Below, piece by piece: positions 1 to 64,000 of a DNA stretch of 64,000 nt. Origin of the DNA: Macrostomum lignano (taxonomy: Eukaryota). The stretch is from positions 356,207 through 420,206 of the forward strand of contig NIVC01000576.1 of NCBI GenBank assembly GCA_002269645.1, written 5' to 3'. Every line of letters starts with the position of its first letter. Within the stretch, counting starts at the first letter, position 1. A program made the position numbers and the translations under genes. The notes below the pieces were generated by a model. It saw only the letters and a list, made by a program, of their open reading frames with translations, was not told the origin of the DNA and ran no database searches.

Positions 1-3000
1 ACTCTCCCTTCTCCCCTCCACTCTCCCTTCTCCCCTCCACTCTCCCTTCTCCCCTCCACTCTCCCTTCTCACTCTCCCTTCTCCCCTCCACTCTCCCTTC
101 TCCCTCCACTCTGCCTTCTCCCTCCACTCTCCCTTCTCCCCTCCACTCTCCCTTCTCCCTCCACTCTCCTTCTCCCCTCCACTCTCCCTTCTCACTCTCC
201 CTTCTCCCCTCCACTCTCCCTTCTCCCCTCCACTCTCCCTTCTCACTCTCCCTTCTCCCCTCCACTCTCCCTTCTCCCCTCCACTCTGCCTTCTCCCCTC
301 CACTCTCCCTTCTCACTCTCCCTTCTCCCCTCCACTCTCCCTTCTCCCCTCCACTCTCCCTTCTCCCCTCCACTCTCCCTTCTCACTCTCCCTTCTCCCC
401 TCCACTCTCCCTTCTCCCCTCCACTCTCCCTTCTCCCCTCCACTCTCCCTTCTCCCCTCCACTCTCCTTCTCCCCTCCACTCTCCCTTCTCCCCTCCACT
501 CTCCCTTCTCCCCTCCACTCTCCCTTCTCCCCTCCACTCTCCTTCTCCCCTCCACTCTCCTTCTCCCCTCCACTCTCCCTTCTCCCCTCCACTCTCCCTT
601 CTCCCCTCCACTCTCCTTCTCCCCTCCACTCTCCCTTCTCACTCTCTCCTTCTCACTCTCCCTTCTCCCCTCCACTCTCCCTTCTCACTCTCCCTTCTCC
701 CCTCCACTCTCCCTTCTCCCCTCCACTCTCCCTTCTCACTCTCCCTTCTCCCCTCCACTCTCCCTTCTCACTCTCCCTTCTCCCCTCCACTCTCCCTTCT
801 CACTCTCCCTTCTCCCCTCCACTCTCCCTTCTCCCCTCCACTCTCCCTTCTCACTCTCCCTTCTCCCTCCACTCTCCCTTCTCACTCTCCCTTCTCCCCT
901 CCACTCTCCCTTCTCCCTCCACTCTCCCTTCTCCCTCCACTCTCCCTTCTCCCCTCCACTCTGCCTTCTCCCTCCACTCTCCCTTCTCACTCTCCCTTCT
1001 CCCCTCCACTCTCCTTCTCCCTCCACTCTCCCTTCTCCCTCCACTCTCCCTTCTCACTCTCCCTTCTCCCCTCCACTCTCCCTTCTCACTCTCCCTTCTC
1101 CCCTCCACTCTCCCTTCTCACTCTCCCTTCTCCCCTCCACTCTCCCTTCTCCCCTCCACTCTGCCTTCTCCCCTCCACTCTCCCTTCTCACTCTCCCTTC
1201 TCCCCTCCACTCTCCCTTCTCCCCTCCACTCTCCCTTCTCCCCTCCACTCTCCCTTCTCACTCTCCCTTCTCCCTCCACTCTCCCTTCTCCCTCCACTCT
1301 CCCTTCTCCCTCCACTCTCCCTTCTCCCCTCCACTCTCCCTTCTCACTCTCCTTCTCCCTCCACTCTCCCTTCTCACTCTCCCTTCTCCCTCCACTCTCC
1401 CTTCTCCCTCCACTCTCCCTTCTCCCTCCACTCTCCCTTCTCACTCTCCCTTCTCCCCTCCACTCTCCCTTCTCACTCTCCCTTCTCCCCTCCACTCTCC
1501 CTTCTCACTCTCCCTTCTCCCCTCCACTCTCCCTTCTCCCTCACTCTGCCTTCTCCCTCCACTCTCCCTTCTCACTCTCCCTTCTCCCCTCCACTCTCCC
1601 TTCTCCCCTCCACTCTCCCTTCTCCCTCCACTCTCCCTTCTCACTCTCCCTTCTCCCTCCACTCTCCCTTCTCCCCTCCACTCTCCCTTCTCGCCTCCAC
1701 TCTCCCTTCTCGCCTCCACTCTGCCTTCTCGCCTCCACTCTCCCTTCTCACCTCCACTCTGCCTTCTCCCCTCCACTCTCCCTTCTCCCCTCCACTCTCC
1801 CTTCTCCCCTCCACTCTCCCTTCTCCCCTCCACTCTCCCTTCTCACTCTCCCTTCTCCCCTCCACTCTCCCTTCTCACTCTCCCTTCTCCCCTCCACTCT
1901 CCCTTCTCCCCTCCACTCTGCCTTCTCCCTCCACTCTCCCTTCTCACTCTCCCTTCTCCCCTCCACTCTCCCTTCTCACTCTCCCTTCTCCCCTCCACTC
2001 TCCCTTCTCCCCTCCACTCTCCCTTCTCACTCTCCCTTCTCCCCTCCACTCTCCCTTCTCACTCTCCCTTCTCCCCTCCACTCTCCCTTCTCCCCTCCAC
2101 TCTCCCTTCTCCCCTCCACTCTCCCTTCTCACTCTCCCTTCTCCCCTCCACTCTCCCTTCTCCCCTCCACTCTGCCTTCTCCCCTCCACTCTCCCTTCTC
2201 CCCTCCACTCTCCCTTCTCCCCTCCACTCTCCCTTCTCCCCTCCACTCTCCCTTCTCACTCTCCCTTCTCCCCTCCACTCTCCCTTCTCCCCTCCACTCT
2301 CCCTTCTCCCCTCCACTCTCCCTTCTCCCCTCCACTCTCCCTTCTCACTCTCCCTTCTCCCCTCCACTCTCCCTTCTCACTCTCCCTTCTCCCCTCCACT
2401 CTCCCTTCTCACTCTCCCTTCTCCCCTCCACTCTCCCTTCTCCCTCCACTCTGCCTTCTCCCTCCACTCTCCCTTCTCACTCTCCCTCCCCTCCACTCTC
2501 CCTTCTCCCCTCCACTCTCCCTTCTCACTCTCCCTTCTCCCCTCCACTCTCCCTTCTCCCCTCCACTCTGCCTTCTCCCCTCCACTCTCCCTTCTCCCCT
2601 CCACTCTCCCTTCTCCCCTCCACTCTCCCTTCTCCCCTCCACTCTCCCTTCTCCCCTCCACTCTCCCTTCTCCCCTCCACTCTCCCTTCTCCCCTCCACT
2701 CTCCCTTCTCCCCTCCACTCTCCCTTCTCCCCTCCACTCTCCCTTCTCCCCTCCACTCTCCCTTCTCCCCTCCACTCTCCCTTCTCCCCTCCACTCTCCC
2801 TTCTCACTCTCCCTTCTCACTCTCCCTTCTCCCCTCCACTCTCCCTTCTCACTCTCCCTTCTCCCCTCCACTCTCCCTTCTCCCCTCCACTCTCCCTTCT
2901 CACTCTCCCTTCTCCCCTCCACTCTCCCTTCTCACTCTCCCTTCTCCCCTCCACTCTCCCTTCTCACTCTCCCTTCTCCCCTCCACTCTCCCTTCTCCCC

Positions 3001-5910
3001 TCCACTCTCCCTTCTCACTCTCCCTTCTCCCCTCCACTCTCCCTTCTCACTCTCCCTTCTCCCCTCCACTCTCCCTTCTCCCCTCCACTCTCCCTTCTCC
3101 CCTCCACTCTCCCTTCTCCCCTCCACTCTGCCTTCTCCCCTCCACTCTCCCTTCTCACTCTCCCTTCTCCCCTCCACTCTCCCTTCTCCCCTCCACTCTC
3201 CCTTCTCCCCTCCACTCTCCCTTCTCACTCTCCCTTCTCCCCTCCACTCTCCCTTCTCACTCTCCCTTCTCCCCTCCACTCTCCCTTCTCACTCTCCCTT
3301 CTCCCCTCCACTCTCCCTTCTCCCCTCCACTCTGCCTTCTCCCCTCCACTCTCCCTTCTCACTCTCCCTTCTCCCCTCCACTCTCCCTTCTCCCCTCCAC
3401 TCTCCTTCTCCCTCCACTCTCCCTTCTCACTCTCCCTTCTCCCCTCCACTCTCCCTTCTCCCTCCACTCTCCCTTCTCCCCTCCACTCTCCCTTCTCCCC
3501 TCCACTCTCCCTTCTCACTCTCCCTTCTCCCCTCCACTCTCCCTTCTCACTCTCCCTTCTCCCCTCCACTCTCCCTTCTCCCCTCCACTCTCCCTTCTCC
3601 CCTCCACTCTCCCTTCTCCCCTCCACTCTCCCTTCTCACTCTCCCTTCTCCCCTCCACTCTCCCTTCTCCCCTCCACTCTGCCTTCTCCCCTCCACTCTC
3701 CCTTCTCCCCTCCACTCTCCCTTCTCCCCTCCACTCTCCCTTCTCCCCTCCACTCTCCCTTCTCACTCTCCCTTCTCCCCTCCACTCTCCCTTCTCACTC
3801 TCCCTTCTCCCCTCCACTCTCCCTTCTCACTCTCCCTTCTCCCCTCCACTCTCCCTTCTCCCCTCCACTCTGCCTTCTCCCCTCCACTCTCCCTTCTCAC
3901 TCTCCCTTCTCCCCTCCACTCTCCCTTCTCCCCTCCACTCTCCCTTCTCCCCTCCACTCTCCCTTCTCACTCTCCCTTCTCCCCTCCACTCTCCCTTCTC
4001 CCCTCCACTCTCCCTTCTCGCCTCCACTCTCCCTTCTCGCCTCCACTCTGCCTTCTCGCCTCCACTCTCCCTTCTCACCTCCACTCTGCCTTCTCCCCTC
4101 CACTCTCCCTTCTCCCCTCCACTCTCCCTTCTCCCCTCCACTCTCCCTTCTCACTCTCCCTTCTCCCCTCCACTCTCCCTTCTCACTCTCCCTTCTCCCT
4201 CCACTCTCCCTTCTCACTCTCCCTTCTCCCTCCACTCTCCCTTCTCCCCTCCCTTCTCCCTTCTCCCCTCCACTCTCCCTTCTCACTCTCCCTTCTCCCC
4301 TCCACTCTCCCTTCTCCCCTCCACTCTCCCTTCTCACTCTCCCTTCTCCCCTCCACTCTCCCTTCTCCCCTCCACTCTCCCTTCTCACTCTCCCTTCTCC
4401 CCTCCACTCTCCCTTCTCACCCTCCCTTCTCCCCTCCACTCTCCCTTCTCCCCTCCACTCTCCCTTCTCCCCTCCACTCTCCCTTCTCCCCTCCACTCTG
4501 CCTTCTCCCCTCCACTCTCCCTTCTCACTCTCCCTTCTCACTCTCCCTTCTCCCCTCCACTCTCCCTTCTCCCCTCCACTCTCCCTTCTCCCCTCCACTC
4601 TCCCTTCTCCCCTCCACTCTCCCTTCTCACTCTCCCTTCTCCCCTCCACTCTCCCTTCTCCCCTCCACTCTCCCTTCTCCCTTCCACTCTGCCTTCTCCC
4701 CTCCACTCTCCCTTCTCACTCTCCCTTCTCACTCTCCCTTCTCCCCTCCACTCTCCCTTCTCACTCTCCCTTCTCCCCTCCACTCTCCCTTCTCCCCTCC
4801 ACTCTCCCTTCTCCCCTCCACTCTCCCTTCTCACTCTCCCTTCTCACCTCCACTCTCCCTTCTCCCCTCCACTCTCCCTTCTCCCCTCCACTCTCCCTTC
4901 TCACTCTCCCTTCTCCCCTCCACTCTCCCTTCTCCCCTCCACTCTCCCTTCTCGCTTCCACTCTCCCTTCTCGCCTCCACTCTGTCTTCTCGCCTCCACT
5001 CTCCCTTCTCACCTCCACTCTCCCTTCTCACCTCCCCTCTCCCTTCTCACCTCCACTCTCCCTTCTCCCCTCCCTTCTCCCCTCCACTCTCCCTTCTCGC
5101 CTCCACTCTGCCTTCTCGCCTCCACTCTCCCTTCTCCCCTCCCTTCTCCCCTCCACTCTCCCTTCTCGCCTCCACTCTGCCTTCTCGCCTCCACTCTCCC
5201 TTCTCATCTCCACTCTCCCTTCTCATCTTCACTCTCCCTTCTCACCTCTCCTCTCCCTTCTCACCTCCCCTCTCCCTTCTCACCTCCACTCTCCCTTCTC
5301 ACCTCCCCTCTCCCTTCTCCCCTCCACTCTCCCTTCTCACCTCCCTTCTCACCTCTACCTCCCTCGTAGCTCACCTCCACTCTCCCTTCTCACCTCCACT
5401 CTCCCTTCTCACCTTCCCTCTCCCTTCTCACCTCCCCTCTCCCTTCTCACCTCCCCTCTCCCTTCTCACCTCCCCTCTCCCTTCTCCCCTCCACTCTCCC
5501 TTCTCATCTTCACTCTCCCTTCTCACCTCCCCTCTCCCTTCTCCCCTCCACTCTCCCTTCTCGCCTCCACTCTCCCTTCTCATCTCCACTCTCCCTTCTC
5601 CCCTCGACTCTCCCTTCTCGCCTCCACTCTCCCTTCTCACCTCCCCTCTCCCTTCTCCCCTCCACTCTCCCTTCTCATCTTCACTCTCCCTTCTCACCTC
5701 CCCTCTCCCTTCTCCCCTCCACTCTCCCTTCTCCCCTCCCCTCTCCCTTCTCCCCTCCACTCTCCCTTCTCGCCTCCACTCTCCCTTCTCACCTCCCCTC
5801 TCCCTTCTCCCCTCCACTCTCCCTTCTCCCCTCCACTCTCCCTTCTCCCCTCCACTCTCCCTTCTCATCTCCACTCTCCCTTCTCATCTCCACTCTCCCT
5901 TCTCATCTCC
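1..5910. repeat. Polypyrimidine minisatellite array (19-bp unit ACTCTCCCTTCTCCCCTCC mixed with 13-bp and 18-bp variants), open at the window start
   Basis: Units read directly. The + strand is almost purely C/T. Variant units (CACCTCC, CGCCTCC, CATCTCC) accumulate toward the right edge. Confidence 0.97.
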
Positions 5911-6799
5911 ACTCCGCATCATCATTAGCTTGGCCTCTGAGCTCTCCACCAACACAGTCTTACTCCCCTCTTCCCTGCTTCCGGGAGGGCCTCTCCACTC
6001 TCTTCTCCGACCCGAACCCTGAGCTTCATCAAGAGGAAGCAGAGTGAGAGACGCTCTATCGCGAGCTGGCATTTGCCCATCTTTCTGAACCACTACCCCT
6101 GCCTCCGTTGAAGTCTTATTAATTCCTCTAACACAGGTGCGTGTACTACAGCCAGCGCACATAATAGTATTGCTTATTATTCCATAAAGCTGCACCTGTC
6201 AGTCAAACAAGATTTTCAGGCCCCCAGCGACCAACATGAGGTCGTGTCGAAGGCGCTCGTTCCGAATGTCCCACGTCAGGGAGACTGGCAACCCCCCGCC
6301 TAACCTTTATCAACCTGCATTCTTTTCTTTGCCCTTCTACCCTGCCACACCTTCATGTTGCAGTTTGTCATCTGCTATCCGCCTGAGGGTGAAAATCTTG
6401 CCAAATCTTACTGTGGAACTCTGCTAAGAGCAAACATACCTACAATTCGTTGCGTCCGTCAAAAAATTAACGAGACTGTGAACAGAAGAAGACGGTGTGT
6501 CTACCCCTTTTTGAGACACCTGAGGCCGCTGCTGCTTGCTACTCTGGTTGGTACGCAAAGGGCGATGGGGTCATTAATTTGAGGCGCCACTGCAGTAGTG
6601 CTACTTTGATTTTGTTACTCTTGTTAACTACTTCAGTTGTAGGCAAGACTGATCTACAACCCCCCACCTCCTGGTGCTACATGAGTAACCCGAGCTCTCA
6701 AAGTAAAAAATCTCCTAGTTAGTGTGACTGGACTTTTTAGTTTGAATATCGTCTGACTAGAATCTGCTGTCTGCGAAATTTCATTGAAGAATACTCCTC

Positions 6800-7410
6800 T
6801 CCTCACCTTATCGCACTAGCCCCTCCTCTCACCCACCTCCCTCCACTCACCCACCTCCCTCCTCGCACCCACCTCTCTCCACTCACCCACCTCCCTCCTC
6901 TCACCCACCTCCCTCCTCGCACCCACCTCTCTCCACTCACCCACCTCCCTCCTCTCACCCACCTCCCTCCACTCACCCACCTCCCTCCTCTCACCCACCT
7001 CCCTCCACTCACCCACCTCCCTCCACTCACCCACCTCCCTCCACTCACCCACCTCCCTCCTCGCACCCGCCTCCCTCCTCGTACCCACCTTTCATCACAC
7101 CCACCTCTCCTCCTCGCACCCTCCTCCCTCCTCGTACCCACCTTTCATCACACCCACCTCTCCTCCTCGTAGCTCGTACCCACCTCTCCTCCTCTCACCC
7201 ACCTCCCTTCACTCACCCACCTCCCTCCTCGCACCCTCCTCCCTCCTCGTACCCACCTTTCATCACACCCACCTCTCCTCCTCGTAGCTCGTACCCACCT
7301 CTCCTCCTCTCACCCACCTCCCTTCACTCACCCACCTCTCTCCTCGCACCCTCCTCCCTCCTCGCACCCGCCTCCCCCCTGTACCCACCTCTCCTGCTCG
7401 CACCCACTCC
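6800..7410. repeat. Degenerate ~18-bp minisatellite (CACCCACCTCCCTCCTCT-like)
   Basis: Tandem units visible; explains the GGRWVS/REVGE ORFs. Confidence 0.9.
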
Positions 7411-8092
7411 TCGCAATACTGTCTGATTCTCAAGATCACTATTGTGCTGACCGGAATGCACAATCACGGATGCCCGCCTGACAGCGCCTATCTATTCAAT
7501 GAAACCAGCGAAGCGAACTGTCCAAGTTCTGAGTAGCAGCTCCATACACGAGACGACTATCTGCCTTCCTCTTCGGTAAAAAAAATTGGGATAGATTCCG
7601 TGAGTCAGAGTGAGTTAATAAGAGTGGCAGGTCACTTGGTAAACCTGCTGAGGGTGTGTGTGTGTGTGCGTGCTTGGGACTCACACAATGCTCAATTCCC
7701 ATTCAGTTGGTCACTCATCCGGCATTACCTCTCAACTCCCCTTCTCTCTCTCCCTCTTCCAAACTGTCGCAATAATAAGCTTTAGAGGACCTCTGTGCGT
7801 GCTTGAAAATTTAATAAGTCAAAGCTCTATTCAAGTGTCTTTGGCTGGTAAAGGTCTTTGGCTATAAATTAATATATATAACTAATATACTTTTATTTTT
7901 ACAGAAAGGATTGTCATAGACTGCCTCCCCCCCGTCAGAACCAGTTATTTATCTCCACTATAATATTGCTGCCCACCCCTGTCTTTCTGTCCACCCTGTT
8001 TAGTTAGTTTTGAGACAAAAATATGATTGATTACCCAGTAGGGTTTGCTGTCAGCTAAGTTCACTGGAATTAATGTGGAGACGTACAAGCTG

Positions 8093-8632
8093 AAATGGAG
8101 GGTGAGGTACAGGGTGAGTTGGAGAATGAGGTACAGTGTGAGATGGATGGTGAGGTACAGTGTGAAATGGATAGTGAGGTACAGTGTGAAATGGAGAGTG
8201 AGGTACAGTGTGAAATGGAGAGTGAGGTACAGTGTGAAATGGAGAGTGAGGTACAGTGTGAAATGGAGAGTGAGGTACAGTGTGAAATGGAGAGTGAGGT
8301 ACAGTGTGAAATGGAGAGTGAGGTACAGTGTGAAATGGAGAGTGAGGTACAGTGTGAGATGGAGAGTGAGGTACAGTGTGAGATGGAGAGTGAGGTACAG
8401 GGTGAGATGGAGAGTGAGGTACAGGGTGAGATGGAGAGTGAGGTACAGTGTGAAATGGAGAGTGAGGTACAGTGTGAAATGGAGAGTGAGGTACAGTGTG
8501 AAATGGAGAGTGAGGTACAGTGTGAAATGGAGAGTGAGGTACAGTGTGAGATGGAGAGTGAGGTACAGTGTGAAATGGAGAGTGAGGTACAGTGTGAGAT
8601 GGAGAGTGAGGTACAGTGTGAAATGGAGGGTG
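8093..8632. repeat. 24-bp minisatellite (GAGAGTGAGGTACAGTGTGAAATG)
   Basis: About 22 tandem units; the 8-aa periodic ORFs in several frames match a 24-bp period. Confidence 0.95.
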
Positions 8633-9387
8633 AAAAGGATGAGATATAGTGCTAAAGATATCGCTACAGCTGAGCATTGGACAAGCAATGCCCAAGCTTA
8701 TGCACCGAAATCCATCATTATGTGACTCATCGATCTGCATATTTGGCCGAGCCAACTGACTCAAGACCCCTCTCAAATATTTCCCTGACTCTCCTTGCCA
8801 GTTAAAACAAGAGAAGATGCGGCAGTCGCAGGCTGCAAGCCATTGTCATAAATTATTGATTGACAGCTTAGATCAAGACTGATGGCAACTAAGCAGAAGG
8901 CGGGGCAATGATTTGCACTACTAGCACTGCGCGCAACATCTGGGCCCAGTCTCACGACCCCCTTATTGACTCAATTGAGCCGCCTCATGATTGGCTCATC
9001 TCTAACTGTTGATAACACTGTAGCAGATATTATTTTTACAAAACAATACTTTAATAGGCTTGCATTCAATGTGAATTCAATTTTCCCTTCAATCCCCGCT
9101 CTGTCTCAGTTTAGACTGAGTCAAATAGTCACCAATGCATATCTGCCTTACTCCTTGCCATGCGGAATATAACAAAAGTGCAAAGAAGTGAAGTAGTGTA
9201 CTTGCTTCTGAATTTGGCCGATTGAGAGCTCAGTAGTGTCTGGGCGCGCCCTGCAGACAGTGACTCGACTGTCAAGGCTGCTTTTTAAACAAGTTTTTTT
9301 TCAACACTGCTGCTGCTGTTGCATTCTGCTCTCTGCTTGCCCAACCATGCTTGTTGTGGGAAGTGCTGGCTGGCAACCCAATAGATT

Positions 9388-9593
<206 letters not shown>

Positions 9594-9628
9594 TCTTTTT
9601 ATCAATCCAATCAATAAATCGGACTCAC

Positions 9629-9931
9629 CATTAGCGAGTGCGCATTGCTCTGGCAGTCACCTTCGCCATCGCCCCCGGTATACTCGCCGTCGCCGCCGCA
9701 GTAGACTCCCCCGTCGTCATGAAAATGATGATGCTGATGCTGATGCAGCAGTTGGTGACTCCGGCCCCGCCCGACGGGCTCCTCTTTGACCCCCTGAGCG
9801 CCAGCCGCAGCCTGAGGCTCCTTGGAGAAGAGTCTGACGGTGCGGATCACCGCCAAGCGTTTGCGCAGAGGCGCCCAGGCGGCCGCCTTCGCCTGCTGGG
9901 GCGGCTGCTTCTCGTTTCCCCTGTCAGACAT
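9629..9931 (-). CDS. Candidate orphan coding exon (MSDRGNEKQPPQQ...SNAHSLM, 101 codons) of an unidentified minus-strand gene
   Basis: ATG at 9931, GC-rich non-repetitive open frame, ends in phase 0 at a consensus donor G|GTGAGT (9628-9623). No downstream exon or family motif recognised. Confidence 0.35.
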
Positions 9932-10857
9932 GAGAGTTTGGGATCGGGACGAACTGAGCTGAGCTTCGGGAACCACGTGAGCAGTCTCTAGTTCAATGCT
10001 AACTGCAGACTCTTTCAGCCTTATAGATATCTATATCTAGAAGCGTTGGGACCTGTTTCCCCCAGGTCCGATTTAGATTGGCTGGTGCAGTCTTGCTGCT
10101 AGCCAATGGCTGTGCAGGCTGAGCAGGGGACGGCAAGCACAGGGATAACAATGTTAATAGAGATTGACTGCATCGCAACACTAAATAACGGAGATGTTGC
10201 ACGCGAATTCATTCTGTTTATTCTGTACAATTACGCTCGCAGTATAATAAACATGCACTAGGAATCCACAAGTCGTGGGGCGTGGCGGAAGGTATGGAAG
10301 ACACGGTGAGAGGCGGTTTAGAGATGAGGATTTCAAGCCTCCTTCATTTCCCCCTTTTTCAGCCGCGGAGTGCCAGCTGGGGGGGACCGCGGGCACAGGC
10401 TGCTGGATAGATGATGAATGCGATTTTTTATAATCCATCATTAGCCTGCGGGCTCGCCTTCATTTCCTGGCCTATCCCTCTACCAACCCTTCCATCCTTG
10501 ACAGCCCGATCCCTTATGCGACGTAGATTTGAAGTGGAAAAAATAGAATTTCTATTCTAGCTGGATGCCTCGAATCCCAGCCGACCGATGCTCAATTTGC
10601 AGGCTATGATGGGGTCAGTTTACATGTGCGCTCCAGAGATTTCTGCACTAATGCGGTGATAATTACTGGTGAAAGTTTCATTGGCAAAGGCAGTTGTTAA
10701 GATTGCAATGGTCGCGATTGATACTGAAAATTGGTTTGGACTTTAACTTGGACTGCAAGTTAAATGGACTGCATTTTTTCTTAGCAGAAATCTCCCTCTG
10801 CAGTAACGATGTCTCCAATAATTGTTCATTCAACCGTTTCGTAGAATCAACCGCATT

Positions 10858-11575
10858 TACCCACCACCCCAGCTCCCACCACCCCAGCTCCCACCACCCC
10901 AGCTCCCACCACCCCAACTCCCACCACCCCAGCTCCCACCACCCCAGCTCCCACCACCCCAGCTCCCACCACCCCAACTCCCACCACCCCAGCTCCCACC
11001 ACCCCAACTCCCACCACCCCAGCTCCCACCACCCCAACTCCCACCACCCCAGCTCCCACCACCCCAGCTCCCACCACCCAGCTCCCACCACCCAACTCCC
11101 ATCACTCCAACTCCCATCACCCCAACTCCCATCACCCCAACTCCCACCACTCCAACTCCCATCAACCCAACTCCCACCACCCCAATACCCACGACCCCAG
11201 TACCCACCACCCCAATACCCACCACCCTAATACCCACGACCCCAGTACCCACCACCCCAATACCCACCACCCTAATACCCGCCGCCCCAATACCCACCAC
11301 CCTAATACCCACGACCCCAGTACCCACCACCCCAATACCCACCACCCTAATACCCACGACCCCAGTACCCACCACCCCAATACCCACCACCCTAATACCC
11401 ACGACCCCAGTACCCACCACCCCAATACCCACCACCCTAATACCCACGACCCCAGTACCCACCACCCCAATACCCACCACCCTAATACCCACGACCCCAG
11501 TACCCACCACCCCAATACCCACCACCCTAATACCCACCACCCTAATACCCACCACCCTAATACCCACCACCCCCA
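10858..11575. repeat. Compound 15-bp minisatellite (CCACCACCCCAGCTC, then ACCACCCCAATACCC with a 45-bp higher-order period)
   Basis: 5-aa periodic ORFs on both strands (PPPQL, TTPIP, GGGSW, VVGIG). Confidence 0.93.
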
Positions 11576-12789
11576 ATGCCCTTCACCAAAATACCCACCA
11601 CTTACCTGCAGCTTACAAACTTGCTCATTTACTTTTCAACCAAAAGTATACGTCAATTTGCCTATCATCGTACTAATAGTAAGGAGATAGTTTTCGCTTG
11701 TTAACTGACGGAAATTAACTAAAGGAAATTTTCAACTTAGCTCGATCGTTATTTCGTTTTTTCTATTTTCACAGACTCATAAAAGATTCCAAACTAACTA
11801 CTTGCAGTAGGCTTTGTTCTTTGGTTCTCTTGCTAGAATTGGCTGTTAAACACAAGCGTTTTGCAGGAATAACAATAAGATTATACTTGCGGTTTTATAA
11901 AGACAGCATTCTATGGCTGAAACTGCCGACTTCGATCCGACTTAGTTTAATGTACAAGAACAGTGCAGAAAAGAGTGAGTATTAATAATAAAAACCTGAA
12001 TTTTGATTCCATTTTCTGCTACTCCGATCAGCCACTGACTACCATAGATGACCATAGACACAAATACCCACCAACCTCAATACCCTGCCACCCCAATACC
12101 TGCCAGCAAATACCCGCCACCCCAAGACGAATTCTGTGATTAAGTACCCGCAGGGCAAAAAGGTCATGGTATACAATGTGAATCAAACGCAAGATTCGTT
12201 GCTTGGCCCACTGGATAACTGTTAGTCTGTGGAATCATTTCCATAGTTTATGGTCGAGGGTCTAAATTTCGGTCGAGCCGTTCTGAAAATAACCCTGTTG
12301 TCTATGGCCCAATATGCTACTACTGAACGAGGATTGAAGATTTCTGTGCCATTTCAGCCCCGGAAAATCAGGTGGGAATACCAATACTTTAATCAGTCTG
12401 AAGTTTGAAATTTCTTTCTGCAAAGGTTCGTCATCAGTTAGATAAAAATAGATACACCAGCGCCCCCCCGGGGCCTGATAAGTAAAATAATATTTTCGAA
12501 AATTTCCACCCCGTAATCCGAACCGCTTGGCCGTGGAGTTTAGACGATATTGCAGCGAGTTTTTTTCAGAATAGCTGGAGAGATAAATATTAATATTACT
12601 GTTAGTGCACGATGGCAGCTCAGTTTGGGGATTTTCAAAAGTTTACTATGAATAAATCGGATTAATATATCAAAGCTAAAATCACGAGATCCGAGTCGCA
12701 CTACTACAAGCAAAATAACAACCGCCTACGCAAAATGGATAAGATAGAAAATTATGTAGGGAAAACAAAGGCGAAAGAAGAGAAGAGGA

Positions 12790-13450
12790 AAGGCAGAGAT
12801 TTGAGGCGAGGAGAGAAGTAGAGGGAGGAGAGAGAAGTAGAGTGAAGAGAGAGTAGAGTGAAGTGAGAGAAGTAGAGTGAAGAGAGAGAAGTAGAGTGAA
12901 GTGAGAGAAGTAGAGTGAAGGGAGAGAAGTAGAGTGAAGGGAGAGAAGTAGAGTGGGGAGAGAGAAGTAGAGTGAAGGGAGAGAAGTAGAGTGAGGAGAG
13001 AGAGAAGTAGAGGGAAGGGAAAGAAGTAGAGTGGGGAGAGAGAAGTAGAGTGAAGGGAGAGAAGTAGAGTGAAGAGAGAAAAGTAGAGTGAAGGGAGAGA
13101 AGTAGAGTGGGAAGAGAGAAGTAGAGGGAAGGGAGAGAAGTAGAGTGAAGGGAGAGAAGTAGAGTGAAGGGAGAGAAGTAGAGTGAAGGGAGAGAAGTAG
13201 AGTGGGGAGAGAGAAGTAGAGTGAAGGGAGAGAAGTAGAGTGGGAAGAGAGAAGTAGAGGGAAGGGAGAGAAGTAGAGTGAAGGGAGAGAAGTAGAGTGG
13301 GGAGAGAGAAGTAGAGTGAAGGGAGAGAAGTAGAGTGGGGAGAGAGAAGTAGAGTGAAGGGAGAGAAGTAGAGTGAGGAGAGAGAGAAGTAGAGTGAAGG
13401 GAAAGAAGTAGAGTGGGGAGAGAGAAGTAGAGGGAAGGGAGAAAAGTAGC
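12790..13450. repeat. Purine-rich ~19-bp minisatellite (GAGAGAAGTAGAGTGAAGG)
   Basis: Tandem units read directly. Confidence 0.92.
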
Positions 13451-14094
13451 CACCAAATATTGCCGAATGAATAAAAATAGAAAAATGACTGGAACTGCAA
13501 AAATGAGAAAATGCAAGGCACAGTTCAAGTGTTAGCCCGCCTGAAAAAAGGGAGATTTTATTTCATTTGGAAATTTGGGGACGTGGCTCATGCGGGCAGG
13601 CTGTGTGAAAAGTGAAACTTGGAAGGTCCGGCAATGGGGGGGGTAGGTTTTCTCAAGCAGTGAAGCGAGACGCTAGTAAAGTACTCAGATGCAGGCAGTT
13701 CAGTCCATGTTTATGCTCCAAATTCCCTGAGCTGTGGGTGGCAGTGCTCAAAAGCTAGCACTAAAAAATCGTTCAATAGCCTTCCATCCCCAATGTCGGT
13801 GAGCTTGGTCTAGCTCAAGACCCCCCCCCCCCCCAGCGACAGCCCCCGGGGCTGGCTGAGGCAGGGTCACTCGCCCATGGTGGACGCGCCCTCAGGGCAA
13901 TTAAACAACTTTTGCCAGCGTAAGTAGGTTGAAAATTAGATTCCCTGCGGGCCGGGCTTCGGGATCGCTTATAGGTGATCGCTCTGTGTCTTCACCATGG
14001 ACTGCCAGGGACCCAGAGTTCGGATTGGAAACCCAGAAATGGATTGCTGGCTTGTGCATCGTGAGGGAGTTACATTTGAGTGTCAGGGGTTACG

Positions 14095-14706
14095 CTGGGT
14101 GTCAGGAGTGTCAATATGGGTGTCAGGTGTGTCACTCTGGGTGTCAGGTGAGTCACTCTGGGTGTCAGGTGTGTCCCTCTGGGTGTCAGGAGTGTCACTC
14201 TGGGTGTCAGAGGGGGTCACTCTGGGTGTCAGGTGTGTCACTCTGGGTGTCAGGTGAGTCACTCTGGGTGTCAGGTGTGTCACTCTGGGTGTCAGGTGTG
14301 TCACTCTGGGTGTCAGGTGTGTCACTCTGGGTGTTAGGTCAGTCACTCTGGGTGTCAGGTGGGTCACTCTGGGTGTCAGGTGTGTCACTCTGGGTGTTAG
14401 GTGAGTCACTCTGGGTGTCAGGTGTGTCACTCTGGGTGTCAGGAGTGTCACTCTGGGTGTCAGATGTGTCACTCTGGGTGTCAGGTGTGTCACTCTGGGT
14501 GTCAGGTGTGTCACTCTGGGTGTCAGGTGTGTCACTCTGGGTGTCAGAGGGGGTCACTCTGGGTGTCAGAGGGGGTCACTCTGGGTGTCAGGTGTGTCCC
14601 TCTGGGTGTCAGGAGTGTCACTCTGGGTGTCAGGTGTGTCACTCTGGGTGTCAAGTGTGTCACTCTGGGTGTCAGGTGTGTCACTCTGGGTGTCAGGTGT
14701 GTCACT
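14095..14706. repeat. 21-bp minisatellite (GGGTGTCAGGTGTGTCACTCT) about 380 bp upstream of the Kv start codon
   Basis: Tandem units read directly; 7-aa periodic ORFs. Confidence 0.95.
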
Positions 14707-15085
14707 TATAAGAGAACTGCTATCTGCCATTCTAGACGCTTGGTTTAATATTCCGTGACGAAACTCTGACTAGCTGTAGCCATACTAGTATAGATCTATA
14801 GCTTTCACCTGCTCATATACAACCAAGTCAGCAAGCACTGAATGCATTGGAGAGGGGGGTCCATCCCCGACCACCAGCCAATCGCTGCGCGACTTTACCG
14901 ATATCCTCAGATCCTCAGAAAATTTCATCCCTGGCTAACTAACTAACTAACTACAGAGGAGGATCTCTGTCTGAACTATTGCCGCCAAATCTCTCCGGTA
15001 GCAGAGCACAAATTTCGCTAAAATTTATTCACCTACTACTGGTAGATAGTTAAACTATTAATAGCTAAATTAATTCTAGCTAAAA

Positions 15086-15553
15086 ATGGCCGTGAACCCA
15101 GCCGACACCGTCACCATCACGGTTGGTGGCGCCAACTTCGTCACCCGACGCGCCACCCTGTACCGGTTTCCCAACACACGCCTGTACAACCAGATCGCTG
15201 CCGACGAGATGCAGAAGGACGCGTACTATTTCGACCGGGACCCTGAGGTGTTTCGCTTCATCCTAGACTTCTATCGCACCGGAGAATTGCACCTGCCGAC
15301 AAATATCTGCGGCCCGTTCGTGCGCAAGGAGCTCATCTTCTGGGGCATCCACGAGGCCAGCATCGGGCCCTGCTGCCTGCCGCACTACGTGCGATTCGAC
15401 GAGGAGAAGCGGACGAAGAACACGCTGTTCAAGGACTGCTTCGAGGACATCGAGCCGATGCAGTCGCTGGTGCGCTGCAGCAGAGGTTTCCGGAGACTGC
15501 GCTACCGGATGTGGCTGTTTCTGGACTATCCAACCTCTTCATTGCCGGCTAAG
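15086..15553 (+). CDS. Shaw: Shaw/Kv3-family voltage-gated K+ channel, coding exon 1 (T1/BTB tetramerisation domain)
   Basis: YYFDRDPEVFRFILDFYRTGELHLPTNICGPFVRKELIFWGI...PCC matches the Kv T1 domain with the Kv3/Shaw-type H-x5-C...CC Zn motif. Donor AAG|GTGAGT, phase 0. Confidence 0.92.
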
Positions 15554-15599
15554 GTGAGTTTTACTATTGTACCTGAAGTTGTGATTTGTGATAGTTGCG

Positions 15600-16045
15600 A
15601 AGAACCGAGTCTGCAGCACCGGAGAGATGTTACGAACAGCCCGGAGACGAGATCTCTGCGACATTGGGCAGAGAATCCAGTCGAGGCGGGTGTTGCGACC
15701 ATTCTTGGGCCATGAAAAATTGGTAGAACACTGAGGCGTTGGTGAAGGCAGCCCATCGGCCGTCAACCGGGAGGGGAGCACTGGAGTCGCTAGTGACAAT
15801 GATGAGGTGCCGGGAGGCCAGCTGGTCTAGCAGAGCATTTAGTTGGTCCTAGAAGCTCTCAGCTGCAGATGGATCTGGAGATGTGTTTGGTGCAGTTGGC
15901 GCATGCACACAGATAACATTGAGGCGCCTGTACTCCAGAGCGAAAGAGGCATGACCGATGCGCTCAGAGAGGAAGTTGATCGAGAGGAGCGATCGGGGAG
16001 AGCTTCTGGGGAGAGCAAGAAGCCAATGCCCCCCCACGCCTTGAG
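15600..16045 (-). pseudogene. Decayed non-LTR retrotransposon (LINE) APE endonuclease fragment in Kv intron 1
   Basis: Across frameshifts and a TAG at 15849-15851 it reads GVGGIG...ERIG...VICVHAPT...ESF*DQLNALLDQL...LIIVTSDSSA...FSWPKNGRNTRLDWILC. These correspond to the APE motifs VYAPT, FYDQL, GDFNA and TW...IDYIL. Confidence 0.75.
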
Positions 16046-16674
16046 CAGAGGCAGGTGAGACAGTGAAACTTCACCCTTTGTACAGACTGGTCTCGAGGTC
16101 TCTAAATAAACTTCAGAGACTTTTAATCAGCGTGTAGACGGAGAATATTGATATTTCTTAGAAAAAATTGTTCTATTCTTCGGATTAGATATCAAGCGAG
16201 ACTGAGAGAGACTTCTATAATTTACATGCATAAGCGTACAATAAAATGCGAATTTGAGTAGCGCGCTCATCGAAGACGAGACGAGAGAAAGAGAGAGTTT
16301 GGCTGGCTGGATCCCGCGGTCGGGCGAAGCCAGGAATTGCCTTCATCCGGACCGCCAACTCGCTGATTATTATTAATTTGACTGTCGGCCGAAGAAACTC
16401 GTAGGAAAGGAGGGTGGGGAGAGGCGGGTTGCAGAGGCTGCGACTGGCAGCGAGGCCAGCAAGGAGAGCTTGAGAAAGGGAGAGTTGAGGAATTCAGAGG
16501 AAGGCAAATCACAGCAGAAAAAGAAGAGGAGATTCCCTTGCCCGGGCCAGAGAGCAGCCCAATCTCGCCATCGCGCTCTCTTGCTCTCTCAATTTCTTGC
16601 AGACTCCGTCATTTTCTTTTAGTATTCAGCACTTCCTTTCAGGCCGATCCAGAAATCCAAACCGAGCCTCTGTC

Positions 16675-19600
16675 CAGGGAATCCTAAAGACCTGGAAGTG
16701 ACACTGTCCAATGGGGGCGGTCCAACTCAGGCCGATCCTACCTAACCAAACAAGGCAGCCCATGCCATTTTCTATAGGGTTTTCAGTATCAACTCGATGA
16801 TACAGCGCTGAAAAGTCATATCCCCTGAATTTTTTAAAGTCCTTATTGTAACGAAATAAACGAAAGTTTCATGAGGCCTTTTATAAGAAACAATTATGCA
16901 TAAAACTGGTAAACCATAGGCTATATAAACATAAAAAGGGTTTTAATCAAACTTACCAGGGTTGAAGGATCATCGGACATCAGAAAGGCAGTAATTATGC
17001 ATCAGGATAAACTGGGAGCTTACTCGTAAATAAAATAATTAGCAGTAACTCGGAATCGTCAAAACAATGAAGCTTATAAAAATATACTATTACGAGTACT
17101 AAGGATTCAATTTGGCCAGTTTGCGAGAGCAGTCCTCAGTTCTCTTCTGTTCTCCCGATTTCCGTTTGCCTACAACGGATGGGCGGTTAGCTTCAGAAGA
17201 AAGGTTTTTCAGAAAACAGTTTAGGAGTCGGAAAGAAAACTGCCGAATGACTTGTCTAAGTGAATGATTTGAGCAGCGGAAGCGACGAGCCGAAAATTTT
17301 GCACAGTTTTGAGTTTTTACTATCACGACTGATGCGAATGTTTGATGCGGTTTAAAGCTTTTAAGCTTCTGCAGCAGCTGCTTGGAGCCCTTGATGAGCT
17401 CAAACGAATTGAACGCTGTCATGCAGAGAACGAAAGCAGAATCCGATGGACAGCACAGTCCTCCCCGTGATGACTGTCGAACTAGGAAATCACGATTAGG
17501 AGCATCGTCGAGAGTCACTTCCATTGGAGGGACCTTGTCTTCGCTCACCAAAAATTCTCTACAATCAGCACATCCCTTGCTGATGGACTTTGAAAGGTAA
17601 CCTGCTATGTAGAACATCACGTTCAAACAGCCCATCTCGTTACTGCGCAAGGTCATGCATGGCTCATCTGACACATCAGCGAAGATTTCTGCTGCTCTTA
17701 GACTAACGTCAGTGTCTTCCTGCTCAACATCCTTCATGAAAGACTTCTTTAAGCGTAGCAAGTCTATTTCCGAGTGCTTAAGCAATGAAGTCATTCTAAG
17801 TTTATTCTCGGACTGAACGACCTGCTTTGCACTGATAAAATACAATCCGCCGGACATCTGCCTGTACTTTCCGAACTGCCTTTCAAGAGGATCGGACAAC
17901 AACTTTCCCAGCAGAATGTAGTCAAAGTGGCCAGTAGAAAAAAGTTTCGCACACAATAGTGGAATGGCTGAGCATGTTTGAATGAGGCTGCCAAATGTCT
18001 CGTTTGTCAGACCATCTGCGCCTGTTGATACCGCTCGCCACTTCTTTAGGAAGCCAACAAAGTCAGCAAGGTACTGGAGCTGCCAGTCTTGCATATTAGT
18101 TAGCGGCTCACTTTCCGGTCTTCTTAATTGTTGACCGGCGAATGGCGTTCGAACATTCAATATTGCCCACAGCTTCCTGATCATGGACAAGAAATTGGCT
18201 GTGCTATTGAACGTTGAAGTGTCTACCTCCGTGCTCTTTGTGCTTGAATACAGTCTGAGTGCAGAAACTGTTGTGTCATCGAACACAGCTGCAGCCAGTG
18301 AAGCACTAGTTCTCTCGACATTAAGAGGACGTAAAACCTTCTCCGACAGACGGAAGGCAATCTTTGACGACTGACCTCTTTCAATTTCAAAAATAGCCTC
18401 AACATCACTGAACCTTGCCACAAAGTTGCTGCAATTGTCGAACGCTGGACAGTGAAATACACCTCGTCTCTGAAAGTTGTTATACACATTTTTAATGTTG
18501 TGAGTAGTGTCCATCAGCAAGAAGATTTCTTTCTGATCGTCACATGGATGTCGCATAGACAGCCCATGTTCAGGTACAGCTGACATTGAGTAAAACTTTC
18601 GGTTGACAGAGGAGTTGTCACAGGACAATGCAACAATTTCAAATCCACTCTTTGTGACAGCCGCAATCACTTCCTTGGCCATGTTGCATAAGTCCAGAGC
18701 GGTCAAGCAGTTAACAGGAAATAGACCGACAACATCCTGATAGGATGCGCCGACGGACTTGATTAGAAAGGCAAGAATTGAGGAGGTCATTTTACCGTCA
18801 CTCGCAAGGCCGTAAGCAGAGTCGCAATTGAACTCGATTCTTTTAGCTGTTGCGACCTCATCAATAATGAGCACAACGTGCTTCTCTCTGCTAGACAGTG
18901 ACTCTGTCCTCAACTGCAGGTACATTTCCTCAACCACTCCAGGCTCCTTCGAAAGAACAGCATTTAGCCTGACAAGGCTTCTTACAGATGGTAGGCAGAG
19001 GGCACCATTTTCTAGGATTGCCTTATAGGCGGCACGACTTGTCGAAAAGATCAAGTACGCAAACACAGTTGTTGATGGTGAATATCGTCGAGCAGATACT
19101 TTTTGATGAATCAGTGAGAACTGTTCAGCTAAGAAATTGACATTGCTGCTCAGTTCAGAATCATCACTCAAAGATTCGAGGTAGACTTTTAAAACGCCTT
19201 CAACAAATGCAGACGACACATTTGAATTGCGAGAGTCAACAGCAACAGTAGCCGAAGACTTAATCAAGGCTAACATGTTTTCTAAAGTCGAAAGCTGACG
19301 CACATGTAGCGAGTCATCTTTGAGCAGGTGTTTAAACATGCTATCAGAGCAAGAAAGGCCAGAGATGAAGACTTGGAAGGTAAGGTCCTGCAGTACTGTC
19401 ATAGAGGCAAGCAGACAAGGAGCTGAAATCGAGTCAGATCTTGTTATCAAGTAAAACGAGACTGAATCTGCTTCCTTACTTCTGACGAATCCAGAGGGAA
19501 TCGTCGCTTGTTCCAGCTTTTGAATCAAATCGCTGAAATCGCACAACTCGTCGGAGCCAAAAAAGTCGCTGATTTCCTCATCTAAGCGGACTTGGTCTCC

Positions 19601-20370
19601 CATGAAGCGCGCAGCGGAAGTGGCATTTTGACTTCTTACCTGCGTAATTGGCTTGCTCAGGTATTTCGGCAAGCCTTCAAATTGAGATGGAACTGCATCG
19701 TCTTTGAGTCGAATCAGATGCAGCTTTGAATCAGATGCAGAAAAGCGTCGTTTCTTCCGGCGTTGATTCGCATCCGATGAACTCTTCACGAAATCTGATT
19801 CAGTGAAATGCTTCGAGCAGACGCGTTGAAATTCGGAAGCATTTAAATCAGCATTTGGAATGGCGCGAAGCCAGCGCTGTCGCAAGTTGGTGTCTTTAGG
19901 AAAAGCATAATAGCTCACATTTTCTGTCTTCTGCGACGCGTAGCCAGATTTGCAGCCAAATACACAGCACTTGTAACCCATTATGATGCTTGCAAATGAG
20001 AGGATATTCAGTTTGATTATGAACACACGAAAGCTTACTTAAATGCAGCTCGATAGGGGCATAAGAGTTATGTGTGCATTCAACAGTGCGTCATCATGTT
20101 TAGAATTCGTACACTCATGTACAATGCGCTCCTTTCATATTGAATCAGTCTTTATTTGGACAGTGATTTTCTCTGCACTCTCTATCCTCTCAGTCCACTC
20201 AACCCCTTCTCTATCCTTCGTTCCTCCCTTTTTCGAGTCGCTTTACTAGCCCCTGCAAGAAAATGTTTTTCCTCTTTGTCCTCTCTCCCAAAAAAGTTAT
20301 CGGCCTGGGTTGGACCGGCCTGGAGGGCCTGAATATTGCAGTGTCACTTCCAGGTCTTTAGGATTCCCTG
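16675..20370 (-). mobile_element. Full-length P-element-superfamily (THAP9-like) DNA transposon, 3696 bp, antisense within Kv intron 1
   Basis: Perfect 32-bp TIRs CAGGGAATCCTAAAGACCTGGAAGTGACACTG (16675-16706 and 20339-20370). 7-bp TSD CTCTGTC (16668-16674 and 20371-20377). Encloses one intact transposase ORF. Confidence 0.95.
17099..19981 (-). CDS. P-element/THAP9-type transposase, 960 aa, single uninterrupted ORF
   Basis: N-terminal THAP C2CH finger (CCVFGC...FPKD...RWL...VCSKHF). RNase H-like catalytic motifs VLIIDEV, LSCDNSS, MDTTHNIKNVYNN and SDPLERQFGKYRQMSGG. C-terminal YIAGYL...CADC and GGLCCPS. First ATG is at 19981; the ORF track starts at an upstream GTG. Confidence 0.93.
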   Translation of the reverse strand: MGYKCCVFGCKSGYASQKTENVSYYAFPKDTNLRQRWLRAIPNADLNASEFQRVCSKHFTESDFVKSSSDANQRRKKRRFSASDSKLHLIRLKDDAVPSQFEGLPKYLSKPITQVRSQNATSAARFMGDQVRLDEEISDFFGSDELCDFSDLIQKLEQATIPSGFVRSKEADSVSFYLITRSDSISAPCLLASMTVLQDLTFQVFISGLSCSDSMFKHLLKDDSLHVRQLSTLENMLALIKSSATVAVDSRNSNVSSAFVEGVLKVYLESLSDDSELSSNVNFLAEQFSLIHQKVSARRYSPSTTVFAYLIFSTSRAAYKAILENGALCLPSVRSLVRLNAVLSKEPGVVEEMYLQLRTESLSSREKHVVLIIDEVATAKRIEFNCDSAYGLASDGKMTSSILAFLIKSVGASYQDVVGLFPVNCLTALDLCNMAKEVIAAVTKSGFEIVALSCDNSSVNRKFYSMSAVPEHGLSMRHPCDDQKEIFLLMDTTHNIKNVYNNFQRRGVFHCPAFDNCSNFVARFSDVEAIFEIERGQSSKIAFRLSEKVLRPLNVERTSASLAAAVFDDTTVSALRLYSSTKSTEVDTSTFNSTANFLSMIRKLWAILNVRTPFAGQQLRRPESEPLTNMQDWQLQYLADFVGFLKKWRAVSTGADGLTNETFGSLIQTCSAIPLLCAKLFSTGHFDYILLGKLLSDPLERQFGKYRQMSGGLYFISAKQVVQSENKLRMTSLLKHSEIDLLRLKKSFMKDVEQEDTDVSLRAAEIFADVSDEPCMTLRSNEMGCLNVMFYIAGYLSKSISKGCADCREFLVSEDKVPPMEVTLDDAPNRDFLVRQSSRGGLCCPSDSAFVLCMTAFNSFELIKGSKQLLQKLKSFKPHQTFASVVIVKTQNCAKFSARRFRCSNHSLRQVIRQFSFRLLNCFLKNLSSEANRPSVVGKRKSGEQKRTEDCSRKLAKLNP

Positions 20371-20637
20371 CTCTGTCCCCCCTGGGGGGGGGGCTGAGCT
20401 GCGGGATTCCGGCTTTCCGCTTTCCCGTCTGCTTCTTTAAAGAAAGAGAAAAAGGACGGAGAAAGAAAAAAACGAGGGTGGGAGACCCGGCTTATAGAGT
20501 GAAAAGGTCGAGTAAAGTAGATTTTCAGATATAACAGTGGAATGCAGTCTGGAGGGAGGGGATGCCTAGCCTGATAGTTGAGATCTGCAAGCATTGCCAT
20601 CAGCCAAGTTGCCTGAAAGTTTATCCCGGAGCAGCCT

Positions 20638-21272
<635 letters not shown>

Positions 21273-21759
21273 TTAGCAGCACAAAGCAGTGGGGCAGGCA
21301 ATTGGAATATTGCATCCCATTAGCCCTATTTCTATCACCCAGACTCCAGCAAATCTCGAGCAAGGAGCGACATTCCTTCCCTAGCAACAAATCCGCTACA
21401 GCCTAAATGCGAGATTTTAGCAACTTCAGCCAATTAACAAACCACTAATGGAGTCCCAGATTCGTGTCCAAGTAGCATGCAGCAAATGGCTTTCATTGCT
21501 ACATCTCCCTCGCAATGTTCATCAGCCAGGCTGCCCGACTTCAGACATCTGTTAAACGGGCATTGTCTGGCAGAACAGAAAGAATTTGGAGAGCAGAGTC
21601 CGTTACTGGGTAATGTGAAATTATCCAATTGAAAAATACGCTGGCCATTCTCAGCTTTGTTGCAAAAACTCTTGAACTCATTGATAAATACGAGATATTT
21701 GCCTCCTTTGCCCTCTCTGTGTCCTACTTTTAATCATCCCACTTCAATACACCCTATCT

Positions 21760-22330
21760 CCTCTATATCCCTGTCTAATCTCCTCTCTATCCCTGTCTAA
21801 TCTCGTCTCTATCCCTGTCTAATCTCCTCTCTATCCCTGTCTAATCTCCTTTCAATCTCTATTTAATCTCCTCTCTATCCCTGTCTAGTCTCCTCTCTAT
21901 CCCTGTCTAGTCTCTTCTCTATCCCTGTCTAATCTCCTTTCAATCTCTATCTAATCTCCTCTCTATCCCTTTCTAATCTACCCTCTATCCCTGTCTAATC
22001 TCCTCTCTATCCCTGTCTAATCTACCCTCTATTCCTGTCTAATCTCCTCTCTATCCCTGTCTAATCTCGTCTTTATCCCTGTCTAATCTCGTCTCTATCC
22101 CTGTCTAACCTCCTCTATATCCCTGTCTAATCTCTTTTCTATCCCTGTCTAATCTCCTCTCTATCCCTGTCTAATCTACCCTCTATCCCTGTCTAATCTC
22201 CTCTCTATCCCTGTCTAATCTCGTCTTTATCCCTGTCTAATCTCGTCTCTATCCCTGTCTAACCTCCTCTATATCCCTGTCTAATCTCTTTTCTATCCCT
22301 GTCTAATCTCTTCTCTATCTCTGTCTTATC
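21760..22330. repeat. 22-bp minisatellite (CTATCCCTGTCTAATCTCCTCT), block 1
   Basis: Tandem units read directly. Confidence 0.93.
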
Positions 22331-23149
22331 TCTTTAATTATCCCAGCCTGAATCGTATTTTAGATCTCTTTCAACTCTCTATCTTTATGGCTTCTTCCTG
22401 TCTCCTCCCTAAGTCCCTAATTTCGCTCGTGCTGACAGAAACAACACAAAATAGTACACGATGAAACTTTTTCGTGTGGCTTGATGCTTCTGCTTCTGAA
22501 AATGGAGGAGCTCAACAAACTTTCAACTGGAAAATCATTTCCATTCTCGTCTCGGATGTCCTCGAAAAAGCTCTAGGCAGATTGGTTTTAACACGCGTAC
22601 AGGGATTACTAAAATCCAGATGTTATAAAGCGTCCTTGCACGCATAGGGTCGGCTCTAAGGCCTGTCTGTCACCTGTCAGGCCGGATCGTGCATGCTAGG
22701 AAGATGAGGATTTCACCGGCTTAGCGCGCAGAAATCCCACCCCGAATTTATCTGGGGGAAAAGCGCAAATCCCTCTTTCGGCTGTCTCAGGCGCTAGCCA
22801 TATACTTTGAGGCTGGTAAAACAAATCATTTCTAAATATATATGACGACTTATTCCGCCTCACCTATCTGAGGAGGGACTTGGGAGTCCAGACTGGGTTG
22901 CTATGGCTTCACAGATACTGACAACCCCACCGAATATCTTATCAGGCCTCGCTCCACTGTCGGCTGTTTGGCAATTCAAATATCCGGCTGCGGATTGAAG
23001 CTTTCAGACTGGCCGGCCGGCTTGCTGCTAAACAAACCGAAGCTTTCATAAATCTTTGCTGCGATGAGGACCGGCATTGGGAAGCGCCCGCAGTGTGGAC
23101 TGCTGTCACATGTGATGGCTGAAGCTTCTGGTGGGATCACTGATTCTGG

Positions 23150-23530
23150 AGAATCATCACTGAATCTGGGGGATCACTGATTCTGGGGGGTCACTGATTC
23201 TGGGGGATCACCAATTGTGGGGTATCACTGATTCTGGGGGGTCACTGATTCTGGGGGATCACCAATTGTGGGGTATCACTGATTCTGGGGGGATCACTGA
23301 TTCTGGGGAATCATCACTGATTCTGGGGGATCACAGATTCTGGGGAATCATCACTGATTCTGGGGATTTCTGGGGATCACTGATTCTGGGGGATCACTGA
23401 TTCTGGGGATCACTGATTCTGGGGGATCACTGATTCTGGGGGATCACTGATACTGGGGGATCACTGATTCTGGGGGATCACTGATACTGGGGGATCACTG
23501 ATACTGAGATATCACCAATTGTGGGGATCA
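23150..23530. repeat. ~17-bp minisatellite (GGGGGATCACTGATTCT)
   Basis: Tandem units read directly. Confidence 0.9.
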
Positions 23531-24124
23531 ATGAGATACCACTGATTCTGATGTAGAGGGATATACATGTAAGATTTTGAGTAGTAGAAGAGGTTTTGAG
23601 AGATGAAAATTGTGAGATGACTGGAAGCACCTGCTTACAGAATATTAGCGTACAATATCATTATCAAGCATAGAATAAGTAAACACCAAGGATACATCGC
23701 AAATCAGCAGACCGAAAAGCCCTAAAGGATATCAGGCCAGCCAGACGGAAGCGATTTCATGCAGTTCTTGCAGCTGAACTCAAATATAGTTGCTATGGGA
23801 AGTTCAGTTGATCCTGACTGAATTTGGCAGGCCTCCTATAGTTTCTTGCTTGGCTCACATGTTAATTTGACTGTCTGGTTGACCGTCTGCTTCAGTTCCA
23901 TATTGATTATCAATGAGGCGAATCAATTGCTCTGATGGGTGTACAGTTATTGACGCAAATAAGATTACGAAGCAGTAATGCATTGTATGCTGATGCTGAC
24001 TGACTGAAGTACTCATAAGTGTCTGAACTGTCTGATGCTAGCTTTCTTAGTATGATAGCGCCACAAATATCCACATCTGCATGCATCTGCTCTGCAGAAC
24101 TTGTTTTTATGCTTGGCTGTCTCA

Positions 24125-25520
24125 TCTCCTCTATCCGCCTGATCTTTCCTCTATCACTGTCGAATCTCCTCTCTATCCCTGTCTAATCCCTTCTCTATCC
24201 CTGTCTAATCTCCTCTCTATCCCTGTCTAATCCCTTCTCTATCCCTGTCTAATCCCTTCTCTATCCATATCTAATCTCCTCTCTATCCCTGTCTAATCCC
24301 TTCTCTATCCCTGTCTAATCCCTTCTCTATCCATATCTAATCTCCGCTCTATCCCTGTCTAATCCCTTCTCTATCCCTGTCTAATCTCCTCTCTATCTCT
24401 GTCTGATCTCCTCTTTATCCCTGTCTAATCTCGTCTCTATCCCTGTCTAATCTCCTCTCTATCCCTGTCTAATCTCCTCTCTATCTCTGTAATCTCCTCT
24501 CTATCCCTGTCAAATCTCCTCTCTATCCCTGTCTAATCTCGTCTCTATCCCTGTCTAATCTCCTCTCTATCCCTGTCTAATCTCCTCTCTATCCCTGTCT
24601 AATCTCCTCTCTATCCCTGTCTAATCTCGTCTCTATCCCTGTCTAATCTCCTCTCTATCCCTGTCTAATCTCCTCTCTATCCCTGTCTAATCCCTTCTCT
24701 ATCCCTGTCTAATCTCCTCTCTATCTCTGTCTGATCTCCTCTTTATCCCTGTCTAATCTCGTCTCTATCCCTGTCTAATCTCCTCTCTATCCCTGTCTAA
24801 TCTCCTCTCTATCTCTGTAATCTCCTCTCTATCCCTGTCTAATCTCCTCTCTATCTCTGTCTGATCTCCTCTTTATCCCTGTCTAATCTCGTCTCTATCC
24901 CTGTCTAATCTCCTCTCTATCCCTGTCTAATCTCCTCTCTATCTCTGTAATCTCCTCTCTATCCCTGTCTAATCTCGTCTCTATCCCTGTCTAATCTCCT
25001 CTCTATCCCTGTCTAATCTCCTCTCTATCCCTGTCTAATCCCTTCTCTATCCCTGTCTAATCTCCTCTCTATCTCTGTCTGATCTCCTCTTTATCCCTGT
25101 CTAATCTCGTCTCTATCCCTGTCTAATCTCCTCTCTATCCCTGTCTAATCTCCTCTCTATCTCTGTAATCTCCTCTCTATCCCTGTCTAATCTCCTCTCT
25201 ATCTCTGTCTGATCTCCTCTTTATCCCTGTCTAATCTCGTCTCTATCCCTGTCTAATCTCCTCTCTATCCCTGTCTAATCTCCTCTCTATCTCTGTAATC
25301 TCCTCTCTATCCCTGTCTAATCTCCTCTCTATCCCTGTCTAATTTCCTCTCTATCCCTGTCTAATCTCCTCTCTATCCCTGTCTAATCTCCTCTCTATCC
25401 CTGTCTAATCTCCTCTCTATCCCTGTCTAATCTCCTCTCTATCTCTGTAATCTCGTCTCTATCCCTGTCTAATCTCCTTTCTATCCCTTTTAATCTCCCC
25501 TCTATCTCTGTCTAATCTCC
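24125..25520. repeat. 22-bp minisatellite (CTATCCCTGTCTAATCTCCTCT), block 2
   Basis: Same unit and orientation as block 1. Confidence 0.93.
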
Positions 25521-26274
25521 TTTCTATCCCTGTCATATCTAACCTCTCAAGCTGCTCCTTCCCTTCACTTTCATCTGTCTCAGCCTCCTCTATTTGTATT
25601 TTAATTCCCCATCTTCCTGGCCTGCTCTACCCTGCTCAGCCTTCCTCACCTCCCGTTTCCAGGAACTTCAGATCCAATTAGCCTGCAGAACGGAGTTTTC
25701 AATTAACCGGCCAGAATCCCTGTGCTCAATTCCCAGCCCCAAGTGCAGCTCAAATGCCCTGTTCCCTTCCTAGACAGCTTAAAATCCCCATCCTAATGGA
25801 GTTTGTTTCCTTTCGGCGCCAGGTGCTGCAAAATTCATCTATAACTCGAATACAGTTCCAGTTCACGTGTTCAGCAGATTATTCACCATTCCCTGGGGAA
25901 GATTGCAATCCGCATGCCAATTAACTTAGCAGACTGCATCAGCCATGCAGAGCCAGTAGCTAAAGAAAGAATTTTAAATAAAAGAAGAGGTTCGTTAAAA
26001 AATGAATTGAATTTTCATCCCCCACCACCCGACGTGGGCGGTTGGGGCACCGTCGCTCGCTGATCTAAGCCTCACTTTTCATTCTAAAGCTGAATTTATT
26101 TAAATCGCATATTGAATAAATAAATACGAAATGAAAAAAATTTCCGAATTAACGACGTCACACGAGAGTCCGATTAATTTAATTAGGAACCCATTTCATA
26201 TAGTAAATGTGGCTTCATAGTAAGACTGATTGACGTCAAAACAGACTGGAATGTACTTTGACTCTAAAACGGAG

Positions 26275-26975
26275 TGTAAGAGACGCTAACACCGGATGTA
26301 TAGGTGACGCTAACACCGGATGTATAGGTGACGCTAACACCGAATGTATAGGTGACGCTAACACCGGATGTATATGTGACGCTAACACCGGATGTATAGG
26401 TGACGCTAACACCGGATGTATAGGTGACGCTAACACCAGATGTATAGGTGACGCTAACACCGGATGTATAGGTGACGCTAACACCGGATGTATAGGTGAC
26501 GCTAACACCGAATGTAAGTGACGCTAACACCGGATGTAAGAGACGCTAACACCGGATGTATAGGTGACGCTAACACCGGATGTATAGGTGACGCTAACAC
26601 CGGATGTATAGGTGACGCTAACACCGAATGTAAGTGACGCTAACACCGGATGTAAGAGACGCTAACACCGGATGTATAGGTGACGCTAACACCGGATGTA
26701 TAGGTGACGCTAACACCGGATGTATAGGTGACGCTAACACCGGATGTATAGGTGACGCTAACACCGGATGTATAGGTGACGCTAACACCAGATGTATAGG
26801 TGACGCTAACACCAGATGTAAGAGACGCTAACACAGGATGTAAGAGACGCTAACACCGGATGTATAGGTGACGCTAACACCGGATGTAAGAGACGCTAAC
26901 ACCGGATGTAAGAGACGCTAACACCGGATGTAAGAGACGCTAACACCGGATGTAAGAGACGCTAGCACCGGATGT
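26275..26975. repeat. 24/22-bp minisatellite (GACGCTAACACCGGATGTATAGGT)
   Basis: Tandem units; 8-aa periodic ORFs. Confidence 0.95.
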
Positions 26976-27559
26976 GAGGCACGCAAGAAGTTAATTGCTC
27001 GTGTAATTATTATTAACCAGCTCGTAATTCCTGACAGCTGTTCGCCCCTCTCAATCTTATCCAAGTCCCTGTCTGCCTGTTCTCATCAGCCAGTCTACGT
27101 CTGAGAATCCGGATAGACAGGCTGAAAAGTCCAAATGATTCGGCTTCCCCACATCTGTTGCTGGGCGGTTAATTAAGTCCGCGACTCGAAGTGAGTAGCG
27201 GTGGCCACGATGGAGTAGGGAGGCTGGGTTCTCGCTTTCACTTATTCACTCTCATAGGAAGAAAGGGCTGCAGGAACCCTAGTGGCTTTCTCTAAGTCTG
27301 CAAGCTCAAGTGGCTCGGCTCTTGAATATATTATTGAGATTGAAGTCTGCTTCCATTGTGCCATCCACCTCAAGCAGTGCTTTAGTGCGCGCAAGTTTAT
27401 TGACTCAACGGGCCTAAGGAAAGGAGACTGAGAAGCCGGTTCCTCTCTAAAGGCCGAAAGACTGACTGTTGTATTTCAGCTTTTTTGTAAGGTTGGAGTC
27501 ACTCTAAACTGACTAAATTCTCCTTAGTTATTACCTGGAATCCTACGATTTCCTGCTCA

Positions 27560-27870
27560 ATACTAATAACAATTGATTACACCTGCCTTTTTGGGCAGAT
27601 GTGCAACCGACAGCTCAGCCGCAGCTATTGCGCGGCGCATCTGAAGGCTGCGTACGGCTGTTCAGACCAAGGACTGAAGGGGGGGACGCTGCACACAGTC
27701 TCAATTACCCCAGCTAATGCTGGCACCCATTTTACAGCTGGGTGAACTGAAGCAATTCAGAGTTACAGTGTCTTGCTCAAGGAAACCAATTTTTCCAGTG
27801 GGATCGGGAATCGAACCCCCGACCTTTAAGTCGCGAGTCCGACGCTCTAACCACTGGGCTACAAACCCCC
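27560..27870 (-). mobile_element. tRNA-derived SINE with a CORE/V-like central segment
   Basis: Minus strand: A box TAGCCCAGTGG, B box GGTTCGATTCCC, non-pairing anticodon stem, then CCTTGAGCAAGACACT...CACCCAGCTGTAAAATGGG resembling the conserved SINE core, and an AT-rich TTATTAGTATT tail. The 3' boundary is approximate. Confidence 0.7.
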
Positions 27871-28356
27871 AGACCTCTGACTCCCAGGCTGCTCAAACAC
27901 GATAAATTTATTCTGAATTTCAAAGTATGAGCGTAATAAGTTTCATCTCCAGGTGCTGCTTTTAGGTCTCCATGAATTCCTCCTGAGTGCTTGTAGTAAA
28001 ACAAGAAATTTTAATACTGTTCAAACAGGAAATCTTAGATGCAGAGTTCGCTCCGTAATTATACAGTATCGCTTTCCGATGCCAGCCCGCGGCGGATCCC
28101 CGTAGCCTCAGACTCCGCCAGCTGCATCGATTCTCTCTTTCTAGCCAGAAATCCTCGCCAACGGAAAAGTTCGATTCTGCTTTTAGTAAATTAACTGAAT
28201 CGCTTGACAAAAGAGAATACGGGAATAAAATTCGACATTAAGATAAGAAACAGGTCCATGAGGGATGAAAGCCAGGAACTCGACAGTTCTTAGGCCAGAA
28301 CTTTGAGTTGGGAAAACTGAAACAAATTTGTGCTAACAGACTGTTTTTTGGATTCT

Positions 28357-28827
<471 letters not shown>

Positions 28828-28860
28828 GTTAAATTTAACGAGCCCATCTCTCTTCCGCAG

Positions 28861-29608
28861 CTGTGGGCGATGCTGCTGCTCCTGCTGATGATCTGCAGCG
28901 TGATGTGCTACTGCCTGCAGACGCACCTGGCCTTCAGATCGCCCAGCTCCAAGGTGGCCTGGAACAACGGCACCACCGGGATCTGTCGGGACGAGCTTCG
29001 CTCCACGAACTCAAAGGTGCGCAAGGACTGCGAGACCGAGCCGCTGCAGGGCCTCGTAATCGTGGACATCACGCTGAACGCCGTGTTCACTTTTGAGTTC
29101 TTCATCAAACTGGTTGTGTCCCCTGACAAGACGAAATTCTTGAAGTCGCCGATCTCCATCATGGACATCATCATCCTGGGCTCCTACTGGATCTACGTGT
29201 CCCTGTTCTTCTTCTACTACTACAGACCGGACGCGGAGGAGCTTCAGCAGTGGTCCGCCGACCCACCCGGCGTGACCCTCTGGTGGCTCAACGTCCTATC
29301 AATGTCTCAGGCCTTGAGAATACTTCGTGTGTTCAAGATTAGCAAAATTAGTCGGGGTCTGCGGGTGCTGATGCTGACGGTGAAGAAGTCCATCCCGGAG
29401 CTGGTGCTGCTGGGCTTCCTACTGATGAACGGCATGTTCCTGTTCAGCTCCATGGTGTACATGGCCGAGTACAGGCAGATTGACACGTTCAGCGACATTC
29501 CCGAGGCATTCTGGTGGAGCATCATCACCCTCACCACGGTGGGCTACGGCGACATTGTGCCGAAGGGCGGTCCCGGCTTCATCGTGGGATCGATTGCCGC
29601 GGTGTCTG
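28861..29608 (+). CDS. Shaw: Shaw/Kv3 channel coding exon 2 (S1-S5, pore loop, start of S6)
   Basis: Acceptor CTCTCTTCCGCAG|, in frame with exon 1. S2 FTFEFFIK, S4 LRILRVFKISK, selectivity filter WWSIITLTTVGYGDIVP. Donor G|GTGAGT, phase 1. Confidence 0.95.
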
Positions 29609-29639
29609 GTGAGTTGCTGTGGGCTGGGGGTGATGGCGA

Positions 29640-30230
29640 GTCTGTCCCAGTGTCTGTCCCAGTGTCTGTCCCAGTGTCTGTCCCAGTGTCTGTCTCAGTG
29701 TCTGTCCCAGTGTCTGTCCCAGTGTCTGTCCCAGTGTCTGTCCTAGTGCTGTCCCAGTGTCTGTCTCAGTGTCTATCCTAGTGTCTCTGAGTGTCTGTCC
29801 CAGTGTCTGTCCCAGTGTCTGTCCCAGTGCCTGTCCCAGTGTCTGTCCCAGTGCCTGTCCCAGTGTCTGTCACAGTGTCTGTCGCAGTGTCTATCCTAGT
29901 GTCTCTGAATGTCTGTCCTAGTGTCTGTCCCAGTGTCTGTCCCTATGTCTGTCCCAGTGCTGTCCCTATGTCTGTCCCAGTGTCTGTCGCAGTGTCTATC
30001 CTAGTGTCTCTGAGTGTCTGTCCCAGTGTCTGTCCCAGTGTCTGTCCTAGTGTCTGTCCCAGTGCCTGTCCCAGTGCTGTCCCTATGTCTGTCCCAGGGT
30101 CTGTCCCAGTGCTGTCCCTATGTCTGTCTCAGTGTCTGTCCCAGTGTCTCTGAGTGTTTGTCCTAGTGTCTGTCCCAGTGTCTGTCTCAGTGTCTATCCC
30201 AGTGTCTGTCCCAGTGTCTGTCCGTGTCTG
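29640..30230. repeat. 12-bp minisatellite (GTGTCTGTCCCA) at the start of Kv intron 2
   Basis: Direct read. Confidence 0.93.
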
Positions 30231-32179
30231 TCCATCTCTCATTTAGAATGCTTAGATGGCAGTTGAGACTGGCAGTAATTATCCCTCAGGCTGAGCAGAG
30301 TCGGCAAGCACTGGAGATTATTTTCAGAGAGATTATAAATTTCTGCAGTCCACCAGCCTGCTATAGTAAGCACTGAGAACTTCCGTTTCCTTTGAGTCAT
30401 GTGGGGTGGGGATCAGAGGGCTGGCAAAATCTACCTTTAGTCCCAGGTAAAATTCCTGCTGAACCTGCTGCTCCGGGAATGAAGAAAGTTGATGGACACG
30501 AAAAATTTTTTCCAGAGTCGATATAATCTCAACCTCCAGAGCCCAGCGGGCGGTTAGGGAGGGGGAGAGATTTGAATTTTTTTCTCATATATTTTTTTGA
30601 GAGATGACTTGAGAACCGTCGAGAAAGTGCACGAACTGGCATATCTAGAGTCGTTTCTGGCTCTGAGACTGCTTACACGGCTCTGGCTGCCGTGTCCCGC
30701 TCAGTCAGGCCCTGAGCCCTCAAACCGTCTCTCACTTCTGCTTTTCCAATCAATACACGACCATAGCCAGCCGGGCAAAGTCTTGGCTGTGGGCATAATA
30801 GAGGCGGCGATGGATCATGCATGCACACCCGGTCCTGCTCCACATTCGGCTTGACTATGCGGGCGTGAGGATCAGGGAAAGGAATCACTCGGTGCGCAAG
30901 TCGTCCGTCATACACATATAGATTACGCTTGCAGCTATTCTTATATGCGTATGGACAGTCGTTATCATATGCCTTCTCTTGTCGATTGTGTAGTTCGGAG
31001 TTCTGTTCGTAACAGTAGCAATTAATGATTCATCAAATATCTGTATAGTTGAAATATAATCAGGTGTTAAAGCTCAATTTGAAGCTTTATAAACTAAATG
31101 CAGGCTTGATAAAAAGCAGGTTCTGATTAGACAAATACATCTACAAAATATGAATCTAAAAAAATTATTGGCACCAGCAAAACTTTTTTATGTACTTTTA
31201 AATTACTGGATAAATAAGCAATTCTGAATTTAGCACAGTAACAAATGTACCGCTTTTAAGATGCAGTCACAAAATTAAATTAAACTAAATTAAATTAATC
31301 AGTTTAGAACATTTTAGCTCGTAACAAAAGAATACAAATAAAATATGTACTTTTATTTTCTAGAAAGTTTTCTATTTTTTTATTTATACTCACAAAATGT
31401 TTATTATTGTTAATAACTTTAAAGTTAATAACTTTTCCATTTTCTTTGGTACACCGTACTTCAAAATCTAGAGCATTCCGGAAGCTGAGATAACTCCATA
31501 ATTAAGCAGCATCCGATGCGGAACTGATTTAACCGCTGAAATCTTCTCAAAATATTATGGATCACATTTTAGGTTCTTATACATCCAAAGGATTCCTGAC
31601 TATAAATTTAATTTTTACAATTTCTGAACATTGGCCAGTGTTACAGTAAAAGGCGTATATATTTTTTGTCGAGTCTGTTCCCAACAAGCAGCCATCAGGG
31701 CTGAGTTGGGTGAGAAGTTCGGCTACGCGTATAAGGGCAATTCTTCCCTTATAATGCAAGTCATCATCCCTGGCCCCTATTGGGAATTGAGCCGCGGAGA
31801 GGATGGGGAGAGAGGACCCAGGCCGTTGGCAAGGCCACACGCCCAGGTCGATAAACGATAAACCTGCCCCCCACTCTACTCTCATCATCCTCTCCCTCAG
31901 ATCCATGCAGTAGATTTCATTAGCTTCTTATCGGAAAAATGGCTTAAGCCACTTGGTTACTGGGATTTAAGTAGCTATAACTATAGGGTTGGCGGCGGCG
32001 TTAGGCCATTTATTCATTCGCTTGGCCTGGTCAAGGGCAATTTTCACTGCAGCAATTGCTGGCAAGACTGTAGCAAACTAGCTATTAGAGCCTAAATAAG
32101 CATGCCTAACTTGACTACTTATGATTAAGTAGCAGGTGATAAAAATTTCAATATTTTACTGATCGTGTGCCGGTACTTT

Positions 32180-32540
32180 TATTAGTACACGTGTCTATTT
32201 ATTAGTACGCGTGCCATATATTACGCACACGTATCATTGATTAGTGCGCGCGTCCTTGAACTGGTACGCGTGTTTATGATTTAGTGCCCGTGACCTTAAA
32301 TTAGTGCGCGTGTCCTTTAATTAGTGCGCGTGTCCTTGAATTAGTGCGCGTGTCCTTCCTTGATTTAGTACGCGTGCCCTTGACTAAGTGCACGCGTCCT
32401 TGGATTAGTGCGTGTGTCCTTGAATTAGTGCGCGTGTCCTTAATTTAGTACGCGTGCCCTTGATAAGTGCACGTGTCCTTGATTAGTGCAAGTGTCCTTG
32501 ATAAGTGCGCGTGTTCTTGAATAGTGCACCCGTCCTTATT
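32180..32540. repeat. Degenerate ~20-bp minisatellite (TTAGTGCGCGTGTCCTTGAA)
   Basis: Imperfect tandem units upstream of Kv exon 3. Confidence 0.8.
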
Positions 32541-32604
32541 GCTTGTAAGTTTAATCGAACACGCAGAGTTCGGTGAAATATTTTCAATTCATTTTTTTTC
32601 GCAG

Positions 32605-33302
32605 GCTGCATCGTTACTGGCCTGGCCATCCCCATCATCGGCAACAACTTCAACACCTACTACAAGTACATGCAGAACCAGATGAAGGAGAACAAGTACT
32701 TGAAGATCATGACCAAAGACCTGAACAGCAGCCTAGCCAGCCAGGGCGGCGGCCGCTACGGCCAAGGTGGCAACAAGCGCTACATTCAGCAGCGCAGCTA
32801 CGACAACAAAGCCGCCACGGACGACAAAATTCTCAACGGGCTCATCAAGAAAAACCGCGGCGCCGCGGCAGTCGCTGGCACCGGAGCGCCACCGTCTCCT
32901 GTGGCGCCGACTGCTCAGCCGCTCGTCGCGGCCACTTCCGTAGCAGCAGCAACTACTATAACCACTTCGGCCACTCTTGAGCAGCAGCCACCGCCGCTGC
33001 TGCCACCGCCGCCGCCGCCCCCGATCGTCACGGTGACAGTGACGGGCCCGAGCGGCATCAGCAACAGCCGCAGCAGCCTGGGCAACTTGTTCTGCAGCCA
33101 CGTTGGCGCCGCCTCGGGCAGGAAAAAACTCTCTGTGGACTTCTCGTCTGTCATGTCGACAACGTCGGCGTCAGCGGCTGCACCTGCGGCCGCCTCAGGC
33201 GGCGGACTCGACGACGAAGATGAGGCTCAGGTGCCAATTATCGATCGGACGGATGAGAATGAGTCCGATGACTCCGATCTTGAGCAGGAGCAGTTTGTCT
33301 AG
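32605..33302 (+). CDS. Shaw: Shaw/Kv3 channel coding exon 3 (rest of S6 and low-complexity C-tail, stop TAG)
   Basis: Acceptor TTTTTTTCGCAG|, phase 1 compatible. Reads GCIVTGLAIPIIGNNFNTYYKYMQ, in register with S6 GVLTIALPVPVIVSNF..YY. Total CDS 1914 nt = 637 aa plus stop. Confidence 0.88.
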
Positions 33303-33384
33303 CTTGATAAAAGTAGATAAAAAGTAGCGTTGCAGTTGGAAATGCTTGGCGACATGTCGAATTCGAGTACACAAAATTATGTAA

Positions 33385-33930
33385 CCTGTTAGACAGGTGT
33401 GCCACCTGTTAGACAGGTGTCAAATGTTAGAAAGGTGTCACAGGTTAGACAGGTGTGTCACAGGTTAGACAGGTGTGTCACATTTTAGACATGTGTGTCA
33501 CCTGTTAGACAAGTGTGTCACCTGTTAGACAAGTGTGTTACCTGTTAGACAGGTGTGTCACCTGTTAGACAGGTGTGTCACCTGTTAGACAAGTGTGTTA
33601 CCTGTTAGACAGGAGAATCACCTGTAAGACAGGTGTGTCACCTGTTAGACAGGTGTGTTACCTGTTAGACAAGTGTGTTACCTGTTAGACAGGTGTGTCA
33701 CCTGTTAGACAGGTGTGTCACCTGTTAGACAGGTGTGTCACCTGTTAGACAGGTGTGTCACCTGTTAGACAGGTGTGTCACCTGTTAGACAGGTGTGTCA
33801 CCTGTTATACAGGTGTGTCACCTGTTAGACAGGTGTGTCACCTGTTAGACAGGTGTGTCACCTGTTAGACAGGTGTGTCACCTGTTAGAAAGGAGTTCCC
33901 CTTATTAGGCAGGATTGGTACCTGTTAGGG
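33385..33930. repeat. 20-bp palindromic minisatellite (CACCTGTTAGACAGGTGTGT) just downstream of the Kv stop codon
   Basis: Each unit has 7-bp inverted arms CACCTGT/ACAGGTG around TAG. Confidence 0.93.
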
Positions 33931-34734
33931 GTGTCGCTAGTTAATTTGGGAAGGTTTGAATAACAACAATTGAATGCTTGACAAACAATAATGAAAAAGC
34001 GCCATGCGTAGAAGTGAAGTTTTACACGTTCCAACGAATAGCAAAGACACAACAAAGACATGCAGTTACATGCGGTGCACCTCCTTATGATGTGCGGTAA
34101 TAGCAGCTCTGTTTATGGGCAATTTTGCTTGCGACTAATTACCATTTTGTAAAAGTTTGCGAAAAAAGCTAAATGCATACATACCACAAAAACTTTGACC
34201 TCATTCAACACACACGCGCGGCATACTAACATGAGCAGTACAATATCACTTGGAAACCTTTTTCAGATCAGACAAGCAAATAAACATTCCAACCATCATT
34301 GAGCCACCTGAATCTAGATTCTTTATGCAATGCACCCTCCTGATGTATTTTGATTGCTTACATTCATATGTATTACCTCAAGGTCGCACAGCAAATGGAA
34401 GCATTCACAATCGCTGTGATTTCATCGCATGCATTTAGTCTGATACTATTTGAAAATGTTCACTATTTAGTTCAATAGAAAACATTCGGCAATCATTTAT
34501 ATTAATTCGCGACGTCCATCTAAGCAACTTTTTAAAATTAGCATAATTTGACTCCTCTGTGTACATTGCTGTTGAAACAATATTTTTCCAAAAAATATAA
34601 AATATAAACGTGTGGTAAATCTGCTTCTAATTGTGATAATAGACGCAAGTGAGCGGCTTGAGGAAACAAATATACGAGTTTAAGTTGCATTTCTTGCTTT
34701 GAATTAAAAAAAAACGGTAAGGAAATTAATGTTC

Positions 34735-35695
34735 AACTGAAGGACCCGAAGGGACTTTAGCGACGAACCACTGATGGAAGATGGCAGTCAACAGAATGTC
34801 CTGAAGGGAATTTATCAGCCAACAACTGAAGGACCTGAAGGGAATTTAGCAGTCAACAGAATGTCCTGAAGGGAATTTATCAGCCAACAACTGAAGGACC
34901 TGAAGGGAATTTAGCAGTCAACAGAATGTCCTGAAGGGAATTTATCAGCCAACAACTGAAGGACCTGAAGGGAATTTAGCAGTCAACAGAATGTCCTGAA
35001 GGGAATTTATCAGCCAACAACTGAAGGACCTGAAGGGAATTTAGCAGCCAACTGAAGGACCTGAAAGGAATTTAGCAGCCAACTGAAGGACCTGAAAGGA
35101 ATTTAGCAGCCAACTGAAGAACCCGAAGGGAATTTAGCAGCCAACTGAAGGACCTGAAGGGAATTTAGCAGCCAACTGAAGGACCTGAAGGGAATTTAGC
35201 AGCCAACTGAAGGACCTGAAAGGAATTTAGCAGCCAACTGAAGAACCCGAAGGGAATTTAGCAGCCAACTGAAGGACCTGAAGGGAATTTAGCAGATAAA
35301 TGAAGGACCTGAAGGGAATTTAGCAGCCAACTGAAGGACCTGAAAGGAATTTAGCAGACAAGTGAAGGACCTGAAGGGAATTTAGCAGCCAACTGAAGGA
35401 CCTGAAAGGAATTTAGCAGACAAGTGAAGGACCTGAAGGGAATTTAGCAGCCAACTGAAGAACCTGAAGGGAATTTAGCAGCCAACTGAACGTCCTGAAG
35501 GGAATTTAGCAGCCAACTGAACGTCCTGAAGGGAATTTAGCAGCCAACTGAATGACCTGAAGGGAATTTAGCAGCCAACTGAATGACCTGAAGGGAATTT
35601 AGCAGCCAACTGAATGACCTGAAGGGAATTTAGCAGCCAACTGAATGACCTGAAGGGAATTTAGCAGCCAACTGAATGACCTGAAGGGTATTTAG
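34735..35695. repeat. 31-bp minisatellite (CTGAAGGACCTGAAGGGAATTTAGCAGCCAA) with a 65-bp dimeric higher-order block at its left end
   Basis: ACAGAATGTC recurs ending at 34800, 34865, 34930 and 34995; the 31-bp monomer follows. Confidence 0.92.
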
Positions 35696-36539
35696 CGGCG
35701 GCCAACGGCAGAACATATTATTTTGGACCATAACTGAAAAAAACAACAGAATCTAAGATGATTTTGAACTAAAAAAGTAAAGGAAGAAAAGCGCTAACGC
35801 AGTCAATAATATTTAATTCAAGGCATTCAGAATATTTGCCCACACCGCCTATTCTAATAGTTTTTATTTAATGGAAATTTTTAATCAAATATTTTTTAAT
35901 TTCCAATTTAACGTGAAGAAAATCATTCTAATGGGGTCAGGGAAAATGTGTTTTGAAAAATAAGCATAAATAAACAAATCTGGCAGACTATTTTTAATTT
36001 TTTTCCGATACTACTTATAGCATTAATTAAGTAGTAAGCAGCAAATCATATAGAAAAATAACTTGACAGAAAATATTGTCAAAATCAGTCGGAGAGAAAG
36101 CGTTACCACGTCACATTTTAGGGACATTTTATTAGGGATAAAAGTTCAAAATGTACCTAATTGTCAGCAGGGAAAAGTTATAACAAAAGACAAACAAAAA
36201 AGAAATATTATATACCAGAATATAATAAATATTAAGGGCAAGTAGAAAAAGAATGGTGCGGTTCGAACGTGAACATGATTGGATCCACACATAAACAGCA
36301 TCGTAACAGTAATAGTGAGCAGTAAATACATTGAAAAAACCTATATTAAACATTTTATGGTCTAGTTATTTACAATTCTAATAGCAATATTGAATTCTTG
36401 AAACTGGGTACAACTGAAAACATAATTTGGTAGGATGAAGACACAAGAAATAGGTATTTGAAGTAGTAGGTCTTTGTATACTACTATATTTATGTCTATC
36501 CTTTCAGGCGCCTGGTAAAGAAAACTGTGGGAGAGTTAG

Positions 36540-36990
<451 letters not shown>

Positions 36991-37564
36991 AGCCGGAGAC
37001 AAGTGAGCAAACAATAAAAGTACTAACTCGAACAAGCAGCTGGCGAGCCGCAACACAAATGACAAGCAAGGGCAGGAAGGCTGAAAAGCCTTGGATAAAG
37101 CTTGGGCGCAAAATGTCAATTATTTTGAATAAATTATCTATGTCTTACGAGTAAAACAAAAAATATGACGTCTATATTTATATAATAAAATAGCTAATAC
37201 GTCTCTCTCATAATAATTACAACCGAGGCTTGAAACAGTAAACATATGCCAAGTAAAGACCGAAGCCACACCTTGGGCGCCAAGGTAAAAATTGAAGAAA
37301 TTGTTTAGCATCAGAAATAAAAATTAGCTGATAATTTAAGCATCGACTTCAATTTAGCATGCACAAAAACACGTTGACGTTTGATAATTTCAAGAAATTC
37401 GTGTGTGAAGATTTTGACGCAATCTTTGACAGTCAAAAGCTGCAGTGACTTTGCAGACTAGCATTATATTTGGGTCAGAGATGACGATTATATAAAAGCA
37501 GCTGAGGATTTTTTGCGGATTCAACATTCTCTTTCTTACAACAGACGCCTTTGTGAAGGATTGT

Positions 37565-38880
37565 CTAGATTTGGGGTCTCGGATTTATCTATCTAGATTT
37601 GGGGTCTGGGATTTACCATGGTATCTATCTAGATTTGGGATCTGGGATTTATCTATCTAGATTTGGGATCTGGGATTTATCTATGTAGATTTGGGATCTG
37701 GGATTTATCTATCTAGATTTGGGATCTGGGATTTATCTATTTGGGATCTGGGATTTATCTATCTAGATTTGGGATCTGGGATTTATCTATCTAGATTTGG
37801 GATCTGGGATTTATCTATCTAGATTTGGGGTCTCGGATTTATCTATCTAGATTTGGGGTCTGGGATTTACCATGGTATCTATCTAGATTTGGGATCTGGG
37901 ATTTATCTATCTAGATTTGGGATCTGGGATTTATCTATCTAGATTTGGGATCTGGGATTTATCTATCTAGATTTGGGATCTGGGATTTATCTATCTAGAT
38001 TTGGGATCTGGGATTTATTTATCTAGATTTGGGATCTGGGATTTATTTATCTAGATTTGGGATCTGGGATTTATCTATATTGATTTGGGATCTGGGATTT
38101 ATCTAACTAGATTTGGGATCTGGGATTTATCTATCTAGATTTGGGGTCTCGGATTTATCTATCTAGATTTGGGGTCTGGGATTTACCATGGTATCTATCT
38201 AGATTTGGGATCTGGGATTTATCTATCTAGATTTGGGATCTGGGATTTATCTATCTAGATTTGGGATCTGGGATTTATCTATCTAGATTTGGGATCTGGG
38301 ATTTATCTAACTAGATTTGGGATCTGGGATTTATCTATATAGATTTGGGATCTGGGATTTATCTATAAAGATTTGGGATCTGGGATTTATCTATCTAGAT
38401 TTGGGATCTGGGATTTATCTATAAAGATTTGGGATCTGGGATTTATCTATCTAGATTTGGGATCTGGGATTTATCTAACTAGATTTGGGATCTGGGATTT
38501 ATCTATATAGATTTGGGATCTGGGATTTATCTAACTAGATTTGGGATCTGGGATTTATCTATCTAGATTTGGGATCTGGGATTTATCTAACTAGATTTGG
38601 GATCTGGGATTTATCTATATAGATTTGGGATCTGGGATTTATCTAACTAGATTTGGGATCTGGGATTTATCTATATAGATTTGGGATCTGGGATTTATCT
38701 ATAAAGATTTCGGATCTGGGATTTATCTATCTAGATTTGGGATCTGGGATTTATCTATGTAGATTTGGGATCTGGGATTTATCTATCTAGATTTGGGGTC
38801 TGGGATCATTTTATATAAATTAGGGATCTGGGATTTATCTATCTAGATTTGGGATCCGGGATCATTCTATGTAGATTTGG
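37565..38880. repeat. 28-bp minisatellite (ATCTAGATTTGGGATCTGGGATTTATCT) just beyond the USP2 stop codon
   Basis: Tandem units read directly. Confidence 0.95.
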
Positions 38881-38962
38881 GATCGGACAAATACTTTGAT
38901 GACAAACCTTAACCAGTATCAAAGTCCCTAATCTCGCATCTGCATCAGGATACATAAACATC

Positions 38963-39285
38963 TTAATGATTGCCATTCGCCATCACGTGCTTCTCCGTGT
39001 TCTCTTCGTCCTCGCCGTTTTCACACACGGGGTCGTCGCCCTCGTTGTCGTCGTCGCCGACATCTTCGGCGGGTTGGCTGTCCACTCTGGAGTAGAACAG
39101 CACGTAGCCTTCGGTGCTGACTACGGACCTCGTTGAAGCCTCCTCGACCCGGTTGTCGTTGTACCGCAGCCAGCGGCCTGTGCCGGCGTGTCGTACAACA
39201 GCCGTGTAGTGACCGCCGTAGGGTGTACCAGCGTGCTCGCTGACTGCGTACAGCCGGTACTGCGGCGTCTGGCGGAGCCGGCATT
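38963..39285 (-). CDS. USP2: USP2/USP21-type ubiquitin-specific protease, exon 4 (His box, stop)
   Basis: YRLYAVSEHAGTPYGGHYTAV...WLRYNDNRV...GYVLFY. Acceptor CCGCCAG| is phase-1 compatible; the exact acceptor is inferred from phase. Confidence 0.88.
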
Positions 39286-39449
39286 CTGGCGGGGCGCGAG
39301 GGGAATCAGTATTTGCATGCCTCAGAGACACATTGTGCCTTGGAGTCTGCACTCTTTAACTACCGGATCGGTCAGTACTCTGCCAGGTTGACCAATAAGC
39401 CACTCTGACAATGTAGTACCCCTACACCCACCCATCATTACCCACGAAT

Positions 39450-40550
39450 CACCCACCACCCCATAAAATCACCCACCACCCCATAAAATCACCCACCACC
39501 CCATAAAATCACCCACCACCCCATAAAATCACCCACCACCCCATAAAATCACCCACCACCCCATAAAACACCCACCACCCCAAAAAACACCCACCACTCC
39601 ATAAGACACCCACAACCCCATAAAATCACCCACCACCCCATAAGACAACCAACACTCCATAAAACACACACCACCCAATAAAACACCCAATACCACATAA
39701 AACGCCCACCACCCAATAAAACACAAACCACCCCATAAAACACAGACCACCCCTTAAGACACAAACCATCCCTTAAGACACCCACCACCCCATAAGACAC
39801 CCACCATCACATAAAACACCCACCGTCCCATAAAACGCCCACCACCCCATAAAACACCCACCAACCCATAAAATCACCCACCACCCCATAAAATCACCCA
39901 CCACCCCATAAGACACCCACCACTCTATAAAACACACACCACCCAATAAAACACCCAATACCACATAAAACGCCCACCACCCAATAAAACACCCACCACC
40001 CCATAAGACACCCACCACCCCATAAGACACCCACCACCCCATAAGACACCCACCACCCCATAAAATCACCCACCACCTCATAAAACATTCACCATAACAT
40101 AAAACACCCACCACCCTATAAAACACCCACCATCACATAAAACACTCACCGTCCCATAAAACGCCCACCAACCCATAAAATCACCCACCACTTTATGAAA
40201 CACCCACCACCCCACAAATCACCCACCACCCCATAAAATCACCCACCACCCCATAAAACACCCACCACCCCATAAAACACCCACCACCCCATAGAATCAC
40301 CCACTACCCCATAAAATCACCCACCACCCCATAAAACACCCACCACCCCATAAAATAACCCACCACACCATAAAATCACCCACCGTCCCATAAAACCTTA
40401 CCACCCCATAAGACACTCACTATCACATAAAACACCCACCATCACATAAAACACCCACTATCACATAAAACACCCACCATCACATAAAACACCCACTATC
40501 ACATAAAACACCCACCATCACATAAAACACCCACCACCCCATAAAATCAT
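39450..40550. repeat. 20-bp minisatellite (CACCCACCACCCCATAAAAT) filling USP2 intron 3
   Basis: Tandem units read directly. Confidence 0.92.
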
Positions 40551-40590
40551 AAACCACTTATTAAAAAGCATTTAATACTCGCAAACTCAC

Positions 40591-40840
40591 TTTTATCGAG
40601 AAACTCGCTAACGTCCAGCTCCATAGGATACTCAACAAGAGTATTTAACTTTGTTTTGAACCGCTCGCCAGAGAAGCGCATCAGATGAATCACCAAAACG
40701 CTGGGCAATCGATACAGGTGAAAACGCTTGACGCATTTCCTGCGACATCGACATCGGTCGCAAGTTGGCCGCTCGTTTCCGTCCAGAGTCTCCTGATTGG
40801 TGAACAACTTCAGACAGGCGTCCAGACTTGTGCGCGATTT
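40591..40840 (-). CDS. USP2: USP2-type protease, exon 3
   Basis: SLDACLKLFTNQETLDGNERPTCDRC...LPSVLVIHLMRF...KLNTLVEYP. GCAG acceptor; GTGAGT donor, phase 1. Confidence 0.92.
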
Positions 40841-40937
40841 CTGCACAATATTATTGGAAAATAAGATCGACACGTTCCAATAACACTACTAACAAGACGC
40901 AAATTTGCAAAAAATCTATAGAGAATTGAAAGCTTAC

Positions 40938-41106
40938 CCCTGGAATGGGCAGAGCCAAATCCCAAAAAGGATCAAAAGTGACGGATTTGTGCGAGCAGTG
41001 GCAGCACTCCAGAGTGGATTTCAGCTGGCCAACGAACGCTTCAACAACTGGGCTGTTCTCCTGCTGCAGGTAGCGCTGCCACAGCTCGTCCGCTTTGTCA
41101 TCGTCC
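40938..41106 (-). CDS. USP2: USP2-type protease, exon 2
   Basis: DDDKADELWQRYLQQENSPVVEAFVGQLKSTLECCHCSHKSVTFDPFWDLALPIPG. TTTGCAG acceptor; GTAAGC donor. Confidence 0.92.
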
Positions 41107-41129
41107 CTGCAAACGAGTTTAGTGCTCAA

Positions 41130-41830
41130 ACTGAGGATCTGGGAGGCTGGCCCAGCAAATGGGAATCTGGAAGGCTGGCCCAGCAAATGGGAATCTGGGA
41201 GGCTGGCCCAGCAACTGACACTCTGGGAGGCTGGCTTAGCAACTGAGGATCAGGGAGGCTGGCCCAGCAACTGACACTCTGGGAGGCTGGCTTAGCAACT
41301 GAGGATCTAGGAGGCTGGCCCAGCAACTGAGGATCTGGTAGGCTGGCTCAACAACTGACACTCTGGGAGGCTGGCCCAGCAACTGAGGGTCTGGGAGGCT
41401 GGCCAGCAACTGCAAGGATCTAGGCGGCTGGCCCAGCAACTGAGGATCTGGGAGGCTGGCCCAGCAACTGGGGATCGGGGAGGCTGGCCCAGCAACTGAC
41501 ACTCTGAGAGGCTGGCCCAGCAACTGAGGATCTGGGAGGCTGGCCCAGCAACTGGGGATCGGGGAGGCTGGCCCAGCAACTGAGGGTCTGGGAGGCTGGC
41601 CAGCAACTGCAAGGATCTAGGCGGCTGGCCCAGCAACTGAGGATCTGGGAGGCTGGCCCAGCAACTGAGGATCTGGGAGGCTGGCCCGGCAACTAAGGAT
41701 CAAGGAGGCTGGCCCAGCAACTGAGGATCTGGGAGGCTGGCCCGGCAACTAAGGATCAAGGAGGCTGGCCCAGCAACTGAGGATCTGGGAGGCTGGCCCG
41801 GCAACTAAGGATCAAGGAGGCTGGCCCAGC
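41130..41830. repeat. 28-bp minisatellite (CTGGGAGGCTGGCCCAGCAACTGAGGAT) filling USP2 intron 1
   Basis: Tandem units occupy nearly all of intron 41107-41876. Confidence 0.93.
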
Positions 41831-41876
41831 AGCTGGAGAACAAAGCGGATGGAAGAACTCAGTCCAGAGCACTCAC

Positions 41877-42673
41877 GAAAGCAAGTCCAGATGCTCATAA
41901 TCAACAGGCGGCAGCTTAGGTCGGACCGAGACCAGATTCAGGTCCTCGTGAAGTCCCTCTAGTAAATAGCGCAGGAACTCTTGCGCATCCTGCTGACTGT
42001 AGCCGCGGAACCTCGGCGCGTATTGCGCTACGCACTGCTTCAGCTCGGTCGGGCTGGTGCAGTCAGCGCCAGTTGGGGAGGCAGACGCCGCCCACATTCG
42101 CAGCATGAGATTGGCGTAGGCCTTGGCCAGACCGCTGCCATTTCGCCCGGCGCTTGGTTGAAAGCGTCGCTCCAGCACGAAGTGACGCAACAGAGGCTCG
42201 GTGTGACTCAGGCACTGCAGAATGCTATTCATATAGCAGGTATTGCCGAGGTTGTTCAGGCCAACTAAGCCGCCGTTTGCTGGCGGTCGCTGAAGATTTT
42301 TCAATCTCTGCTGTTGCTTTTGCTTCTGCAAAGAAGTTGTTGATGCAAGAGTTTTCTCCGGCTCTGGGGCATAGTTACCATTGGACACCTTGTGCCATTG
42401 GCTACCATTGGTTGCCGGCTCCACTGTGGATTCCAAGCCGCCATTCTGCTGCTGCTGCTGCTGTTGAAGCAAATGTTGCTTTTGCTGCTTGCCAAAATTG
42501 GCATTGCTACAGCTCTTCGATCTGGCAAGAGAATTAGCGCCATTAGAGGAGGAAGATTGCTGCTTTCTATGCTGCTTGTCGGTTCCAGCAGAAGATGCAC
42601 TGCGCTTAGCGGCTGTGTAATTACTGTGCGGATTTCCCCGGCCAAGGGTGGGCAGGGATGTTGTCGATCCCAT
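41877..42673 (-). CDS. USP2: USP2-type protease, coding exon 1 (Q/S-rich N-terminus and Cys box)
   Basis: GLVGLNNLGNTCYMNSILQCLS and YSQQDAQEFLRYLLEGLHEDLN. Donor TC|GTGAGT, phase 2. The four exons total 1539 nt = 512 aa plus stop. USP2 versus USP21 cannot be separated from motifs alone. Confidence 0.9.
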
Positions 42674-44464
42674 TTTGCTGAATTGCAGTTTGTTTGAAGC
42701 TGTTGAGAATCAAAGTAGGCTTGTCTGCGTATGCCTTGCTAGTGCAGTAAGGAAATTGTGAAATTTTATTTGGACTGCCTGTAAGTTTGTGAGGGTTAAG
42801 AAATAATCACATAGATGAAAAGTGATTATAATTAGACATGTATAATTAGTTGATTTCACTTTTAACAGTTTTGATCAAGTTATATCATGTTTGCAGCATA
42901 AACTGCTAATCATGACTCTGGAAAACTACTTGAATACTGACCAAAGTCCAAAGATGCTACTTAGATTACTATCAGGCAAAAGTGGTAAAGATTTCCACTA
43001 GGATCTTCTCGATTAGAAATTGATAAGCTCTAACTGTTTCAAGAAAAAATATATACAATCTCTTAAATTTTATCTGAGTGATATGCTACTATCTTTAAAT
43101 AGGATAAGTATAGTGTCATAAGACAACTTAGGTCAATTGTAAAGAATATACTACAGTCTATATAGTGATAAATTAGTGACAGCAGTGGAATTATCAAAGA
43201 AGTAGAAGAATATCCTTAGCACAAATTTGGTATCTTAACCATGCAATATTTATAAAAGACAAAGAAAAGCCCTAAGACAAAACTTTATTTTTTGTATAAA
43301 ATTATTTCTTTTATATTAGCATGGAATTAAAAAGACAAGAATTATTATTCTGAAATACACTTACTAAGATTTTGACTAAAAATATATGCCAACTTCTAAT
43401 TAGCAACCCAAATTTATTATAGAAACTGTTGTCATATCCTATATAATCTCCAATATATATCATATCAATTAAATACTTGATTTTATTAAATTGATTAAAA
43501 GTTATTTAATATTAGTAATCATTGATATGCATTAATTAGTTAATGTTAACATAGAAAATAATAATTTTGCACTTTTTAATAAGACAGACTATATAATGCA
43601 TTGTCTTTGCTGTTTTATCTTTTTAGCTAATATTATAGAGATATTATACTAGTAATTTAACAGTTAAAAGGTAAGGAATAAGTTTACTTTTTTACTACTA
43701 TTAAAATACTAGTAAAAGACAAGTAAGTAAAGTAAAAGAAGCAACTCATTTATTTGAAACTTATAAGCCAATTAGTTAATAATAAAATGTAAATAGGCAC
43801 ATTGTCTCAATAACACTAGCAGGCATAAAAAGTTATAAAATATTAGGAAATAGAAAGCTTGTATGCATGGCAGCTATCTACCTAGTGTTTTAATTATAAG
43901 TACAATAGCCATATCTTATAAAGAATATATCATATAATGTTCAAATTATTAGGAATTATTATTCAAGTAAACAAAAAAGCAATGAATTGAAATTATATTG
44001 TATGTGGGTTGTGGGATAAAACAAATAACAAATTATAAAATTAGGTTCAGTTAATAGCAATTCAGAGATTGGATAGAAAGGGTCCAATTTGCTATATTGC
44101 CTATTTGCCAACTGCCATGCACACAATTAAAACAGTAGGTAGGGTAGATTGCTGCCATGTATGCGGATAACTTACTCATAGATTTTAGGTGGCATTTTTT
44201 AAACTTTGATTTAAGCTTTAGACTATATGTTCAAGGGGCAAGGATAAAAACTTTAAACAATGTTTATTTAAAACTTTATTCAACAATGTGGCATCACCAA
44301 ATTGTGTGTGCACCTTTGTTAGAAAGAGTCTAGACTTTGGAGATGGAAAATTCATGCTCAACAGCTATGCTTATAGCTTGTAGAGGGATAATGAGACTGT
44401 TTTTATAATTGGAATTTTTATTTCTTGCAGATCAATCACCATTTTCTCCTTGTCTTATAGGGAA

Positions 44465-44765
44465 CATACATGCGCAACAGTCGGCCGAGTCGGCCGATCC
44501 GGCCGACCGATTTGGCAGCCAATCAAGGAAGTCGCAAAAATGCCCACCCGAAAAAATACCAAAGTAGTATTACTAAGTAGCTGACGAGGCATTTTGACCT
44601 AATAAGACAGTCATAGTTACTCCTGCCGTTTACCCAAAGTTGCGTTAATTTTGCGTATGGTTTTTTTAATTACATGTAAGTCGCATTTTTGGCCAAAAAC
44701 TACGTCGCATTTTTGTTAAAACTAAGTCGCATGGCCGACTGAATTTTGGAGGTTGCGCATGTATG
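44465..44765. mobile_element. MITE (non-autonomous TIR element), 301 bp
   Basis: Perfect 14-bp TIRs CATACATGCGCAAC (44465-44478 and 44752-44765). Perfect 8-bp TSD ATAGGGAA (44457-44464 and 44766-44773). Subterminal CAGTCGGCC in inverted orientation at both ends. No ORF. Confidence 0.9.
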
Positions 44766-46948
44766 ATAGGGAAGATTTTGTTATTGTATGCTATCCCCTG
44801 TGTTAGTAACTGACACAGGACACAGCACTGTGCCTATATTAAATGCGTCAAGCTATCAACGTAGACCAACATAATAGTCAGTAAGGCTTCATTTTCCTGA
44901 TGGGTTTCTATATGTAATTTGCTTGATTGAAAGACTTGTAATGAAAAAAACATTCAAATGTGTGTTGCATTTGAAAAAATACATTGAAATAAGCATTTAT
45001 GCAGTAAAAAAGCATATGTGGTAGGGCAATCTACCACTGTCTGAGCGAGATTTCGTCAGGTGGTGAAATTTTGCTATGACTCCTTTTGTCACCCAGTGTG
45101 CCGCCCCTTGCCCCATCCCTTGCCCTATCTTTTGACGAAGTCTTTTTTGTTATTTCCCATTTACGTTTCAGTGTCGTCTGTTGCCCCATCCTCTGCCCCA
45201 TCCCCTGCCTTGCTGCCCCATCTGTTGCCCCATCCCTGTCTAGATGACACTTTCACTATTTATAAGGCCAATTCGGGACGCCAGTTCTTTTTTCTCCATT
45301 TGCGTACGCATTCTTGATTCAATCCGTTTGTTTATTCTGCCTGTTATTTATTTCTTAGTGAGTTCAATAGCAATTGCCGTTTAAAACTTAATTAGCGTTT
45401 CAATTATTTTGTTAGTTGATTGGCACCCAGCACCTGCCGCGATCATCTTTGTTTAATAATATTCCTATTTAAACATTTAATACTGCTTAATAATAATAAT
45501 AATAATAATTGACAATAATAACAGTTCATTTGTCAATCAAAGCCCCTTAATAGTTTATCTTGAGTCATTTGCCTATGGGGCATTAAACAACCAAATTAAT
45601 CTCATCTCCGAACAAGCTCTGAGATCTCAACATTCCGTAATATGCAATTACAGTGGTGGCAATACTACTCTACTGAAAGTAATCAGTTCAGCAACTCAGA
45701 AAACAGATTTATGGTGTCTAGACTATTGAGTCTAAAGTCTAAACGACCATGCTGCTTACGACCACTCAACTACAATTACGACTACCCTCCCCCCGGACTT
45801 GAGAACCCAGCTGTCTGAGTAAAACAGGAGGAAATAATTTGTTGTGATTCATCTGCGCAAGTTCTGGCTTTAATAGTGCAAATGCAATGCTGGCGGAAAT
45901 TCAAATGTGGCATCCGCCCCACCTCACTAGTCTAGTGTCAACAAATTTTCAAAACACCCTATTCCAAGAAAACTTTCCTCTGCCCCCACCTCACATAGAC
46001 AGTTTCAATTAGCTTTCTATGAATCATTTTCTTATTTAAATGGCAAAAATTAGGTTAAAAATGCTTTTTTCTTTTCCCTAGGGTCCCTGGTCCAATTCCC
46101 AGGGAGTATTCCCTGACAAGCTCTCTGGGGTTGACATCCCTACTGGGCAGACAGCTGCTATGCATGCAAACTCTCTGATTAGAAAATCAAAATGAATCAA
46201 AGTGATATTCATATATAAGCAATAAAGTTCCTATTTTTTATTTCATTATAGTTTATAAGTAAAAAGTTGTTACATCTATATGATTATCATTATACATGCT
46301 CAATACCTAGCTGACCTAGCTGATTTGGCTAGGTGGCAAGAGGTCTGGTCAAAATAAGTTGCAAAAATGCCAACCCAAAGGCAATGGCTAGAGTTCCGGC
46401 ACCGGAACCCATTTTCTAACGGCTACGGATCCGGCAGCTCCATTATAATATAGATGGAACATTATATTTTTCTTTCTACAGGTGGCTGATATTGAGATTT
46501 TGTTCTAGATTAAAATTTAAGACGATATGATAAGATTCGGGACGAGATGCTTCTAATATTCAGACTTCTTAAGATATGTTCTTTAATCTTAGCAGTCTTT
46601 ATATGCTTCTATGTATGTTGGCAAAGCATGTTTTCGTTTTTTGTTTGGTCCCGATTTTCCAAGAAGTTACGGGATGAAACTTACTTATTTGAAAATAGAA
46701 TGTTTTGTTTATCAGCACTGTCTAAACAAAGCGCATAATCTTATGGTCTTTCTACTACTTTTTACTGCTACATAAGTGCAAAATATTTAATTTAAAAGTA
46801 ATTTTTTAATATATTAGTTAAGAATTAAAAAATAATCTAGTTGCTATGCATCCCTGAATGTTACTGCTTTTTTAACTGACTCGTGTCGAATAGAAATATT
46901 TTATGTAGCAAACAAGTATATGCATGTTTGTCTTCCAGTGGATTTAAG

Positions 46949-47098
46949 ATGGCACTTGACATCCAGGGTATTCGTATTAACCCTGGAATCATCCAATTCT
47001 TTGACTGCGATGTTGGAGTTTCTCAAAAATGCCATGTGTCAGTGAAAAATATCAGTGAAAAGACACGAACGATTCGTTTTTACGCTCCTCAGAATAAG
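46949..47098 (+). CDS. CFAP47: Cilia- and flagella-associated protein 47, coding exon 1
   Basis: MALDIQGIRINPGIIQFFD...VKNISEKTRTIRFYAPQNK, similar to the CFAP47 N-terminus. Donor AAG|GTAAGT. Confidence 0.85.
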
Positions 47099-47733
47099 GT
47101 AAGTGTTTGCGAGCATTTCTTTAAGTCCATTGTCTAAAATAAATTTAAAATTTAAAATCTTCAATAAGATTCAGTGAAGTATGTTAATTTCTGGCATTAA
47201 GCGCAGACGAACTCGTATATCCATGACATGCATAGGAAAGACTATGCTTTCCTATGCATAGGAAATAGGAAGACTAGACTAGACTACTGTCTGAGTCCAA
47301 GCAATTCCGGCATTAGGTGTTTATGTACAAAGGTGTAGGCTTAAATACATGCATATTCGGAAACCTGCGTCATTAAGTAATTATCTTTAAAAAAGTTGAA
47401 CCATACTGATGCGTCCATCAGTAATGAACGATTTCGGTATTCTATTAAAGGCCACTGGCTCGTGTTGTATCGCAAAAAATATTGCTTTGTTTTAGAAAAT
47501 AAGATTGATAGGCATAATAAATATTTTTCTTAAAAGTTATGAATGTGTTTTAATAATGAAATTACATAGTGTGTATAAATTAAAGCCAAAAATGATTTTC
47601 TTACTAAATAAATGCTTTTTAATTAATGGCCCAAAGTCAAAACATTAATAAGATATCTAATTTGTATAGTACTAACTCGATTTCTGTCTGTAGCCAGCAG
47701 CAAAAAATATACAAAAACCCCACCTAATTTTAG

Positions 47734-47874
47734 ATCTTCACATTAAAAGTGAAGGAACATGAGAAGAATGTGGCGTCCGGTTTGGACCACGTGGCCTGCA
47801 TTGAGTACACGCCCACAGACGAGAACACGCAGAGTGATCGCCTCATCGTCACAGTTGATGGCGAAGTTATTCCG
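47734..47874 (+). CDS. CFAP47: CFAP47 exon 2
   Basis: IFTLKVKEHEKNVASGLDHVACIEYTP...DRLIVTVDGEVIP. CTAATTTTAG acceptor; GTATGA donor; phases 0/0. Confidence 0.8.
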
Positions 47875-48326
47875 GTATGAGAGTTTACCTGTTACGCGCA
47901 GCAAGTCGATATATTTTTTACAGTTTAAGTCCCCTAATTGCTGACAGCTGCTTCCAAATGGAAAGTCTTAACCATCCTAAAGCACCGTAATATTTGACTT
48001 TTCATCGTTCCGAGGTCCCAATGGTCCATTGATCGAAAATTAATAAAGTATTTCACTTAGACTATTAAGTTTCTCGGCCAGCCAGAGAGCATCACAGAAG
48101 ACTCGTTTCTCTTACCCCTTAAAGATGTCCGTGTTAAATGAATCAACCAAAAAAGGACTCTGGCCTCAATGTCGTGTCTTCACTTTTAGAGTAAAAAAAT
48201 TGAAAAAAAATCACATGGTACATAGAAGCCTATTAGACTAAAGGCGTTTAACTAAAGGCTCTTCTTAAGACATGTTTTTTAGGAACCCATTTATGTTTTT
48301 TATCTTACGTTTTAAAAAACACGCAG

Positions 48327-48548
48327 GTACCAGTCCAGGGGATGCCTCGCCAGCCGGTGCTGGAGATCTCAGACAGTGTCAGCTTTGGCGTAGTAGTTGT
48401 GGCAAACAAGGTGGTCACCACCAACGTGAAGCTGTACAATCGCGGCTCCAGGCCTGGCGAGTTTCGATTCGAATATTCGGGCAGCCGGCCATTGTCGATT
48501 CTGCCGCCGCACGGATCGATACCGCCGAAATCAGTGCTGCCTGTCCGG
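48327..48548 (+). CDS. CFAP47: CFAP47 exon 3
   Basis: VPVQGMPRQPVLEISDSVSFGVVVVANKVV...NRGSRPGEF. GCAG acceptor; GTGAGA donor. Confidence 0.85.
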
Positions 48549-48703
48549 GTGAGAGGCTTAGCAACTAACTGATTTTGGAATGGTTTGGGTTACAGTTCTA
48601 CAGGCAGCAGATTGCGCTTCCACCTTAAGATAGTTTTACCTGTTGTGACAGTAATACAGCGTTTCATGCCGCAAACATCACCCTTTCTCCAACTGCATTG
48701 CAG

Positions 48704-48982
48704 TTCGATTACATCACCAAAGAGCCCGGCAAATTCAACGAGGAAGTCATCGCCGTCCTTGAGGGTCGTACGGAGCCACAGAAAATTGCCGTGTTCGGCG
48801 AAATAGTCGAACGCCAACTGGAGCTACTGAGCCCGGCCACCGGGGAGCCGATGCCATGCGTGCATTTCGGCTCCGCGTTCTACGGGACCGACAAAATTGA
48901 GGCGGCAGTGCTCTTCAACAATGCGCCAGAGCCTGTCAGCTTTGTGTCCATTCTGGAGGAGAACGCCATCGGACAGGAGTCT
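48704..48982 (+). CDS. CFAP47: CFAP47 exon 4
   Basis: FDYITKEPGKFNEE...CVHFGSAFYG...NNAPEP. TTGCAG acceptor; GTGAGT donor. Confidence 0.9.
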
Positions 48983-49008
48983 GTGAGTTTGGAGTGTGAA
49001 GAATGACG

Positions 49009-49340
49009 GATTCTCAAGGATTGAGAAAACTAGGAGGCAGATTCTCAAGGATTGAGAAAACTAGGAGGCAGATTCTCAAGGACAGGGAGCAGAGAGGCAG
49101 ATTCTCAAGGACATGGAGCGGAGTGGCAGATTCTCAAGCATAGGGAGCAGAGAGGCAGATTCTCAAGGACAGGGAGCAGAGAGGCAGATTCTCAAGGACA
49201 TGGAGCGGAGTGGCAGATTCTCAAGCATAGGGAGCAGAGAGGCAGATTCTCAAGCACAGGGAGCGGAGAGCCAGATTCTGAAGGACAGGGGGAGCGGAGA
49301 GGCAGATTCTCAAAGATTGGTGGAGTAAAGAGGCAAGATT
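49009..49340. repeat. 29-31-bp minisatellite (GGCAGATTCTCAAGGACAGGGAGCAGAGA) in CFAP47 intron 4
   Basis: GATTCTCAAG recurs about every 29-31 bp. Confidence 0.88.
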
Positions 49341-49433
49341 CACGCTTATTGAAAAAACGTAGTCTATCTACTGAGGTAACTACAGAAAATTTCATGTAAA
49401 GAAGGCAAATTCTTCACTTTCAACAACTCGCAG

Positions 49434-49674
49434 GGTCCGGTGAACAAGTCAGCAAACCTGGCCGAGGCCAAAGAGTGCACGAACCCGCTGACCTCTCTGG
49501 TCTGCATGATTCCCAATCAAGGCACGATCGCGCCATACCAGAAAGCTCTGGTTTGTTTTAGGTTCAGTCCTCGTTGGTACAAATCTAAGAGGTCGTTTCA
49601 CACAACAGAAGACAGCCCGCCAAAGCAGGATTTTGCGCTGTTTATGTACATTCAGCTTGTAGGGACGCAGACTG
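49434..49674 (+). CDS. CFAP47: CFAP47 exon 5
   Basis: CMIPNQGTIAPYQKALVCFRFSP...QDFALFM. Donor G|GTGAGG, phase 1. Confidence 0.9.
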
Positions 49675-49734
49675 GTGAGGATTTGTTATTTGACACTTTC
49701 AACTAGTCTTCTTGACCCCGAACTGACGAATTGC

Positions 49735-52700
49735 AAGCATTGCTGATTGCGTAGCTTTGAAGACACTCTGAAGCATTAATGATTGCGTAGCTTTGAAGAC
49801 ACTCTGAAGCATTAATCATTGCGTAGCTTTGAAGACACTCTGAAGCATTAATGATTGCGTAGCTTTGAAGACACTCTGAAGCATTAATGATTGCGTAGCT
49901 TTGAAGACACTCTGAAGCATTGCTGATTGCGTAGCTTTGAAGACACTCTGAAGCATTAATGATTGCGTAGCTTTGAAGACACTCTGAAGCATTAATGATT
50001 GCGTAGCTTTGAAGACACTCTGAAGCATTAATCATTGCGTAGCTTTGAAGACACTCTGAAGCATTAATCATTGCGTAGCTTTGAAGACACTCTGAAGCAT
50101 TAATGATTGCGTAGCTTTGAAGACACTCTGAAGCATTAATGATTGCGTAGCTTTGAAGACACTCTGAAGCATTGCTGATTGCGTAGCTTTGAAGACACTC
50201 TGAAGCATTGCTGATTGCGTAGCTTTGAAGACACTCTGAAGCATTGCTGATTGCGTAGCTTTGAAGACACTCTGAAGCATTAATGATTGCGTAGCTTTGA
50301 AGACACTCTGAAGCATTAATCATTGCGTAGCTTTGAAGACACTCTGAAGCATTAATGATTGCGTAGCTTTGAAGACACTCTGAAGCATTAATCATTGCGT
50401 AGCTTTGAAGACACTCTGAAGCATTAATCATTGCGTAGCTTTGAAGACACTCTGAAGCATTAATGATTGCGTAGCTTTGAAGACACTCTGAAGCATTGCT
50501 GATTGCGTAGCTTTGAAGACACTCTGAAGCATTAATGATTGCGTAGCTTTGAAGACACTCTGAAGCATTAATGATTGCGTAGCTTTGAAGACACTCTGAA
50601 GCATTAATGATTGCGTAGCTTTGAAGACACTCTGAAGCATTAATCATTGCGTAGCTTTGAAGACACTCTGAAGCATTAATGATTGCGTAGCTTTGAAGAC
50701 ACTCTGAAGCATTAATGATTGCGTAGCTTTGAAGACACTCTGAAGCATTAATGATTGCGTAGCTTTGAAGACACTCTGAAGCATTAATGATTGCGTAGCT
50801 TTGAAGACACTCTGAAGCATTAATCATTGCGTAGCTTTGAAGACACTCTGAAGCATTAATGATTGCGTAGCTTTGAAGACACTCTGAAGCATTAATGATT
50901 GCGTAGCTTTGAAGACACTCTGAAGCATTAATCATTGCGTAGCTTTGAAGACACTCTGAAGCATTGCTGATTGCGTAGCTTTGAAGACACTCTGAAGCAT
51001 TAATCATTGCGTAGCTTTGAAGACACTCTGAAGCATTAATCATTGCGTAGCTTTGAAGACACTCTGAAGCATTAATGATTGCGTAGCTTTGAAGACACTC
51101 TGAAGCATTAATGATTGCGTAGCTTTGAAGACACTCTGAAGCATTAATGATTGCGTAGCTTTGAAGACACTCTGAAGCATTAATCATTGCGTAGCTTTGA
51201 AGACACTCTGAAGCATTAATCATTGCGTAGCTTTGAAGACACTCTGAAGCATTAATGATTGCGTAGCTTTGAAGACACTCTGAAGCATTAATGATTGCGT
51301 AGCTTTGAAGACACTCTGAAGCATTAATGATTGCGTAGCTTTGAAGACACTCTGAAGCATTAATGATTGCGTAGCTTTGAAGACACTCTGAAGCATTAAT
51401 GATTGCGTAGCTTTGAAGACACTCTGAAGCATTGCTGATTGCGTAGCTTTGAAGACACTCTGAAGCATTAATCATTGCGTAGCTTTGAAGACACTCTGAA
51501 GCATTAATCATTGCGTAGCTTTGAAGACACTCTGAAGCATTAATGATTGCGTAGCTTTGAAGACACTCTGAAGCATTAATCATTGCGTAGCTTTGAAGAC
51601 ACTCTGAAGCATTGCTGATTGCGTAGCTTTGAAGACACTCTGAAGCATTAATGATTGCGTAGCTTTGAAGACACTCTGAAGCATTGCTGATTGCGTAGCT
51701 TTGAAGACACTCTGAAGCATTAATGATTGCGTAGCTTTGAAGACACTCTGAAGCATTAATCATTGCGTAGCTTTGAAGACACTCTGAAGCATTAATGATT
51801 GCGTAGCTTTGAAGACACTCTGAAGCATTAATGATTGCGTAGCTTTGAAGACACTCTGAAGCATTAATGATTGCGTAGCTTTGAAGACACTCTGAAGCAT
51901 TAATGATTGCGTAGCTTTGAAGACACTCTGAAGCATTAATGATTGCGTAGCTTTGAAGACACTCTGAAGCATTAATGATTGCGTAGCTTTGAAGACACTC
52001 TGAAGCATTAATGATTGCGTAGCTTTGAAGACACTCTGAAGCATTAATCATTGCGTAGCTTTGAAGACACTCTGAAGCATTAATGATTGCGTAGCTTTGA
52101 AGACACTCTGAAGCATTAATGATTGCGTAGCTTTGAAGACACTCTGAAGCATTGCTGATTGCGTAGCTTTGAAGACACTCTGAAGCATTAATGATTGCGT
52201 AGCTTTGAAGACACTCTGAAGCATTAATGATTGCGTAGCTTTGAAGACACTCTGAAGCATTAATGATTGCGTAGCTTTGAAGACACTCTGAAGCATTAAT
52301 GATTGCGTAGCTTTGAAGACACTCTGAAGCATTAATGATTGCGTAGCTTTGAAGACACTCTGAAGCATTAATGATTGCGTAGCTTTGAAGACACTCTGAA
52401 GCATTAATGATTGCGTAGCTTTGAAGACACTCTGAAGCATTAATGATTGCGTAGCTTTGAAGACACTCTGAAGCATTAATGATTGCGTAGCTTTGAAGAC
52501 ACTCTGAAGCATTAATGATTGCGTAGCTTTGAAGACACTCTGAAGCATTAATCATTGCGTAGCTTTGAAGACACTCTGAAGCATTAATGATTGCGTAGCT
52601 TTGAAGACACTCTGAAGCATTAATCATTGCGTAGCTTTGAAGACACTCTGAAGCATTAATGATTGCGTAGCTTTGAAGACACTCTGAAGCATTAATGATT

Positions 52701-55220
52701 GCGTAGCTTTGAAGACACTCTGAAGCATTAATGATTGCGTAGCTTTGAAGACACTCTGAAGCATTGCTGATTGCGTAGCTTTGAAGACACTCTGAAGCAT
52801 TGCTGATTGCGTAGCTTTGAAGACACTCTGAAGCATTAATCATTGCGTAGCTTTGAAGACACTCTGAAGCATTAATCATTGCGTAGCTTTGAAGACACTC
52901 TGAAGCATTAATGATTGCGTAGCTTTGAAGACACTCTGAAGCATTAATCATTGCGTAGCTTTGAAGACACTCTGAAGCATTAATCATTGCGTAGCTTTGA
53001 AGACACTCTGAAGCATTAATGATTGCGTAGCTTTGAAGACACTCTGAAGCATTAATGATTGCGTAGCTTTGAAGACACTCTGAAGCATTGCTGATTGCGT
53101 AGCTTTGAAGACACTCTGAAGCATTAATGATTGCGTAGCTTTGAAGACACTCTGAAGCATTAATGATTGCGTAGCTTTGAAGACACTCTGAAGCATTAAT
53201 GATTGCGTAGCTTTGAAGACACTCTGAAGCATTAATGATTGCGTAGCTTTGAAGACACTCTGAAGCATTAATCATTGCGTAGCTTTGAAGACACTCTGAA
53301 GCATTAATGATTGCGTAGCTTTGAAGACACTCTGAAGCATTGCTGATTGCGTAGCTTTGAAGACACTCTGAAGCATTAATGATTGCGTAGCTTTGAAGAC
53401 ACTCTGAAGCATTAATGATTGCGTAGCTTTGAAGACACTCTGAAGCATTAATGATTGCGTAGCTTTGAAGACACTCTGAAGCATTAATGATTGCGTAGCT
53501 TTGAAGACACTCTGAAGCATTAATGATTGCGTAGCTTTGAAGACACTCTGAAGCATTGCTGATTGCGTAGCTTTGAAGACACTCTGAAGCATTAATCATT
53601 GCGTAGCTTTGAAGACACTCTGAAGCATTAATGATTGCGTAGCTTTGAAGACACTCTGAAGCATTAATGATTGCGTAGCTTTGAAGACACTCTGAAGCAT
53701 TAATGATTGCGTAGCTTTGAAGACACTCTGAAGCATTAATCATTGCGTAGCTTTGAAGACACTCTGAAGCATTAATGATTGCGTAGCTTTGAAGACACTC
53801 TGAAGCATTAATGATTGCGTAGCTTTGAAGACACTCTGAAGCATTAATCATTGCGTAGCTTTGAAGACACTCTGAAGCATTAATGATTGCGTAGCTTTGA
53901 AGACACTCTGAAGCATTAATCATTGCGTAGCTTTGAAGACACTCTGAAGCATTAATGATTGCGTAGCTTTGAAGACACTCTGAAGCATTAATGATTGCGT
54001 AGCTTTGAAGACACTCTGAAGCATTAATGATTGCGTAGCTTTGAAGACACTCTGAAGCATTAATGATTGCGTAGCTTTGAAGACACTCTGAAGCATTAAT
54101 GATTGCGTAGCTTTGAAGACACTCTGAAGCATTAATGATTGCGTAGCTTTGAAGACACTCTGAAGCATTAATCATTGCGTAGCTTTGAAGACACTCTGAA
54201 GCATTAATCATTGCGTAGCTTTGAAGACACTCTGAAGCATTAATGATTGCGTAGCTTTGAAGACACTCTGAAGCATTAATGATTGCGTAGCTTTGAAGAC
54301 ACTCTGAAGCATTAATGATTGCGTAGCTTTGAAGACACTCTGAAGCATTAATCATTGCGTAGCTTTGAAGACACTCTGAAGCATTAATGATTGCGTAGCT
54401 TTGAAGACACTCTGAAGCATTAATGATTGCGTAGCTTTGAAGACACTCTGAAGCATTAATGATTGCGTAGCTTTGAAGACACTCTGAAGCATTAATGATT
54501 GCGTAGCTTTGAAGACACTCTGAAGCATTAATGATTGCGTAGCTTTGAAGACACTCTGAAGCATTGCTGATTGCGTAGCTTTGAAGACACTCTGAAGCAT
54601 TAATGATTGCGTAGCTTTGAAGACACTCTGAAGCATTAATGATTGCGTAGCTTTGAAGACACTCTGAAGCATTAATGATTGCGTAGCTTTGAAGACAATC
54701 TGAAGCATTAATGATTGCGTAGCTTTGAAGACACTCTGAAGCATTGCTGATTGCGTAGCTTTGAAGACAATCTGAAGCATTAATGATTGCGTAGCTTTGA
54801 AGACAATCTGAAGCATTAATGATTGCGTAGCTTTGAAGACACTCTGAAGCATTAATGATTGCGTAGCTTTGAAGACAATCTGAAGCATTAATGATTGCGT
54901 AGCTTTGAAGACACTCTGAAGCATTAATGATTGCGTAGCTTTGAAGACACTCTGAAGCATTAATGATTGCGTAGCTTTGAAGACAATCTGAAGCATTAAT
55001 GATTGCGTAGCTTTGAAGACACTCTGAAGCATTAATGATTGCGTAGCTTTGAAGACAATCTGAAGCATTAATGATTGCGTAGCTTTGAAGACACTCTGAA
55101 GCATTAATGATTGCGTAGCTTTGAAGACACTCTGAAGCATTAATGATTGCGTAGCTTTGAAGACAATCTGAAGCATTAATGATAGCTTTGAAGACACTCT
55201 GAAGCATTGCTGATTGCGTA
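49735..55220. repeat. Highly homogeneous 36-bp tandem array (~152 units; AAGCATTAATGATTGCGTAGCTTTGAAGACACTCTG) filling CFAP47 intron 5
   Basis: Head-to-tail units with no spacers and only a few recurrent variants (AATG/AATC/GCTG; CACTC/CAATC). Confidence 0.98.
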
Positions 55221-55367
55221 AAGACACGAAGCATGATTCAAAGACACGTGCGAGTCACGATGTGCTAGTTTTGCTATCACCGAAACTGCAAAACACTATT
55301 ATCGATTAATAACACGATAAGACACTATTGAAATGAAAAATTATTCATTAAAACCGCAAATCTCCAG

Positions 55368-55750
55368 ACTCGGCCTCACCCGATTCGCATCGAACTCAGC
55401 TGGAGGTCGCTCTCACCGGCACCGCCCTGCCAATCCTTCTGCAAGTCTCGCCCAAGCCGGAGGTGAACTTCGGCGCTGTCCAGCTGAACAACCCAGCCGA
55501 CGCGGCTTTCACGCTGGCCAACCAATCCGAGGACGGCCTACCGGTGCTTTTCGCGTTCCGCAAGATCGCCCACTTCAATGCCAGACCAGAGCGAGGTCAA
55601 ATTGAGCCAGGCCGCGAGCTGCCAGTCAGCGTCACCTTCTGCCCGAGGCAGTTTGGCAACTTCGACGTCCAATTGGAGATCTGCATACTCGGCGAGGTGG
55701 CCGATGATAGGCAAGATCCGCTAACGAGACGACTCGATGTTATCCATTCG
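55368..55750 (+). CDS. CFAP47: CFAP47 exon 6
   Basis: QLEVALTGTALPILL...LPVLFAFRKIAHF...FCPRQFGNF. Phase 1 acceptor; GTGAGC donor. Confidence 0.9.
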
Positions 55751-55946
55751 GTGAGCTCACATAGTAGAACCGTGCAGAAACATTCTCCAAACTTCAGTTT
55801 GAATTGGCGTGAAAAATGAAAGCTACTACTATTAGCCGTGTTTTTTAGTAGACAAGGTAGCTCTTGGATTATCTGTCAACCTCTTGCGGCTGTCACCTCG
55901 ACTTTAACCAAATCTCAACCTCGCTTGTCACTCCCGCCCGCCACAG

Positions 55947-56263
55947 GTGTTCATGCGCCTCTCCGGCTCCTGTCGCGTGTTCGGCACTCAGCCAGCCGGT
56001 CGCTTCAACCCCGGCATCACCCCGCTGGTGGCCAACGAAGTCGGCCTGTGCACCGACACCCGATTCGACGAGCTAAACGAACGGCCGGTGCAGCCTCCGC
56101 TGGCGGCGCTGGTGGCCCACACGGATGCCCGGCTGCATCGGCACGCCGTCTCGGCCGACGAGGGCAGCGGCGGCGACGGCAAGCGTCGGAAACAAGCGCG
56201 CATCGCCTTCCCGAATGATCGAGCCGCCAGCCTGCGACCGTCGGAGCGGCACGTGGACTATTG
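55947..56263 (+). CDS. CFAP47: CFAP47 exon 7
   Basis: FNPGITPLVANEVG...IAFPNDRAASLRP. Donor phase 2. Confidence 0.9.
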
Positions 56264-56415
56264 GTGAGGATTGGCGCTGGGTCGTTAAAGTTCCCCTTGG
56301 ACTGTCTATCCGAAGTACAGTACGCCTCGTATATTCCCAGCAGTCTAAACTTCATAAACTAAACTTCAGTAGTAGATCAGTTGCACTTAACCATCCCTCC
56401 CCATACCAACTTCAG

Positions 56416-56672
56416 CACCCTGTTCACCAGAGTGAAGCGACACAACTTCGTAGACCCGGACTATGCCTACGAAGACTCCGAAGTAGAGCGCGTCCGTCAG
56501 CACAAGCAGGGCTACGCCGATAGCCAGAGAAAGCGAACGGAGAATCTCATTGTGTCTCAGCGGGACCGGCGATTGAAGCGGTTCGAGAATGACAGAGATA
56601 TGGGCATGATTCCCGCCATGGGGATGAGGCCTGTCAAGCTGGGGCTTGAAGACCTGCGGCCTGATACGCCTC
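56416..56672 (+). CDS. CFAP47: CFAP47 exon 8
   Basis: TLFTRVKRHNFVDPDYAY...DMGMIPAMGM. Phase 2 in, phase 1 out. Confidence 0.88.
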
Positions 56673-56839
56673 GTGAGTTGGAGGGAAGCATTTGAATGGC
56701 TATGGGATTTGTTTAGGCCGGGATGAGATTCCATTTATTAGCTATGAGACTCAGTTAGGTAGATATGAGCTTAACTTAGGTGAGTATGAGATTCGGTATG
56801 ACATTCAGTCACGGACTACTTAAGTATCTACTAGTGGTC

Positions 56840-57885
56840 CTTGCATTCAGTTAGTTAGGTAAGGGATTCGGTTGGGTAGGTATGAGATTCGGTTAGGTAG
56901 GTATGAGATTCGGTTAAAGAGATTCGGTTGAGTAGGTATGAGATTCGGTTAGGTAGGTCTGAGATGCGGTTGGGTAGGTATGAGATTCGGTTAAGTAGGT
57001 CTGAGATGCGGTTATAGGGGTGAGATTCGGTTGGGTAGGTATGAGATTCGGTTAGGTAGGTCTGAGATGCGGTTATAGGGGTGAGATTCGGTTGGGTAGG
57101 TATGAGATTCGGTTGGGTAGGTATGATATTCGATTATTCGGTTAGGTAGGTATGAGATTTGGTTGGGTAGGTATGAGATTCGGTTGGGTAGGTATGAGAT
57201 TCGGTTGGGTAGCTATGAGATTCGGTTGGGTAGGTCTGAGATTCGGTTGGGTAGGTATGAGATTCGGTTGGGTAGGTCTGAGATTCGGTTGGGTAGCTAT
57301 GAGATTCGGTTGGGTAGGTATGAGATTCGGTTGGGTAGGTATGAGATTCGGTTGGGTAGGTATGAGATTCGGTTGGGTAGGTATGAGATTCGGTTGGGTA
57401 GGTCTGAGATTCGGTTGGGTAGCTATGAGATTCGGTTGGGTAGGTCTGAGATTCGGTTGGGTAGGTATGAGATTCGGTTGGGTAGGTATGAGATTCGGTT
57501 GGGTAGGTATGAGATTCGGTTGGGTAGCTATGAGATTCGGTTGGGTAGGTATGAGATTCGGTTAGGTAGGTATGAGATTCGGTTGGGTAGGTATGAGATT
57601 CGGTTGGGTAGGTCTGAGATTCGGTTGGGTAGGTATGAGATTCGGTTGGGTAGGTCTGAGATTCGGTTGGGTAGGTATGAGATTCGGTTGGGTAGGTCTG
57701 AGATTCGGTTGGGTAGCTATGCGATTCGGTTGGGTAGGTATGAGATTCGGTTGGGTAGCTATGAGATTCGGTTGGGTAGCTATGAGATTCGGTTGGGTAC
57801 CAGGGGTAGCTATGAGATTCGGTTGGGTAGGTATGAGATTCGGTTGGGTAGGTATGAGATTCGGTTGGGTAGGTATGAGATTCAG
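56840..57885. repeat. 21-bp minisatellite (GAGATTCGGTTGGGTAGGTAT) in CFAP47 intron 8
   Basis: Tandem units; 7-aa periodic ORFs. Confidence 0.95.
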
Positions 57886-58360
57886 TTTTAAAGCTATGAA
57901 AGTTCAGCTATGTGATTTTGTATCAAATTCAACGCATTTCAGCGAATGCCAAGTTCACATATTATCATCCAGTCAGGCCAGGTTAGAGGTTTATCTAGGC
58001 TTTTGTGGATTTTTTTATTTTTACTCAAATTTTATCCATCCCTCTGCGCATAACTTTTTCACGGAATATGTATCGGGATTTCACCTAAACACAATGCTAT
58101 TTGTTGTATTTGTCACCAGAAGGGACTCTTGAAAATGGTTTACAATGGTCAGGAAATGAGTAGTTTGTTTACCTTTAATCAATGTTGCACAATAGCGTGG
58201 GTCAGCTTGTCAACAGAAAAGTTTTTCTAATTCCCGAAATTACCCTTTACTGACTTTAGCGCACATGTTTCACCTGGTTTTTATTTTTTGCTGACCAGCT
58301 CATTAAAAGCAGAAAATAGCAAAGCAGTAACCTCCTGCTATTTAATTCGGTGTTTTGCAG

Positions 58361-59778
58361 CTCCTGAGCCGCCAAACAAAGTGTTCCAACTGCTCAGCAC
58401 CAAGGAGATCCAGGATGTCAAGGAGACAGCGGCCAACCAGACGGCCAAGGACGGCCTGGGCGCGGTGCCGATGAGCCAGAAGGAGAAGGAGGAGTGCCGC
58501 ATGCTGCTGCGGCCGCAAGAGCTACACCAGGTTGTCATCACCCCCGGCACCATCGATTTCGGCGTCGTCTGCCTTCGTTCCGTGGTCACCCGCGAGCTGA
58601 TAGTTATGAACAACCTTGAGACGAGCATCCACCTGGTGGTGGAGATTGACTGCCGCGAGCTGCGCCACTCCAGCCCGCTCAGCCAGGTGGTGCCGCCCAA
58701 GTCCAAGGCTCTGGTGCCGCTAATCTTCGAGTCCGCCCTCCAGGGCCGATTCCAACGAAACGTCAGCTACGTGATCAACGGTAACTATCGAAATCACGTG
58801 ATCGCTCTGGCCGAAGTTGTGCCCGTACAGCTTGAGCTGAGCACCCAAGAGCTCGAGGTCGTGCCATGCGAAGGCCAACCAGCTGAGGCTGGAATCCGGG
58901 GCGTCATCACCCTGTACAACCGGCTGAACCACCCGGCCGAGTTCAGCTGGGAGCCGGTGCTGAAGGAGCGCCAGCACACCGCCTTCTCAATCAGGCCCCG
59001 AGCCGGCGTGGTCGAAGCTTTCAAAGACATCGACTGCGAGGTTGTCTTTCGGCCGTCGTTCAACGCGCCAGACGAAGGCTACTTCCGATTGCACGTCGAG
59101 GGCGGAAACGATTTGAATTTAAAGTGCGTGGCCAAGTTTGGCCCCACAAACGTACAGTTCGTCAACCGTCGCGTGATGTTTGGCTCGGTGCCGCTCAACA
59201 TGACCACGGTGAAGAAGGCTGTCCTGGTGAATAATTCTCAGAACCACGCGTACTTTCACGTGATCAACAGCAAGCCCTGGCCTGGCATGGAGCTCGAGCC
59301 GCTAAGCGGCGTTGTCCCAGTCGGCGGACAGAAAGAGATTCGAATCTCGTTTACTCCGTCGGCTGTGTCAAAGTTCGACTGCGGCACTCGGGTCGCCATC
59401 CGCGGCTGGCGCGACCTGGAGCTGCGCATGGGCGGCACAATCCTGTCGCCGTGCGTCGACATTCCGTTAAAAGAGTTCAACTTTGATGGCGTGTACGTTG
59501 GCGCGAGCAAGTCGATCAGCTTCGAGCTGGTCAATCAAACGCAGACAGACTCGCGACTCGAGTTCGATTTGAAACGGTATCCGGACTTCTCGCTCGACTT
59601 CGGCGGTCGGGCGAGCTCAGAGGACCTGGCTAATCCTGGAGTTCACACGGTGACGCTCCGTCCTGAGGAGACTTTAAAAGCTGTGCTCACTTTCCGGCCC
59701 AAAGAAGTGGCGTCTTACAGCTTTCTGATGCCGGTGGTAATCAACAACACTCGAGCGCCGAGTCCTGCCGCTACTCCA
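58361..59778 (+). CDS. CFAP47: CFAP47 exon 9
   Basis: ECRMLLRPQELHQVVITPGTIDFG...AFSIRPRAGVVEAF...LKCVAKFG: repeated Ig-like (ASH/Hydin-type) domains. GTAAGT donor. Confidence 0.92.
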
Positions 59779-59939
59779 GTAAGTTGCTAATTCGTACAAA
59801 GTTAAGTTTGTACTGCGAGCTTGTCTATATTAAAACAGAATTTGTACGACCCTACTCTCCCGCTTAAGTTGTATCGAATAGATAGTGTATCGTAGTTGGA
59901 AGACTCATTATAAAATGCACCAAACCATGCAAACCGTAG

Positions 59940-61390
59940 GTGCCTCCGTCGCCAGCGCCCACCGTGAAGGACGGCATCAGCATGTCTCGCATCGACTCGG
60001 CCACGAGTAGCAGCAGCGGTCGCGTCGGCTGGACGCCTCACGTGCCCGTGGTGCAGACGCCCCGCAAGCTGGTCAAAGGCATCGCCCTGCGTCCGGTGCT
60101 GCGCCTCTCGCGTCGCGAGTTCGCCTTCCAGCTGGCGCCGGAGGCGCTCCAGGATCAACTGGACGCGCAGGTGTCGCCGACGCCACCGCCGTTGAACCAG
60201 GCGACACCGGCGAATAACCGTCTGCAGCTGCTGACACTGGAGAACACGGGAGACTCAGCCATCACATGGGCTGTAGACCTGCCAAACAGTCAGAAGGCCC
60301 TCCGAGACTCCTGCTTCAGCCTGACTCCAATCGAGGGTACCGAAGCTGCGCCCGAGGAGGCGAGCAGCGAATCTGGACGTCGCCTTTTCGGCCGTCTCGA
60401 GCCCGCAGCCACAGTCACCCTGACCGTGCAGTTCTCACCAAGGAGCCCAGGCCAATTTAAAGCCCGTCTACCTGTGGTTATCAACGACGACTGGCAGTTC
60501 CCCTACGATCACCTGACCCTGCGAGGCGAGCTCACCTGGCCTAGCATCACTTTCGTTCCGCCGGCACTCACCCTGACGCCGTGCCCGCTGCACTCGGCCA
60601 TCTCCGTGCAGTTCTCAATACTGGCTGCCAACTACGCTGCGCCCAGTCGGCTAGAATTCACCTTGCCGCAGGTCGAAGCCGACGACGGTTCACCGATCAA
60701 ACCGCTCCGCCTAGAATACATCGACGGTCGCGGACCGGATATTTTCCCGGCCACAAAAGATCCTGACGCGAACGGTGGCGGAAGTGACGCTTCGTCGGCG
60801 CAGCTGATCGAGCTCAGGTGCCGTCTGACGTTCGAGGCCAGCACGCCGGTATCGATCAGCAAGGAGATCCTCTTCCAGGACAGCTTTGGCAACCAGACCC
60901 GACTTCCCGTCTCCGCCACCGCCGATAACTGCCTTCTGACACTCTACCCGTTCGTTTTGAAGCATCGAGAAGACTATCACATCGTGACTGAGCAAGGAAA
61001 ACTACTCGAAGGTCGTCGAGCTGCTCAGCAACTGCCAGCAACTGAAACTGGCGAGCCGCAGATGGTCGCCTGTCGAGCCGAGGATCTGTCGGGCCTGGTA
61101 GCTGCATCGAGCAGGCCGAGCACCACAGCGACCAGCTCCAATTTTGAAGACTCCAGCACCTCCTACGAGGAGACCCTGACAGAGTCGGCTGCATCCAACA
61201 CGCCACGCGACGGCGCGGTGAACAATCCCGCGTCGAGTAGCAAAGCCACTGGGCAGTCGGGTCCGCACGTTCCCGGCATGGTTGGCAAGACCGGCAAAAC
61301 CCGTTGGCCGGATCATGCCCTAACGGAGAGCAGCTCCGATGGCCTAGTGGATGAGAACTATCACCTGGAACGGGAAGGACTGTTTTATCG
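59940..61390 (+). CDS. CFAP47: CFAP47 exon 10
   Basis: Long GC-rich open frame including LPVSATADNCLLTLYPF. CGTAG acceptor; GTGAGT donor, phase 2. Confidence 0.88.
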
Positions 61391-61997
61391 GTGAGTCGCT
61401 ATTTTCAAATGTTGCCAGGCATTTTCTGCCAACGCTGCAAGTTAAGAAGAGTTAGTTTTGGTTAGTACCAGCTACGAGCTAGATTTTCTGTGATAGAGGT
61501 AGCAACTCTAAGCTGCTGTAGAAATACAAGGTGTGAGTGGCAGCTCTGACAGTGTCAGTACTTTACAACAGTGCTCGAGTACCGACTGAAAACAAATTCT
61601 TTGAAGAAAAATGTTTATATTTGAATTAGAGCCAATCGGAAATTAGATAGACTATCAGGAGACAACCCTGTTTCGGCTAGAGATTGTCATTGTTAAAGTA
61701 CGCTTTTAGTTTCTAGTCAAGAGCTACGGGTAAGTTTCTAGTAGAACATTAGAAGTTTTCAGTTTTAGAAACTAATGGTAATCTGCAGCGCCCCCTGTTG
61801 ATGAGCCAACAAAGAATAGAATTTTTTTAATAAAATACATGTAGCCTCTGACCTCTCAGCCTTGACGTCTCGGCAATCGTAGAAAAATACTACAGTAGGC
61901 TTGGAATAAACGTTTCTGGTGCTTTCGGTCTTAGATACTAGTCAGGGAATCTGGTCGAACCGACAAAATCAATTGATGCTCTTCCGCCAACCCGCAG

Positions 61998-62663
61998 CGA
62001 CATGCTGAGCATAGTCCAGCGCTGGTTCACCAACTACGGCTGGCCAGGCGGCCAGTTCCCCGTCACGGTGCCGAACAGCATGCGCAGCGGCCTGTCGCGG
62101 AAGCAGCAATCCGACGAGCAAGACGACAGTAGCAATCGAAAGAAGAAATCAACTACGTCGAACGACAAAGACGGTAACAAAGACGGAAACAACGCCGGTG
62201 GCAAAGGTGCCGCCCTTGACTCCGGCGGCGGTAAAAGCGAAGTGAAGACTATCTACGACATGATTACACACCTGTGCGGCAGGCCGGCCCGGGCATCCCA
62301 ATTAGCGCTGCTTTGCCCAGCCAGGCAGCCGAGCGGGTGAAGCAGATCTACTGGCAGCACGCCACTCTGCTGACCTTCCTGCGCAGTCAGGGTGGCTGCT
62401 TGGCCTCAGTCCGGCCAGAGCATCTCATGGAGCCCAAGGACTACCGCTGTTGGAAGTCACTTCAGGCTAAGAAGCCAAATTCTGCTGCAGAAGCTTCCGG
62501 CTCACCTGAGTCCATCGAAGATGACGGATTGGAGCCTTCGCCGGGTCGTCTGGTACGCGACGTTGAAGAGGCTGGACGCGATGAAGAGCTGTTCGAATGC
62601 GTTTCTAAACGGGCCTGGACAGATGTCCTGCTGCAGATACTCAAGACGCTGGTGTTGTACAAG
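61998..62663 (+). CDS. CFAP47: CFAP47 exon 11, with an apparent 1-bp deletion frameshift at about 62288-62290
   Basis: QRWFTNYGWPGG...TIYDMITHLCGRP in one frame continues as PGIPISAALP...QHATLLTFLRSQGGCLASVRPEHLMEPKDY...SKRAWTDVLLQILKTLVL in the adjacent frame. Confidence 0.85.
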
Positions 62664-62893
62664 GTGAGGATGGATATGCTTGGATCAAGGTACCTAAGTC
62701 GAATGAGAAAGTAAAAGCATTTACACGAGTAACTGTATGTAGCAGAGCTCACATATAAATACCTTTGGTTACGTAGGTCAAAGGCGGAAAATTTTGAGTC
62801 AGATAGAAATGGATTTGATCAGTTAGGTCAATCAGTAAATATATTGGATCAGGTAGATCAAACAAAGGAATTTTTTCTATTCTTTCTTCCCAG

Positions 62894-63071
62894 GTGACAC
62901 CGCGCAGCTTCAAGAACCTTCGCCAGCCGGACCCTCACATGCCGCTACCGAGCATCAGCCTGTCGCCATTGGCATCGAATGTGTACACGGTCAACGAGCG
63001 GATCTTGCTAGCCTGGCTGAACCATTTCTACGACAACTACAGGACAAAGATCTGGACTGACGGAGACAAGG
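62894..63071 (+). CDS. CFAP47: CFAP47 exon 12
   Basis: SNVYTVNERILLAWLNHFY, start of a calponin-homology-like region. Donor phase 1. Confidence 0.9.
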
Positions 63072-63312
63072 GTGAGCTTGAAATCGAAAAGCCTCAAAAT
63101 ATCGCATCTTTCAGAATATTGGAATTATAAAAGAAATTTCACTCCGATGGCATTTTTCTAAGAGCTTTTTAAATCTTGTCAATCAATATTCATAAAACCG
63201 GTCTCTAGTGAGCTTCAAACGATTTTCTGATTTAGCGTCCTCCTTAAGCATTTGAACACTGCAAACAATGAATTTGATCCCTACCAACACCTACCAACAA
63301 TTCTTACTTCAG

Positions 63313-64000
63313 GCGGGGTACCACCCGCTCGATGGGTAATCAACTTCGACCACGACCTCCTCGATGGCCTGGTCCTGGCTGCTGTGATTGGCGCCCACTG
63401 CCCTACCTGATTGACAGTCATCTGCGCGGCATGTACACCGCCCCAAGCACTCCTGAGCAGTGCCTGCACAACTCTCTCCGAGTGGTCAACGCTATGCGTT
63501 TTGTTGGACTGGACTTCGACGTTCAAGCGCTTGACTTGACCGCTCCGAATCCGGTTCTGCTGATGCTGCTGTGCGTGTACCTGTACCAGACCCTGCCGCA
63601 GTACATCATCAAATCCAACGTTGACTTCTCCGGCGGCCTGCATCAGACCTGTTCGCGTCAGGTGACCTTGGTGAACCCGGTGGCGAAAACGCTGGCCTAC
63701 CGGGCAGCCCTGGCCGGCCGGGACGCCGCCGACTTCTCCCTGCCGAAAGGCGACCTCGTCTCGCTGCCTCCCAAAGGCCGGGTGCCCGTCAGCGTGGAGT
63801 TTCGCTCCCGATTCCTTCGGCCAGCCGAGGCCGTCCTGCTGCTCATCGGCCGACCGTCCGGGCCGCATCAGGGTTCTACCCAGGTGTTTCGCTTGGTAAC
63901 CCAGGTGAATTCTATTCAACCAATCAGCACGGTTCAGGTGGCATCTCATTGCTACGAGTTGAAGCCGGTCAGACTAAATGTCGTCAATCCGTTCAACTGC
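63313..64000 (+). CDS. CFAP47: CFAP47 exon 13 (open at window end), with an apparent 1-bp deletion frameshift at about 63401-63403
   Basis: RWVINFDHDLLDGLVLAAVIGAHC, then after the shift YLIDSHLRGMYTAP...NPVLLMLLCVYLYQTLPQY...GRDAADFSL...SRFLRPAEAVLLL, open to base 64000. Confidence 0.85.

What the first reader, a model, noticed from the sequence alone, without database searches (positions are those of the whole stretch)
16675..20370. Complete, probably active P-element/THAP9-family transposon inside a K+ channel intron
Seen: perfect 32-bp TIRs beginning CA, an exact 7-bp TSD (CTCTGTC), and a stop-free 960-aa ORF with a THAP finger plus all three candidate catalytic acidic residues (IIDEV, SCDNS, DPLER) and the DxxH motif. 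Established: the P superfamily makes 7-8-bp TSDs and has CA-starting TIRs; Drosophila P transposase is multi-exon and is controlled by splicing. Inference: zero TIR or TSD decay suggests a recent insertion by an autonomous element with an intronless transposase, in what looks like a non-insect host. It could be an undescribed family and a candidate native transgenesis or mutagenesis tool.
Basis: partly seen in the sequence, partly recalled or inferred. Interest (0 to 1): 0.8.

Follow-up and report, generated by a model that had tools for sequence, protein, structure and literature searches.

The report
Intact P-type transposon in flatworm intron
This is a complete, young copy of a P-element-type "cut-and-paste" jumping gene in an intron of a potassium-channel gene of the flatworm Macrostomum lignano: a new member of a known transposon superfamily, with no direct evidence yet that it still moves.

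Summary
There are perfect 32-bp terminal inverted repeats (TIRs) at 16675-16706 and 20339-20370. An exact 7-bp target-site duplication (TSD), CTCTGTC, flanks them. A 960-aa stop-free ORF lies on the minus strand (19981 to 17099). It has a THAP finger and an RNase H-like domain, and its residues D374, D455, E700 and D491xxH494 align to D230, D303, E531 and D339/H342 of Drosophila P transposase.

The host is Macrostomum lignano (GCA_002269645.1). The element lies antisense in a 13.3-kb intron of a Shaw/Kv3-type K+ channel gene with canonical splice sites.

It belongs to a large, mostly unnamed animal clade of single-ORF P-like elements, at 28-38% protein identity. Nine relatives share its 3.4-3.8 kb size and CA-starting TIRs. 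Several also share the TIR sequence, and two share a 7-bp TSD. In all of them a subterminal repeat lies 10-13 nt further from the TIR at the 5' end than at the 3' end, as in Drosophila P (21 vs 9 bp).

Activity is inferred only. The open ORF limits neutral decay to under about 3%. No second near-identical coding copy was found, and the genome itself could not be searched. Three GTP-contact residues of P transposase, including D444, are not conserved.

Verdict: new member of a known kind, moderate interest.

The parts
16668..16674 (.). Left copy of the 7-bp target-site duplication, CTCTGTC
   Evidence: Identical to 20371-20377.
16675..16706 (+). Terminal inverted repeat at the 3' end of the element relative to the transposase: CAGGGAATCCTAAAGACCTGGAAGTGACACTG
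   Evidence: 32/32 complementary to 20339-20370. It shares the CAKGGARTCCTAWA..CTGGA pattern with TIRs of distant relatives.
16715..16736 (+). Subterminal inverted repeat at the 3' end (core CGGTCCAACTCAGGCCGAT, 16718-16736), 8 nt inside the TIR. Candidate THAP/transposase binding site (inference).
   Evidence: Only two matches in the window, 0.02 expected.
16942..16947 (-). ATTAAA, a possible polyadenylation signal 152 nt downstream of the stop codon
   Evidence: This is a motif match only.
17099..19981 (-). Single uninterrupted transposase ORF, 960 aa plus stop
   Evidence: It is colinear end to end with 930-950 aa relatives.
19679..19969 (-). THAP zinc-finger DNA-binding domain (aa 5-101) with C5, C10, C55, H58 plus P28, W37, F59, P98
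   Evidence: Pfam PF05485, 3.8e-17. These columns are invariant in alignment A1. The signature is as defined in PMC4168063.
18590..18943 (-). N-terminal half of the RNase H-like catalytic domain (aa 347-464) with D374 (codon 18860-18862) and D455 (codon 18617-18619)
   Evidence: Pfam PF21787, 4.7e-12. The residues align to D230 and D303 of Drosophila P transposase.
18134..18502 (-). Insertion domain (aa 494-616), homologous to the GTP-binding insertion domain of P transposase. It is preceded by D491xxH494 (codons 18500-18511).
   Evidence: Pfam PF21788, 26.4 bits against a cut-off of 24.8. GTP-contact residues are only partly conserved.
17882..17893 (-). D697-P-L-E700: the third catalytic residue E700 and the residue equivalent to D528
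   Evidence: Aligned to D528 and E531 of 6p5a.
20299..20320 (-). Subterminal inverted repeat at the 5' end, 18 nt inside the TIR
20339..20370 (-). Terminal inverted repeat at the 5' end of the element
20371..20377 (.). Right copy of the 7-bp target-site duplication, CTCTGTC
15086..15553 (+). Host exon: T1/BTB_2 tetramerisation domain of a Shaw/Kv3-type K+ channel, ending AAG|GTGAGT
15554..28860 (+). Host intron (13,307 nt) that holds the element. It is otherwise full of minisatellites.
28861..29610 (+). Host exon: S1 to pore (TVGYGD) of the same K+ channel, preceded by CCGCAG. The 3' boundary is approximate.

Best explanation
Window 16675-20370 is a structurally complete, autonomous-type class II (cut-and-paste) DNA transposon of the P superfamily. 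It is 3,696 bp long and lies in the genome of the flatworm Macrostomum lignano. It inserted fairly recently, in antisense orientation, into a 13.3-kb intron of a Shaw/Kv3-type K+ channel gene.

Shown here:
- Perfect 32-bp TIRs that start with CA, and a 7-bp TSD.
- A subterminal inverted repeat placed 18 nt from the TIR at the 5' end and 8 nt from it at the 3' end.
- One 960-aa ORF with a THAP zinc finger, a split RNase H-like domain carrying D374/D455/E700 and D491xxH494, and an insertion domain homologous to the GTP-binding domain of P transposase.

Inferred mechanism, by homology with Drosophila P transposase:
- The THAP domain binds the subterminal repeats.
- The two unlike ends are paired. 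The one-helical-turn difference in spacing would enforce pairing of a 5' end with a 3' end.
- The DDE site cuts both ends and joins the 3' OH ends to staggered target positions 7 bp apart.
- Gap repair then creates the TSD.

I put the probability that this particular copy can still transpose at about 0.5. I regard a GTP requirement as open.
For: Anatomy.

Protein family:
- Pfam THAP, TNP-like RNase H N-terminal domain and GBD.
- Best solved structure by sequence is Drosophila P transposase 6p5a: 1.3e-12 with the single sequence, 3.1e-39 with a profile, aligned through E531.
- Foldseek on the model puts 6pe2/6p5a first (E 4e-17, TM about 0.6 normalised to the target), far ahead of Hermes and RAG1.

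Catalytic map: D230=D374, D303=D455, D339/H342=D491/H494, D528=D697, E531=E700. These residues are essential in DmTNP and hTHAP9 (PMC8230255).

Host and site: (GCA_002269645.1, contig NIVC01000016.1).

Youth: the probability that a 2,883-nt ORF stays open under neutral substitution is 0.33 at 1%, 0.12 at 2% and 0.04 at 3%.

Family context:
- 513 representative proteins at E<=1e-30. In 98 full-length relatives the DDE and D(2)H residues are kept in at least 96.
- Nine related elements share CA-starting TIRs, and several of them also share the TIR sequence.
- Two relatives (L016, L022) have perfect 7-bp TSDs.
- In all nine, the 5' spacing between TIR and subterminal repeat exceeds the 3' spacing by 10-13 nt.
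- A 65%-identical, internally deleted relative exists in M. lignano.
Against: There is no direct evidence of mobility.

- The 90%-identity protein cluster of this transposase has one member on one contig. No second near-identical coding copy is therefore visible.
- The M. lignano genome could not be searched at the DNA level. Copy number, other TSDs and empty sites are unknown.
- No fragments or MITE-like derivatives of the ends occur elsewhere in the 64-kb window.
- Of the eight GTP-contact residues of DmTNP, K400, S409 and D444 are replaced by S559, D568 and A606. D444C abolishes DmTNP activity (PMC8230255). The replacement is clade-wide, so it argues for a different pocket rather than a dead copy.
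- The AlphaFold model is poor (mean pLDDT 59.8).
Confidence: 0.85

Rival explanations
1. It is a young but already immobile copy. It would be the last intact member of a family that has stopped moving in M. lignano. It looks intact because too little time has passed for decay. It would be disabled by missense changes or kept silent by the host, for example through piRNAs.
For: Only one coding copy at 90% identity or more is visible in the protein collection. The only other M. lignano relative found is 65% identical and internally deleted. The open ORF is still compatible with up to about 2-3% neutral divergence. A606 sits at the position of DmTNP D444.
Against: All catalytic and THAP signature residues are intact. 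Both TIRs are perfect and both subterminal repeats are in place. The D444 replacement is shared by most of the clade, including elements with perfect TIRs. The protein collection only sees copies that carry a gene call.
Confidence: 0.35
2. It is a domesticated THAP9-like host gene rather than a transposon.
For: There is a long intact ORF. The deposited genome carries a gene model for it (860 aa, partial). THAP9 genes are domesticated in vertebrates (PMC7776569).
Against: Perfect TIRs, a perfect TSD and paired subterminal repeats are retained. Domesticated copies lose these. The ORF sits antisense inside another gene's intron. There is no close orthologue in other species: the next relatives outside M. 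lignano are at most 38% identical.
Confidence: 0.03
3. It is an assembly artefact or contaminant DNA.
For: None specific. Relatives turn up in metagenome assemblies whose flanks are often unreliable.
Against: The element is embedded in a 922,637-bp M. lignano contig. It lies between two exons of one flatworm-type Kv channel gene that splice cleanly. Identical 7-bp host sequence is present on both sides.
Confidence: 0.01

Closest known systems
Drosophila melanogaster P element and its transposase (DmTNP; PDB 6p5a/6pe2)
   Same: - Same domain order: THAP finger, helical region, RNase H-like domain split by an insertion domain.
- The DDE triad and the D(2)H motif align residue for residue.
- TIRs are 31-32 bp and start with CA.
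- Subterminal inverted repeats are present.
- The two ends differ in TIR-to-inner-site spacing by about one helical turn: 9 vs 21 bp in P (PMC7776569), 8 vs 18 nt here.
   Different: - About 19% identity in the structure-based alignment.
- 960 aa against 751 aa (751 is from my own knowledge).
- One uninterrupted ORF here, against four exons with regulated splicing in P.
- 7-bp TSD here, against 8 bp in P.
- The GTP-contact residues K400, S409 and D444 are not conserved.
- No hit to Pfam PF12017 or PF21789.
Galileo and 1360 (the other named Drosophila members of the P superfamily)
   Same: 7-bp TSD, THAP domain, DDE and D(2)H (PMC4168063).
   Different: Galileo has very long, internally repetitive TIRs, whereas this element has short 32-bp TIRs. 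The sequences were not compared directly here.
Zebrafish Pdre2 / zfTHAP9 and human THAP9
   Same: THAP9-type transposase from a non-insect animal, studied as a single cloned ORF. Pdre2 has CA-starting TIRs, subterminal inverted repeats and a TSD, and internally deleted derivatives exist (PMC10983969). P0002 in M. lignano is a comparable internally deleted relative.
   Different: Pdre2 has 13-bp TIRs, subterminal repeats about 400 bp inside and an 8-bp TSD. Human THAP9 has no TIRs and is domesticated. zfTHAP9 excises but does not integrate (PMC10983969).
Unnamed clade of single-ORF P-like elements, about 3.4-3.8 kb, in other invertebrates (proteins annotated in Nymphon striatum and Caligus rogercresseyi; metagenome contigs L004, L006, L009, L015-L017, L022, L025, L037)
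   Same: - Transposases of about 900-950 aa, colinear end to end.
- TIRs of 24-42 nt with the consensus CATGGARTCCTATATA..CTGGA.
- Perfect 7-bp TSDs in L016 and L022.
- The subterminal repeat lies 10-13 nt further from the TIR at the 5' end in all nine related elements.
- D444 is not conserved.
   Different: Protein identity is only 28-38%. The subterminal repeat sequence differs apart from a frequent AGGCC core. The hosts of the metagenome contigs are unknown.

Membership tests
P superfamily of DNA transposons | N-terminal THAP C2CH zinc finger with the invariant P, W, F and P residues | tested here: met
   Pfam PF05485, 3.8e-17 and 63.3 bits against a cut-off of 23.9. C5, C10, C55, H58, P28, W37, F59 and P98 are invariant in A1. 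The signature is as given in PMC4168063.
P superfamily of DNA transposons | RNase H-like catalytic domain with a DDE triad homologous to D230/D303/E531 of DmTNP | tested here: met
   D374, D455 and E700 align to them. The profile matches 6p5a at 3.1e-39. Foldseek's top hit is 6pe2 at 4e-17.
P superfamily of DNA transposons | [C/D](2)H motif after the second catalytic D (signature string, PMC8230255) | tested here: met
   D491-T-T-H494 aligns to D339/H342.
P superfamily of DNA transposons | Insertion domain between beta5 and alpha4 that binds GTP | tested here: inconclusive
   The domain is present: Pfam PF21788, 26.4 bits against a cut-off of 24.8. Of the eight GTP contacts, D528 and N447 are kept. 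K385, V401 and F443 are replaced conservatively by R, A and W. K400, S409 and D444 are replaced by S, D and A. GTP binding itself cannot be tested with these tools.
P superfamily of DNA transposons | Terminal inverted repeats flanked by a 7-8-bp target-site duplication | tested here: met
   32-bp perfect TIRs and a 7-bp perfect TSD. 7 bp is the Galileo value and 8 bp the P value (PMC4168063, PMC7776569).
Autonomous, currently active transposon | Several near-identical copies at different sites with different TSDs, or presence/absence polymorphism | not testable with these tools
   No M. lignano genome database is on hand. Indirectly, the 90% protein cluster has one member on one contig. There are no other copies of the ends in the window. 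The exact TIR is absent from metagenome contigs.
Autonomous, currently active transposon | Intact transposase ORF together with both cis-acting ends | tested here: met
Autonomous, currently active transposon | Excision and integration catalysed by the encoded protein | not testable with these tools
   This needs an experiment.
Domesticated THAP9-like gene | Loss of TIRs and TSD, with a conserved orthologous position under purifying selection | tested here: not met
   TIRs, TSD and subterminal repeats are intact. Orthology across species could not be tested.

The most novel reading that the evidence does not exclude
This element would be a transposition-competent member of a distinct, so far unnamed lineage of the P superfamily that is widespread in invertebrates. 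The lineage has a single exon, is about 3.6 kb long and makes a 7-bp TSD. It has a shared TIR consensus and a GTP pocket that lacks the D444 equivalent.

In all ten elements examined, the inner repeat lies about one helical turn (10-13 nt) further from the TIR at the 5' end than at the 3' end. That suggests an end-pairing rule, analogous to the 12/23 rule of V(D)J recombination, that is ancestral to the whole superfamily. Because the element sits in a flatworm in which transgenesis works, the rule and the GTP requirement could be tested directly.
Probability: 0.35. Interest if true: 0.55.

Novelty: new member of a known kind. Interest (0 to 1): 0.35.

Why it matters
P-type elements are best understood in Drosophila. 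Outside insects only a few have been studied, such as zebrafish Pdre2 and domesticated THAP9.

A complete copy in Macrostomum lignano, a regenerating flatworm with working transgenesis, would give a second tractable system. It could be used to ask which features of P transposition are general: the GTP cofactor, asymmetric end pairing, and a 7-bp versus an 8-bp stagger.

The comparison made here suggests that asymmetric spacing of the inner repeats is conserved across very distant relatives, while part of the GTP pocket is not.

In practice the element is a candidate mutagenesis or transgenesis vector, and a possible source of insertional polymorphism in laboratory lines. The first point is tempered because piggyBac already works in this animal (PMC8717057). 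For genome annotation, it marks a K+ channel gene that is missing from the gene calls returned for this locus.

Tried and rejected
1. Empty-site test through paralogous or allelic copies of the host gene. I searched with the joined Kv exons. The only other M. lignano hit (P0166, 95% identity to the T1 exon) exists only in UniRef, with no contig, so no second locus could be fetched.
2. Contig look-up for the 65%-identical M. lignano relative P0002: not on record.
3. Exact TIR search in metagenome contigs: 0 hits.
4. Search of the window for further copies, fragments or MITE-like derivatives of the element ends. Only 10-13-nt matches at chance level (E about 0.3 or more) were found. This includes a 12-mer, TCAGGCCGATCC, 25 nt left of the insertion site. 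I first took it for a remnant of an older copy and now treat it as chance.
5. An 8-bp TSD reading. It is rejected because it would make the element ends asymmetric, and the 8-mers do not match.
6. AlphaFold2 model from a 6-sequence alignment. It is poor (mean pLDDT 59.8). I used it only for the fold search, not for active-site geometry.
7. Checking the minus-strand 1036-aa GPS/7tm_2 gene model that spans the region in the deposited genome. No such exon was found among ten minus-strand ORFs, so it stays unverified.
8. Literature searches for P-like elements in Macrostomum or other flatworms. Nothing was found in the searchable library. Repbase/Dfam could not be consulted.
9. TSDs in relatives. 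Several metagenome contigs show no TSD. I attribute this to unreliable flanks of repeats in short assemblies, not to a different mechanism.
10. Correction: my notebook entry misnumbered the third catalytic residue as E742 and its neighbour as D739. The correct positions are D697 and E700.
Full report
**1. The observation**

- The arms 16675-16706 and 20339-20370 are 32 nt long and perfectly complementary.
- They are the only matches to that sequence in the window, even allowing three mismatches, with none expected in shuffles.
- CTCTGTC lies directly outside both arms, at 16668-16674 and 20371-20377. Neither an 8-bp nor a 9-bp duplication fits.
- On the minus strand an ORF runs from the ATG at 19981 to the stop at 17099-17101, giving 960 aa.
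- The motifs IIDEV, SCDNS, MDTTH and SDPLER are at aa 372, 453, 490 and 696.
- The element is 3,696 bp: 389 nt before the ATG, and 424 nt after the stop with one ATTAAA motif.
A second, subterminal inverted repeat (16715-16736 and 20299-20320, core CGGTCCAACYCAGGCCGAT) lies 8 nt inside the TIR at one end and 18 nt inside it at the other.

**2. What the protein is**

- Pfam finds a THAP domain (3.8e-17), the TNP-like RNase H N-terminal domain (4.7e-12) and, just above its cut-off, the TNP-like GTP-binding insertion domain (26.4 bits against 24.8).
- The best solved structure by sequence is Drosophila P element transposase, 6p5a. The E-value is 1.3e-12 with the single sequence and 3.1e-39 with a six-sequence profile, aligned from residue 133 to 558.
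- An AlphaFold2 model was of low confidence (mean pLDDT 59.8). It still retrieved 6pe2/6p5a first (E 4e-17, TM about 0.6 normalised to the target). Hermes and RAG1 followed far behind.
- Residue mapping gives D230=D374, D303=D455, D339/H342=D491/H494, D528=D697 and E531=E700. These are the DDE triad and the D(2)H motif of the P-superfamily signature. Their mutation cripples both DmTNP and human THAP9 (PMC8230255).
- The eight THAP signature residues (C2CH plus P, W, F, P; PMC4168063) are present and invariant among relatives.

The GTP pocket is only partly conserved.
- Eight DmTNP residues are reported to contact GTP (PMC7776569).
- D528 and N447 are kept.
- K385, V401 and F443 are replaced conservatively, by R544, A560 and W605.
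- K400, S409 and D444 become S559, D568 and A606.
- D444C abolishes DmTNP activity (PMC8230255).
- In 98 full-length relatives, however, the D444 position is mostly N or K, with D in only 12, while the DDE and D(2)H residues are kept in at least 96.
- So this is a property of the clade, not a lesion of this copy. Whether GTP is a cofactor here is open.

**3. Host and insertion site**

- The window's protein is on record in GCA_002269645.1, contig NIVC01000016.1 (922,637 bp). The 65%-identical relative P0002 is named by UniRef as Macrostomum lignano. From my own knowledge this accession is the Mlig_3_7 assembly of that flatworm.
- On the + strand, 15086-15553 encodes a T1/BTB_2 domain. The stretch from 28861 onwards encodes S1 to the pore, with TVGYGD.
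- The first exon ends AAG|GTGAGT and the second is preceded by CCGCAG.
- The joined protein aligns without a gap across the junction to a 546-aa Kv protein, at 62% identity and 99% coverage. Named relatives are Shaw/Kv3-type channels.
- The element therefore lies 1.1 kb into a 13,307-nt phase-0 intron, antisense to the channel.
- This channel is not among the genes returned for the locus. Instead a 1036-aa GPS/7tm_2 model on the other strand spans the region. I could not find its exons.

**4. Relatives**

- A full HMMER pass over 1.84 billion representative proteins gave 7,134 hits at E<=1e-3 and 513 at E<=1e-30.
- More than 100 of them are proteins of about 900-950 aa, colinear with this ORF at 28-38% identity. 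An intronless ORF of about 950 aa is thus the norm for this clade.
- The few named members come from a sea spider (Nymphon striatum) and a copepod (Caligus rogercresseyi, several copies on different chromosomes).
- Within M. lignano the only other relative found is P0002. It is 65% identical over aa 29-603, then jumps to the last 30 residues. That is an internal deletion inside a chimeric gene model, the classic form of a non-autonomous P derivative.

**5. Architecture shared by the clade**

I fetched contigs encoding relatives and looked for their ends. Ten elements, counting the window's, have recognisable ends. The others are L004, L006, L009, L015, L016, L017, L022, L025 and L037.
- The full-length ones are 3.4-3.8 kb.
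- Their TIRs are 24-42 nt and start with CA.
- Although the proteins are only about a third identical, several TIRs are alike: consensus CATGGARTCCTATATA..CTGGA, against CAGGGAATCCTAAAGACCTGGAA in the window.
- L016 has a perfect 7-bp TSD (ACTGGTG). L022 also has one (ACTAGAT) once its TIR is started at CA. L017 matches at 5 of 7 positions.
- The remaining contigs show no TSD. I attribute this to unreliable flanks of repeats in short metagenome assemblies.
- In all ten elements the best subterminal inverted repeat lies further from the TIR at the transposase-start end than at the other end. The differences are 10, 10, 13, 11, 10, 10, 11, 11, 11 and 11 nt, about one helical turn.
- Many of these repeats contain AGGCC.
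- Drosophila P has the same kind of asymmetry, 9 vs 21 bp between the TIR and the transposase-binding site. It has been likened to the 12/23 rule of V(D)J recombination (PMC7776569). That review assigns 9 bp to the 5' end. My recollection of the primary literature is the reverse, which would match the polarity seen here. I did not resolve this.

**6. How it most likely works**

Shown: the cis elements and the catalytic residues are all present and in the right order.

Inferred by homology with DmTNP (PMC7776569):
- The THAP domain recognises the subterminal repeats.
- The protein oligomerises and pairs one 5' end with one 3' end.
- The DDE site cleaves the ends and transfers the 3' OH ends to target phosphates 7 bp apart.
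- Repair then gives the CTCTGTC duplication.
- Regulation by tissue-specific splicing, as in Drosophila, cannot apply to a single-exon ORF. Control would have to act on transcription or through small RNAs. This is speculation.

**7. Age and activity**

- Zero differences at 39 compared TIR+TSD positions only bounds pairwise divergence below about 7% (P = 0.05 at 7.4%).
- The open ORF is more informative. Under neutral substitution alone it would stay open with probability 0.33 at 1%, 0.12 at 2% and 0.04 at 3%. Indels would tighten this bound.
- So the copy is young, or it is under selection for transposase function.
- Against ongoing proliferation: the 90% protein cluster of this transposase has one member on one contig, and no other copy of its ends lies in the window.
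- The genome itself could not be searched, so copy number remains unknown.
- I put identity as a complete P-superfamily transposon at about 0.85-0.9. I put present-day competence of this copy at about 0.5.

**8. Comparison, novelty and verdict**

- It meets every sequence-level criterion of the P superfamily that I could test. Only GTP binding is left inconclusive.
- It resembles canonical P in TIR length, the CA start and end asymmetry. It resembles Galileo/1360 in its 7-bp TSD (PMC4168063). It resembles Pdre2/zfTHAP9 in being a non-insect THAP9-type transposase studied as one ORF (PMC10983969).
- It is not domesticated, because its ends and TSD are intact.
- I found no paper describing P-like elements in Macrostomum or other flatworms. 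Repbase/Dfam could not be checked. The protein itself is already deposited as an unnamed partial gene product.
- The interest is moderate. The useful extras are the clade-wide one-turn asymmetry of the ends, the divergent GTP pocket, and the fact that the host is experimentally tractable (PMC8717057).

Noticed in passing
window 15086-15553 and 28861-29610 (+): A Shaw/Kv3-type voltage-gated K+ channel gene with clean splice sites is not among the gene calls returned for this locus. A 1036-aa GPS/7tm_2 (adhesion-GPCR-like) model on the opposite strand spans window 7680-29367 instead. Its exons could not be found among ten minus-strand ORFs.
   Followed up: partly
window 1-5914: A 19-nt satellite (ACTCTCCCTTCTCCCCTCC, about 331 copies) with extreme strand asymmetry (GC skew about -0.98). 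A related 18-nt array lies at 6821-7407.
   Followed up: no
window 49735-55220 (-): A 36-nt tandem repeat, about 152 copies at 97% identity. It is in frame and gives a 1,843-aa stop-free ORF (49703-55234, minus strand) with only a weak NKAIN Pfam hit. It could be a highly repetitive coding gene or a satellite that happens to be open.
   Followed up: no
window 8091-41835, many sites: The intron around the element and its neighbourhood are packed with minisatellites of period 4-31 nt. Examples are TATC/CTAT/AGAT arrays at 9387, 20910 and 28362, and a 22-nt array at 21756-25534. More than a dozen arrays score above 200.
   Followed up: no
window 16639-16650: The 12-mer TCAGGCCGATCC, which is part of the element's subterminal repeat (16727-16738), also occurs in host DNA 25 nt left of the insertion site. 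Across the whole window, 12-13-nt matches to the element ends occur at chance level (E about 1), so it is probably coincidence.
   Followed up: yes
window 41873-42673 (-) and 58288-61394 (+): Other host coding exons: a ubiquitin C-terminal hydrolase (UCH) domain (8.6e-29) and CFAP65/HYDIN-like Ig-domain exons (4.2e-20).
   Followed up: no
L015, L016, L017, L022, L025, L009 (metagenome contigs): Several relatives have 100%-identical TIRs of 28-37 nt and full-length ORFs, so this clade looks recently active in its unknown hosts too. Many of the contigs come from a small set of JGI samples (Ga0056xxx, Ga0209xxx), which suggests one or a few eukaryotic hosts sequenced along with their microbes.
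   Followed up: partly
P0002 (UniRef A0A1I8IVA6, M. lignano): A 1,173-aa gene model fuses about 530 unrelated N-terminal residues to an internally deleted P-like transposase (aa 29-603 plus the last 30 residues, 65% identity). This is evidence of a second, older P-like lineage in the same genome, and of a chimeric annotation.
   Followed up: partly
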